From assembly GCA_963770895.1 (NCBI GenBank), contig CAVYRF010000002.1:3840001-3904000 (forward strand): a stretch of 64,000 nucleotides of DNA, written 5' to 3'. Numbering within the stretch: position 1 is the stretch's first letter; each line of letters opens with the position of its first letter. The position numbers were made by a program, and so were the translations under genes. The notes under the pieces were generated by a model. It searched no databases and was not told the DNA's origin. It saw nothing but the letters and a program-made list of their open reading frames with translations. This DNA is from an uncultured Acidobacteriota bacterium (GTDB lineage: Bacteria; Acidobacteriota; Thermoanaerobaculia; Multivoradales; UBA5704). Below are positions 1 to 64,000 of this stretch, piece by piece.

Positions 1-2142
1 GCAAACTCGTCGCGCACCTCCCCAAAGGCGGCGCTGGCCTCCTGCCTGTTGCCCATTCCAGCCGCGACGCGACCTTGCAACCAGCCGACACGCAGAAGGT
101 CCAATTCGTTGGCCAACACAAGCGTGAGCTGCCGCAAGATCGGGACCTGAGCTGCTGCTTCGGAGAAGGCGCCGAGATGACAGAGATTGACGCCCATATT
201 GAAGGCCAGCACCCACTGAAGCCTTGGGTCGCCGGTCTGGCGGACCAAGGGAGCGGCTTCGCTCAGAGCGGCCAATGCTGCGGCCGAGTCGCCCGCCAGC
301 TCCAAGGTGTAGGCGCGATTGAGCAAGATTCGTCCTGCCGCAGAGCGCGGGGCCATGAGAGCGGCACGGTCGAGGAGATCGAGCGCAGCGGCGAATTGAC
401 GCGCATCGCGACGCAGGGACGCCTCCAAGTCGACTAAGCGCCACGCCGGAAGGACGGCGGTCGGATCGCCGGCGGCGCCAGCGTTCCAGAGCTGCCAGAC
501 GGTCTGCCATTCGGCGTCCGCCTGGATGAGGTTCCCCTGGACACGCAGGGCGTTGGCGAGAAACGCCCGCGCATAGCCTTGCAACCGGCTACGCCAGGCG
601 TCCGAGCCGGCGGCGAGCCCGGCAACCGTGACAGCGAGCTGCGCCAGCTCCAGGGCGGTGTCTGCGCTGTTGGGCGCGGCACGCCGACTTTCGTCGGCGA
701 GCCGTTCGGCGAGCGCCCAGCTCTGAAACGCCGGGAGGCACTCGACGAGGAGCAGGCGCCGCGAGGGAGCGCAGCCGGCGAGGACCTTCCAGAGCTTGTC
801 GGTTTGGGCGCGGGCGCGGGCGACGCTGCGGGCGGCGGCTCTGGCCGGCAGGGAGGCTTTTGCCAGGGCGGCGACCTCCACCGCGAGATGCGCCGCGGCC
901 TGACGCACGATGCGGTCTTCTGCTGGCGTCACGGTGGCAGGATGTGCGGGGATGGCACCACCGGCCGCGGTGGAAGGGGCGAGCGCCGAGATGGTGAGCA
1001 GCACGAGATCGACCTCGGCGGGGGCGTAGCCCATCGCCGCCGACGCCAGAGCTTCGAACCGCCGGCGGGTCAGAGTGCGATTGTCACGCTCATAACCGGA
1101 GACGCTGCTTTGGTGCGCGTCGGCGGCCGCCGCAAGGTCCTGCTGCGTCCAGGCGATGCGCTCGCGGAGCCAGACGAGGGCGATGCGCCAAGGGCGCGGG
1201 AGATCGTGGGGCGAAGCGTCGGTGGTGCCTCGGTCTGGCGTCGTGGCCGCAGCGGGAGGGCACGGGCCCGGACTTCCGGCCGTGTGGGGAGGTGCGGCGT
1301 CTCCGTCGTCGGCGGCCAGGGCGACCTTGTGGGTAGAGCGGCCCATCGCTGCGTACAAGTCGAGCAGGTGGCGCTCGGGGAGGATACCGGCCGGGTCGCC
1401 CGAGACGCCGGCGCGCCAGAGGCGCCAGGCGGTGCGCCATTCGGCAAAGGCGGCGGTCCGGTTGCCCGACACGTTTAGGGCGTCAGCCAGGTAGGCGTGA
1501 GCATAGCCCGCCATCCGGTTGCGCCACGCGGGCGAGCCGACGACGAGGCCGGCCGCCGTTACGGCAAGGTGCGCCAGTTCGAGGGCGGTGGCGACGTCCG
1601 CGGACGCGGCGCGCTGGCTTTCCTGGGCGAGGCGCTCGCAAAGGGCCCAGGTTTGGAATGCCTGCAAGCGCCCGACAAGGAGCCGGCGCTGCGCCTGGCT
1701 GGCGGCGTCAATGCGGAGCCACAGAGGTCCGGCCTTGGCGCGGTCCCGGTCGATGCGGCGCGCGGCAATCCTGGCACGCAGTCTGGGCTGGGCGACAGCG
1801 GCGACCTCGACCGCGAGATGCGCTACGGCTTGGCGCAGGGGACTGGCCGGCAGCGCGGGCGTCGCGACGGCCTTGTCGGCGACGGCTCCGTCGCCCGCGA
1901 TCTCCGGACCGAGTGCCGCAACGGTACCCAGCGCCAGCTCGACCTCGGCAGGGCTGTAGCCCATGGTGGTCTGTAAGGTGCTGGAAGCGGCGGCGGTGCA
2001 GCGGGCGGATCGCCCGTTCATAACACGAAATCTGGGCGTGGGTAATGCCGGCGGCCTGCGCGAGCTGCCGCTGGGTCCAGCCGACGCATTCCCTTAGCCA
2101 GATGAGGGCGATGCTGTCGGATTGGGGGATCGTTCTGGGCAT
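1..2142 (-). CDS. XRE-family HTH + TPR-like regulator with a tandem internal duplication of the HTH/helical module; frameshift near 1970; runs off the window edge
   Basis: ATG at 2142 gives MPRTIPQSDSIALIWLRECVGWTQRQLAQAAGITHAQISCYE (HTH). After ...RRRFQHLT the homologous sequence continues in another frame (MGYSPAEVELAL, ATG at 1964), which stays open to base 1. A second HTH copy (IALVWLRERIAWTQQDLAAAADAHQSSVSGYE) lies at ~1090-1190, followed by TPR-like helices similar to the 6459 gene. Confidence 0.8.
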
Positions 2143-2717
2143 TCGGTCAGCCCGCCGCGAGCGAGTCAGCCTGGTCGTTTCTGGCCCAAGAGGGCAGCTG
2201 GGTTTGCTCTGGTGCCATGAGCAAGGGTTTGGCCTCCGCATTCGCGACGGTGCGCGGTCAGGCAACAAATCGTCTTCGATGATGATTCTTACGCGAATGC
2301 TCTCGTTGCGCAAGGGCGATCGTGGGCATTCCCGTTGGCCGCGCGGCGCAAGCGGGCTGTGCGGCGGCTAGAAGTTTTCATTCTGTGTATACCTGATTCG
2401 CAGGCATGGCTCTGCGGCACAACTCACAGCGCGACCACCGGCTTTTGGGGCCGCTGGCTTGGTGGACAGGTCCGTGTGGTTGGAGCACCAGTTGAGCTGC
2501 TGCCTCGCGCTGCCTGGCCAACCGACGTCGCTCTCGTACTGAACAGACGGCCAGCGGGTCCGCGTTACGAAATCAAGACGCTTCGCGAGGTATACCGGAT
2601 ACTTTTTTAGGTAGTTGCGAGCGCGCCGGCCTTCTCCTGTTTATCCTGTTTGCGGAGTGAGCCCGCTGGACTGGCTGGTGCGCGACGGTGCGCCGCTCTC
2701 CTTTGGAGGACCATCGC

Positions 2718-3287
2718 ATGGGTTTGCAGGCAATTCCCACCCTGGAGACCGAGCGGCTCAGGCTGAGGCCGTTGCGCCGCGCCGACTTCGACGATTACGC
2801 GGCGCTACACGCCGATCCCGAGGTGATGCGCTACTTCGCCCAGGGCATCCTGTGGGACCGCGCCCGCTCGTGGCGACACATGGCCTGCATGATCGGTAGT
2901 TGGCAGCTCACCGGCTGCGGCATGTGGGCAGTCGAGGAGCGGGCGAGCGCTGGCTTCTGCGGCCTGATCGGATTGGTGGAGGCCGAAGGGTGGCCCGGTT
3001 GCGAGCTGGCGGGCCGCCTGGCTCCCAGGTTCTGGGGCCGCGGCTATGCCATCGAAGCCAACCTTGCTGCGCTGGGCCACGCCTTTGTCGGCCTGGGCAA
3101 ATCGTCGGTCATCAGTCTGGTGGATCCCGGGAACCAGGCGGCGGTGCGCCTGGTCGAGCGCACAGGGGAAAGCTTCCAGCGCCGGATGCAGCATGAAGGT
3201 CGCGAGGTGCTCTGCTTCGGCATCGACGCTGCGACGTATTTCGCCACAACCCCGGTCGCGGCCTGCTGCTCGCGGGCCGCGGGCTGA
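2718..3287 (+). CDS. GNAT family N-acetyltransferase (RimJ/RimL-like)
   Basis: GGAGGA RBS before ATG 2718; IPTLETERLRLRP...FWGRGYAIEA...LVDPGNQAAVRLVER motifs typical of Acetyltransf_3. Confidence 0.9.
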   Translation: MGLQAIPTLETERLRLRPLRRADFDDYAALHADPEVMRYFAQGILWDRARSWRHMACMIGSWQLTGCGMWAVEERASAGFCGLIGLVEAEGWPGCELAGRLAPRFWGRGYAIEANLAALGHAFVGLGKSSVISLVDPGNQAAVRLVERTGESFQRRMQHEGREVLCFGIDAATYFATTPVAACCSRAAG

Positions 3288-3321
3288 ACGCTGCGGATTT
3301 CTTGGGTAGCTTCTCAAACCG

Positions 3322-3846
3322 ATGCGACACCTTGACACATCATGCCGCTGCGATATGCATGCTCGAGCCCATCGAATACCTGCGGCCGAACTTGAAGGTG
3401 GTCCGGGAGAAGGCGAAGCGCCGCCGAGCGAGGGTGCGCCGGACGCCAGGGCGGGCCGAGGACGCTGGGTTTGGAACGAGGGCGACTGGTTCCGGGAAAC
3501 GCACCTGGTGTGGCTCGACGATCCCAGGGATCGCAACACCGCCCGGCAATTTGCAAAGCTTTTCTACAACCTGGTTGTGGAAAACAAACACGCGGAAGGG
3601 CGGAAAGGTTCCATGACGCGCGCCGAGCTGGCGGCAGCGTTGGCCGACCTCCCGTACCTGGAGCGGTACCTGGCCCACGTAGCGCTGGAGCGGGAGGTGT
3701 CCGGTCTGTCCGAGGAGGATGAGAGTCTGGCCCGTTTTGCGGGCCGTTTGGTTGCGAAGATCAGTCCGATCACCGCGGCGATGCAGAATCGACTCAAGCC
3801 TAAAAGATCGTGTTTACGTGCAGGGCGACGGCGGGGAGAACGATGA
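3322..3846 (+). CDS. hypothetical protein (5' end uncertain, possibly frameshifted from ATG 3359)
   Basis: Protein-like C-terminal two thirds (WFRETHLVWLDDPRDR...ELAAALADLPYLERYL); stop overlaps next start (ATGA 3843-3846). Confidence 0.55.
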   Translation: MRHLDTSCRCDMHARAHRIPAAELEGGPGEGEAPPSEGAPDARAGRGRWVWNEGDWFRETHLVWLDDPRDRNTARQFAKLFYNLVVENKHAEGRKGSMTRAELAAALADLPYLERYLAHVALEREVSGLSEEDESLARFAGRLVAKISPITAAMQNRLKPKRSCLRAGRRRGER

Positions 3847-5210
3847 AGCGCCGTCCAACCTCAGCCCCGGAGGCAAGTGAGGCAAGGACCGTCGCTTCTT
3901 TTCCTGTGAGGACATCGCCCATGATGCGAGACCGCAGTTCCGGGAGCCGCGCAGGCTTCCCGGGCGAGAGATCCCGGTACGTCTTGCTGGCTGACGGACG
4001 CGACCTTGGAGCCGGGATTCCCATTGCCGATCTGGCCGCCAGAGCACAGGAGGCCGGAGAGCTAAGCGAGGAGCTGATGGGCATGGGGCGGGCGGAGCGC
4101 GTGAAGGCGGCGCGGCAGGAGAAACGCTTCCATCGCGCCGCCTTGCTGACACTGCTCAACCTGGAAGCCGAGAGCGCGCTCTTGCAACCGCGGGGCCGCG
4201 ACGTGGGCGAGCAGGAGGCTGAGGTGGCGACGATCCTGGCCGCGTGCCTGGTGCACGAGCCGCGGGGCGACGCCGTTCCCCCGGGGGCGCTGGCACACTG
4301 GCTGCTGGGCAAGGCCCGCCTTGAGCGTGCCGACCTGGAGGGGGCGGTGCGGTCGTTTCAGGGGATGCTGGCGTTCGCCGGCGACCCGGTGGTTACGAGC
4401 GAGGCAAAGGCGCTGGCCGCCGCCGGCTGGGCGCAGGTGGATCAGGCGATGGGCGCCTGGGATGAAGCGGTGGCGCACTTCCGGCTGGCGGGCTCCGCCT
4501 TTGCCGGGATTGGGGCGACCCTGGCCGCTGCCGCGTGCCTGGCCGAGATCGGCTTTACGCTGCTTACCACCAAGGACCTGCTGCTGGGACGGCGCAACTT
4601 GCAGCGCGCGTGGAGGCTGCTCGATACGGAGCTCGCCCCGACGATGGCGGCGCGCGTCGCGCTGGGCTGCGCGGAGATCGAAGCGCAACTGGGCGAGGGG
4701 GCGGAGCGCCAATGGCTGGCGCGCGCGCAGGGCTTGTACGGGCTGCGGACACAGCCCTGTGAAGACCTGGCCCGGGCCTGGACCGAAGGCCGCATCGCCG
4801 CCGCGGCGGGCCGCCATGGCGAGGCCCTGGTGCTGCTGGAACGGGCGCAGGCGGGACTGGTGGTGCAGGGGAGCCTGGGCGAAGCGGTCAGGGTCTCCTG
4901 CGACCAGCTTTCGCTGCGGTTGGCAGCCGGGCAGCCGTTGCAGGCCGACGCCATCGCCGACGCTCTGGGCAGCGCCTTCCCCGATGCCGGCGCAGCCTGG
5001 GCGCGCGCGATGCTGGACCTGGCGGACATTGCCGCGGCGCAGGGACGGGATGCGTACCAAATCGCCGTCGACGTGCTGCTCGAGCGCTTGCCGGCCCATG
5101 AGCCATTGCCCGGCCGCCCCGATGCGTTGACGCCCCGGCGAGCTCTTACTGACCGGCTGCTGCGGCACCGGGGTGAGTTCGAAGACCCGCTGGGTGGCGC
5201 AGAGTCGTGA
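3843..5210 (+). CDS. TPR-like helical repeat protein
   Basis: Ala/Leu-rich helical repeats (WLLGKARLERADLEGA; RAWTEGRIAAAAGRHGEALVLLE) resembling the C-terminal half of the neighbouring HTH-TPR proteins. Confidence 0.7.
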   Translation: MKRRPTSAPEASEARTVASFPVRTSPMMRDRSSGSRAGFPGERSRYVLLADGRDLGAGIPIADLAARAQEAGELSEELMGMGRAERVKAARQEKRFHRAALLTLLNLEAESALLQPRGRDVGEQEAEVATILAACLVHEPRGDAVPPGALAHWLLGKARLERADLEGAVRSFQGMLAFAGDPVVTSEAKALAAAGWAQVDQAMGAWDEAVAHFRLAGSAFAGIGATLAAAACLAEIGFTLLTTKDLLLGRRNLQRAWRLLDTELAPTMAARVALGCAEIEAQLGEGAERQWLARAQGLYGLRTQPCEDLARAWTEGRIAAAAGRHGEALVLLERAQAGLVVQGSLGEAVRVSCDQLSLRLAAGQPLQADAIADALGSAFPDAGAAWARAMLDLADIAAAQGRDAYQIAVDVLLERLPAHEPLPGRPDALTPRRALTDRLLRHRGEFEDPLGGAES

Positions 5211-5340
5211 GCGACCGCGACATGGTGGCGAGGTTTGCCATGCGGATGAGGGCCACGATCGGCGTGATGGTTGCGGCGGTTGGGGCAAGGCTCTGGGCGA
5301 GCACTGCGGGTGGACCTGCACAGCAACGTGGAGGCAGGGG

Positions 5341-5483
5341 ATGAGCCGTAAGGTATCCCATCCCCCGCTTTACGAACTCCAGGCAATGGCTGTGGGACGG
5401 CTGTCCCGCGAGGACCGTGCGCGGGTGGTCCGCATCTGCTGAGAGGGTGCAACAAGTGTGGCGCCGAGGTGTTCAGGGCCTAG
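5341..5483 (+). pseudogene. stand-alone zf-HC2-like mini-protein, frameshifted
   Basis: MSRKVSHPPLYELQAMAVGRLSREDRARVVR, then a one-base shift at ~5432 gives HLLRGCNKCGAEVFRA*; paralogous to the 5825 ORF. Confidence 0.6.
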
Positions 5484-5824
5484 CCGAGCCTCGCGAATGC
5501 GCGGCGGGAGCGGAAACGGAAGAACTTTGACCAAGGCTCGTGAGGGGCGGCGAGGCGCGGAGCCGAAGCGGCGCGCCACATCCGGCAACGCTGCGCGTGG
5601 CGCCGTGTGACTCGCCGCGCCAGGAAGAAGAGCGCTCCCGATTGCCGCATCGCGACGACCTTTCTTGAGAGGACCCAGTGGATGGCTTCAACGTACAGCG
5701 ATCGCCTGCAAGCCGTGCCGCTGGCGCCGAAGGGCCAGCACCTGGTGCGTCCCCTGCGCGTGCGCGCCGACCGGCTGTCGCGCCCTTGCGGCGCGCTCGA
5801 AGGCTCGATGGAAGCTACGGGGCT

Positions 5825-6052
5825 ATGAGCCATCGACCGCGAGGTGGGTCTGGCAGCGGATCGCGAGGCGAAAGCGGAACCGTTGATCGATCGCAAAACG
5901 AGGCGCCTTTTCACCCCTCGGCGGAACAGATAGAGGCATTGCTCTTCGGCAGGATCTCGCAAAAGGACGCAGCACAGATTGTGCAGCACTTCATCAGGGG
6001 TTGCGATCAATGTGCGGCTTTGACCATGTCCATCCTGCGACCCAGGCGCTGA
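5825..6052 (+). CDS. stand-alone zf-HC2 (anti-sigma zinc-finger)-like mini-protein, 75 aa
   Basis: FHPSAEQIEALLFGRISQKDAAQIVQHFIRGCDQCAA: H...HxxxxCxxC pattern. Confidence 0.65.
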   Translation: MSHRPRGGSGSGSRGESGTVDRSQNEAPFHPSAEQIEALLFGRISQKDAAQIVQHFIRGCDQCAALTMSILRPRR

Positions 6053-6458
6053 CCTCGGAAGGTATGAACGGCCGACCGGTGGTGCATGCTATCGGCCGAC
6101 TCTCAGTGCGTTGCCCTGCGTTTCTGCCACAGGCCGCAGCTCTTGGGCAACGTGCTCTTGGGTACGTCCAAACTGGCAAGGTGCAGCTGGCGGGCAGATT
6201 CGCGGAGCGGGCAGGCCGGAACGCGCGGCTGGCGCTCGGCGATACCGATGCTGGCGAGATAGAAGCTAAGAGGTGCAACCATGGCGATCGCAAGCTGGCG
6301 CGCCGCCATTTGGAACATGCCTTTCGTCAAAACATGCGATGGACATGTCGTTGCCGGCGGTGCAGCATCGTTTCTGCGTGCAAATGTGAAAGCTGTACCA
6401 ATGTGCGCTGGCTGGATACTTCGATCCCTAGCGGAAGGCTGGACGGCGAGGAGCAGGG

Positions 6459-8075
6459 ATGCTGTGGAGGGTAAGCCGGGTGCCGGTTCGTGACGAGATG
6501 CAGATGCTGGCTCGCCTGCTGCGTGCGATCCGCGGCGTCAGCCAGGATGAGATGAGTGCCGCGGCGTCGATCGACCGCAGCACGATCAGCCGCTATGAAA
6601 CGGGCGACATGGTCCCTTCCCGGGCACACTTGGCGCGCCTGACTGGCGCGGCAGGGCTGTCGCTCGCGTTTGCCGAATCCGTGCTGTTGCCGGTGGTTCG
6701 CTTGGTGTTGGAACCCGCCGCGGCCAGGTGGCAGCGGGTCCCGGCGCCGGCCGATAACGGTGCGGCCACCTTGGAGCAGGCTCTGCTTGGCACGGTACGG
6801 GCTGGGTTTGCCACGTTGGAGGCTGGCCTGTCGGTAGGCAAAGCGGCCGATCCCCATGGTCCCCCCGCGGTCGAGGATCGACTTCCGGTTGCCGAGCTAT
6901 GGGCGGAGATCCGGTCCTGTCCGCCCGCAGAGCGGCGCGACCTGATCGCGCGGCGCTCCGGCTTTCACACCTGGGCCTTCTGCGCAAAGCTGTGCGAAGA
7001 AAGCGCACGAGCTGCCGCGCACGATGCCCGACACGCACTCGACCTGGCGCAGCTGGGATTGCTGACCGCGCACCACGCGCCCGGAAGCACTGCGGGGAAG
7101 GCCTATATTGAGGGCTACGCCTGGGCCTTCGTGGGCAACGCGCTGCGGGTTGGGGGCGATTTGCCGGCGGCCGATGCCGCGTTTGCCATGGTGGGGACAC
7201 TCTGGCGGGCATCCCCGGGCCAGGCGGCTGGCGTGCTTGCCGCTTGGCGTGTCCCGTATCTGGAGGCAGCACTGCGGCGCGATCAGTGCAACGTGCGGCG
7301 GGCGCTCGATCTGCTGGATCGAGCCCGCGAGATGGCGCCGCGCGAGGCAACCGGGCGCATCCTGGTGTGCAAGGCGACCGTGCTGCAGCGATCCGGCGAG
7401 ATTGCGGCCGCACTCGCGACCCTGGGCGAAGCCGAGCGTGGCATCGACGCCGCGGCACAGCCACGGCTCGACTTGCTCCTGCGACACGACCAGATCGCGT
7501 GCCTTTGCCATCTCGGGCGATACCGCGAGGCAGAGGTCCAGCTTTGCGGGGTGGACCCGGCACGTCTTTGCGCGGACAACGACCCGGACCTACAATTCGC
7601 CTGGCTGAAGGCCCGCATCGCCGCGGGTCGAGGGCGTCGGCAAGAGGCTCGGACGGGGTTGGAGACGCTGCGGGCGGCGTACGCAGCACAGAAGCGCGCG
7701 CACGAGGTGGAGCTGGTCTCGCTGGAGCTGGCCATCATCTACCTGGACGACGGTCGGCTGGGGGAGGTCTGCGCCATGGCCAACTCTATCTCCTGCATTC
7801 TCGGCTCGGAGCGCATCCACCGCGAAGCTCTGGCAGCGCTGCGCCTTTTCTGCGAAGCCTCAGGGATCGAAGGCGGTGCCCGCGCCCAGGTTCAAAGGTT
7901 GCGCGCCCACCTGGATCGCGCCCGCCAGGATCCGCGGCTGATTTTCGGCTCGTCCCTGCCATCTGTGGCCCAGCAGCGGAGACTAATAAGGTGTTGGCGC
8001 ATCACAGCATCAACAGAAACGCAGCAGAAGGGGCCAAAAAGGCCCAGAGAGGAGTTCTGTGTATGCGGTTGGTGA
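6459..8075 (+). CDS. XRE-family HTH + TPR transcriptional regulator (alternative start GTG 6480)
   Basis: LRAIRGVSQDEMSAAASIDRSTISRYETG HTH, then TPR-like helices; shares FHTWAFCAKLCEESARAA...GYAWAFVGNALRV motifs with the 1-2142 gene. Confidence 0.85.
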   Translation: MLWRVSRVPVRDEMQMLARLLRAIRGVSQDEMSAAASIDRSTISRYETGDMVPSRAHLARLTGAAGLSLAFAESVLLPVVRLVLEPAAARWQRVPAPADNGAATLEQALLGTVRAGFATLEAGLSVGKAADPHGPPAVEDRLPVAELWAEIRSCPPAERRDLIARRSGFHTWAFCAKLCEESARAAAHDARHALDLAQLGLLTAHHAPGSTAGKAYIEGYAWAFVGNALRVGGDLPAADAAFAMVGTLWRASPGQAAGVLAAWRVPYLEAALRRDQCNVRRALDLLDRAREMAPREATGRILVCKATVLQRSGEIAAALATLGEAERGIDAAAQPRLDLLLRHDQIACLCHLGRYREAEVQLCGVDPARLCADNDPDLQFAWLKARIAAGRGRRQEARTGLETLRAAYAAQKRAHEVELVSLELAIIYLDDGRLGEVCAMANSISCILGSERIHREALAALRLFCEASGIEGGARAQVQRLRAHLDRARQDPRLIFGSSLPSVAQQRRLIRCWRITASTETQQKGPKRPREEFCVCGW

Positions 8076-11000
8076 AGCCCCTGATTATGGTCATTGTGGC
8101 GAGCGTTGCGTTTGCCTCGGTGAGCCATGGCCAGACATGCGTGACCGCGGCCAGGGTGGGGCCGCCCGAGCCGGGGCGAACGTTTGCTGAACCGCTCAGG
8201 CCGGTAGGCGAGCCCAACGTAGAGGAGACCCGCGAGCTGGCGGCGGCGATCCGCACTTATCGCGCCGCTGTGGATATCGAGGCGGTACAGCCGGTGGTCG
8301 AGTTCCTGCAACAACATCCCGATTCGGCATGGAAGCCGTCCCTGTGCGCTAACCTGGCGGTGCTCTATCGCCACACCGGCTATCTGGACCACGCCCTGAC
8401 GATGGCCGAAGAGGCGTGGCGGCTGACCGCCACGTCCACCGACCCCGAAGCGCGAAAGATCGCCGATGACGCGCTGGCAACTCGTATCGAGGTAACCTCG
8501 GCCCTGGGCCGCACGGCCGAGCTGGCGGCGCTGCTCGACGCAGTGCGTGATCGGCCGCTGAGCGGGCACGCGGCAGAGATGGTGTCGGGCGCGCGGTCCA
8601 GTCTGTGGCAGATGCGCCACGATCCGGGCAGCTCCTTCCGCTGCGGCCCGCTGGCCATCGAGCGCGTCGCCGCGGTCCTCCATCCGGGAGCTCTAGCCGA
8701 CCCGCGCGTGCAGCAGTACCGTTCGACCAGCCAGGGCACTTCGCTGGCCGAGATGGCGCGGCTAGCCCAGACGACCGGCTTGGATTTGCAGGCGGTCAAA
8801 CGCCAGCCCGGCTCGCCCATCCCGGTGCCCGCGGTGGTGCATTGGAAGGCCGACCACTTCGCGGCGCTCGTGGCGCAGCAGGGCGACCGCTACCTGGTCA
8901 AGGACATGACGTTCGGCGACGACCGCTGGCTCAGCCGCGCCGCGGTGGAAGAAGAGTCGTCGGGCTATCTGCTGGCCCAGACCCCAAAGGCACTGTCGGA
9001 TGGCTGGCGGCGGGTGACCGCCGCGGAGGCGGCAGCGGTCCGCGGGCGAGGCGCGAGCGCCAATCCCAACCCCGGAGCGACCACCCCGGGCGACCCCAAA
9101 AAGCCGGCGCTGTGCGGCGGCAACGGCATTGGCATGCCGGTCTACAACTTTCACACCGCGGTGGTGAGCCTGAACGTCACCGACGCGCCGGTCGGTTATC
9201 AGCCGCCACGCGGACCGGCGATGCGGTTCGGCATCACCTATAACAGCCGCGAGGACTTTCAGCCCTCCACCTTCACCTTCACCAACCTGGGCTCGCGCTG
9301 GAGCTTCGACTGGCTGTCGTATGTCGAAGACGACGACCCGAACGGCAACGGCAACACCATCCGCGTCGCGGAGTTGGGTGGCGGTTCGTACATCCTGCCG
9401 CAGACCTCGACGACGTCCGGGTACCAATACGGGCCCAATGTGCGCGGCACGCACGAAACAGTGACCCGTATCTACCAGACGAACACCAACACCACCATCG
9501 GCTTCGCCCGGCAGTTTCCCGACGGTTCGCAAGAGATCTACCAGCTTTCCGACAATGCCGCAATGATGCGGAAGTATTTTCTGACCGCGGTGACCGACAC
9601 GCTGGGCAATACGATCACGCTCAACTACGACGCCGCCACCACGCGCCTGTTGTCGATCACCGATGCCCTGGGCCAGACGACGACGCTCACCTATGGGCTG
9701 GCGGGCGACATCTATAAGGTGACCGCGGTCACCGATCCGTTCGGGCGTCAGGCGCTCTTCCAATATTCCGGTGGCGAGCTGCAAAGCGTCACCGACGCGG
9801 AAGGCATGACGTCCTCGTTTGCGTATGGGCGGCCCACCGTGCCGGCGCCGGCGGCGCCCTATTGCGTGAACTTCGGCTACGACCTGGTGTACCCCGTGCC
9901 GGCGGATTTCATGAATGCAATGACCACGCCGTACGGCACGACGACCTTCGTCATGGGCGAGGAGCCACCGTGCGTCGACAGCGACCTGGGCAATATCCGC
10001 TGGCTGGTGGCGACCAACCCGCTGGGCAACCAGGAGCGCATCGAGTTCACCCACGAGGCTCAGAACGTCCCCGAGACCACCACCGAGCCGATCCCCGCCG
10101 GCTTCGGCAATGAAAATCTGGCGTACCGCAACACCTATTATTGGAATCAGACGGCGATGGAGCAGTACAGCGACGGCGATCCCAATCGCTATCTGAACGC
10201 GACTTACACCTTTCACTGGCTGCGCGACTTTTCGGAAGGCGGGACGGCAGCGTCTTCGATTCCGGGATTTGTCCAGCCGCTGGGCCAGCGCCGGACCTGG
10301 ATGGGCTACCCCAACATGCCCGGCGACAGCGACCAGGGCAGCCTTTCGGAGCCGACGGTCACCGCGACGGTGCTCGACAGCGGCCAGACCCGTGCATACA
10401 CCTACGCCTACAATTCTTCTGGCCGGCCGTATAACTACACCGACCCGACAGGGCGCACCTACAGCTACGAGTACGCGGCCAATGGGATCGATATGATCCG
10501 GGCGCTCGCCACACAGTTGGATGGCGGCGGTCCTGGCATCACCTGGGCCGGCGAGCAGCTGGCCACCCTGACTTACAACTCGCAGCATGAACCGCTGACC
10601 TACACCGACTATGCGAACCAGCGGTCCACGTTCACATACAACGGCTTCGGCGAGATGACCTCGGTACAGCGACCGGATGGGGTGACCACCAACTTCACCT
10701 ACGACGGCCACGGTTTTCTGACTCGCAAGGCGATCGCCGGCACCTCCTATCAAGAGACCTTCACCTACGATTCAGCCGATCGTCTGCTCACCTGGACGTC
10801 GACCGACGGCTACACCTTGACGTTGAGCTACGACGCGCTCGACCGTCTCACCCGCATCACCTATCCGGACGGCACCATGGACCAGGTGATCTACGACAAG
10901 CTGGACGTCGTGGCGTATCAGGATCGAATGGGACGCGTCACCACCTACGCCTACGACGCCGCCGATCGGCTGGCGTCGGTCACGGATCCGGCGGGCCGCA

Positions 11001-12097
11001 CCACGACCTATTCCTGGTGCGGCTGTGGAGCGCTGTCGCAGGTGGCGGACCCGCGTGGCGTTCTGACCACCTGGATGCTCGACGGCCTCAACCGGGTGAT
11101 CGGCAAGCAGGTCAACGGCGCCACGGTGGCGCTGTTCACCTACGACGACGCGGGTAGGTTGATCCAGCGCACCGACGGGCTGGGGCAGATCACCAACTAC
11201 AGCTACACCGTCGACGACCGGCTGGCCGGGGTCGGCTATCAGAACAGCGTCCATACGACGCCCGGCGTGCAGTATTTCTACGACCAGTACTATCCGCGCC
11301 TGGCCATGATGACCGATGCGTTCGGTTCGACGACCTACACCTACAACCCGGCAGGCAGCGTCGGTGCGGGGCAGGTTGCGAGCATCACCGCGCCGGCTCC
11401 CGAGCACACGATCATATTCCAGTACGATGTCGACGGCCGGCGGATCGGCAAGACGGTCGACGGGTTGGCACAGACGCAGACCTACGACAGCCAGGATCGC
11501 CTGAGCAGCTGGGAAAACTCGCTCGGTACCTTCACCGCCACCTACGCCGGATCGTCCAACCGGATGGCGACGTTGTCCTACCCCAACGGCCAGGGGGCGG
11601 TGTTCTCCTATCTCGGTGGCACGCAAGACTTCCGGCTGTCGCAAGTCGTCTGGGGGTCGACGGGGAACGGCCCCAACCTGTCGCAGTTCGGCTATTCCTA
11701 CGATGCCGCCCACCAGCAGGTCGTTGGCCTCTCCTGGTTCGACATCAACAGCCCGACGGGCCGGTTCTTCAACTTCACCTACGACCCCGCGCAGCAGCTG
11801 ACCGCGCGCCAGCAGACGACGAATCCGGCGCAGTCGCCGGTGACAACGCAGCATTCCTACACGTTCGGCTACGACGCGTCGGGCAACCGCACCAGCGAGA
11901 CGTTCGACACCGCGCTGTCGACCGCCGCCTACGACGGCGCCAACCAGCTGATCCGGCTCGACACCGGCCTTAGCCTTCAGGCGCAGGCGGCGATGCAGCA
12001 GCTGAGGGCTCATTCGTCGGCGGTGCCACCACCAAGTCCAGCCGGAGCCGCCCAGGCGGCTTCAGACAGCGTCAGGGAGGGCAGCCATGAGAACTGA
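8063..12097 (+). CDS. rhs: secreted Rhs/YD-repeat protein with N-terminal C39 cysteine peptidase domain; lacks the Rhs-associated core
   Basis: Signal peptide MRLVKPLIMVIVASVAFASVSHG; C39 motifs RCGPLA (Cys 8642), GTSLAEM, VVHWKADHFAAL, VKD; many YD repeats (YDALDRLTRITYPDG, YDAADRLASVTDPAG); no DPxG core before the stop. Confidence 0.9.
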   Translation: MRLVKPLIMVIVASVAFASVSHGQTCVTAARVGPPEPGRTFAEPLRPVGEPNVEETRELAAAIRTYRAAVDIEAVQPVVEFLQQHPDSAWKPSLCANLAVLYRHTGYLDHALTMAEEAWRLTATSTDPEARKIADDALATRIEVTSALGRTAELAALLDAVRDRPLSGHAAEMVSGARSSLWQMRHDPGSSFRCGPLAIERVAAVLHPGALADPRVQQYRSTSQGTSLAEMARLAQTTGLDLQAVKRQPGSPIPVPAVVHWKADHFAALVAQQGDRYLVKDMTFGDDRWLSRAAVEEESSGYLLAQTPKALSDGWRRVTAAEAAAVRGRGASANPNPGATTPGDPKKPALCGGNGIGMPVYNFHTAVVSLNVTDAPVGYQPPRGPAMRFGITYNSREDFQPSTFTFTNLGSRWSFDWLSYVEDDDPNGNGNTIRVAELGGGSYILPQTSTTSGYQYGPNVRGTHETVTRIYQTNTNTTIGFARQFPDGSQEIYQLSDNAAMMRKYFLTAVTDTLGNTITLNYDAATTRLLSITDALGQTTTLTYGLAGDIYKVTAVTDPFGRQALFQYSGGELQSVTDAEGMTSSFAYGRPTVPAPAAPYCVNFGYDLVYPVPADFMNAMTTPYGTTTFVMGEEPPCVDSDLGNIRWLVATNPLGNQERIEFTHEAQNVPETTTEPIPAGFGNENLAYRNTYYWNQTAMEQYSDGDPNRYLNATYTFHWLRDFSEGGTAASSIPGFVQPLGQRRTWMGYPNMPGDSDQGSLSEPTVTATVLDSGQTRAYTYAYNSSGRPYNYTDPTGRTYSYEYAANGIDMIRALATQLDGGGPGITWAGEQLATLTYNSQHEPLTYTDYANQRSTFTYNGFGEMTSVQRPDGVTTNFTYDGHGFLTRKAIAGTSYQETFTYDSADRLLTWTSTDGYTLTLSYDALDRLTRITYPDGTMDQVIYDKLDVVAYQDRMGRVTTYAYDAADRLASVTDPAGRTTTYSWCGCGALSQVADPRGVLTTWMLDGLNRVIGKQVNGATVALFTYDDAGRLIQRTDGLGQITNYSYTVDDRLAGVGYQNSVHTTPGVQYFYDQYYPRLAMMTDAFGSTTYTYNPAGSVGAGQVASITAPAPEHTIIFQYDVDGRRIGKTVDGLAQTQTYDSQDRLSSWENSLGTFTATYAGSSNRMATLSYPNGQGAVFSYLGGTQDFRLSQVVWGSTGNGPNLSQFGYSYDAAHQQVVGLSWFDINSPTGRFFNFTYDPAQQLTARQQTTNPAQSPVTTQHSYTFGYDASGNRTSETFDTALSTAAYDGANQLIRLDTGLSLQAQAAMQQLRAHSSAVPPPSPAGAAQAASDSVREGSHEN

Positions 12098-15000
12098 GCG
12101 TCGGGTGGAAGCCGTGCGCGGCCGGTGGCTGCCGTTCGTCCTGGTGTGCGCCGTCATCGTTGCCGGCGGCTCGATCCGGCCGGCAGGTGCCCAGGAAACC
12201 GTCACGATCAGCGGACCGACCACTTTGAACCAGACCGAATATGCGACCTACAACGGAATCGACAATCCCGGTGCCTACGGGGTCACCTGGTCGATTTACC
12301 CATCGGCAGGAGTCACCCTGAGCAATTTCACCAATACGTCGGTCCAGGTCACTGCCGGCGCCACGGCCGGCGTGTACACCCTGACCGGCACTGGCGGTGA
12401 CGGCACCACGGGGCATCTCAACATCACCGTTCCAGGCCCTCCGGTGACCTCGGTGAGCCCGCTGACTGCCGTGGTCGCTGCCGGCCAGACCATCGATTTC
12501 TACGCCAGCGTCGTCAACGCGAGCTCGCAGGCATACGCTTGGTGGACGGATGATCCGAGCGGTTGGGCGCTTGGGGGTGGTCAAGCGGATGCTGGCCCCG
12601 TCGGCCAGTTCTACCACAACGCAGGCCGGTCGGGAGGGACGTTCCACGTCTATGTCGAAAACTTGGAAAACAACCTCTCCGGCGTCGTGGCCGTTGCGAC
12701 CGTGCAGGTGGTCGATGTCGCCGTGGCGCCGGCGGCCGTGACCGTCCTGCCAGGCACCTCGCGGCAGTTCCTGGCCGACGTGACTGGCAGTCAGCAAAGC
12801 GTGCAATGGTCCTCGACGATACCGGGAGCAACGTTTGCGAACACCGGCCTGCTGCAGGTGCCGGCGGGCGCCGCCGGAGGGTCCTATACCGTCACGGTAC
12901 GGACCGTCGGCAATCCGGTGGCGACCAGCACCGCCGCCGTGACGGTGGTGGCGTCCATGCCGGTGAGCGGAGTCGCCATCTCGCCGGCGCGGTCGGTGCT
13001 CGATTCCGGGCAGCAGGCGCCCCTGTCGGCGGTCGTCGAAGACCCCAACGGCGAGCCGCATCCCAACCAGGCGGTGACCTGGTTGGTTGCCGGCCCGACG
13101 CCGGCGTCGATCGCCACCAATGGCCTGTTCACCGCCCCTGGCGTGCCCGGTGTCTACATCGTCACGGCAACCTCGGTGACAGATCCCACCAAGTCGGGCA
13201 CGGCGACGATCACGGTGGGTGAGGATCTGATGATTCTGCCGTCGTCGGCCAGCCTTGCACCAGGCGCCAGCCAGTCCTTCACCGCCCAGGTTAGCGGGGT
13301 GACGAATCCCACCGTCACCTGGAGCATCGAAGAGGGGGCGGCGGGCGGCAGCATCTCGACGGCCGGGCTCTACACCGCGCCCGCGGCGTCGGGGACCTAT
13401 CACGTGCTGGCGGCCGCCACCGCGGCGGGTGGTGGGACGGTGCAGGGCCTGGCGACGGTGACGGTGAGCGCCGGTCCGCGTGTCGGCATCGCCGTCGCAC
13501 CTGCGGAAACCACCGTGGCGGCGGGCGGCATGCAGCAGTTCACCGCTGCCGTCACCGGCGCCGCCGACACCGGTGTGGTGTGGTCCGCGTCGGCAGGCTC
13601 GATCGATGCGACCGGGCTTTTCACCGCTCCTGCGACCGACGGCACCATCACCATCACTGCCACCAGCCATGCCGATTCGCAGGTGCAGGCATCGGCAACC
13701 GCGGTCGTCACGGTTCCCGGCCAGGGGCAGGCGTTCCAATACGATGCCAACGGCAATGTCCTATCCGACGGCACCCGCATCTACGAATGGGACGCGGAAA
13801 ACCGGCTGACGGCGATCAACATCGGCACCCAGCGCAGCCAGTTCGGCTACGACGGGCTGGGGCGGCGCGTGCTGATCACCGAATTGAGCAACGGCGCGGT
13901 GGTCACCAGCCGGCACTACATTTGGCTGGGCGACGAAATCGTCGAAGAGACGGACGCCACCGTCGACGCGACGGGAACAGTCACCGGGCCAGGCAACTAC
14001 GACTCCCTCAACTGCAACCAGGTCGCCGGCTGGGCCTGGAACCCAGCCCAGCCCAATACGCCGGTCAGCGTCAGCATCGAATCCGGCGCCACCACCATCT
14101 CGACGGTGCTGGGCAACAACTATCGCAGCGACCTCAAGCTCGCCGGCGCTGGCAATGGCAATCACGGCTTCACCTATCCGCTGCCAGCGCAGTTCAAGAC
14201 TGGCACGGCGCAATCGGTGACGCTCTCCATCACCGGCACGACGATATCGCTCGGCACCCGCACCGTGACCTGTCCCGCGCCCAGCTTCTCCGGTTCGTTC
14301 GACCTAGCCACATGCACCCAGCTCGCCGGTTGGGGGTGGGACGCCAACGAGCCCAACGACCCGATCAACGTTGACATCTACGACGGCACCACCCTGATCG
14401 CCACCGTCCTTGCCAACACTTTACGCCAGGACCTGCTCAACGCCGGCATTGGCAACGGCGCACACGGCTTCTTCCTCCCCACGCCTGCCGCGCTCAAGAC
14501 CGGCACCGCCCACACCATCACCCTCAAAGCCGGCGGCACGCCGACGGTCATCGGCGCCCCACAAACGCTGACCTGTTCCAGCGCCAACTTCGGCGGGTAC
14601 TTCGACACTGCCGATTGCACCCAGCTGGTCGGTTGGGCCTGGGATGCCAATCAGCCCCATGCCGCCCTCAACGTGGACCTCTACGACAACGGCGCCCTGC
14701 TGGCCACTATCCCCGCCGCCAACTTCCGCCAGGATCTGCAGAATGCCGGCAAGGGCAACGGCGATCACGGTTTCGCCTACTCTTCGCCAGCCCTCTACTC
14801 CGGCACCACGCACAGCCTGTCCATCAACTATGCGGGCACCACGATCCCCCTGGCCAGCTCGCCGAAGACCATTACCTGCCCGACCGAACCGATCCTCACC
14901 CGCTTCTTCCTCGGAGGCATGCAGTCCGGCGGCGCCAATTATTACTTCTCCTACGACCACCTGGGCAGCGTGCGCGAAGTCACCGATACCAGTGGCAACG

Positions 15001-15683
15001 TCGTCAGCCGCTACGACTACGACTCCTACGGGCGATTGACCGTCAACCAGGGCGTCCCACCGCGCTTCGGCTTTGCCGGCCAGTACTACCACTCCGCCTC
15101 CGGCCTCAACCTAACTGAGTACCGCGCCTACGACCCGAATGTGGGGCGTTGGGAAAGCCGCGATCCGGCCGGCGAGATGGCGGGGCCAAACCTCTACGAC
15201 TACGTGGAGAACGACCCAATCAACTCGACCGATTCCGACGGTTTGGCTAGAAAACCAAGCACGAAACCTCCGCGCCAATGGCCGCCTTTGCCGGAAAACC
15301 TGGGCGGCAAAAAGGCGAAGTGGAACAAAAACGGGTATTGGGTGGGTAAGGGCGGCAAGTGCTATACATGGGACAGCCGGTCTCATGGCGCGAATATCGA
15401 TCGAGGAAAGGGACCCCAAGAGGGCCATTGGGACACCGAGGGCCCGAACGACGAGCGCTATAACAAGAATGGGGATCCATTGTTCGAAGCCACTCCCAAC
15501 CCCTTCAATCAATGGTTGGGGGGCTTACAGTGGATTGGATCGTGGTATATGGCGCAAGCTGACAACTTCCTCAACAACCTGGAGCAGGGCTTGGAAAACC
15601 TGCCTAACTACGTGCAGCCGCCGCAGGCGAACCTGCCAGGCTACGCGCCACCGCCTTACCCGCCCCTGTATCTGATTTGGTGA
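12087..15683 (+). CDS. rhs: secreted Ig-domain protein carrying the terminal YD repeats, Rhs-associated core and a C-terminal toxin domain
   Basis: Own signal peptide (WLPFVLVCAVIVAGGSIRPAGA); Ig-like repeats (TWS...GSI...GLYTAP); YDANGNVLSDG...; core DHLGSVREVTD...RAYDPNVGRWESRDP...NDPINSTDSDGL; lower-GC tip from 15246. Confidence 0.9.
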   Translation: MRTERRVEAVRGRWLPFVLVCAVIVAGGSIRPAGAQETVTISGPTTLNQTEYATYNGIDNPGAYGVTWSIYPSAGVTLSNFTNTSVQVTAGATAGVYTLTGTGGDGTTGHLNITVPGPPVTSVSPLTAVVAAGQTIDFYASVVNASSQAYAWWTDDPSGWALGGGQADAGPVGQFYHNAGRSGGTFHVYVENLENNLSGVVAVATVQVVDVAVAPAAVTVLPGTSRQFLADVTGSQQSVQWSSTIPGATFANTGLLQVPAGAAGGSYTVTVRTVGNPVATSTAAVTVVASMPVSGVAISPARSVLDSGQQAPLSAVVEDPNGEPHPNQAVTWLVAGPTPASIATNGLFTAPGVPGVYIVTATSVTDPTKSGTATITVGEDLMILPSSASLAPGASQSFTAQVSGVTNPTVTWSIEEGAAGGSISTAGLYTAPAASGTYHVLAAATAAGGGTVQGLATVTVSAGPRVGIAVAPAETTVAAGGMQQFTAAVTGAADTGVVWSASAGSIDATGLFTAPATDGTITITATSHADSQVQASATAVVTVPGQGQAFQYDANGNVLSDGTRIYEWDAENRLTAINIGTQRSQFGYDGLGRRVLITELSNGAVVTSRHYIWLGDEIVEETDATVDATGTVTGPGNYDSLNCNQVAGWAWNPAQPNTPVSVSIESGATTISTVLGNNYRSDLKLAGAGNGNHGFTYPLPAQFKTGTAQSVTLSITGTTISLGTRTVTCPAPSFSGSFDLATCTQLAGWGWDANEPNDPINVDIYDGTTLIATVLANTLRQDLLNAGIGNGAHGFFLPTPAALKTGTAHTITLKAGGTPTVIGAPQTLTCSSANFGGYFDTADCTQLVGWAWDANQPHAALNVDLYDNGALLATIPAANFRQDLQNAGKGNGDHGFAYSSPALYSGTTHSLSINYAGTTIPLASSPKTITCPTEPILTRFFLGGMQSGGANYYFSYDHLGSVREVTDTSGNVVSRYDYDSYGRLTVNQGVPPRFGFAGQYYHSASGLNLTEYRAYDPNVGRWESRDPAGEMAGPNLYDYVENDPINSTDSDGLARKPSTKPPRQWPPLPENLGGKKAKWNKNGYWVGKGGKCYTWDSRSHGANIDRGKGPQEGHWDTEGPNDERYNKNGDPLFEATPNPFNQWLGGLQWIGSWYMAQADNFLNNLEQGLENLPNYVQPPQANLPGYAPPPYPPLYLIW
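13992..14882 (+). repeat. three ~100-aa tandem domain repeats inserted inside the Rhs core
   Basis: Units start at 13992, 14292 and 14595, each GxxDxxxCxQxxGWxW...RxDLxxAGxGNGxHGF...TC. Confidence 0.85.
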
Positions 15684-15757
15684 CGAAGCGGCGGGCGGTT
15701 GCCCGAATGCTTACGAAGAAGCGTCAGGCGAGCAAGATGCGTCAATGACATGAGGCT

Positions 15758-15790
15758 CACGGCGGCCGCCCTCGCCTGGCGGCTGCCGTG
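15758..15790. terminator. GC-rich hairpin between convergent genes (possible terminator)
   Basis: cacggcggccgcc-ctcgcct-ggcggctgccgtg inverted repeat; no clear U-tract. Confidence 0.35.
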
Positions 15791-15821
15791 CGGTCATAGT
15801 TCGTGCCCAGGTGAGAGGAGG

Positions 15822-16172
15822 TTATTCGTCCTCGAATTCCATCGGCATAACTTCATAATCAACACCAGGGATTGGCTCGAGGGATGTTTGATCGATCGAG
15901 GGCTCGAATCTCAATTCAGCGTTCGTCCTGAACAGATCGCGACCGCAATTCGGGCATGTCTGCAAGGTAACGGCATCAAGGTACTTGTCTCTACCCGTTG
16001 TTGCCCTGCTCTCAGACGAAATCTGGCACACGGCATCGATCATCCATCCTCCCCAACCGCATGCGTCCTTGCTGCAGGCGCACACTGCGTAGACGAGCCA
16101 GGCGTAATCGGGGCGATCGACATCGGAGAGTTCGATATCAAGCAGCGGTTGGAACTTTCTTGGAAAGGCCAT
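15822..16172 (-). CDS. hypothetical protein with putative zinc ribbon
   Basis: GAAGGAGG RBS; MAFPRKFQPLL...CACSKDACGWGGW...TCPNCG. Confidence 0.75.
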   Translation of the reverse strand: MAFPRKFQPLLDIELSDVDRPDYAWLVYAVCACSKDACGWGGWMIDAVCQISSESRATTGRDKYLDAVTLQTCPNCGRDLFRTNAELRFEPSIDQTSLEPIPGVDYEVMPMEFEDE

Positions 16173-16548
16173 GATTTCCTCCTTCATCAAGGATAGCAGA
16201 TAGAGATTATTTCTGTCGTGCCGATTCGAGTTGGATCAATCAGCCCTGGCGTCGCTCCGGAGATCGACCCGAAGGGCATGGATAGTAGGATCGCTGGCAC
16301 GGTCGGCTGGAATGTCGCAACAACGGCCGCAGTGGCCCTACCTGGACTGCCGGCCGGTTCACCACGGCGACGAGTTCGAAATCCAGCTCGTTGATGGCCA
16401 ATGGCGCCGGCTGTGGCTTGAAGGACTGCCGGCCGAGATCCTGGGCGGCCGGCGCTCGCCAGCGGCTACGAGCTGGTGGCCGAGGCGCCCCTCAAAGCGC
16501 TGCTTCGCTGGGCGGGCGCCAGCCGAGCAGCGCTGACCGTGCGTCGGC
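16059..16548. repeat. copy 1 of a ~490-bp imperfect direct repeat
   Basis: gcatgcgtccttgctgcaggcg...accgtgcgtcggc recurs at 19208-19697 with scattered substitutions and indels. Confidence 0.9.
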
Positions 16549-16560
16549 AGCCGTCCGCTG
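16279..16560 (+). pseudogene. degraded small gene (DUF5348-like)
   Basis: YLDCRPVHHGDEFEIQLVDGQWRRLWLE and YELVAEAPLKALLRW lie in different frames; family call from motif memory only. Confidence 0.35.
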
Positions 16561-16685
16561 ATGCGGCCAGCGAGGCGGTTCCAGCCCCCGGTCCGGCTCG
16601 CGCCGCCGATCGCCGAGCGGGTGCAGTTGGCGGAAGGTCGAGAAAGGGGTTTAGAAAGGTAAGAATCGGCTACACTGCGACGATC

Positions 16686-16910
16686 ATGGCGAAGAAGCCT
16701 TTTTCGGCCGATTAGGAGGTCCGCCACTATGGGATCGTCCTGCGTCAGATCATCCGCGCTGCTGGCCTCACGGTGACCGAAGTGGAGCGGCGGCTTGGAC
16801 AGGGACCCAAAACCCCTGCGGCGGGTGTTCTGCGGCGAGGTCGACCTGAAGGTTAAGCACATCGTTTCCGTATTGCACGTGCTCGGTATGCCCCAGGAGA
16901 AGCTCAAGGT
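16686..16910 (+). pseudogene. XRE-HTH regulator pseudogene
   Basis: MAKKPFSAD*EVRHYGIVLRQIIRAAGLTVTEVERRLGQGPK (TAG 16713), then frameshift to LRRVFCGEVDLKVKHIVSVLHVLG. Confidence 0.7.
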
Positions 16911-17476
16911 GACAGGGTCAAGATCATCGGGGTTCCCGATACCTACGCCTTCACCGGCAAGTCGAGATCGGCCGGCCGGACGCGCCCGCGCGCCCGTTGG
17001 CGATCACTGCCGGTAGCGCGCCGGGCGTGCCGGCGGCGACTTCTCGGACGTCCCAATCGTGGATGGCGTCGGGGACGTCGCAGGGGAAGGCAGTGGCCTG
17101 CGGACCATCTGGTTTCCCATGGAGCACCACCCTTCCCCCAGCATGGTGGTTCATCTTTGCCGGAGGCTGAAGGGTTTGGGAAAATGAGGTAAAACATTAT
17201 TGGTGGAGGTTCGCCCCCGCCATAGTTACAAGCCACTTCGGCATTAGAGCATGCGACGGAGATCTACACCGCAAATCGCTTTAGTGATAGGGTACTGTCA
17301 TGCACTGCCTGACAAAAACTGAGTCAGTCGACATCATGCGAAGCTTTGGCTTTGTTCCTGCAAAAACCTGGAGGATCGCGTGGCTTGACGGAGTGGAGCG
17401 TAGTGGCGGTAGCTGGAGTATTTTTGATTCTGCCGCGAAGCAGAGCAACATGACAAATGGCATCTTCAAGCTCTTA

Positions 17477-18755
17477 GGCGTCGTCAATAAACAACCTTTA
17501 CACATGAGGCCGAATAATGTAGTTCCATTCGCCATGGAAGGATTGGGGCAGCAGGTTCACGGTGGCGATCTCCTTGTCAGAGACCTTGCGCCCGACGGGA
17601 TAGGCTCGTCGGTCCAGTCGGCATGTCACCCTAAGCCCCTGAGCGGTGGTGGTCTTGGCGATCAGACGCACGATAGTCTCGTAGTCGCGAAGCGGTTCTC
17701 CTCGCCAGTTGGATGAGATGAAAGAAAACAGGCGGTGCTCTACCTTGTTCCACTTGCTCGTCCCGGGAGGAAAGTGACAAACCATGATGGAGAGCCCTGA
17801 GTCGTCGGCCAGCTCCTGAAGCTCCATTTTCCATTGACGCAGACGATAGCCGTTGCTGCCCCCACCATCAGCGGTGATGAGAAGAGTCCTTGCCTTGGGA
17901 TAGAGCCGCCGCCCTTCGGCGCGCCACCAACCGCGAATCGACGCCACCGCGAAGGCGCCAGTGTCGTGGTCAATGCCTATCGTCACGAAGCCAGTGTTTC
18001 GACCCAGATCGTAGACACCGTACGGGTACGCGCGCGGCACGGAGGGAGCTGGAAAGTCGTGGACATTGACCCGCTGCGGATCCCCTCTCTTTCGCCACTG
18101 CTGGCCCTTGTTCTGGTAGTTGCCGAGGATCTCCTTCTTCTTCGTGTCAACCGAGATGACCGGCCGCTTTGCAGCCAAGGCTTTGCGCACTTGCTCGTTG
18201 ATGTATTGAAACTGAGCATCGCGATCCGGATGGCTGCTCCCCTCGTCTGCCTTCCGGTTGCCTCGAAGGCTGTAGTCCATTTGTCGCAGCAACTGCGCCA
18301 CCTTCTCATGGCTGACCGGATGGTTCTGAGCCGCAAGTTCCGCGGCGAGGACGCGGGTGCTCTTGCTTGTCCAGCGTAGCGGGGACTCTGGGTCGCCGCT
18401 CGTCAGCGGCTCCACGAGAGCCTCCAACCGGCTCAGCAGGTCGGGGTCGAGCATTTCCAGCGATGGTCGCCCACCGCCTTCGCGCCGGACCCGACCCGCA
18501 GGTAGAGGGGCACTCTCGAGTTCCTGTAGACCCTTCGTGATTGTGACGCGAGACAAACCGCATGCCCGACTGACCGTCGACACACCGCCATGCCCCAGTT
18601 GACGAGCCTCGCTCGCCGCAAAGAGTCGTCGTGCACGCTCGTCCAGATGGGGCCAGAGGAGAGCCACCTTTTGCTGAAGCGATCGAAGATCTGTCATCTC
18701 CAAATCGTTGTATCACCATCTCCACGGCATGTCAATGTTATTTATTGACGCTGCC
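17477..18755. mobile_element. ISAzo13-family insertion sequence (1279 bp) with TTA target duplication
   Basis: Imperfect terminal IRs GGCGTCGTCAATAAACAA / (rc) GGCAGCGTCAATAAATAA; TTA at 17474-17476 and 18756-18758. Confidence 0.92.
17498..18697 (-). CDS. ISAzo13 family transposase (DDE_Tnp_ISAZ013)
   Basis: LDERARRLFAASEA, GDPESPLRWTSKS, ISVDTKKKE, ITADGGGSNG, HFPPGTSKWNKVEHRLFS, FHGEWNY. Confidence 0.95.
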   Translation of the reverse strand: MTDLRSLQQKVALLWPHLDERARRLFAASEARQLGHGGVSTVSRACGLSRVTITKGLQELESAPLPAGRVRREGGGRPSLEMLDPDLLSRLEALVEPLTSGDPESPLRWTSKSTRVLAAELAAQNHPVSHEKVAQLLRQMDYSLRGNRKADEGSSHPDRDAQFQYINEQVRKALAAKRPVISVDTKKKEILGNYQNKGQQWRKRGDPQRVNVHDFPAPSVPRAYPYGVYDLGRNTGFVTIGIDHDTGAFAVASIRGWWRAEGRRLYPKARTLLITADGGGSNGYRLRQWKMELQELADDSGLSIMVCHFPPGTSKWNKVEHRLFSFISSNWRGEPLRDYETIVRLIAKTTTAQGLRVTCRLDRRAYPVGRKVSDKEIATVNLLPQSFHGEWNYIIRPHV

Positions 18756-19207
18756 TTACCTGAAGGGGCGGGCTGCATGATCTGGCTTCGTGAATGGGGG
18801 GTGTGGCCTTCCTCCGAATTTCCGCAGCTCTGGGACGAGATACGTAAGTGCCATGGAGAGCAGCGCTGGATCATCGACGCGCCAGGCCATCTCTTTTCAG
18901 CGACAGAGATGGGACTGGCGAGAGGAATGGCGAGGCTCGTCATTCTTTTTGGTTGGGATGCGCTCATTTTCTCCATACCCTGTTCGTTCGTCGTATCTCT
19001 GTCGCACGACGAGGTTTGCACGATCTTCGACATCGACGTAGCTACTATGGATAAGCTTTCTGAGCGGCTCGGCGCTCCCCTTACATAAAGGTGCAGGTAC
19101 GGCACCAGGCGCGATCAAGGCAGCGGCAAGATGGACGTTGACGATCTGCGCCGCTGGGGGCTGTGGGATGCCAATCACCTGGAGCGTCGAAGAGGGGGCG
19201 GCGGGCG

Positions 19208-19697
19208 GCATGCGTCCTTGCTGCAGGCGCACACTGCGTAGACGAGCCAGGCGTAATCAGGGCGATCGACATCGGGGAGTTAGATATCAAGCAGCGGTTG
19301 GAACTTTCTTGGAAAGGCCATGATTTCCTCCCTCATCAAGGATAGCAGATAGAGATTATTTCTGCAGTTCCGATTCGAGTCGGATCAATCAGACCTGGCG
19401 TCGCTCCGGAGATCGACCCGAAGGGCTTGGATAGTAGGATCGCTGGCACGGTCGGCTGGAATTGCGCAACAACGGCCGCGGGGGCCTTACCTGGAGTGCG
19501 GGCCGGTCCACCACGGCGACGAGTTCGAAATCCAGCTCGTTGATGGCCAATGGCGGGCTGTGGCTTGACGGACTGCCGGCCGAGGTCCTGGGCTGCCGAC
19601 GCTCGCCAGCGGCTACGAGCTGGTGGCCGAGGTGCCCCCTCAAAGCGCTGCTTCGCTGGGCCGGCGCCAGCCGAGCAGCGATGACCGTGCGTCGGCC
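19208..19697. repeat. copy 2 of the ~490-bp direct repeat; contains a truncated pseudogene copy (GAA>TAA) of the 15822-16172 gene
   Basis: Minus strand from ATG 19321 reads MAFPRKFQPLLDI*; homology breaks off at 19208. Confidence 0.9.
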
Positions 19698-19813
19698 GCC
19701 ACGGCGGCGCGCACCGCAGCCCTGAGCCGTACCGGAGAGGCCGCAACCGCCCTCTCCCGCTGCGCGGGTGTTGATGAATGGAAGTGTTGTGCGCTACTCG
19801 ACTCATCATCTCG

Positions 19814-20045
19814 TCACTTCACCACCTCGCCGCCAACCAGGTGGCGGCGCAGCTGGCCGATCGCCCGCCAGCGGTCCTTGTGCATGCCGTGCATCGCAGC
19901 CGCGGGGGTGGCTGCGATCAGCTCGCGCTCGTTCAGGCCAATGGTGTAGAAGAGCCGCAGGATGCGCCGCTGCCTGGCGGGTAGCTTTTGGGCCATGCGG
20001 ACCAGATCGAGCCTGCTGTCGTGGTCCAGCTCCGGGGCGGGGCCG
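19814..20045 (-). pseudogene. C-terminal remnant of a sigma-70 region-4-like protein
   Basis: PELDHDSRLDLVRMAQKLPARQRRILRLFYTIGLNERELIA...RWRAIGQLRRHL; no recognisable N-terminal part. Confidence 0.5.
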
Positions 20046-23000
20046 TGGTGGTGGGCGTGGCGTGGCTGGGGTACGTCTTGGTGTGCATGCTGGGACGATG
20101 GAACGGGAGTGCCAGCCTGCTGCGGGGACTGTACGTGGAGCTGCCGCGATGGTTGGTGCGCAGGGCGCCGACGCGCGGCGATCTGGTGATGGCCTGTGCG
20201 CCGCGAGCAGGGGCCGAGTTGGCGCGGCGCTGCGGCTACCTGGAGGCTGGCGATTGCGACGCGGGCAGGGCCGGCGGCGCGGTACCTGTTGGCAAGGTCG
20301 TGCTGGCGGTGGCAGGGGACGTTGTGGAGGAGTCGGCGGACGGTCTGGTGGTGAACGGCCTGGCGGTGCCGGCATCGCGTCCGGCCGGCCGCGATGCGGG
20401 CGGGCGCGAGCTGGTGCCGTGGCGGTTGGGACGGACGCGGCTGGGCGCCGGGGAGGTGTGGTTGTTCGCGCCCTATCATCCGCGCTCGTACGACAGCCGC
20501 TATTTCGGGCCGGTGGCGGTCGCGAACCTCCCGGCGCAGGGCTTCAAGATCCACGTCTCGGCGACCCCGGCCAATGCCGTCGAGCTCCTGCGGCTAATCG
20601 TCCCCGATTGCGTCCTCGAGCAGGTGCAGTTCAAGGCCATCGCCAACTCCGCACTCCTCGGAATCATCACGTCCAAGAACTACGACCGTGGGAGCTCCAG
20701 CAAATTCCTGGTCCTGTACCCGCCGAGCACGGACCTGTTCAAGGCGCTCCTCGCCAGGTTGCACGCCAAGACCCGCCACCTCAGGGGTGCCTACATCCTT
20801 TCGGACCGGAGGTATCAAGACAGCCAGGTCCTCCACTACCGGTACGGTGGCTTCGCGGCCCGCTGGCAGCTGACGCCGGATGGCGGCCGCATGCCGCTCA
20901 TCGAGGCTCCGGACGGCACCCTGATCGCCGATCGCCGTCTGCCGTACTTCCAGCTGCCACCGTGGATCGACAATCCGTTCGGCGGCCTCAAGGACCTCAA
21001 AGCTGACAGCTCCCCGGAGGACGGCGCCCTCAACGGGCGCTATGAGGTGCAGTCGTCGCTCAGCTTCTCGAACTCGGGCGGGGTCTACCTCGCTATCGAC
21101 CGCCAGACCGGCAGGGAGGTGGTGCTCAAGGAGGCCCGACCGCTGACCAACCTCTGGCCGCGGGAGGATGGCGGCTATTTCGACGCTGTGGACAAGCTCC
21201 GCAACGAGTTCACGATCCTCCGCCGGCTCGAGCACCTGCCATTCGTTGTGAAGCCTCTGGAGCTCTTCGAGGAGTGGGAGCACGTATTCCTGGTCGAGGA
21301 GCGGTTCCACGGCATACCCTTGGGGAGCGTCAGGGCGAAAGACGAGTTTCACCTCCTGCCGTTCGTCCGCGACCGCCGGCGCGTGCGCCGCTTCTGCAAG
21401 CGTTTCCATGCCATCGCGCAGCGGTTGTGCGCCCACCTCGATGCCATCCACCGGGAGGGCATCGTGCTGGGCGACCTTTCCCCGAACAATATCCTCGTCA
21501 ACCAGGACACCTTGGACCTCTGCATCATCGATCTCGAGAGCGCCACCGTGCGCTGCGGCGGAGACGAGCTCGGCCGCGCGGCGAGCCTCTGGTCGACCCC
21601 CGGCTTTCGCAAGTACCGCGACGAGAGGAGCCGCACCGGTGTAATAAGCGTCGAGGACGACTACTACGCGCTGGGTATGACCCTGCTCGGCATGCTGATG
21701 CCCGTGACCCCTCTTTTCGATCTCGATCCGGCGGCGGAAGAGCGCCTCATGGAGAAAGCGGCGGCGTGCGTCGACCTCCCGGCGGAGGTGCTCGGGTGCA
21801 TTGCCGCGCTGCGCGACGGAAAGCTGCCCGAAGCCGTCCGGATTCTGGGTGCCTGGGACCCGGAAAGGCTTCTGGCGGGCGCCGCGAGACGCAAGGCAAA
21901 GAAGTGGAGCCTCGACTCCGCCGAGCTCGGCGAGTGGACCCGCCGTCTCGCTGCGTCCATCGTCGAGACCGCGACTCCCGGACGCAGAGACCGCTTGTGG
22001 CCCGGCGATATCAAGCAGTTCCAGACCGACCCGTTGAATATCGCCTGGGGTGCGTGCGGCACTGCGCTCTTTCTGGGCCGGGTGCTGGGGGAGCTACCGC
22101 GGTACGCCGAAGATTGGATCCTGGCGCGGCAGCCGCGCGCCGCGGATACTCCTCCGGGGCTCTATACCGGCTTGGCGGGGATAGCCTACGCGCTCGCCCA
22201 GCTTGGCCATGCGGAGCTGGGGGTACAGGCGATGGACAACTCCCGCGATTCGCCGCTGGTGTTCGCCGAGGCCAACTGGTTCGAGGGCAGCGCGGGATGG
22301 GGATGGGCCAACCTGTTCTTTTTCCGCATCACAGGTGAGCCGCGTTTCCTCGCGCGGGCGGTCGATGCCGGGGAGATGCTCGTGGCGACCGCCGAGATGC
22401 GCAGCGAGCAAGCGTTCTGGCGGCGCCATGGCGACGGCCGGATCCACTTCGGCCTGGCCTACGGTGGTGCGGGGGTGGCGTTGTTTCTGCTCTATCTGCA
22501 CCTGGCCACGCAGCAGATGAAATACATCCGGACCGCCAGACAGGCGCTCAGATTCGAAGCGGCGAACGGTCGCGAGCAGTTCGGCGGACTGGCGTGGCTG
22601 CGCTGGGAGGGAGACAGCCTGATCGTGCCCTATTGGCTCCACGGCAGCGCCGGAATCGCTACCGTCCTCTCACACTTCTACCGGCAGCTGGGAGACGAGG
22701 GCGACCTGCGCCTGGCGCGGCTGGCTGCCGCCGGCGCGTTTGCTCGCTTCACTGCGCAGTGCGACCAGTTCAACGGTCTGAGCGGTATCGGTGAGGCAAT
22801 GATCGACATGTTCCTTGCCACCGGGGAGAAGAGCTATCTCGAAAAGGCGTTCGACCTGGCCGACAGCGTTCTGCGCTACCGAATCGAGCTGCCGGCGATG
22901 CTGGCCTTTCCCGGGAGATACCTTCTGCGCGCGAGTCAAGACTTCGGCACCGGCGGCGCTGGCGTCGGCCTATTTCTCGACCGCCTCGCGCACCCCTCGC

Positions 23001-23092
23001 CACGGCTCTTCCACGACCTGGATGCGGTCTGCATGCCGTGCTCCCGGCCCGAGATGACGGTGGCCGCAACGCATAAAGGAGAAGCACGATGA
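19988..23092 (+). CDS. lanKC: in-frame fusion: TraF-like S26 signal peptidase (~20045-20530) + class III lanthipeptide synthetase LanKC (start uncertain)
   Basis: S26: WNGSASLLRGLY, PVGKVVLAVAGD, SYDSRYFGPV. Lyase: QGFKIHVSA, KFLVLYP, YILSDRRY, YRYGGF. Kinase: FSNSGGVY, VVLKEARP, GDLSPNNIL, IDLE. LanC-like domain without the WCHG/CHG Zn ligands (PYWLHGSAG). Confidence 0.88.
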   Translation: MGHADQIEPAVVVQLRGGAVVVGVAWLGYVLVCMLGRWNGSASLLRGLYVELPRWLVRRAPTRGDLVMACAPRAGAELARRCGYLEAGDCDAGRAGGAVPVGKVVLAVAGDVVEESADGLVVNGLAVPASRPAGRDAGGRELVPWRLGRTRLGAGEVWLFAPYHPRSYDSRYFGPVAVANLPAQGFKIHVSATPANAVELLRLIVPDCVLEQVQFKAIANSALLGIITSKNYDRGSSSKFLVLYPPSTDLFKALLARLHAKTRHLRGAYILSDRRYQDSQVLHYRYGGFAARWQLTPDGGRMPLIEAPDGTLIADRRLPYFQLPPWIDNPFGGLKDLKADSSPEDGALNGRYEVQSSLSFSNSGGVYLAIDRQTGREVVLKEARPLTNLWPREDGGYFDAVDKLRNEFTILRRLEHLPFVVKPLELFEEWEHVFLVEERFHGIPLGSVRAKDEFHLLPFVRDRRRVRRFCKRFHAIAQRLCAHLDAIHREGIVLGDLSPNNILVNQDTLDLCIIDLESATVRCGGDELGRAASLWSTPGFRKYRDERSRTGVISVEDDYYALGMTLLGMLMPVTPLFDLDPAAEERLMEKAAACVDLPAEVLGCIAALRDGKLPEAVRILGAWDPERLLAGAARRKAKKWSLDSAELGEWTRRLAASIVETATPGRRDRLWPGDIKQFQTDPLNIAWGACGTALFLGRVLGELPRYAEDWILARQPRAADTPPGLYTGLAGIAYALAQLGHAELGVQAMDNSRDSPLVFAEANWFEGSAGWGWANLFFFRITGEPRFLARAVDAGEMLVATAEMRSEQAFWRRHGDGRIHFGLAYGGAGVALFLLYLHLATQQMKYIRTARQALRFEAANGREQFGGLAWLRWEGDSLIVPYWLHGSAGIATVLSHFYRQLGDEGDLRLARLAAAGAFARFTAQCDQFNGLSGIGEAMIDMFLATGEKSYLEKAFDLADSVLRYRIELPAMLAFPGRYLLRASQDFGTGGAGVGLFLDRLAHPSPRLFHDLDAVCMPCSRPEMTVAATHKGEAR

Positions 23093-23982
23093 CCAGGACG
23101 GCGAGGAGCTGCCGGCAACTGCGGATTCTTGATCTCACGGCGGCGGCGGTGATTCCGCTGCTCGCGGCCCTTACGGCTTCTGCGCGTGCTCAAGCGCCCA
23201 ACGACGCCTGGACGCTCGAGAGAACGGCGACCTTCCGTTTGCAGATCGACGGCACGGAGGCGGAGGACGCACGGTTCTACCTCTCGGAGCCCAACGGCTT
23301 CCTGCTGGTGGACAGCAAGGCGTTGCCGGGGCCTTTCCTGCTGCGCTTCAGCCAGGAACGGGTCGCGCTCCTCGCGTCGCGGGTGCCCGCGGAGAGGGAA
23401 GATGGCACCATCGATATTTCCTTCGCCGGCGAGACCGCAGAAGGGAGTTTCGACACCAAGCAGCGGGGCACGCTGAGCTTCGCTTTGGGCGAGCGCAAAA
23501 TGCGCATCGAGCCGAGCCTGCCGGTGGTCGGCGACCTCGATCTCGCCACGCTCAAGATGCGGCTTCCGGTCTATGCCAGGCGCGCGACGCTCTACCACGC
23601 GGATGCCGCGATCCTCGCGGAGCTGCGCACCGTTAAGCGGCCGGTGCGCCTCCAGGTCTACTTCGCCTCCTGGTGCCCTACCTGCGAGCGCTACCTGCCG
23701 AAGCTGTTGCGGGTCAACGAGGATCTACAGGACTCGCCGCTGCAGATCGAGTACCATGGGCTGCGGGATCAACACGACTCAGAGGTCGCCCGCTACAACA
23801 TCGTCCACCTTCCGCTGGGCATCGTCTACCAACAGAAAGGGGATACGGAGCTGGGTCGGATCACCGGGGCGCAGTGGGAGACCCCCGAGCGGGCGCTGCG
23901 CGATCTCCTCGCCAAGAGCGCGAGCCCGCATGCGCCGGCTGGCCGGGCCTCTCGGCCAGGCGTGGACCCGAATCTACGGTAG
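23089..23982 (+). CDS. exported thioredoxin-family protein
   Basis: ATGA overlap with lanKC, signal peptide ending ARA-Q, YFASWCPTC motif. Confidence 0.85.
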   Translation: MTRTARSCRQLRILDLTAAAVIPLLAALTASARAQAPNDAWTLERTATFRLQIDGTEAEDARFYLSEPNGFLLVDSKALPGPFLLRFSQERVALLASRVPAEREDGTIDISFAGETAEGSFDTKQRGTLSFALGERKMRIEPSLPVVGDLDLATLKMRLPVYARRATLYHADAAILAELRTVKRPVRLQVYFASWCPTCERYLPKLLRVNEDLQDSPLQIEYHGLRDQHDSEVARYNIVHLPLGIVYQQKGDTELGRITGAQWETPERALRDLLAKSASPHAPAGRASRPGVDPNLR

Positions 23983-23999
23983 CGTCCCCGCCACCGTGG

Positions 24000-24190
24000 C
24001 CAGATGGCGACCTTCCCCGCGGCTGTCAGTTGCGCGAGCAGGTCCCATCGTTTCTGCGTCAGCACCTTGAACAAGAGCGCGGCATGTCGAAGCTGATGAA
24101 GGCCCCTTGGGCCTGCCCTGCCATGGCACGGACGAAACGGCGATCCGTCTTCGCATGTGGTGAGATCTCCAGGGTCACGGTTCGCCTGTC
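24000..24190 (-). pseudogene. remnant of an HVO_A0114-like DNA-binding/antitoxin gene
   Basis: RRFVRAMAGQAQGAFISF and ALLFKVLTQKRWDLLAQLTAAG in different frames; truncated. Confidence 0.55.
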
Positions 24191-24547
24191 GGGGCCTCCA
24201 GCGCTCCACGTCGCCAGAAGTCAGCGAGGAGCCGTTCGGGCGTGGTAAAGGTGTAGGGCCTCCTGGTCGCCGGCATGGGTCACGTTTCCGAAACAGCGGC
24301 TCGGCCTGCATGTTGGGATGGGGGGACAAATCCGGTGGAATTCATATCCGAAGGGCTGGGTGTCGGCCGAGCGCGCACCGCGGGCTCAGGGTTGTCTCCC
24401 ATCGAGGCAGTGAGAGCACTTGCAATTTGATGAATATCTGATATGCTTGAATTGATATCACTGCTTGGCCATATGCGTATAGGTCGCAGCGGCGATGTGG
24501 CCCTCCGTCAGGATAAGCGGCACATGTGTAAATCGCGATATTATTTC

Positions 24548-24577
24548 TTGACGCAGATGCTGTCTGTCGCATACGCT
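24548..24577 (+). promoter_or_regulatory. candidate sigma-70 promoter
   Basis: TTGACG-N18-TACGCT inside an AT-rich intergenic stretch just upstream of ATG 24589. Confidence 0.35.
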
Positions 24578-24588
24578 GCATTTAATTT

Positions 24589-27500
24589 ATGTGGACGAGA
24601 ACAAGGATTGCCGGCCGCTTTTTATGCGGGCTCTCTGCCGTGGTGGGCGATGTTCACGGGGTTCTGCCACCGTGCCTCAGGCGAGCAGTGCGGCACGCCA
24701 AGCTGAGTCTGATCTTGAGTTTGATGGGTTTCAGCATGGAGGTAGGAACCGCACCCCTGGCCGCACAGACGGTCATTCTCCAGGCAAGCGCAGACACGAC
24801 GCTCAAGGAGAGCAGTCCGAATAAGAACTTCGGTGCCGACCAGACGCTGACTCTCAGGGAGGGCGGCAACCGGGGGCTGGTTCGCTTCGACGCGGCCGCC
24901 CTCAGCGCGGCGGTGGCCGGCGGCAGCCTCGCCTCGGCTCAGCTCCAGGTCTATGTGACTACAAACGCCGGAAATTGGGGTGCCACCGGCCGCACTGTGG
25001 ATGTCTATCAGCAGGCGACGCCCTGGTGGGAGGGCGGAGCGACCTGGAACTGCGCCAACGATCCCAATCCAGGCCATGCGGGCGCCGGCTGTGCCAACGG
25101 GTGGACCGGCGGCGTGCCCGCTCAAGGTGCGAACGGCCCCAACGGCGACGGCGAGGCCACGGATACGGTGGTCGTCACGGACGCCACCACCGGATGGGTG
25201 CAGTTCGATGTCACCGCGGACGTGGCGGCTTTCCTCGCTGGTGCGCCCAACAACGGATGGATGTTGCAGAAGACCGACGAGGGGCAGCCGGGCAGGATCG
25301 ACCTGGCGTCGCGAGAGGGCACGGCGGGCTTCGGGCCGCGGCTGGTCCTGGTGAGCCAGAGCGCCGCCTACGACACCGTGCCTCCGGCTCTCGCCATCGT
25401 CGCTCCCGCGCAGGCGGTCCTGGTCAACGTCCCCTCGCCTGCGATCACTGTGACGTATCAGGATCCAGGTTCCGGCGTGGACACTTCGACCCTGAAGATC
25501 GCGATCGACGGACACGATGTCACCGCAACCTGCGCGATTGCGGCTCAGGCCGCGACCTGCTCATCGCCGGCACTTGCTGCGGGCGTGCACACCCTCACCG
25601 CGAGCGTGAGCGACCGCGCCGGCAACGTGGCGATCGCGACTGACAGCTTCCAGCTGCTGCTGGGACCTGGGATCTCGACGCTGACCTTTCCCGTAGCTGC
25701 CGACACCTTCATCACGGCCAAGGCTCCTGACCGAGAACATGGACGTGCCGCAATCCTGAGGGTCGCCAAGGGCGGACCGAGCCGCGCCCTGGTCGCGTTC
25801 GCCCCGGCGAGCCTCGCCGCGGCGCTGGGTGGCGGCCAGATCCTGGCGGCACAGCTCCAAGTGGGGGTGGCCCAGAACGCTCAAAACTGGGGCTCCACCG
25901 GACGCACCTTGGGTATCTACCGGCTGATCGCTGCGTGGTCGGAGCCGGCGGCGACCTGGGACTGCCCCGCGGACACGAACCTGGACAATGCGGTGCCCGA
26001 CTGTGCGACGCCCTGGAGCGGTGGAACCTTCGCGGCCGCTCCCACCTCGACCGCCCTGATCACGCGGCAGATCAGCGGCAGCGTCACCTTCGATGTCACC
26101 GATGATGTGACAGCGTTTGCCTCAGGCACTGAGAGCGACGGCTGGCTGATCGCGAAGACCGACGAGACGCTCGCGGGGCGGATCGACTTCACCTCGCGCG
26201 AGGCCACCTCCGGCCAAGTGGCACAGCTGACCGTCGAAGTGCAGGTGCCGGCGTCGCTGCCCACCGTCACCCTCACCGCGCCGCCGGACGGCACCTACAC
26301 AAACAACTCGACCCAGGTGGTGAGCGGACAGATCGGCGGATCGGCAGTGGGCGTGACCGTGAACGGTCAGGCTGCAACCGTTGCACTGGGCGGGGCCTTC
26401 ACCACTCAGATCACCCTCAGTCCGAGCATCAATCCGATCGTCGCCGTCGCCACCGATGCCGCCGGCAACCAGGCCTCGGCGGCGGTTACGGTCATTCTGG
26501 ATACCACACCACCGGCGCTGGCCGTGACCTCACCGCAGAACGGCGCGATCAGCAATCAGCCGCGGGTCACGGTGACGGGCACCGCCACCGACGATAACGG
26601 CGCCGTCTCGGTCACCGTCGCCGGCCAGCCGGTGGCGCTTACCGGCAGCTCCTTTTCAACCACCGTCCCGCTGTCCGCCGGCGCCAACGCGATCGCGGTG
26701 GTGGCCACCGATCTCGCCGGCAACACCCGGTCGATCACGGTTACGGTGACGCAGTACAGCGTCCCCGTCGTGTCGATCCAGCAGCCGGTGGATCTGTCCT
26801 ACGTCAACACCACGACGGTGACAGTGAGCGGCACCGCCACCGGTGCCACCAGCGTCAGCGTCAACGGCGTCGCGGCGACGCTCTCGGGCGCCAGCTTCAC
26901 CGCCGCCGGAGTGCCCTTGATCGAGGGCGGCAACACGCTTACCGCTACCGCTACCGACGGGCAGGGGCACGTCGGGACTGCGAGCATCAACGTGGTTCGG
27001 GACCAGACGCCGCCGCACGTGACAATCTATACCCCGGGCGCCGGCGCCACGCTCGCCGCCGCGACCGTCACCGTGTCGGGCTTGGTCAACGACATCGTGG
27101 CCGGAACGGTCAACACCGGCAATGCTACGGTGACCGTCAACGGCATCCCGGCCACCGTCGCCAACCGGTCGTTTCTGGCGCCCAACGTGCCGCTGCAACC
27201 GGGCGGCAACGTCCTGACCGCGGTCGCGGTGGACGCCGCCGGCAACCAGGCAGTCGCCACCGTGACGGTGCGCCAAATGACGCCCGCCGGCCCGCGGATC
27301 GCGGCCATATCCGGCGACACTCAGAGCGCCACCGTCGGAACACCGGTGCCGCTACCGCTGGTGGCCGCCCTGCTCGACACCTCGGGGCAGCCGGTCGTGG
27401 GCAAGCAGGTGCTGTTCCAGGCGATCGGCACCGACGGCACTTTCGACAATGGACGGCGCACCTACGCCGTGCCAAGCGATGTCGCCGGCCACGCCACGGT

Positions 27501-29280
27501 GCACTTCACCGTCGGCAGTCGCGCCGGAGCCGGCAACCAGGTGGTCAAAGCGTCGGCCCCGGGCTTCGCCGGTCCGGCCCAGTTCGTCGCCAGCGCCCAG
27601 CCGGGCGGTCCGGCGTTGCTGGTGGTCGATGCCGGCGACCAGCAGCAGGGCGTTGCCGGCCAGGCCCTGCCGCTCCCTCTGGTGGCCGTCGTGGTAGATG
27701 CCGGCAGCAACCGGCTGGCCGGAGTGGCAGCAACCTTCAAGGTGGTCAAGGGAGCGGGCACCTTCGCCAACGGCCAGCAGACCCTATCGCTGGCCTCGGA
27801 CACCGATGGCCGCCTGATCGCTTCGTTCACCACCGACCCCGCCGAGGGCATCGCCAACAACGTCGTCGCGGCCACCATCGACAGCCTCCCCGGCGGCCCC
27901 GCCGTGAGCTTCACCGCCTCGACCCTGTCCGCCTACGACCCGTCGCAGACGGCAATCAGCGGTGTCGTGCTCGACAACAGCAACCAGCCGGTGCCGGGAG
28001 CGACGCTGCGCATCCTCGGCACCGCCCTGACGACCACCAGCGACCCGCAAGGTCTTTTCCAGCTCGCCGGTGTGCCCGCCGGCACCGTGCAGCTCATCGT
28101 GGACGGCAGCACGGTCCAGCGGCCGGGCTCCTGGCCGCAGCTGGAGTTCAACCTGACCCCCGTGCCCGGCCGTAACAACCCCCTGCGCATGCCGGTCTAC
28201 CTGCTCCCCCTCGACCTTCAAAGCGGCATCGTCGTCGACGAGACCCATGGTGGAACGCTCACCCTGCCGCAGCTTCCGGGTTTTGCCCTGACCATCCAGC
28301 CTGGATCGGTCACCTTCCCTGGCGGCGGCAAGAGCGGCACCGTGAGCGTCACGGTCGTCCACAGCGACCGCGTGCCCATGACCCCCAACTTCGGCCAGCA
28401 GCCCCGCCTGATCGTCACCATCCAACCCGCCGGAGCGCAGTTCAATCCCCCCGCCACCCTCACCATCCCCAACGTTGAAGGTCTGCCCGCCGGAAAGGTC
28501 GCCGAGTTCTACTCCTTCGACCACGATCTCGGCCACTTCGTCAGCATCGGCCCCGGCACCGTCAGCGATGACGGCACCACGGTCACTTCCAATCCCGGCG
28601 TCGGCATCGTCAAGGCCGGCTGGCACTGCTGCGGGTTCCCTGAAGGTGCGGGCGCCCCCAATGCGTGCCCCGAATGCACTGTCTGCACCGGCAGCCAATG
28701 CGCGCCCAGCCAGATATGTAGTTCCTGCCAAAAGCACGTCGGCGATCTGTGCAATGGCGCGGGTGTCTGCGTCACTCAATCTCAACTTGTACCGACCTTG
28801 ATATCCAAGCAGCTCCTGATACTTCCAATCGGTGCGCCAACACCCTTGCAGCGCAGCGATCTTCCCGGTCATCCCCTCTGCCTCAGCCCGGCACAGAGTC
28901 CCTGCTTCACGGCCAGCCAACTATCCTATGGCCCGATCAGCATAAATGCCCCTTGCTCCGGAGTTGACTTAGCCGGCAGCATTCTCGAAGAGGAGCTAAC
29001 CCCAGTTTCAACGACAGATCCCGTCGGCTGCCCAACCATTGCTTCCAAAGGACCAGGGTGCCAGGTCATCGCAGGAAATAAACTGGTCAGCTTTGCCGAT
29101 CCTTCCAAACCGTGCGTTGACGTCATGGCGACCTGCGAACCGGCGCCTTCTGCAGCCTGCACCGATACGATAAGGCAAACAATATCGCTCAATGGGGTCA
29201 CGCTTTTCACGCGAACCATCACAGATACGGTGTCGCCATCCTCTAGCGGTTGCATCGTGACGACCACCGTATCGCCATAG
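24589..29280 (+). CDS. large secreted protein: 2 DNRLRE/CBM96-like domains, multiple Ig-like domains, carboxypeptidase-regulatory-like domain, Cys-rich C-terminus
   Basis: ADTTLKESSPNKNFG...FDVTADV...SREG and ADTFITAKAPDREHG...FDVTDDV...SREA; repeated LxxGxNxIxxxAxDxAGN Ig motifs; ISGVVLDNSNQPVPGA; GWHCCG at 28618 followed by a Cys-rich tail. Confidence 0.88.
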   Translation: MWTRTRIAGRFLCGLSAVVGDVHGVLPPCLRRAVRHAKLSLILSLMGFSMEVGTAPLAAQTVILQASADTTLKESSPNKNFGADQTLTLREGGNRGLVRFDAAALSAAVAGGSLASAQLQVYVTTNAGNWGATGRTVDVYQQATPWWEGGATWNCANDPNPGHAGAGCANGWTGGVPAQGANGPNGDGEATDTVVVTDATTGWVQFDVTADVAAFLAGAPNNGWMLQKTDEGQPGRIDLASREGTAGFGPRLVLVSQSAAYDTVPPALAIVAPAQAVLVNVPSPAITVTYQDPGSGVDTSTLKIAIDGHDVTATCAIAAQAATCSSPALAAGVHTLTASVSDRAGNVAIATDSFQLLLGPGISTLTFPVAADTFITAKAPDREHGRAAILRVAKGGPSRALVAFAPASLAAALGGGQILAAQLQVGVAQNAQNWGSTGRTLGIYRLIAAWSEPAATWDCPADTNLDNAVPDCATPWSGGTFAAAPTSTALITRQISGSVTFDVTDDVTAFASGTESDGWLIAKTDETLAGRIDFTSREATSGQVAQLTVEVQVPASLPTVTLTAPPDGTYTNNSTQVVSGQIGGSAVGVTVNGQAATVALGGAFTTQITLSPSINPIVAVATDAAGNQASAAVTVILDTTPPALAVTSPQNGAISNQPRVTVTGTATDDNGAVSVTVAGQPVALTGSSFSTTVPLSAGANAIAVVATDLAGNTRSITVTVTQYSVPVVSIQQPVDLSYVNTTTVTVSGTATGATSVSVNGVAATLSGASFTAAGVPLIEGGNTLTATATDGQGHVGTASINVVRDQTPPHVTIYTPGAGATLAAATVTVSGLVNDIVAGTVNTGNATVTVNGIPATVANRSFLAPNVPLQPGGNVLTAVAVDAAGNQAVATVTVRQMTPAGPRIAAISGDTQSATVGTPVPLPLVAALLDTSGQPVVGKQVLFQAIGTDGTFDNGRRTYAVPSDVAGHATVHFTVGSRAGAGNQVVKASAPGFAGPAQFVASAQPGGPALLVVDAGDQQQGVAGQALPLPLVAVVVDAGSNRLAGVAATFKVVKGAGTFANGQQTLSLASDTDGRLIASFTTDPAEGIANNVVAATIDSLPGGPAVSFTASTLSAYDPSQTAISGVVLDNSNQPVPGATLRILGTALTTTSDPQGLFQLAGVPAGTVQLIVDGSTVQRPGSWPQLEFNLTPVPGRNNPLRMPVYLLPLDLQSGIVVDETHGGTLTLPQLPGFALTIQPGSVTFPGGGKSGTVSVTVVHSDRVPMTPNFGQQPRLIVTIQPAGAQFNPPATLTIPNVEGLPAGKVAEFYSFDHDLGHFVSIGPGTVSDDGTTVTSNPGVGIVKAGWHCCGFPEGAGAPNACPECTVCTGSQCAPSQICSSCQKHVGDLCNGAGVCVTQSQLVPTLISKQLLILPIGAPTPLQRSDLPGHPLCLSPAQSPCFTASQLSYGPISINAPCSGVDLAGSILEEELTPVSTTDPVGCPTIASKGPGCQVIAGNKLVSFADPSKPCVDVMATCEPAPSAACTDTIRQTISLNGVTLFTRTITDTVSPSSSGCIVTTTVSP

Positions 29281-29298
29281 TTGAACCGAGATTGCACG

Positions 29299-30270
29299 AT
29301 GCGAGGCAAGAGCTGCTCTCTCCTTACGCTACGAGCGGTCACGGTGGCACTAGCCATCACCGCCTTAGCGGCTCCGTCTGCTTTGCCAGCTGAACCCCCG
29401 ATGCTTGGGGGATCTCGATGCCCATGGCCGGGGCTCAGTGGTAGCCGGCTTCTAGGATATCAGCTGGGGAGCGTCAGCTTCTTGGAGGCCTCAATTCGCA
29501 GCGTTGTCGAGGAGTTGACCCAGCGCCATGGAATACCGTTGTCTTTCATTGAGGGCAATCCCGGCGGAACGGTGACTATATCAGGTCAGAATTGTACACT
29601 GAGGCAGCTGCTGGACAAGATTGTCTCGAGCGCCGTTAATTACCGATACGATTTCATCGGCTCACACCTTGTTCTATATCCGAGTGATCCAGCATGGCGT
29701 ATCAGGATTGAGCACCTCGAAGTACCGGCCGGCCCTCGCAGCATTGTCCTCCGGCGCCTTATCGAAGGCCTGGGGAGGCTGGCGCTGCCGCTGCCTCCCT
29801 TGGTCGATCGAGGCATAAACGGCTATCCAGACGCGATCGAGTACGTGGACCCCGTCACGCTAGCTACGCCTGCCTCGGTTACGGAACTCTTCGTGCAGTT
29901 GCTTGGTGAACGAGAGTCCGCAGTCTTCGAAGTGTCGAACCACGGCAAGCCCTCCAGGGCGCTGGTTCAGGTCTCCATCGCCAGCCTTGCCAAGTCTCTG
30001 GAGGTAACGTCGCCCAAGAAGCGCTTTACGTTCACCGGTGAAGCAGCTCGGCTGCAAGTTCTTGGGCTGCTGCACAACGGCGAGCGCCAAGATCTCACGG
30101 CGCCAGCCTGCGGAACGCAATACTTTTCGGCGACCAGCAACTTCACAGTCACAGCCGACGGTGTTGTTACAGGAAAGTCACAAGGGCAAGGTGCAATCAT
30201 AGTCAGCAATGGCAACTTGCGGATGACGATTTATCTTTATCTTGACGCCAACAAAAACAATGCACAGTGA
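29299..30270 (+). CDS. secreted hypothetical protein with C-terminal Ig-like (Big_2) domain
   Basis: Signal peptide; lower GC than flanks; QDLTAPACGTQYFSA...VTADGVVTG resembles ADLTAGTTGTGYVSS...VDASGVVTA in the next gene. Confidence 0.75.
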   Translation: MRGKSCSLLTLRAVTVALAITALAAPSALPAEPPMLGGSRCPWPGLSGSRLLGYQLGSVSFLEASIRSVVEELTQRHGIPLSFIEGNPGGTVTISGQNCTLRQLLDKIVSSAVNYRYDFIGSHLVLYPSDPAWRIRIEHLEVPAGPRSIVLRRLIEGLGRLALPLPPLVDRGINGYPDAIEYVDPVTLATPASVTELFVQLLGERESAVFEVSNHGKPSRALVQVSIASLAKSLEVTSPKKRFTFTGEAARLQVLGLLHNGERQDLTAPACGTQYFSATSNFTVTADGVVTGKSQGQGAIIVSNGNLRMTIYLYLDANKNNAQ

Positions 30271-33200
30271 ACCCTCGCGATTCTGCGGCGTGCTGCTGGT
30301 GTCGATCTTCGCGGTTGGCTTTGCGAGGTCAGTGCCCCTGCAAGCCCAGCTGGACCAGACCTGCACGGTGAGCGCGCTCAACCGGACGGCGCCGGTGGAT
30401 GGCAACGGCGTCTGGGTGCTGACGAATGTGCCGGCGGGCACGGGGCAGGTACGGGTGCGGGCGGCTTGCGTGGACAACGGCACGGTGCGGTATGGGCAGT
30501 CGGATCTGTTCACCGTGCCGGTCAATGGCACGATCCTGGTGAGCGGCATCTCGTTTACGAACCCGGTGTCGATCCCCTCCACCCTTTCGTTGACGGGGCC
30601 ATCGACGCCACTTTCGTCCGTGGGGCAGCAGGCGCAGCTCTCGGCCGTGGCATCCTACCCGGACGGGTCGTCAGCAGATCTGACGGCCGGCACGACGGGT
30701 ACGGGGTATGTGTCGAGCAACCCGGCGGTGGCGAGCGTGGATGCCAGTGGGGTGGTGACGGCGCAGGCAAGCGGTACGGTGGTCATCAGCGCGCTCAACG
30801 AGGGGGCACTGGGGATCGTCCAGGTGCAGGTGGTGCTGTCCGGCAGCGCGGTGGGCGATGGCATTCCAGACGACTGGAAGGTGGCGCATGGACTCGATCC
30901 AAACGACCCGTACTGTGCCCTCGAGGACCCTGACAACGACGGTCTGACCAACCTGGAGGAGTATCAGAACGGCACCGACCCAAACAACCCCGACACTGAC
31001 GGCGACGGGCTGTCCGATGGGGACGAGGTGCACGTTTACCACACCAACCCGCTGCTGTGGGACACGGATGGTGATGGCATTTCGGACGGGGTCGAGGTGC
31101 GCACCGGGAGTGATCCGCTCGATATGCACAGCTTCAATCTGGCGGCGGCGCTGTCGTCGATCACGGTGTCGCCGGCGTCGTTCACCCTGGTGTTCAACAC
31201 GGTCGGCGGCCAGGCGACGCGGCAGCTGGCGGCAGTGGGCAACGTGATCGATGGCCGCACGATCGACCTGTTCAACCCGCTGTACCAGACGCAGGTCACG
31301 TCGAGCGATCTGACAGTGGCCAGCCTGGGCTTGCAGCCGGGGCTGGTGTATGCCGGGCAGAGCGGGACAGCGACGATCACAGTGAGCAACAGCGGCTGGT
31401 CGGAAGCGTCGATGGTGGCGGTGACGACGTTTGCGCCACGGGCCCTGGCGTTTCTGCCTCTGCCGGGTTTCCAGAATGCGGTCGAGGCGGCCGGGGATTT
31501 CGTCTATGTGGCGTCCGGCGGGTTCGGGCTGTCGGTCGTGGATGTGACGAACCTGGCGGCTCCGGTCCTGGTGGCCCAGGCGGCGACCCCGGGGAGCGCC
31601 AACGATGTGCGGGTGTCCGGGACCGTTGCCTACGTGGCCGACGACAGCGGGCTGCAGCTGATGGATGTCAGCGACCCGGCTCACCCGGCGCGGCTGGGCA
31701 GCCTGAGCTTCCCCGACGGCCAGCAGGTGCGCCTGGCGGTCTACGGGAACCTGGTGTACCTGGCCGACATGAGCTTCGGCCTGCATGTGGTCGATGTGTC
31801 CAACCCGATGCAGCCGGTCGAGGTCGGGTTGCTCGCCTTGGGCGGCACGCCGCGCGCCATCGCCCTGGGCGGGAGCGGGCTGGGCGGGTATGGCTTGAGC
31901 GGATCGTATGCGGTGATCGCCTGTGGCGACGGCGGCCTGGCCGTGGTGGATGTCAGCGACCCCACGGCGCCGGACCTGGTGGGCGCAACTCCTGACGATC
32001 AGCCGCGCGCCGGCAGCGTCACGGTGCGCGGCCACTACGCTTTTGTGGCGGCCGGCGAGGAAGGTGTTTTCGGCGGTCTGCACGTGGTCGAGCTGGCGGA
32101 AGCGATCGACCCGGTGGAGGTGGGGGCGAGCGAGGACGACCTGGGGGTGGTGCGGGCTACCCTTCAGGACGGGTTCGCCTTGGGGGCGCAGTTCTTCCTT
32201 GCCGCGCAGGTGGCGATCTTCGACGTGAGCGGACTGCCGCCGGTCTACTCGGCGGTGCTGGACCTGGCCACCCTTCCCGGTGGCGAGGCGGTCGTCGCGC
32301 CACGCGCCAACGACATCGCCGTGCGCAACGGCGCGGTGTTCCTGGCGGCCAACGGCGTGCAGCTGGGCGAGCTCATCCCCTATGCCGTGGAGCAGGGCGG
32401 CCTGTACACGGGCCTGTTCGAGCTGCCGAACGACGGCGATGCCACGCCGCCGACGGTGAGCCTGAGCACGCCGTCTGCCGGGTCCTCGGTCATGGAGCGG
32501 CTGCCGATGACGGTGACCGCGACGGCCCAGGACGAGGTTTCGGTGACCTCGGTCGGAATCCTGGTTAACGGCGCGCTGGTCGAAACGCTCTACAAGCCGC
32601 CCTTCCAGACGACCATCACCGTGCCCGCCGGTCAGCCGGCGATGACGCTGGGCGCAGTCGCGACCAACATCGGCGGCGTGCAGGCGACGACTCAGGAAAC
32701 GCTCGCCGTCCAGCCGTATCCGCTGCCGGTCGCGACACTGCTGGCGCCGGTACCCGGCCAGACGCTGGTCGATGGTACGCCGCTGACGATCGCGGTGGCG
32801 GCGACCGACGCCGTGGCGGTGACGCAGGTCGAGGTCTACGTCAACGGCCACCTGGCGGGCACAGCCACGACGCCGCCCTACCTGTTCCAGGTGACACTCC
32901 CACGCGGCGCGGCGACGTTTGCGGTGACGGCCCTGGCCTACGACGCTCAGGGACCAGGCACGATGTCGGCGCCCGTGACCGTCGTCGTGCAGCCGGATGC
33001 GCCCCCGACGGTGGCGATCCTTGCGCCGCTCGATGGGGCGCAGGTCACCGAAGGGAGCGTGGTGTCGATCGTCGCCGGAGCGAGCGATCCGACCGGCATT
33101 GCCGGCGTGCAATTCGACCTCGACGGCGTCGAGCTCCAGGGGACGGCGGTTGCACCCTACACGGTGCAGATCGTGGCACCGCCGGAGGGTCAGACCCTGG

Positions 33201-34330
33201 TGCTCGACGCCGTCGCCACCGATACCGTGAACTTGGCGGCCCGCTCTACGCCGGTGACGATCACCACCGTGGTCGACCCCGGAACAGCGATCAGCGGCAC
33301 CGTCCTGGACCCGGCCGGCGCTCCGGCCGCCGGGGCGAGCATCGTCGTCGTCGCCGGCACCTTTTCGGCGACTGCCACGTCGGGTGTCGACGGCTCGTTC
33401 ACGTTGGGCGGCCTGCCCACCAACGACGGCGACTATGCAATCAGCGCCGTCGGTCAGGTAAACGGCTGCCAGGCGGAGGCCGACGCCCAGGTACCCCCGC
33501 CGCCGCCGGGGCAAAACGAATCGCTCGGCAACCTGACCCTGGTGCCGGCTCCCGTGCCGCAACCCACTACCGTGGCCGGCACGATCCTGGGAACGGACGG
33601 CAACGGCCTTGCCGGCGTCACCATCACGGTTTCGAGCACCGACCTGGCCGACACCGCAACCGTCGTGAGCGGTCGCGGTGGCGTGTTCGTCGCGCCCAAC
33701 TTCCCGGCGCGCGCCTGGACGCTGCAGGCCGAGGCCACGATCGCGAACGGCGGAGCGCTGCTCTACGCCGCCACCGGCGCCTCGCCGACCGGCCCGCACG
33801 CGGTCGCCGGCGGCACCACCAACCTGTAGACGCTCGCCCTGCAACCCTATCCGTTCACCGGTCCCGACCCGCTGACCACCGTCATCGGCCAGGCGCTCAA
33901 CCCCGACGGTTCGCCCGCCGCCGGCGCTCAGGTGGTGGTCGACGTCGGCTTCGAGCAGCTGGCAGGGGTCGCTGCGGCCGACGGTACGTTCAAGGTGGCC
34001 GGCGTGCCCACGCTCCAGGGGTTCTTCAAGATCACCGCGGCGCTCCACGAGCCGTGCAACGTCCTGCTGGTTGGCGGACCGGTGACGGTGAGCCAGCTGA
34101 CCGCGGGTGGGCAGACCGCCGTAACGCTGCCTCCGCTGGTGCCCGACCCTGGACCGCCCCCGCCGATCATCTTCGCGTCGCTGCCGTTCCCAGCTTGGCC
34201 CGGCAAGGCGGCGCGGTGCGCGGACACCGCCGCCGCAGGCGGCCTGCGCGGCTCCGTGCGGCGGGCTGCGCCGACCGCGTGCATGGCTTCTGCCGCGCGG
34301 ACCGTGGCGGTGCCGGAGCTCCCGCAGTGA
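30260..34330 (+). CDS. secreted Ig-like/TSP3-like Ca-binding/LVIVD-repeat protein with an in-frame TAG at 33827-33829
   Basis: Signal peptide, DTDGDGLSDGDE repeats (~30855-31125), GLxVVDVSxP LVIVD repeats, Big domains. The same frame continues past the TAG (TLALQPYPFTGPDPLTTVIGQALNPDGSPAAGAQV) to TGA 34330. Confidence 0.85.
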
Positions 34331-35955
34331 CACCGCGGCTGGACGACCTCGCGCCCCTTACCGGCGTGGCGGCGCCGGGGCTCAGCCGCCGGCGCCTGCT
34401 GGCGGGCGGCGCCGCGCTGGCCGGCCTGGCGGTCGCGCCCGCGGCAGGAGCCCTCCCTGCGGCTGCTGGGTCCGCAGGTTCGCGGGCTTCGGCGCGTGCC
34501 GTGGCGGCTCAGCTCCAGGCCGAGCTGCCACATCCCGCGCACCCGATCAACGGCGACGAGACCGCGCTGCCCGGCTGGATTGCCTGCTACTCGAAGGGCC
34601 TGCCCCATAATGCGCTGGGCGAGGTGGACCCAGCCGCCTACCGGCTGCTGCTGCGGGCGGTCGCAAGCCGCGATCCGGCCGATTTTGAATCGATCCCGTT
34701 GGGCGGCTTCGTCAAGCTGGCCAACCCCCAGGCGGCGCTGGCCGAAAATCTGATCGGTCCCGACCCAGACCGCATCGAGCTGCCCTCACCGCCGCGCTTC
34801 GCCAGCGCCGAACAGGCCGCCGAGCTGGTCGAGCTGTACTGGCAGGCGCGGCTGCGCGACGTGGCGTTCGAGGACTACGACGCCCACCCGCTCGCCCGGC
34901 AGGCGACGGCGGACCTGTCGCGCCTGCCCGCCCACACCGGACCGCGCGATGCGACGGGCCAGGTTACGTCGCGCATCCTGTTTCGCGGCGCCGGCACGGG
35001 CTCGGCGACCGGCCCCTACCTGTCGCAGTTCCTGTACCGCGACGTCTTCCTGCCGCCGGTGTGGGTCAAGCAGCAGGAGCGCACGGCGGTGGCCGGGATC
35101 GATTACATGACGCGCCCCGATGCGTGGCTCGAGTGTCAGAACGGTGCCCTGACCGGGGTCAACCGCTTCGACCCCATCCCGCGCTTCATCCGCAACGGCC
35201 GCGACCTGGGGGAGTGGGTGCACCGCGACTTCACCTATCAGGCGGCGCTCGATGCCTGCCTGGTGCTGCTCAAGATCGGCGCGCCCACGAGCGGCGCCAA
35301 CCCCTATAAGCATTCGCGCACGCAGAGCGGCTTCGCCACCTTCGGCGCGCCCTACCTGTTTTATCTGCTGGCGGTGGTGACCCAGGTGGCGCTGACCGCA
35401 TCTTGGTACCAGAAGTGGTGTGTACACCGCAGGCTGCGCCCGGAAGAGTTCGCTGGGCGGGTCGAGATGGTGCGCACCGGTCGCGCCGCCTACCCCATCG
35501 ACCCCGCGGTGCTGCACAGCGCCGGCCTCGACAAGACCCTGCGATTCCACGGCACGGCGCTGCTGCCTCAGGCCTACCCGGAAGGAGCGCCGACCCATCC
35601 CTCGTACCCGGCGGCGCATGCAGTGATAGCCGGCGCCGGCGTCACCGTGCTGAAGGCGTTTTTCGACCAGTCGCACCTGCTGCCCGCCCCGGTGGTCGCC
35701 GCCCCGGATGGGCTGGCGCTCAAGCCCTACATCGGATCGCCGCTCACCGTCGGCGGTGAGCTCGACAAGCTCGCCTGGAACGTCGGCATGGGGCGTAACT
35801 TTGCCGGCATCCACTGGCGCTCGGACGTGGCCGCGGGGCTCGATCTGGGCGAGCGCGTAGCCGTCGCGGTGCTGCGCGAGATGAAGCTCACCGGCAACGA
35901 GATCTTCGCCGGCTTCACCCTGCTGCAGTTCGACGGCCGCCGGGTCGCGATCTGA
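34327..35955 (+). CDS. Tat-exported vanadium-dependent haloperoxidase (PAP2 superfamily)
   Basis: GTG 34327; twin-Arg SRRRLLAGGAALAGL; YSKGLPHN; WYQKWCVHRRLRPEEF, HPSYPAAHA, GRNFAGIHWRSD vanadate-site motifs. Confidence 0.92.
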   Translation: MTPRLDDLAPLTGVAAPGLSRRRLLAGGAALAGLAVAPAAGALPAAAGSAGSRASARAVAAQLQAELPHPAHPINGDETALPGWIACYSKGLPHNALGEVDPAAYRLLLRAVASRDPADFESIPLGGFVKLANPQAALAENLIGPDPDRIELPSPPRFASAEQAAELVELYWQARLRDVAFEDYDAHPLARQATADLSRLPAHTGPRDATGQVTSRILFRGAGTGSATGPYLSQFLYRDVFLPPVWVKQQERTAVAGIDYMTRPDAWLECQNGALTGVNRFDPIPRFIRNGRDLGEWVHRDFTYQAALDACLVLLKIGAPTSGANPYKHSRTQSGFATFGAPYLFYLLAVVTQVALTASWYQKWCVHRRLRPEEFAGRVEMVRTGRAAYPIDPAVLHSAGLDKTLRFHGTALLPQAYPEGAPTHPSYPAAHAVIAGAGVTVLKAFFDQSHLLPAPVVAAPDGLALKPYIGSPLTVGGELDKLAWNVGMGRNFAGIHWRSDVAAGLDLGERVAVAVLREMKLTGNEIFAGFTLLQFDGRRVAI

Positions 35956-36325
35956 AGCGCGTGGCGGTCCGCCGCGGCTCGGAGCCGCGGTCACAGGGTG
36001 CCGCGAGCTGGGGGCTCCCCCGCGGGGCTTTCGAGCGACGGCGCCGCTACCCGTAGCAGAGTCCGCGGGTCGTCGGGGCGGATCTTCAGCCGCCGTCGCT
36101 CCCGGCCAAGGCGTTCGGCGTGCAGGCGCCAGCCGCGGCGGCGAAGACTCGGCACCGCAGGCACGCCGGGTGCGTCCACGCGTTGCAGGAAGTGCGGCAG
36201 GTCCTGCTTGGTTTCGTCGGTCGTCGAGCCGCCGCCGTAAAACACCGGACGCCGGTGTCATGCGTTTCGAGCCCGGCGCGTCTGGCCGGCCGGCAAGCAC
36301 ACTACTTGATGAGGAGGAAAGGCTC

Positions 36326-36493
36326 ATGAAAAAGACAACTTGGACGCTCCACCTCAGCCGCGAGACCCTGCGTCACATGCAAGACCCATCGGCTCTGCGC
36401 ACCGCACCCGGCGGCGCTCAAAGCATACCTGTGACCGCCTGCAATACCAGCTGCCCGCCCATCTGCACGCAGGTCAGGGTCTGCGCCGGCTGA
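36326..36493 (+). CDS. RiPP (lanthipeptide-like) precursor 1, 55 aa
   Basis: GAGGAGG RBS; MKKTTWTLHLSRETLRHMQDPSALRTAPGG-AQSIPVTACNTSCPPICTQVRVCAG. Confidence 0.85.
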   Translation: MKKTTWTLHLSRETLRHMQDPSALRTAPGGAQSIPVTACNTSCPPICTQVRVCAG

Positions 36494-36539
36494 GCGCCGG
36501 TCGGGTGCTCTGGGGCAGAGGCGTAGCGCGGTCCAGATG

Positions 36540-36569
36540 GCGCAGGGCGTCGCGAGCGGCGCCCTGCGC
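36540..36569. terminator. stem-loop downstream of precursor 1
   Basis: gcgcagggcgtcgc-ga-gcggcgccctgcgc inverted repeat. Confidence 0.35.
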
Positions 36570-36773
36570 GGGATCGTGACGTGGGGCGGCCTGCAGCTGC
36601 TCGCGGGTGCGAACGACCTCGCACTTACGGAGCAGCATGCAGGCCAGCTCGAAGCGGGTCCGCTTGGTTGGCGCAATCGCCAGCCGTCAGGTGCGCAAAG
36701 GTAGCCCTCGTCATGGATTGCGACCGCTCCGGCACAAGAATAGGTACGGGGCCAACTAAAGGGAGACAGCACC

Positions 36774-36929
36774 ATGAAAAAACAGATCCGGCACCTGTTG
36801 CTCAATCGCGAGACACTGCAGAACCTGACCGCTTCCAACCTGCCCAAGGTGGTCGCCGGCGCCGCCACCTTTCCGCCTGTGTGCGAGAACAGTGGCAACG
36901 CCATCACCCACTGCACGGGCTGTTGCTAG
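36774..36929 (+). CDS. RiPP (lanthipeptide-like) precursor 2, 51 aa (absent from the ORF track)
   Basis: AAGGGAG RBS; MKKQIRHLLLNRETLQNLTASNLPKVVAGA-ATFPPVCENSGNAITHCTGCC. Confidence 0.85.
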   Translation: MKKQIRHLLLNRETLQNLTASNLPKVVAGAATFPPVCENSGNAITHCTGCC

Positions 36930-37112
36930 GAGGCCGGCAGCGATCGCTCCGAACCGGTGCCGGCTGCGACCGGCGCCGGCCGCCGCGACCTCGGTGCGGC
37001 GCCGGCGGTCCCGCGTTGACAACCTGGGCCGCGAGATCGGTGCCGATCCGCTGCGCTAGCTTAGCGACGAGTGCTAAACTTCCGCTGTCTCAAAGGCAAG
37101 GGAGATCCGTTC

Positions 37113-37268
37113 ATGCACAAGACGACCAAGAAGCTGACCCTGTCACGCGAAACTCTTTCCATTCTGACCCTCGATCGTGCGCTTCGTCCGGTGGTAGGGG
37201 GCGTCAGCGTCCAGACCTGTCCTGAGGAAACCTGTACTGAACTGAACCACTTCTGCGTCGGAACCTAA
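37113..37268 (+). CDS. RiPP (lanthipeptide-like) precursor 3, 51 aa
   Basis: AAGGGAG RBS; MHKTTKKLTLSRETLSILTLDRALRPVVGG-VSVQTCPEETCTELNHFCVGT. Confidence 0.85.
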   Translation: MHKTTKKLTLSRETLSILTLDRALRPVVGGVSVQTCPEETCTELNHFCVGT

Positions 37269-37432
37269 ACTGGCGGGTGACATCGAGGGAAGGCTTCGCC
37301 GGGGTGCGGCAGCTGGCAGTGCCAACCCGAAGGTGGCGCCGGCGCCGGGGGCCGGCTGGTGTTCTGGGCCAGACCCGCTTCGCGGGCCGCCTCCTCCCAG
37401 ATCCTGGTGGCCGGCGGAGGGGCTTGCTGCGG

Positions 37433-39832
37433 CTACTCGTAGCGGATGGCGACCAGCGGGTCGACGTTCATGGCGCGGCGGGCGGGAAAGTAGGTGGCCA
37501 GCAGGGCGACGAGCAGGAGAAACAGGGCGGTGCCCAGGTAGGCGAGGGGGTCGGCGGGGGAGATGCCGTAGAGCATGCTGGCGATGAGGCGGTTCCCAGC
37601 GAGGGCGCCGGCCGCGCCGATCGCGATGCCGAGGAGGGTGAGGACGAGTCCCTGTCCTGAGACGAGGCGAAAGATGGCGGTGCGACGGGCTCCCAGGGCG
37701 ACGCGGGTGCCGATTTCGTTGGTGCGCTCCATGACCGAGTAGGCGAAGACGCTGTAGATGCCGAGGGCGGCGAGGAGGAGGGCGAGCACGGCGAAGAGGG
37801 CGAGCAGCATGGTCTTGGCGCGCGGCTCGGCGACGGAGGTGGCGAGGTGGGCGTCCCAGGTCTGCAACTCGTCAAGCGGCAGCTCACGGTCGAGACTCCA
37901 GACGAGACGGCGCACGCTCGGCAGGGCGCCTCCGGGGTTCGCCGCCGTGCGCACCATGAAGGTCAGATCGTCGATGTGCTTCTGCAGCAGCGTTACGTAG
38001 AGGGAGGGCGTGATGTCGTCGGTGATGCCGCGTTCGCGTGCGTCGCCGACGACGCCGATCACTTCCCAGTCCTTGTCGTCGTAGCCGAAGTGCTTGCCGA
38101 GCGGATCCTGGCCCGGCCAGTAGGTTTCGGCCATCTTGCGGTTGATCATCGCCACGAGCGCCGTATGCTCGGTGTCGCCGGAGTTGAACTTGCGCCCGTG
38201 CAGGAGCGGCGTCCCGACGGTGCCGAAATAGTCGCCGTCGATGATGCGCACGTTGGCCGACGGTTCCTTGCCCTTGGGCGGCTGCGCCCGGTCCTTGAAC
38301 ACGATGGTGCTCACCGTCGCGGGCCACATCAGCGGCGGCTGGTTGATCGCGCCGACAGCGGTGACGCCGGGAAGGGCGGCGGCTCCCTGCAAGACCTGCT
38401 GGAAGAAGGCGTCGCGCTTCGCCACCGAGTCGTAACGCGCCGTGTCGGAGGGGAGCGCCAGCGGCACCATGACCATGTGACTGGGGTTGAAGCCGAGGTC
38501 GATGGCGCGCAGGTTGGACAGGCTGCGCAGCAGCAGCACCGCGGCGACCAACACCATCATGGTGAGTGCCACTTCAGCCACCAGCAGCCCCTTGAGCACG
38601 CCGCGGGTGCGTCCCGAGGTGGCCCGCCCGCGCGCCTCCTTGAAGGCCGAGACGAGGTCGAGCCGGAAGGTCTGGCCGACCGGTGCGAGTCCGGCCACCA
38701 CGCCGGTCAGGAGCGAGACCGCAAGGGTCACGAGGAACACCCGCATGTCGATGGTGATCTCGTCCTTGCGCGGCAGTGAGGTGAGCAGGTCGAGCAGGAA
38801 GCTCTTCGAGAGCACGGTGAGGACGACGCCCAGGGCGCCGCCGGAGAGCGCGAGCAGCAGTCCCTCGAGCAGGAACTGGCGCACGATGTCGCGACGGTCC
38901 GCCCCGTGCACCAGGCGCAGCGCCACCTCGTAGCCGCGCTGCTGGGCGCGTGCGACCAGCAGGCTCGCGACGTTGGCGCATGCAATCAACAGGACGAGCG
39001 CCGCGGTCGCGGTGAGCGCCAGGATGCCGACCCGGGTCTTGCCAACCACCACCTCGCGCAGCGGCACCACGTTGACCCCCCAGCCGGCGTTGGTGTCGGG
39101 GTACTGCTGCTCGAGGTGGGCGGTGATGATCGACAGCTGCTTCTGCGCCAGCGCCACCGAGGCCGTGGGCTTGAGGCGGCCGATGGCGAAGAAGTAGCGC
39201 CAGCGGTAGGTCCGCTCCTGCGGCGTGAACGCCACCGGCACCCAGAGCTGCGCCGAGGTGGGGTAGATGTAGCCCGCCGGCATGACGCCGATGACGGTGT
39301 AGGGGCTGCCGTTGAGCTTGAGCGTCTTGCCGATGACGTTGGGGTCGCCGTTCAGAAATTTCTTCCAGAACGAATAGCGGATCACCACCACGTGCCTGCC
39401 AGGGTCGTTCTCCTCGTCGGCGTCGAGGGTGCGCCCGAGAATGGGCTTCATGTCCATGACCTTGAAGAAGTCGCTGCCGACGCGGACGCCGAGCTGGCTG
39501 GTGGGGGTGGCGAGGCCGGTGATGTTGTAGTACTGGAACCCGGCCGGGCTGAAAGCTGCGAAGACCGTGCTCTGGGCCTTCCAGTCCAGCACGTTGCCGG
39601 GCGAAACCATGGTGCGGTCGTCCGCCGAGCCCTTCTGGTGATCGTAGACCATCACCACGCGCTCCTGATGCGAGATGGGTAGCGGCTTGAGCAGGATGGT
39701 GTTGACGACGCTGAAGATGCCGGTGTTGGCGCCGATGCCCAGCGCGAGCGCAAGCACTGCGGCCAAGGTGTAGCCGGGGCGGCCCAGGAGAGACCTCAGA
39801 GCGTAGCGAACATCCCGAGTCAATGCCTCCAT
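37433..39832 (-). CDS. ABC transporter permease, duplicated MacB/FtsX (ADOP-like)
   Basis: AAAGGAGG RBS; DVRYALRSL...ALGIGANTGIFSVV, LLIACANVASLL, ERTNEIGTRVALGA, PARRAMNVDPLVAIRYE. Confidence 0.95.
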   Translation of the reverse strand: MEALTRDVRYALRSLLGRPGYTLAAVLALALGIGANTGIFSVVNTILLKPLPISHQERVVMVYDHQKGSADDRTMVSPGNVLDWKAQSTVFAAFSPAGFQYYNITGLATPTSQLGVRVGSDFFKVMDMKPILGRTLDADEENDPGRHVVVIRYSFWKKFLNGDPNVIGKTLKLNGSPYTVIGVMPAGYIYPTSAQLWVPVAFTPQERTYRWRYFFAIGRLKPTASVALAQKQLSIITAHLEQQYPDTNAGWGVNVVPLREVVVGKTRVGILALTATAALVLLIACANVASLLVARAQQRGYEVALRLVHGADRRDIVRQFLLEGLLLALSGGALGVVLTVLSKSFLLDLLTSLPRKDEITIDMRVFLVTLAVSLLTGVVAGLAPVGQTFRLDLVSAFKEARGRATSGRTRGVLKGLLVAEVALTMMVLVAAVLLLRSLSNLRAIDLGFNPSHMVMVPLALPSDTARYDSVAKRDAFFQQVLQGAAALPGVTAVGAINQPPLMWPATVSTIVFKDRAQPPKGKEPSANVRIIDGDYFGTVGTPLLHGRKFNSGDTEHTALVAMINRKMAETYWPGQDPLGKHFGYDDKDWEVIGVVGDARERGITDDITPSLYVTLLQKHIDDLTFMVRTAANPGGALPSVRRLVWSLDRELPLDELQTWDAHLATSVAEPRAKTMLLALFAVLALLLAALGIYSVFAYSVMERTNEIGTRVALGARRTAIFRLVSGQGLVLTLLGIAIGAAGALAGNRLIASMLYGISPADPLAYLGTALFLLLVALLATYFPARRAMNVDPLVAIRYE

Positions 39833-39975
39833 CGGTCCTCCTTTATAAATCATTATATTAAGACAATTCCTTCGGCTAGCGCATGCTCTACAACAGCTTA
39901 ATCATCTGTTATGGTAAATAGTAGTGATTAGATCAAGTCGCTCGGCAATTTCAGTGGTGATCGTCATTTAATTTT
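39833..39975. promoter_or_regulatory. AT-rich divergent promoter region between permease and NRPS
   Basis: Abrupt AT-rich tract (tttataaatcattatatta...) in otherwise very GC-rich DNA between divergent genes. Confidence 0.45.
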
Positions 39976-40269
39976 CGCAGGCGCGGCCGTGGATGCGCCA
40001 TCCGATGGAGGTGACCCAGGTGGGTTCCGACGAGAGAAGCAGAGGGGGGCGCACTGCGGCGGGCACCGCGATGCTTGGGGGGCTCTCGTGATCGGTCACG
40101 GCAGTGGGAAAGCGAGCCGACGACTTGCCCTTCCGAGGCTCCGTCAGGGCGAAGATTTGGTAGTTGCCGGTCGACTTCGACAGTACCATGCGCCGCGGCG
40201 AAGCCGAAATACCCGGCGGCCCTTCGCGGTATCCAGCGCGCCCGCCGCGGTGCGCCGCGGAAGGCCGCG

Positions 40270-43200
40270 GTGAGCGCGCCCGCCGTCCCCGGCCGCCCCA
40301 GCCCTGCCGTGGGCGCTCCTCCCCTGCCGGAGCCCTGGCGCTCGACCCTGCACGAGGTCGTGGCGCGGGCCCTGCGGCGCGACGGCGCAGCGTTGGATCC
40401 GTCCCGACCCCTGATCGCACAGGGCCTCGATTCGCTGGCCGCGTGCGAGATCGCGAGCGGAGTCGAGGCGGCTTTCGGCACCCCGCTCGACATCGCCTGC
40501 CTGCTCGACGGGGCGAGCCTGGCGGATGTCGCCGCAGCCGTGGCGAGCGGCGCGGCGCGCCCTCACGCGGCGAGCGGCCCGCCGGTGCCGCCGGTGCCGG
40601 CGGCCACCTTCGGCCAACGCGCGATCTGGTTCCTGCAACGCCTGGAGCCCGCGGCCGCCGCCTACAACCTGGCGGCGGCGTTCCGCGTCCGCTCGCCGCT
40701 CGACACGGCGGCCTTCGAGCGCGCCTGGACCGCCCTCGCGGCGCGCCACGAGGCGCTGCGCGCCAGCTTCCCGGCGGGCGACGGCGGCGAACCGGTGCTC
40801 CAGGTGGCGGCGGCGCCCAGCGCGGCGGTGGTCTCGGTGGACGCCTCGCCGTGGAGCGCCGGCGAGCTCGCCGCCGCCCTGGCCGACGCCGCCCATCGCC
40901 CCTTCGACCTCGAGCGCGGGCCGCTGCTGCGCGCCGAGCTCTTCGCCGCTGGCGTCCACGGCGACGCCTGCCTGCTGATCGCCTTTCACCACATCGTCAC
41001 CGACTTGCCGTCGCTGCGGATCCTGGCGCGCGACCTCGCCCGCCTCTACGAGCGCGAGCTGGCGGCCGGCGCCGGCCGGCCGCAGTTGCCGCCTGCCGCG
41101 GGAGGTGGGCTGGCGCGCTACGCCGCCTGGGAGGAGCGGCAAGCCCGCGGTCCCGACTCAGCCGCCCACTGGCGCTACTGGAGCGAAGCCCTGGGCGGCG
41201 ATCCGCCCGACCTCGATCTGCCGGCCGACCACCCGCGCCCACCGCGCCGCCGGTTCGCCGGCGCCGCCTGCCGCGCGCGGCTCGACCCGGCGCTGGCCGG
41301 CAGCGTCGCGGCGCTCGCTCGGCAGAGCGGCACGACGCTCTTTGCCGCGCTCCTGGCCGGCTTCCAGGCCGTCCTCCACCGCCACTCCGGGCTCGACGAC
41401 GTGCTGGTCGGCACGCCCGTCTCCTGCCGCGCCGCCGCCGGCGCCGGGGAGACCGTGGGATACCTGGTCAACCCGCTCGTGCTGCGCGGCCGCTTCGTCG
41501 CCGCCCCGGCGTTCGCCGGCACGCTCGCCGCCGCCCAGGCGGCGCTCGCCGGCGCGCTGCGCCACCAGGGACTGCCGCTGCCGCTGCTCGTCGAGCGCCT
41601 GCGCGCCGGCCGCGATGCCGCGCGCTCGCCGCTCTTTCAGGCGCTCTTCGTGCTCCACCGCGCCGCCGCCGGGGAGGCCGCCGCTGACGAGGCGCTGCTG
41701 GCCGGCCTCGCTCTCGGCGTCGCCGGCGAGCGCTGGGACCTGGGTGGCACCAGCCTTGAGACGGCGCCGCTCGCCACCCGCTCCAGCCAGCTCGATCTGT
41801 CGCTGGCGGCGGCCGAGCGCCGCGGCGAGATTGTGCTGCGGCTGGTGTTCGACAGCGACCTGTTCGATGGCGCCACCGCCGAGCGCCTGCTCGGCCACTT
41901 CCGCACGCTGCTCGCGGCGGCGGCGGCCGACCCCGGCCGCCGGGTGGCGGAGCTGCCGCTCCTCAGCCCCGGTGAGCGGTCCCAGCTCGCAGCATGGAAC
42001 GCCACCGAGGCGCCGTTCCGGCGCGCGGCGTGCGTGCACGAGCTGTTCGCGCAGCAGGCGGAGCGGACCCCCGCCGCGGTGGCGCTCCTCTGGGAGGAGG
42101 AGAGGATCACCTACCGCGAGCTGGCGGCGCGCGCCGCCGCGACGGCCGCCGGCCTGCGGGCCCTGGGCGTCGGGCTCGAGTCGCGCGTCGGCCTGCTGCT
42201 CGGGCGCACGCCGGAGCTGGTGGCGAGCCTTCTCGGCGCGCTCGCCGCCGGTGCCGCCTTCGTGCCGCTCGACGACCGCCTGCCGGCTCGCCGCCTGGCC
42301 TGGCTGGCGCGCGACGCCGCGCTCGCCGCCCTGGTGGTCGATGCCGGCACCGCCGGCTTGCTCCCCGACGTCGCGGTGCCCCGCCTGGTCTGCGGCGGCG
42401 CCCCCGTGGCCGCCGCTGGCGCGCCGCGGCCACGGGCGGCGCCCGACAACATCGCCTACGTTCTCTATACCTCGGGCTCGACCGGATGGCCGAAGGGCGT
42501 CGAGGTGCAGCAGCGGGCGCTGGTCAACATCCTCGAGCACCTGATGCGCGACACGGCGCTGGGGCCCGGCGACGTGGTGCTCTCGTTCACCACGCCGAGC
42601 TTCGACATCGGCATCCTCGAGCTGTTGCTGCCGCTCGTCGCCGGCGCCCGGCTCGACCTGGCGCCGGTCGCCACCGGGCGCGATGGAGCGGCTTTCGCCG
42701 CGGCCCTGGCCGCGCACCGTCCGACGCTCACCCAGGCCACGCCGGCGAGCTGGTCGCTGCTGCTGGAGGACCCGCCGCCGCGCCGCGCGGAGCTGCGGGC
42801 CTTTTGCGGCGGCGAGGCGATGAGCGGCGCCCTGGCGGACGGCCTGCGCGCCCTGGCCGGCCGCGCCTGGAACATGTACGGCCCCACCGAGACCGCGGTG
42901 TACTCGGTGATCTTCGAGCTGGCCGCGGGCGAAGGCGCGCCGCCCATCGGCCGGCCGGTCGCCAACACCCGCTGTCACCTGCTGAGCGCCGCCGGGGAGG
43001 CGGTTCCCACCGGCGTACCGGGCGAGCTGCACATCGCCGGCGACGGGGTGGCGCGCGGCTACCTCGGGCGCCCCGAGCTGACCGCCGAGCGCTTCCTGCC
43101 CGATCCGTTCTCGCCCGTTCCCGGCGGCCGCCTCTACCGCACCGGCGACCTCGCCCGCCGCCGCGCCGACGGCACCATCGACTACCTGGGACGGATCGAC

Positions 43201-46200
43201 CGCCAGGTAAAGATTCGCGGTAACCGCGTCGAGCTCGGCGAGGTCGAGGAGCGGTTGCGCGATCACCCCGGCGTGCGCGCCGCGATCGTCGCGGCGCGGC
43301 CTGACGCGGTTGGGGAGCCGCGCCTGGTCGCCTACTACCTGGCCGCCGTGCCACCCCCCGCTCCTGACGACCTGGCGCGGTTCCTGCGCGAGCGGTTGCC
43401 GGAGCCCATGGTCCCCGCGGCCTTCGTGGCGCTCGCCGCCTTGCCGCTGCTGCCGAGCGGCAAGGTGGACCTGCGCGCCCTGCCCGATCCGGTGCTGGCC
43501 ACCGCCGCCGACGGCGCGGCGCGCTCGCCGCTCGAGGAGTGGGTGCTCGCCATCTGGGCCGGCGTGCTGGGCGTCGCCGGCCTCGGCCGGCACGACAACT
43601 TCTTCGCCGCCGGCGGCCACTCGCTCAAGGCGGCGCAGGTGATCGCCCGGGTGCGCAAGGTCTTCGGCGTCGAGCTGCCGCTGCGCGACCTGTTCGAGGC
43701 CCCTACGGCGGCGGCCTTCGCGCGCCGCGTCGCGGCGGCGCGCGGCGGCGGCGCCCCGCTGCCGACGCCGGCCGGCGCCGAGGGCGCGCTCGCCGCGGCG
43801 GCGGGCGGCGCGGCGGATGTCTCGGCCGCCCAGCGCCGCCTCTGGCTGCTCGACCGCCTGCACCCCGGCCAGGCCGCCTACAACATGCCGGCCGCGCTGC
43901 ACCTTGCCGGCGTCCTCGACGTCGCCGCGCTCGCCGCGGCGCTGGGTGAGATCGTCCGCCGCCACGAGGTGCTGCGCACCCGCTATCCCGCGGTGGCAGG
44001 GGAGCCGCGGGCGGTGATCGAGCCCGTGCCCGATGTCCTGCTCGGCGTGGTCGACCTCTCCGCCCTGCCGCAGCCGGCGGCCGTAGCACACGGTATCGCC
44101 CGCGCCGAGGCGTCGCGGCCCTGCGACCTCGCCGCCGGACCGGTGCTCCGCTGCCGCCTGCTGTGCCTGGCGGCGGACTGCCACCTGCTGCTTGTCGCGG
44201 TGCATCACATCGCCGCCGACGGCGCGTCGCTCGCGCTCTTCGTCGCCGAGCTCGACGCGCTCTACACGGCGCTTGCCGCCGGCGCCGCGCCGCCGCTGCC
44301 GCCGCTGCCGCTGCGCTATGCGGACTTCGCGGCGTGGGAGCGGCGCGTGCTGACCGATGAGCTGCGCGAGCGCCACCTCGGCTACTGGCGCTCGCGGCTC
44401 GCCGCGGCAGAGGCGCTCGAGCTTCCCGCCGACCACCCGCGCCGTGCGCTCCCCGGCTTCCGCGGCGTGCGCGTCTCGGCGCGCCTGGGCCGCGGCGAGA
44501 CGGCGCAGGCCCTGGCGCTCGCCCGCCGCGAAGGTCTGACGCCGTTCGTCGTCCTCGCCGCGGCGTTAGCCCTGCTGCTTCACCGCTCCACCGGCCAGCG
44601 GCTGGTGATCGTCGGCACACCGTTCGACGGCCGCGACCGGGTCGAGCTGGAACCGCTGATCGGCCTCTTCGCGCAGCTCCTGCCGCTGCCGCTCAGCCTC
44701 GACGAGGCGGCGCCGGGCGTGGACCTGCTGCGCGCGGTGCGCGACCAGGTTCTCGCCGCCTGGGAGCACCGCCGCGTGTCGTTCGAGGCGCTGGCGCAGG
44801 AGGGGCTGGCGCCGCTGCCGCAGGCGACGCTGACCTGGGAGCGCGCCGCCGCGGCGCACCGCATCGGGCCGCTCGCGGCGCGCCTCGAAGAGGTGGAGAA
44901 CGGCTCCGCCAAGTTCGACCTCAGCCTGTTCGCGCGCGAAACGGGCGGCCAGCTGGCGCTGACCCTGGTGGCGAACGCCGACCTCTTTCTGCGCCCCACC
45001 GCGGCGCGCCTGCTCGGCCACCTCCAGCACCTGCTCGCCGCGCTCCTCGCGCAGCCCGAGCGGCCGCTGGCCGACCTGCCGCTGCTGAGCGCCGCCGAGC
45101 GCTGGCAGCTCCTGGGGGAGTGGAACGACACCGCCGGTCCCGCCGCCGCGGCCTTCGGCACGGTGTGCGACGCCTTCGAGGCGCAGGCGGCGAGCGCGCC
45201 GCACGCCGTGGCCGTCGCCCTCGACGCGGAGGTCCTGACCTACGGCGAGCTCGATCGCCGCGCCGGCCGGCTGGCGCGCCGCCTGCGCCGGCTCGGCGTC
45301 GCGCCGGAGACGCTCGTGGCCCTGCTGCTGCCGCGGTCGAGCGCACTGGTCCTGGCGGCCGTCGCGGTGCTCAAGGCGGGCGGCGCCTACCTGCCGCTCG
45401 ATCCGGAGCACCCGGCGGAGCGCGCCGCCGCCATGCTGGCGGACTCCGGCGCCCGCGTGCTGGTGACGGCGGCGGAAGCGGCCGCGGACCTTGCCTTTGC
45501 CGGCACCCGTCTGGACCTCGACCGCGTCCTCGCCGCCGCCGACGACGACGCCCCTGTCGAGGGCGCCGCGGCGCCCCGCCCCTCGCTCACCGCCGACAAC
45601 CTTGCCTACGTCGTCTACACCTCGGGCTCGACCGGGCGTCCCAAGGGGGTTGCGCTGTCTCAGGGCGGCCTCGCCAACCTGGTCGGCTGGCACCTCCGCG
45701 CCTACGGTGTCGAGCGCGCCGACCGCGCCACCCTGGTGGCGTCGCCGGCGTTCGACGCCTCGGTCTGGGAGATGTGGCCCTGCCTCTGCGCCGGGGCGAG
45801 CCTGGCCCCGCTGCCGGCCGCGCGTCTGGCGCCGCCCGCGGCGCTCGCCGCCGCGTTGGAGCGCCTGGCGGTGACGATCGCGTTTCTGCCCACGCCGCTC
45901 GCCGAGGCGCTGCTCGGCGAGCGAGGCACGGCGCTGCCGCCGTCGCTGCGCCTCCTGCTCACCGGCGGCGACCGCCTGCAACGCGCCTATGCCGCGGGTG
46001 CGACGCGCCTGGTGAACCACTACGGGCCGACCGAGGCGACCGTGGTGGCGACCGCGGCGCCGGTGGCCGCCGGCCGCCGCGGCGCCGCGCCGCCGCCGAT
46101 CGGGCGCCCGATCGAAAACCTTGCCGTCCACGTCCTCGACGGTCGCCTGCGGCCGGTCCCCATCGGCGTCGCGGGAGAGCTCCATGTCGCCGGCCGCGGC

Positions 46201-46974
46201 CTGGCGCGCGGCTACCTGCACCAGCCGGCGGCCACCGCCGACCGCTTCCGGCCGTCGCCGTTCGCCGCCGCCCCGGGCGAGCGCCTCTATCGCACCGGCG
46301 ACCGCGCGCGCCTGCTGGCGGACGGCAGCCTGGAGTTCCAGGGGCGCGCCGACCGCCAGGTGAAGATCCGCGGCGTGCGCATCGAGCCGGCGGAGATCGA
46401 AAGCCTGCTGCTCGCCCAGCCGGGGGTGCGCCAGGCCGTGGTTGCGGTGGCGGTGGACGCGCATCTCGGGCCGTTCCTCTGCGCCTACGTCGTGGCGCGC
46501 CACGCCGCCGCGCCGCCGGCCGCGGCCGAGCTGCGCACCGCCCTCCAGGCGGCGCTGCCCGCCGCCATGGTGCCCGCCGCCTTCGTGCTGCTGCCGGCGC
46601 TGCCGGTGAACGCCAACGGCAAGATCGACCTCGCGGCGTTGCCGGTGCCCGACCGCGCCGGCGACGGCGCGGCGTGCGACGACGGCACGCCGCCCGGCTC
46701 GGCGCTCGAAGAGATCCTGGCGGCGATCTGGTGCGAGCTGCTGGGGCGTCCCCAGGTCGGCATCCACGCCGATTTCTTCGCCCTGGGCGGCAACTCGCTA
46801 CAGACCGCCCGGCTGCAGGCGCGCATCCAGGAGGAGCTCGGCGTCGAGCTGCCGCTCGCCACGATCCTGCGCCGGACGACGATCGCACAGCTTGCCGAGG
46901 CGCTGGCCGAGCGGCTCGCCGCGAGCCTCGACGAGGAGACGTTGCAAAACCTTTTCAACCTCACCGGTCCGTGA
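40270..46974 (+). CDS. non-ribosomal peptide synthetase ACP-C-A-T-C-A-T
   Basis: GLDSL carrier (40423), HHIVTD and HHIAADG C motifs, two YTSGSTG..KGV / YGPTE / YRTGD A domains, GGHSL and GGNSL T domains; start GTG 40270 inferred (frame open from 40075). Confidence 0.95.
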   Translation: MSAPAVPGRPSPAVGAPPLPEPWRSTLHEVVARALRRDGAALDPSRPLIAQGLDSLAACEIASGVEAAFGTPLDIACLLDGASLADVAAAVASGAARPHAASGPPVPPVPAATFGQRAIWFLQRLEPAAAAYNLAAAFRVRSPLDTAAFERAWTALAARHEALRASFPAGDGGEPVLQVAAAPSAAVVSVDASPWSAGELAAALADAAHRPFDLERGPLLRAELFAAGVHGDACLLIAFHHIVTDLPSLRILARDLARLYERELAAGAGRPQLPPAAGGGLARYAAWEERQARGPDSAAHWRYWSEALGGDPPDLDLPADHPRPPRRRFAGAACRARLDPALAGSVAALARQSGTTLFAALLAGFQAVLHRHSGLDDVLVGTPVSCRAAAGAGETVGYLVNPLVLRGRFVAAPAFAGTLAAAQAALAGALRHQGLPLPLLVERLRAGRDAARSPLFQALFVLHRAAAGEAAADEALLAGLALGVAGERWDLGGTSLETAPLATRSSQLDLSLAAAERRGEIVLRLVFDSDLFDGATAERLLGHFRTLLAAAAADPGRRVAELPLLSPGERSQLAAWNATEAPFRRAACVHELFAQQAERTPAAVALLWEEERITYRELAARAAATAAGLRALGVGLESRVGLLLGRTPELVASLLGALAAGAAFVPLDDRLPARRLAWLARDAALAALVVDAGTAGLLPDVAVPRLVCGGAPVAAAGAPRPRAAPDNIAYVLYTSGSTGWPKGVEVQQRALVNILEHLMRDTALGPGDVVLSFTTPSFDIGILELLLPLVAGARLDLAPVATGRDGAAFAAALAAHRPTLTQATPASWSLLLEDPPPRRAELRAFCGGEAMSGALADGLRALAGRAWNMYGPTETAVYSVIFELAAGEGAPPIGRPVANTRCHLLSAAGEAVPTGVPGELHIAGDGVARGYLGRPELTAERFLPDPFSPVPGGRLYRTGDLARRRADGTIDYLGRIDRQVKIRGNRVELGEVEERLRDHPGVRAAIVAARPDAVGEPRLVAYYLAAVPPPAPDDLARFLRERLPEPMVPAAFVALAALPLLPSGKVDLRALPDPVLATAADGAARSPLEEWVLAIWAGVLGVAGLGRHDNFFAAGGHSLKAAQVIARVRKVFGVELPLRDLFEAPTAAAFARRVAAARGGGAPLPTPAGAEGALAAAAGGAADVSAAQRRLWLLDRLHPGQAAYNMPAALHLAGVLDVAALAAALGEIVRRHEVLRTRYPAVAGEPRAVIEPVPDVLLGVVDLSALPQPAAVAHGIARAEASRPCDLAAGPVLRCRLLCLAADCHLLLVAVHHIAADGASLALFVAELDALYTALAAGAAPPLPPLPLRYADFAAWERRVLTDELRERHLGYWRSRLAAAEALELPADHPRRALPGFRGVRVSARLGRGETAQALALARREGLTPFVVLAAALALLLHRSTGQRLVIVGTPFDGRDRVELEPLIGLFAQLLPLPLSLDEAAPGVDLLRAVRDQVLAAWEHRRVSFEALAQEGLAPLPQATLTWERAAAAHRIGPLAARLEEVENGSAKFDLSLFARETGGQLALTLVANADLFLRPTAARLLGHLQHLLAALLAQPERPLADLPLLSAAERWQLLGEWNDTAGPAAAAFGTVCDAFEAQAASAPHAVAVALDAEVLTYGELDRRAGRLARRLRRLGVAPETLVALLLPRSSALVLAAVAVLKAGGAYLPLDPEHPAERAAAMLADSGARVLVTAAEAAADLAFAGTRLDLDRVLAAADDDAPVEGAAAPRPSLTADNLAYVVYTSGSTGRPKGVALSQGGLANLVGWHLRAYGVERADRATLVASPAFDASVWEMWPCLCAGASLAPLPAARLAPPAALAAALERLAVTIAFLPTPLAEALLGERGTALPPSLRLLLTGGDRLQRAYAAGATRLVNHYGPTEATVVATAAPVAAGRRGAAPPPIGRPIENLAVHVLDGRLRPVPIGVAGELHVAGRGLARGYLHQPAATADRFRPSPFAAAPGERLYRTGDRARLLADGSLEFQGRADRQVKIRGVRIEPAEIESLLLAQPGVRQAVVAVAVDAHLGPFLCAYVVARHAAAPPAAAELRTALQAALPAAMVPAAFVLLPALPVNANGKIDLAALPVPDRAGDGAACDDGTPPGSALEEILAAIWCELLGRPQVGIHADFFALGGNSLQTARLQARIQEELGVELPLATILRRTTIAQLAEALAERLAASLDEETLQNLFNLTGP

Positions 46975-47005
46975 TCGTTCGCGGCCCGGTGCGGAAGGAG
47001 CAGAC

Positions 47006-47929
47006 ATGGATATGAAGAGATCGCTCACCACGTGTGGGAAGCTGTGCGGCATCCTGGTACTGGCCAGCCTGGCGCTGGCGAACGCCGCCTGCGCGGCGAC
47101 CCCAGATGCCGGCCTGGCCGGCATCTGGCAGGGCGCGATCATTTTTCAGCGAGGAATGATCGAAGGCGACATGGTGGTCAAGCTGTCGGCCGGCGGCGAC
47201 GGCAAGCTCGACGGTCTCTGCTCGCTGCCCGTCCTGGGCGTCAAGGATCACCCGATCACCGACGTCAAGACCAACGGCAAGCAGCTGTCCTTCGTCTACA
47301 CGGACAATACGGGAAGCTCTGTCGTGAACGTCTCCCTGGCGGCGGACGGGCAGCGCCTCGACGGCGAAATGGTGGAGAAGGACAAGCACTATCCGGTTTC
47401 TCTCAAGCGCACGACGGCCAAGGAGATGGCGCCGAGCGGCACGCTCCAGGTGCTGTCCAAGGATGCGCACGAGCTGCACCAGCGGTTCGATCAGGACGCC
47501 GGCAAGGTGCGCCTGGTGATCTTCGTGTCGCCGACCTGTCACAACTGCGTGCGGATGGTGCGGATGGTGCAGCGCTACCTGCTCGAAGCGGTGAGCGATC
47601 CGCGGCTGGCGGTCTACGTCGTCTGGGGGCCGATGCTGGACGGCGACTCGGCGGAGGCGGCGCGGCAGGCCATGGTGCACCTGACCGACCCCCGCGGCGT
47701 GCACTTCTGGGCGCCGAGCGCCGACCTGGCGCAGGAGTTCAGCCAGCCGCTGCACAGCGAGCGGCCGGCCTGGGACGTGGTCTTCTTCTTCGCGCCGGGA
47801 GCGCAGTGGAGCGATCCGCCGCGCCCCGCGGACTACGTCCACACCTTGGGCAAGCAGCTGCCGCTCGATCACCAGTTCGACGCCACCCAGCTGCAGGGCA
47901 AGTTCGAGAAGCTGGCGGCGGGCAAGTAG
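47006..47929 (+). CDS. secreted protein with C-terminal thioredoxin-like CxxC domain
   Basis: AAGGAG RBS, signal peptide, LAGIWQG beta domain, RFDQDAGKVRLVIFVSPTCHNC...PAWDV. Confidence 0.8.
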   Translation: MDMKRSLTTCGKLCGILVLASLALANAACAATPDAGLAGIWQGAIIFQRGMIEGDMVVKLSAGGDGKLDGLCSLPVLGVKDHPITDVKTNGKQLSFVYTDNTGSSVVNVSLAADGQRLDGEMVEKDKHYPVSLKRTTAKEMAPSGTLQVLSKDAHELHQRFDQDAGKVRLVIFVSPTCHNCVRMVRMVQRYLLEAVSDPRLAVYVVWGPMLDGDSAEAARQAMVHLTDPRGVHFWAPSADLAQEFSQPLHSERPAWDVVFFFAPGAQWSDPPRPADYVHTLGKQLPLDHQFDATQLQGKFEKLAAGK

Positions 47930-47957
47930 CGGCGTAGCGGCGCGGGCAAGGGCGCTC

Positions 47958-64000
<16,043 letters not shown>

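Follow-up and report, generated by a model that had tools for sequence, protein, structure and literature searches.

The window (the whole stretch of DNA that was analyzed, 64,000 nucleotides) contains two overlapping genes, here referred to as gene 1 and gene 2, whose products resemble, respectively, the shell and the plug/toxin parts of an Rhs protein, followed by a small ORF. Their features, all on the plus strand, are as follows, with the residue numbers and the basis of the assignments given in parentheses.

8063..12097, +, gene 1, predicted shell subunit, 1344 aa (ORF call, Pfam, NCBIfam, model)
8063..8131, +, predicted signal peptide of gene 1, SHG/Q (residues 1-23; read from the sequence)
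8630..8989, +, C39-like cysteine peptidase domain (residues ~190-309; PF03412, alignment, model)
9314..11974, +, YD-repeat beta-shell, its C-terminal end missing (residues ~418-1304; model, structure alignment)
11975..12094, +, C-terminal helix (residues 1305-1317) and Pro/Ala-rich tail of gene 1
12074..12097, +, junction: AGGGAGGG at 12074-12081, gene 2 ATG at 12087, gene 1 TGA at 12095-12097
12087..15683, +, gene 2, predicted plug/toxin subunit, 1198 aa (ORF call, Pfam, NCBIfam)
12087..12194, +, predicted signal peptide of gene 2, AGA/Q (residues 1-36; sequence, hydropathy)
12195..13706, +, array of Ig-like beta-sandwich domains, ~500 aa (residues ~37-540; Pfam)
13719..13961, +, YD hairpins, apparent continuation of the shell (residues ~545-625; NCBIfam, colinearity with the single-chain protein P0030)
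13983..14891, +, three tandem repeats of ~100 aa (residues ~633-935; sequence comparison)
14892..15245, +, Rhs-associated core, ending in DSDGL (residues 936-1053; TIGR03696, alignment, PDB matches)
15246..15680, +, variable C-terminal tip, presumed toxin, 145 aa (drop in identity among paralogues)
15699..16196, +, candidate immunity gene, start codon uncertain

Domain architecture of the two gene products

The frame of gene 1 is open from position 7244, with the signal-peptide start at the ATG at 8063 and the stop codon ending at 12097. Its product is laid out as a signal peptide, a helical domain, a C39-like peptidase, a linker, a YD shell without the core, a C-terminal helix, and a tail. 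The signal peptides of both proteins are predictions made by eye and from hydropathy: each N terminus has a basic n-region, then a hydrophobic stretch, then a small-x-small site, and in gene 2 the maximum Kyte-Doolittle mean over 12 residues is 3.02. An earlier sequence-only reading of this DNA had described gene 1 as a signal peptide, a C39 peptidase, and YD repeats without a core, and Pfam and NCBIfam agree: RHS_repeat (PF05593) scores 161.7 bits in Pfam, residues 217-309 match Peptidase_C39 (PF03412; score, 29.2 bits; cut-off, 22 bits), and Rhs_assc_core has no match in this protein in either collection. Cys194 and His265 of the C39-like domain are invariant in 35 of the 35 aligned relatives and Asp281 is conserved in at least 90% of the alignment, and the model of this domain superimposes on the double-glycine peptidase 6mpz_B with a Z score of 12.5 (rmsd, 2.8; 117 residues aligned). 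Sequence and model thus point to a member of the C39 group, with a papain-like fold and predicted catalytic Cys and His residues.

Gene 2 overlaps gene 1 by 11 bp (12087-12097) in a different frame, and its ribosome-binding site, the GGGAGG-containing AGGGAGGG, ends 5 nt 5' of the gene 2 ATG, within the last codons of gene 1. The 11-bp overlap, the ribosome-binding site, the ~500 aa of Ig-like domains, the YD repeats, and the core that had been attributed to gene 2 were all recovered in the ORF calls and in the Pfam and NCBIfam searches. Judging by its length, the array comprises about five or six Ig-like domains, three of which are seen by Pfam, with matches that fall within residues 288-533 (Big_1, residues 296-376; I-set, 384-414; Big_2, 468-533). 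The YD_repeat match covers residues 568-597, and PF05593 scores 37.9 bits in gene 2. A double-glycine C39 site in the gene 2 leader was considered and dropped because the GG pair is not conserved, being present in loci A to D of the same genome and missing from loci E and F and from other genomes.

The YD hairpins are separated from the core by the insert of three tandem repeats, each of which has one Cys pair and a GWAW(D/N) motif; these repeats were missed in the earlier note. They have no credible Pfam family even at E ≤ 10, and similar stretches are found in matrixins, in T9SS-sorted proteins, and in other secreted proteins (matches covering ~28% of the query). The core scores 74.2 bits against Rhs_assc_core (TIGR03696; cut-off, 32.5) at residues 978-1053, and in searches of the PDB it matches the core regions of TccC3, YenC2, Rhs, and TLP. 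In the core alignment, Asp1049 and Gly1052 are invariant, and Asp1026 and Pro1027 are at least 90% conserved. The 23 residues from Asp1026 to Asp1049 equal the spacing of the aspartate pair of TccC3 (D651 and D674). Gene 2 can therefore be assigned an Rhs core with a DPxGL-type autoprotease motif, cleavage itself being a prediction.

Identity to the six paralogues drops from 72 to 83% in the core to 9 to 20% in the tip. The first ~80 residues of the tip are also found near the C termini of other Rhs/YD-shell proteins, and the tip has no credible Pfam match even at E ≤ 10. Tox-WTIP (PF15654), which follows the ~80-aa module in 2 of the 9 relatives scanned, was rejected as the identity of the tip; the tip of gene 2 has no match to it. 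Each gene 2 is followed by a small ORF, which differs from locus to locus. The one in the window (15699-16196) belongs to no family (Pfam, E ≤ 10) and is homologous to ORFs at two further split-Rhs loci, one of these ORFs lying directly 3' of a fragment that resembles the gene 2 tip. Loci B, C, and D of the same genome are followed by orphan cassettes consisting of YD repeats, core, and tip. A variable tip after a conserved core, together with such cassettes, is a trait of Rhs polymorphic toxins, to which this locus can be assigned by sequence. The cassettes lend some substance to the earlier suggestion that the second subunit is exchangeable. However, they start at the YD hairpins and include neither the signal peptide nor the Ig-like array, so that what is exchanged seems to be the YD-core-tip segment, displaced by recombination as is usual, and not the whole subunit.

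Conservation of the two-gene arrangement

The genome that harbors the window encodes seven adjacent pairs of gene 1 and gene 2. Five are intact and two are damaged, locus G by a 1110-bp out-of-frame deletion and locus D by a frameshift near gene 1 residue 165, so that some copies are decaying. No full-length gene 2 stands alone in this genome. The split is retained in paralogues with identity down to 59-64%. A search for conservation of the split, proposed along with the original reading, separated close from distant relatives: those with 40-83% identity to gene 1 are all ~1285-1367 aa long and lack the core, whereas those with 34-39% identity are mostly single chains of 1420-2090 aa that include it. 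Among the 120 gene 1 matches listed, 34 are without a core by the core HMM, and 24 of these are full length.

Within the phylum, the C39-Rhs N terminus was found in 14 of the 401 genomes sampled, as split-length frames in 9, single-chain frames in 4, and a weak fragment in 1. Gene 2, recognized by YD and/or core matches, directly follows gene 1 in genomes G365 (two loci), G379, G242, and G292, and in G371 and G161 the ORFs downstream of gene 1 are cut but have signal-like N termini. In the seven loci from other genomes in which the sequence continues past gene 1, a second signal-peptide-like N terminus is present every time (7/7), and the two-gene layout extends to additional genera and families within the phylum. 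Together with the seven pairs of the home genome, these loci uphold the earlier view that the break is not accidental; by sequence comparison, the split is conserved. The tree contains two well-supported split clades with weakly supported nodes in between, so the split may have had two separate origins; the helix motif RGL..A.AA...ARA at the gene 1 C terminus is confined to the larger split clade. Locus L043 carries three Nbr1-type Ig domains between its YD hairpins and its core. A comparison of 13 loci revealed no conserved neighbor gene for export or assembly besides the pair itself.

The 11-bp overlap is kept in 5 of the 7 loci of the home genome; overall, five loci have this overlap, four have a 4-bp overlap, and the rest have gaps of 8 to ~60 nt. 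A Shine-Dalgarno-like GGAGG or GGGAGG precedes the gene 2 start in loci A, B, and E of the home genome and in L043 and L044, and such a site is weaker or absent at the remaining junctions. Soil-metagenome contigs from four runs (one study, possibly of the source sample) span the junction without indels. A read-level check for a single ORF had been suggested, and these contigs keep the two ORFs, with no inserted or deleted letters at the junction.

Colinearity with single chains and alternative explanations

The two genes are colinear with single-chain relatives. Gene 1 residues 39-1313 correspond to residues 83-1319 of P0030, and gene 2 residues 475-696 and 936-1053 correspond to P0030 residues 1303-1521 and 1459-1577, respectively; the break falls where some single chains have an Ig-like insert. 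The usual form, a single polypeptide that comprises shell, core, and toxin, is not what is found here: there are two ORFs, with the start and stop at 12087-12097. The structural model of gene 1, built without residues 1-144, has moderate confidence overall (pLDDT, 75.3; pTM, 0.59), with pLDDT mostly 80-93 in the shell and low confidence in the linker (residues 331-417). It aligns with solved Rhs cocoons with Z scores of 13-17 and ends ~180-250 residues ahead of the ends of the solved Rhs/teneurin cocoons. The aligned part of 8qjc is chain 360..1172 of an annotated core domain of 360-1420; in Tse15, the alignment covers 234..1145 and the cleavage aspartates are 1369/1391; and in TLP, the gene 1 model aligns with 706..1992 and the gene 2 core matches 2029-2144. 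Judging by the model, the missing end of the gene 1 shell roughly equals what gene 2 supplies. YD (RHS) repeats are present in both proteins and, by the gene 1 model, form a shell.

The reading preferred here, to which a probability of about 0.7 can be given, is that the locus encodes an Rhs/YD toxin of the polymorphic type, with its cage divided between two translationally coupled genes. The gene 1 protein would be exported by Sec and would contribute the C39-like cysteine peptidase and the beta-spiral shell up to roughly four fifths of its length. The gene 2 protein would be a second Sec-exported chain, in which the Ig-like array and the three-repeat insert are probably outward-facing binding modules, the YD hairpins would lengthen the open edge of the gene 1 shell, and the Rhs core would close it, with the aspartyl autoprotease cutting its own chain after Leu1053. 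The 145-aa tip would be the cargo toxin, neutralized in the producer by the product of the small downstream gene. We infer that the chains assemble after export with the tip enclosed and that, once assembled, they exit the cell to act on competing bacteria.

The main alternative, which appears rather unlikely, is that the two proteins act independently, gene 2 being a self-sufficient Sec-secreted adhesin-toxin that retains a core remnant for self-cleavage and gene 1 a shell without cargo that serves in another role, e.g., as a surface protein bearing the peptidase or as a decoy. Shell-only relatives with a different C-terminal end do exist (the discoidin-ended P0114 and P0121), and gene 2 itself carries large binding-type domains. 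However, the genes are always adjacent, with a start-stop overlap or a short gap in all loci examined, and are colinear with the single chains; the gene 2 hairpins begin where the gene 1 shell stops; ~200 residues of YD repeats and core are too little for a cage of their own; and the genome has no stand-alone full-length gene 2.

It is very improbable that programmed frameshifting or readthrough joins the two frames into one polypeptide where they overlap. The overlapping genes are indeed in different frames, and a fused 1905-aa form (P0019) is encoded on a short MAG contig, but there two in-frame deletions removed the tail, the signal peptide, and the first Ig domains, and the fusion may be an assembly artefact. 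The junctions vary between loci from 11-bp and 4-bp overlaps to gaps of 8 nt to ~60 nt, so there is no conserved slippery site, and the ribosome-binding site and signal peptide at the gene 2 start would be pointless inside one chain. Rhs loci are prone to decay, and an accidental break (a recent nonsense mutation, frameshift, or assembly error in a single-chain rhs gene that left one or both parts as pseudogenes) could be suspected from the lesions in loci G and D, but this least probable explanation is largely refuted by the recurrence of the split, with differing junction sequences, in paralogues whose identity falls as low as 59-64% and in further genera and families, by the signal peptide and at least ~500 aa of extra domains with which gene 2 opens, and by the metagenome contigs that span the junction indel-free.

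Comparison with known systems

Among the closest known systems are the single-chain C39-Rhs proteins of Acidobacteriota, Verrucomicrobiota, and others (e.g., P0030 and P0031), annotated as "RHS repeat-associated protein." They have in common with the pair the helical and C39-like N terminus, the core, and the shell, which aligns over 94% of gene 1 with 36-39% identity, but each is one polypeptide of ~1420-2090 aa without a second signal peptide, and those that were read have one Ig-like insert or none and lack the three-repeat insert.

T6SS Rhs effectors (RhsA, RhsP, Tse5, Tse15, and Tre23-Rhs) share the cocoon fold (Z scores of 13-17), the core motif, and the variable tip. They are single chains mounted on VgrG/PAAR, whereas both proteins described here have predicted signal peptides. 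The earlier statement that T6SS genes are missing holds for the locus, which has no PAAR or VgrG, and extends to the 95%-complete genome, in which the sheath protein (PF05943) was not found.

WapA is among the YD-shell toxins that have a Sec signal, a C-terminal domain of the polymorphic kind, and an immunity gene. The TLPs are of the same kind (PMC13018210; PDB 9ifo and 9pt5); in the part of that source consulted, they are single chains defined by the combination of FN-plug, NHL, and YD shell, and no two-gene form is described there (PMC13018210). The gene 1 model aligns with TLP 9ifo_A with a Z score of 16.4 (rmsd, 5.1; 668 residues aligned), and of the TLP superfold only the YD shell is evident, NHL and FN-plug having no Pfam match at E ≤ 0.01. 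The open-access main texts searched contained no description of a split, signal-peptide-bearing Rhs.

The sequence-only reading had taken canonical Rhs cages to be one polypeptide, overlooking the TcB/TcC cocoon. To our knowledge, TcB/TcC is the sole two-chain Rhs cocoon, and since it is already two-chain, the split described here is a variant and not a first. In the Tc BC cocoon (TcdB2-TccC3 and YenB/YenC2; PDB 4o9x and 4igl), an Rhs-type beta-cocoon is likewise made from two gene products, and TcC is likewise a second chain with the last shell strands, an aspartyl-protease core, and a variable toxin tip. The TcC chains 6l7i_G (5..549) and 4igl_D (4..581) align from residue ~680 of the gene 1 model, so that the Tc break lies mid-shell, unlike the split seen here: TcC starts ~480 residues before the gene 1 end, whereas gene 2 holds no more of the shell than its final ~200 residues. 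Also unlike TcB/TcC, a Sec-type signal peptide is predicted for each chain, gene 1 has the C39-like peptidase, and gene 2 has the Ig-like array. The SpvB-type TcB N terminus (PF03534) was found neither in gene 1 nor in the genome, with a positive control; residues 223-437 of the gene 1 model bear a weak likeness to the SpvB N-terminal domain 6p0x_A (Z score, 8.7). The TcA domain VRP1 (PF03538) had no match in the genome, and the control genomes were silent too. One Tc B subunit has been reported to accept different C subunits (PMC11067744).

A more tentative extension of the two-gene reading, given slightly less than an even chance, is that the locus represents a second type of two-chain Rhs cocoon, of independent evolutionary origin and assembled outside the cytoplasm. 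The cage chain and the adhesin-bearing chain with the plug and the cargo would each cross the inner membrane unfolded via Sec and join in the periplasm or at the surface, and the toxin would therefore be loaded into the cage in trans. The site between the hairpins and the core could then be a landing pad for differing binding modules, such as the three repeats here and the Nbr1-type Ig domains in L043. In the general view, an Rhs/YD cocoon folds around the toxin at its own C terminus. A separately exported cage and cargo-bearing plug, if true, would be a natural system for toxin enclosure in trans, raising the questions of what the unfinished shell edge recognizes and whether the small subunit could load other cargo. 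The arrangement is also an annotation trap, as an adjacent "YD repeat-containing protein" and "RHS repeat-associated core protein" may be halves of one putative machine, and it adds an abundant putative interbacterial weapon to Acidobacteriota, a soil phylum with little-studied competition systems. Compared with the systems listed above, the locus reads as a conserved, Sec-signaled, two-chain Rhs polymorphic toxin that is a variant of the known Rhs type.

Domain content and colinearity of the two genes

The toxin locus consists of two long open reading frames (ORFs), arranged head to tail on the plus strand:

8063-12097 (+): gene 1, the shell ORF; ATG at 8063, stop at 12097, 1344 aa
12087-15683 (+): gene 2, the core and tip ORF; ATG at 12087, stop at 15683, 1198 aa

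The frame of gene 1 is open from position 7244, and its signal-peptide-like start is at 8063. The two genes overlap by 11 bases, with AGGGAGGG located 5 nt upstream of the gene 2 ATG. Read directly from the sequence, both N termini open with basic residues, continue with a hydrophobic core, and end in a small-x-small site (SHG followed by Q in gene 1 and AGA followed by Q in gene 2), as putative signal peptides. In the family profile search, gene 1 gave strong matches to RHS/YD repeats (PF05593, 161.7 bits) and a Peptidase_C39 match at residues 217-309 (29.2 bits against a cut-off of 22), and no Rhs-associated core was found in it. Gene 2 contains Ig-like matches (Big_1, I-set, and Big_2) between residues 288 and 533, YD repeats at residues ~545-625, and the Rhs-associated core (TIGR03696, 74.2 bits against 32.5) at residues 978-1053, with DSDGL at its end; the 145-aa tail had no family match in this search.

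Residues ~633-935 of gene 2, placed between the YD hairpins and the core, form three tandem repeats of ~100 aa, each with one Cys pair and a GWAW(D/N) motif, which match no Pfam family and were absent from the sequence-only reading. Counterparts of these repeats (window 13983-14891) that are 39-50% identical occur in otherwise unrelated secreted proteins (matrixins and T9SS-sorted proteins, including P0137, P0141, P0148, and P0158-P0160), and further ones at 42-46% identity include a subtilisin. The repeats appear to be an unnamed extracellular module.

Both genes are colinear with the single-chain relative P0030 (1730 aa): gene 1 residues 39-1313 correspond to its residues 83-1319, and gene 2 residues 475-696 and 936-1053 correspond to 1303-1521 and 1459-1577, respectively. 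As read from the sequence, the break falls directly after the conserved N-Q-L motif that closes the last YD hairpin of gene 1.

An AlphaFold2 model of gene 1 residues 145-1344 (pLDDT 75.3, mostly 80-93 in the shell part; pTM 0.59) aligns with complete solved cocoons and always ends before they do. It covers residues 360..1172 of the Salmonella bongori Rhs protein 8qjc (Z 15.5, rmsd 3.3, 751 aligned), whose core domain is annotated at 360-1420, and residues 234..1145 of Tse15 (8uy4; Z 16.9, rmsd 4.0, 749 aligned), whose cleavage aspartates, 1369 and 1391, lie beyond the aligned stretch. In the bacterial teneurin-like protein 9ifo, the model aligns with residues 706..1992 (Z 16.4, rmsd 5.1, 668 aligned), and the gene 2 core matches residues 2029-2144 by sequence. 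Gene 1 therefore lacks roughly the last 180-250 cage residues, similar in size to the YD hairpins (about 85 aa) plus the core (about 118 aa) of gene 2.

Residues 190-309 of gene 1 (model residues 46-165) match double-glycine peptidase domains, such as 6mpz_B (Z 12.5, rmsd 2.8, 117 aligned), with similar scores for ComA and PCAT1. Cys194 and His265 are invariant in all 35 aligned relatives, both split and single-chain, and Asp281 is conserved in at least 90% of them. Given the fold match and the invariant Cys and His, this C39-like domain, which the split form shares with single-chain relatives, probably has peptidase activity. The GG found in some gene 2 leaders, considered as its site, is not conserved.

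Conservation and origin of the split

Among the listed gene 1 relatives, those with 40-83% identity are 1285-1367 aa long, and those with 34-39% identity are mostly 1420-2090 aa long and named 'RHS repeat-associated protein'. A core-region HMM made from gene 2 relatives detected the core in 86 of the best 120 of 1121 significant gene 1 matches. The 34 without it comprise 24 full-length split-type proteins, 8 that look truncated or represent a damaged copy from the window's own genome (P0017, P0022, P0024, P0055, P0070, P0079, P0089, and P0106), and 2 that end in a discoidin domain (P0114 and P0121).

The own genome (8.16 Mb in 3 contigs, 95% complete) contains gene 1 seven times, in every case with a copy of gene 2 immediately behind it (loci A-G). 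The junction is an 11-bp overlap in five of these pairs, a 4-bp ATGA overlap in one, and deleted in one. The latter, locus G (G000:C2:5443026-5449273), duplicates locus F (C1:532434-539794) at 98-99% identity and has lost 1110 bp across the junction, out of frame, and locus D (G000:C2:653404-660530) has a frameshift near gene 1 residue 165, so that five pairs are intact and two are damaged. Soil-metagenome contigs from four runs of one study span the window junction without inserted or deleted letters; as these contigs possibly come from the sample behind the genome assembly, they are a consistency check only.

The search for conservation of the split that the sequence-only reading had suggested recovered gene 2-type ORFs after gene 1 elsewhere in the phylum; the sources of close homologues are named as Acidobacteriota. 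Among 401 sampled genomes of the phylum, 14, including the own one, matched the first 400 residues of gene 1 (E <= 1e-10): 9 with split-length open frames (about 1300-1450 aa), 4 of single-chain length (1521-1740 aa), and 1 with a weak fragment only. The ORF that comes after gene 1 in G365 (two loci), G379, and G292 is large and encodes Ig-like or PKD domains, YD repeats, and the Rhs core. In G242, this ORF has Ig-like and YD matches and the contig ends before the core; the contigs of G371 and G161 hold only its first 481 and 151 residues, respectively. G228 and G212, whose contigs have no sequence downstream of gene 1, were left out of the junction counts. The N terminus of the second gene is of the basic-hydrophobic-AxA type (putative signal peptides) in 7/7 other-genome loci with downstream sequence, and at these junctions the two genes either overlap by 4 bp or are separated by 8 to about 60 nt. 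Gene 2 has a Shine-Dalgarno-like site ahead of its start at L043, L044, and own loci A, B, and E; at the remaining junctions this site is weaker or absent. The public pair-type proteins P0029 and P0164 have neighbouring locus tags on one MAG contig. No further gene was conserved beside the pairs in the 13 loci compared.

With seven pairs in one genome and the same layout in others, conservation of the split is near certain on sequence comparison, and the break is judged conserved and, as proposed earlier, not accidental. The pair can be interpreted, with a probability of about 0.7, as a two-chain Rhs toxin that is conserved, translationally coupled, and Sec-signalled, and whose gene 2 product would complete and plug the shell of gene 1.

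In a tree built from 111 relatives of gene 1 (24 split, 84 single-chain, and 3 discoidin-type; the eight truncated or damaged sequences and P0019 were left out), the split forms fall into two clades of 21 and 3 members, each with support 1.0. The nodes between them have support of 0.57 and 0.71, and the split may have had either one origin or two. At the break point, several single-chain relatives carry one Ig-like insert ahead of the Y-E-W-D hairpin and others have no insert; in the larger split clade, this place is taken by a conserved helix, RGL..A.AA...ARA, and a Pro/Ala-rich tail, whose final E-G-G codons coincide with the ribosome-binding site of gene 2.

Some relatives differ in layout. 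In a gene 2 orthologue of G365 (L043:3497-7675, minus strand), the YD hairpins are separated from the core by three Nbr1-type Ig domains (PF16158), at the position of the three unnamed repeats in the window; the G379 orthologue has no insert there. P0019 (1905 aa), from a 6816-base MAG contig, joins the two parts in frame: its gene 1-like sequence leads directly into the third or fourth Ig domain of a gene 2-like one, and a second internal deletion lies near the N terminus. Either the two genes fused again in nature or paralogues were collapsed during assembly.

Variable tips and gene neighborhood

The six paralogues are 65-91% identical to the window gene 2 in the YD part and 72-83% in the core, dropping to 9-20% past residue 1053. 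Orphan pieces downstream of other own-genome loci either begin to match gene 2 at residue 537, and then comprise the YD part, the repeats, the core, and a different tip, or match it in the core only; they have no signal peptide or Ig array. Each gene 2 is followed by a different small ORF; the window's own, the candidate immunity ORF 15699-16196, is related to ORFs at two other loci, and in one of these the homologue directly follows a fragment resembling the window's tip. In an orphan array downstream of locus B (G000:C2:1555247-1557621), such a tip-like fragment precedes a homologue of this ORF, whose frame runs on into a 755-aa orphan YD-repeat-core-tip cassette.

A stretch matching the tip's first ~80 residues occurs in 52 cluster representatives (E <= 1e-10), always near the C terminus. 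Eight of the nine proteins scanned with Pfam contained RHS or teneurin-type YD-shell domains, and two of the nine run on into a Tox-WTIP domain, which Pfam did not match in the window's tip.

The surrounding window encodes the following:

6459-8075 (+): 538-aa protein with an N-terminal XRE-type helix-turn-helix, ending 13 nt inside gene 1
17498-18703 (-): DDE transposase (PF07592, 454 bits), just downstream of the toxin locus
19988-23092 (+): 1034-aa protein with a signal-peptidase S26-like N terminus and RamC_N, protein kinase, and LanC-like domains
24589-29280 (+): large probable surface or secreted protein
30242-33829 (+): large probable surface or secreted protein
37433-39853 (-): MacB-type ABC permease
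40075-46974 (+): large non-ribosomal peptide synthetase gene
47958-64000 (+): large non-ribosomal peptide synthetase gene, extending past the window end

The XRE-type protein was not found upstream of the other six own-genome pairs. Copies of parts of ORFs 15699-16196 and 16231-16536 lie at 19205-19681 (83-93% protein identity in four matched segments), which puts the insertion sequence between two copies of one segment (16060-16533 and 19205-19681). The 1034-aa protein appears to be a class III/IV lanthipeptide synthetase to which an unusual N-terminal part is fused. One of the two probable surface or secreted proteins contains CBM96, Glucodextran_B, and CarboxypepD_reg domains, and the other contains LVIVD, bacterial TSP3, Big_7, and CarboxypepD_reg. 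Both peptide synthetase genes encode condensation, adenylation, and carrier domains.

Comparison with known systems

No description of such a split Rhs was found in full-text searches of the main texts of open-access articles. WapA is a YD-shell toxin with a Sec signal and a single chain. Teneurin-like proteins are likewise Sec-signal YD-shell toxins made as single chains (PMC13018210). Neither a T6SS sheath nor an SpvB-type domain was found in the own genome (95% complete), the former in agreement with the earlier statement that no PAAR/VgrG-type genes lie in the window; a search of this genome for TcA VRP1 gave no match, and its control was silent too. Among known systems, the nearest functional counterpart is the TcB/TcC cocoon of Tc toxins, likewise a product of two genes, the second of which encodes the core and toxin. 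Its family arrangement differs from that of the window pair: TcC chains align with the gene 1 model from residue ~680 onward (6l7i_G 5..549; 4igl_D 4..581), which places the Tc break mid-shell.
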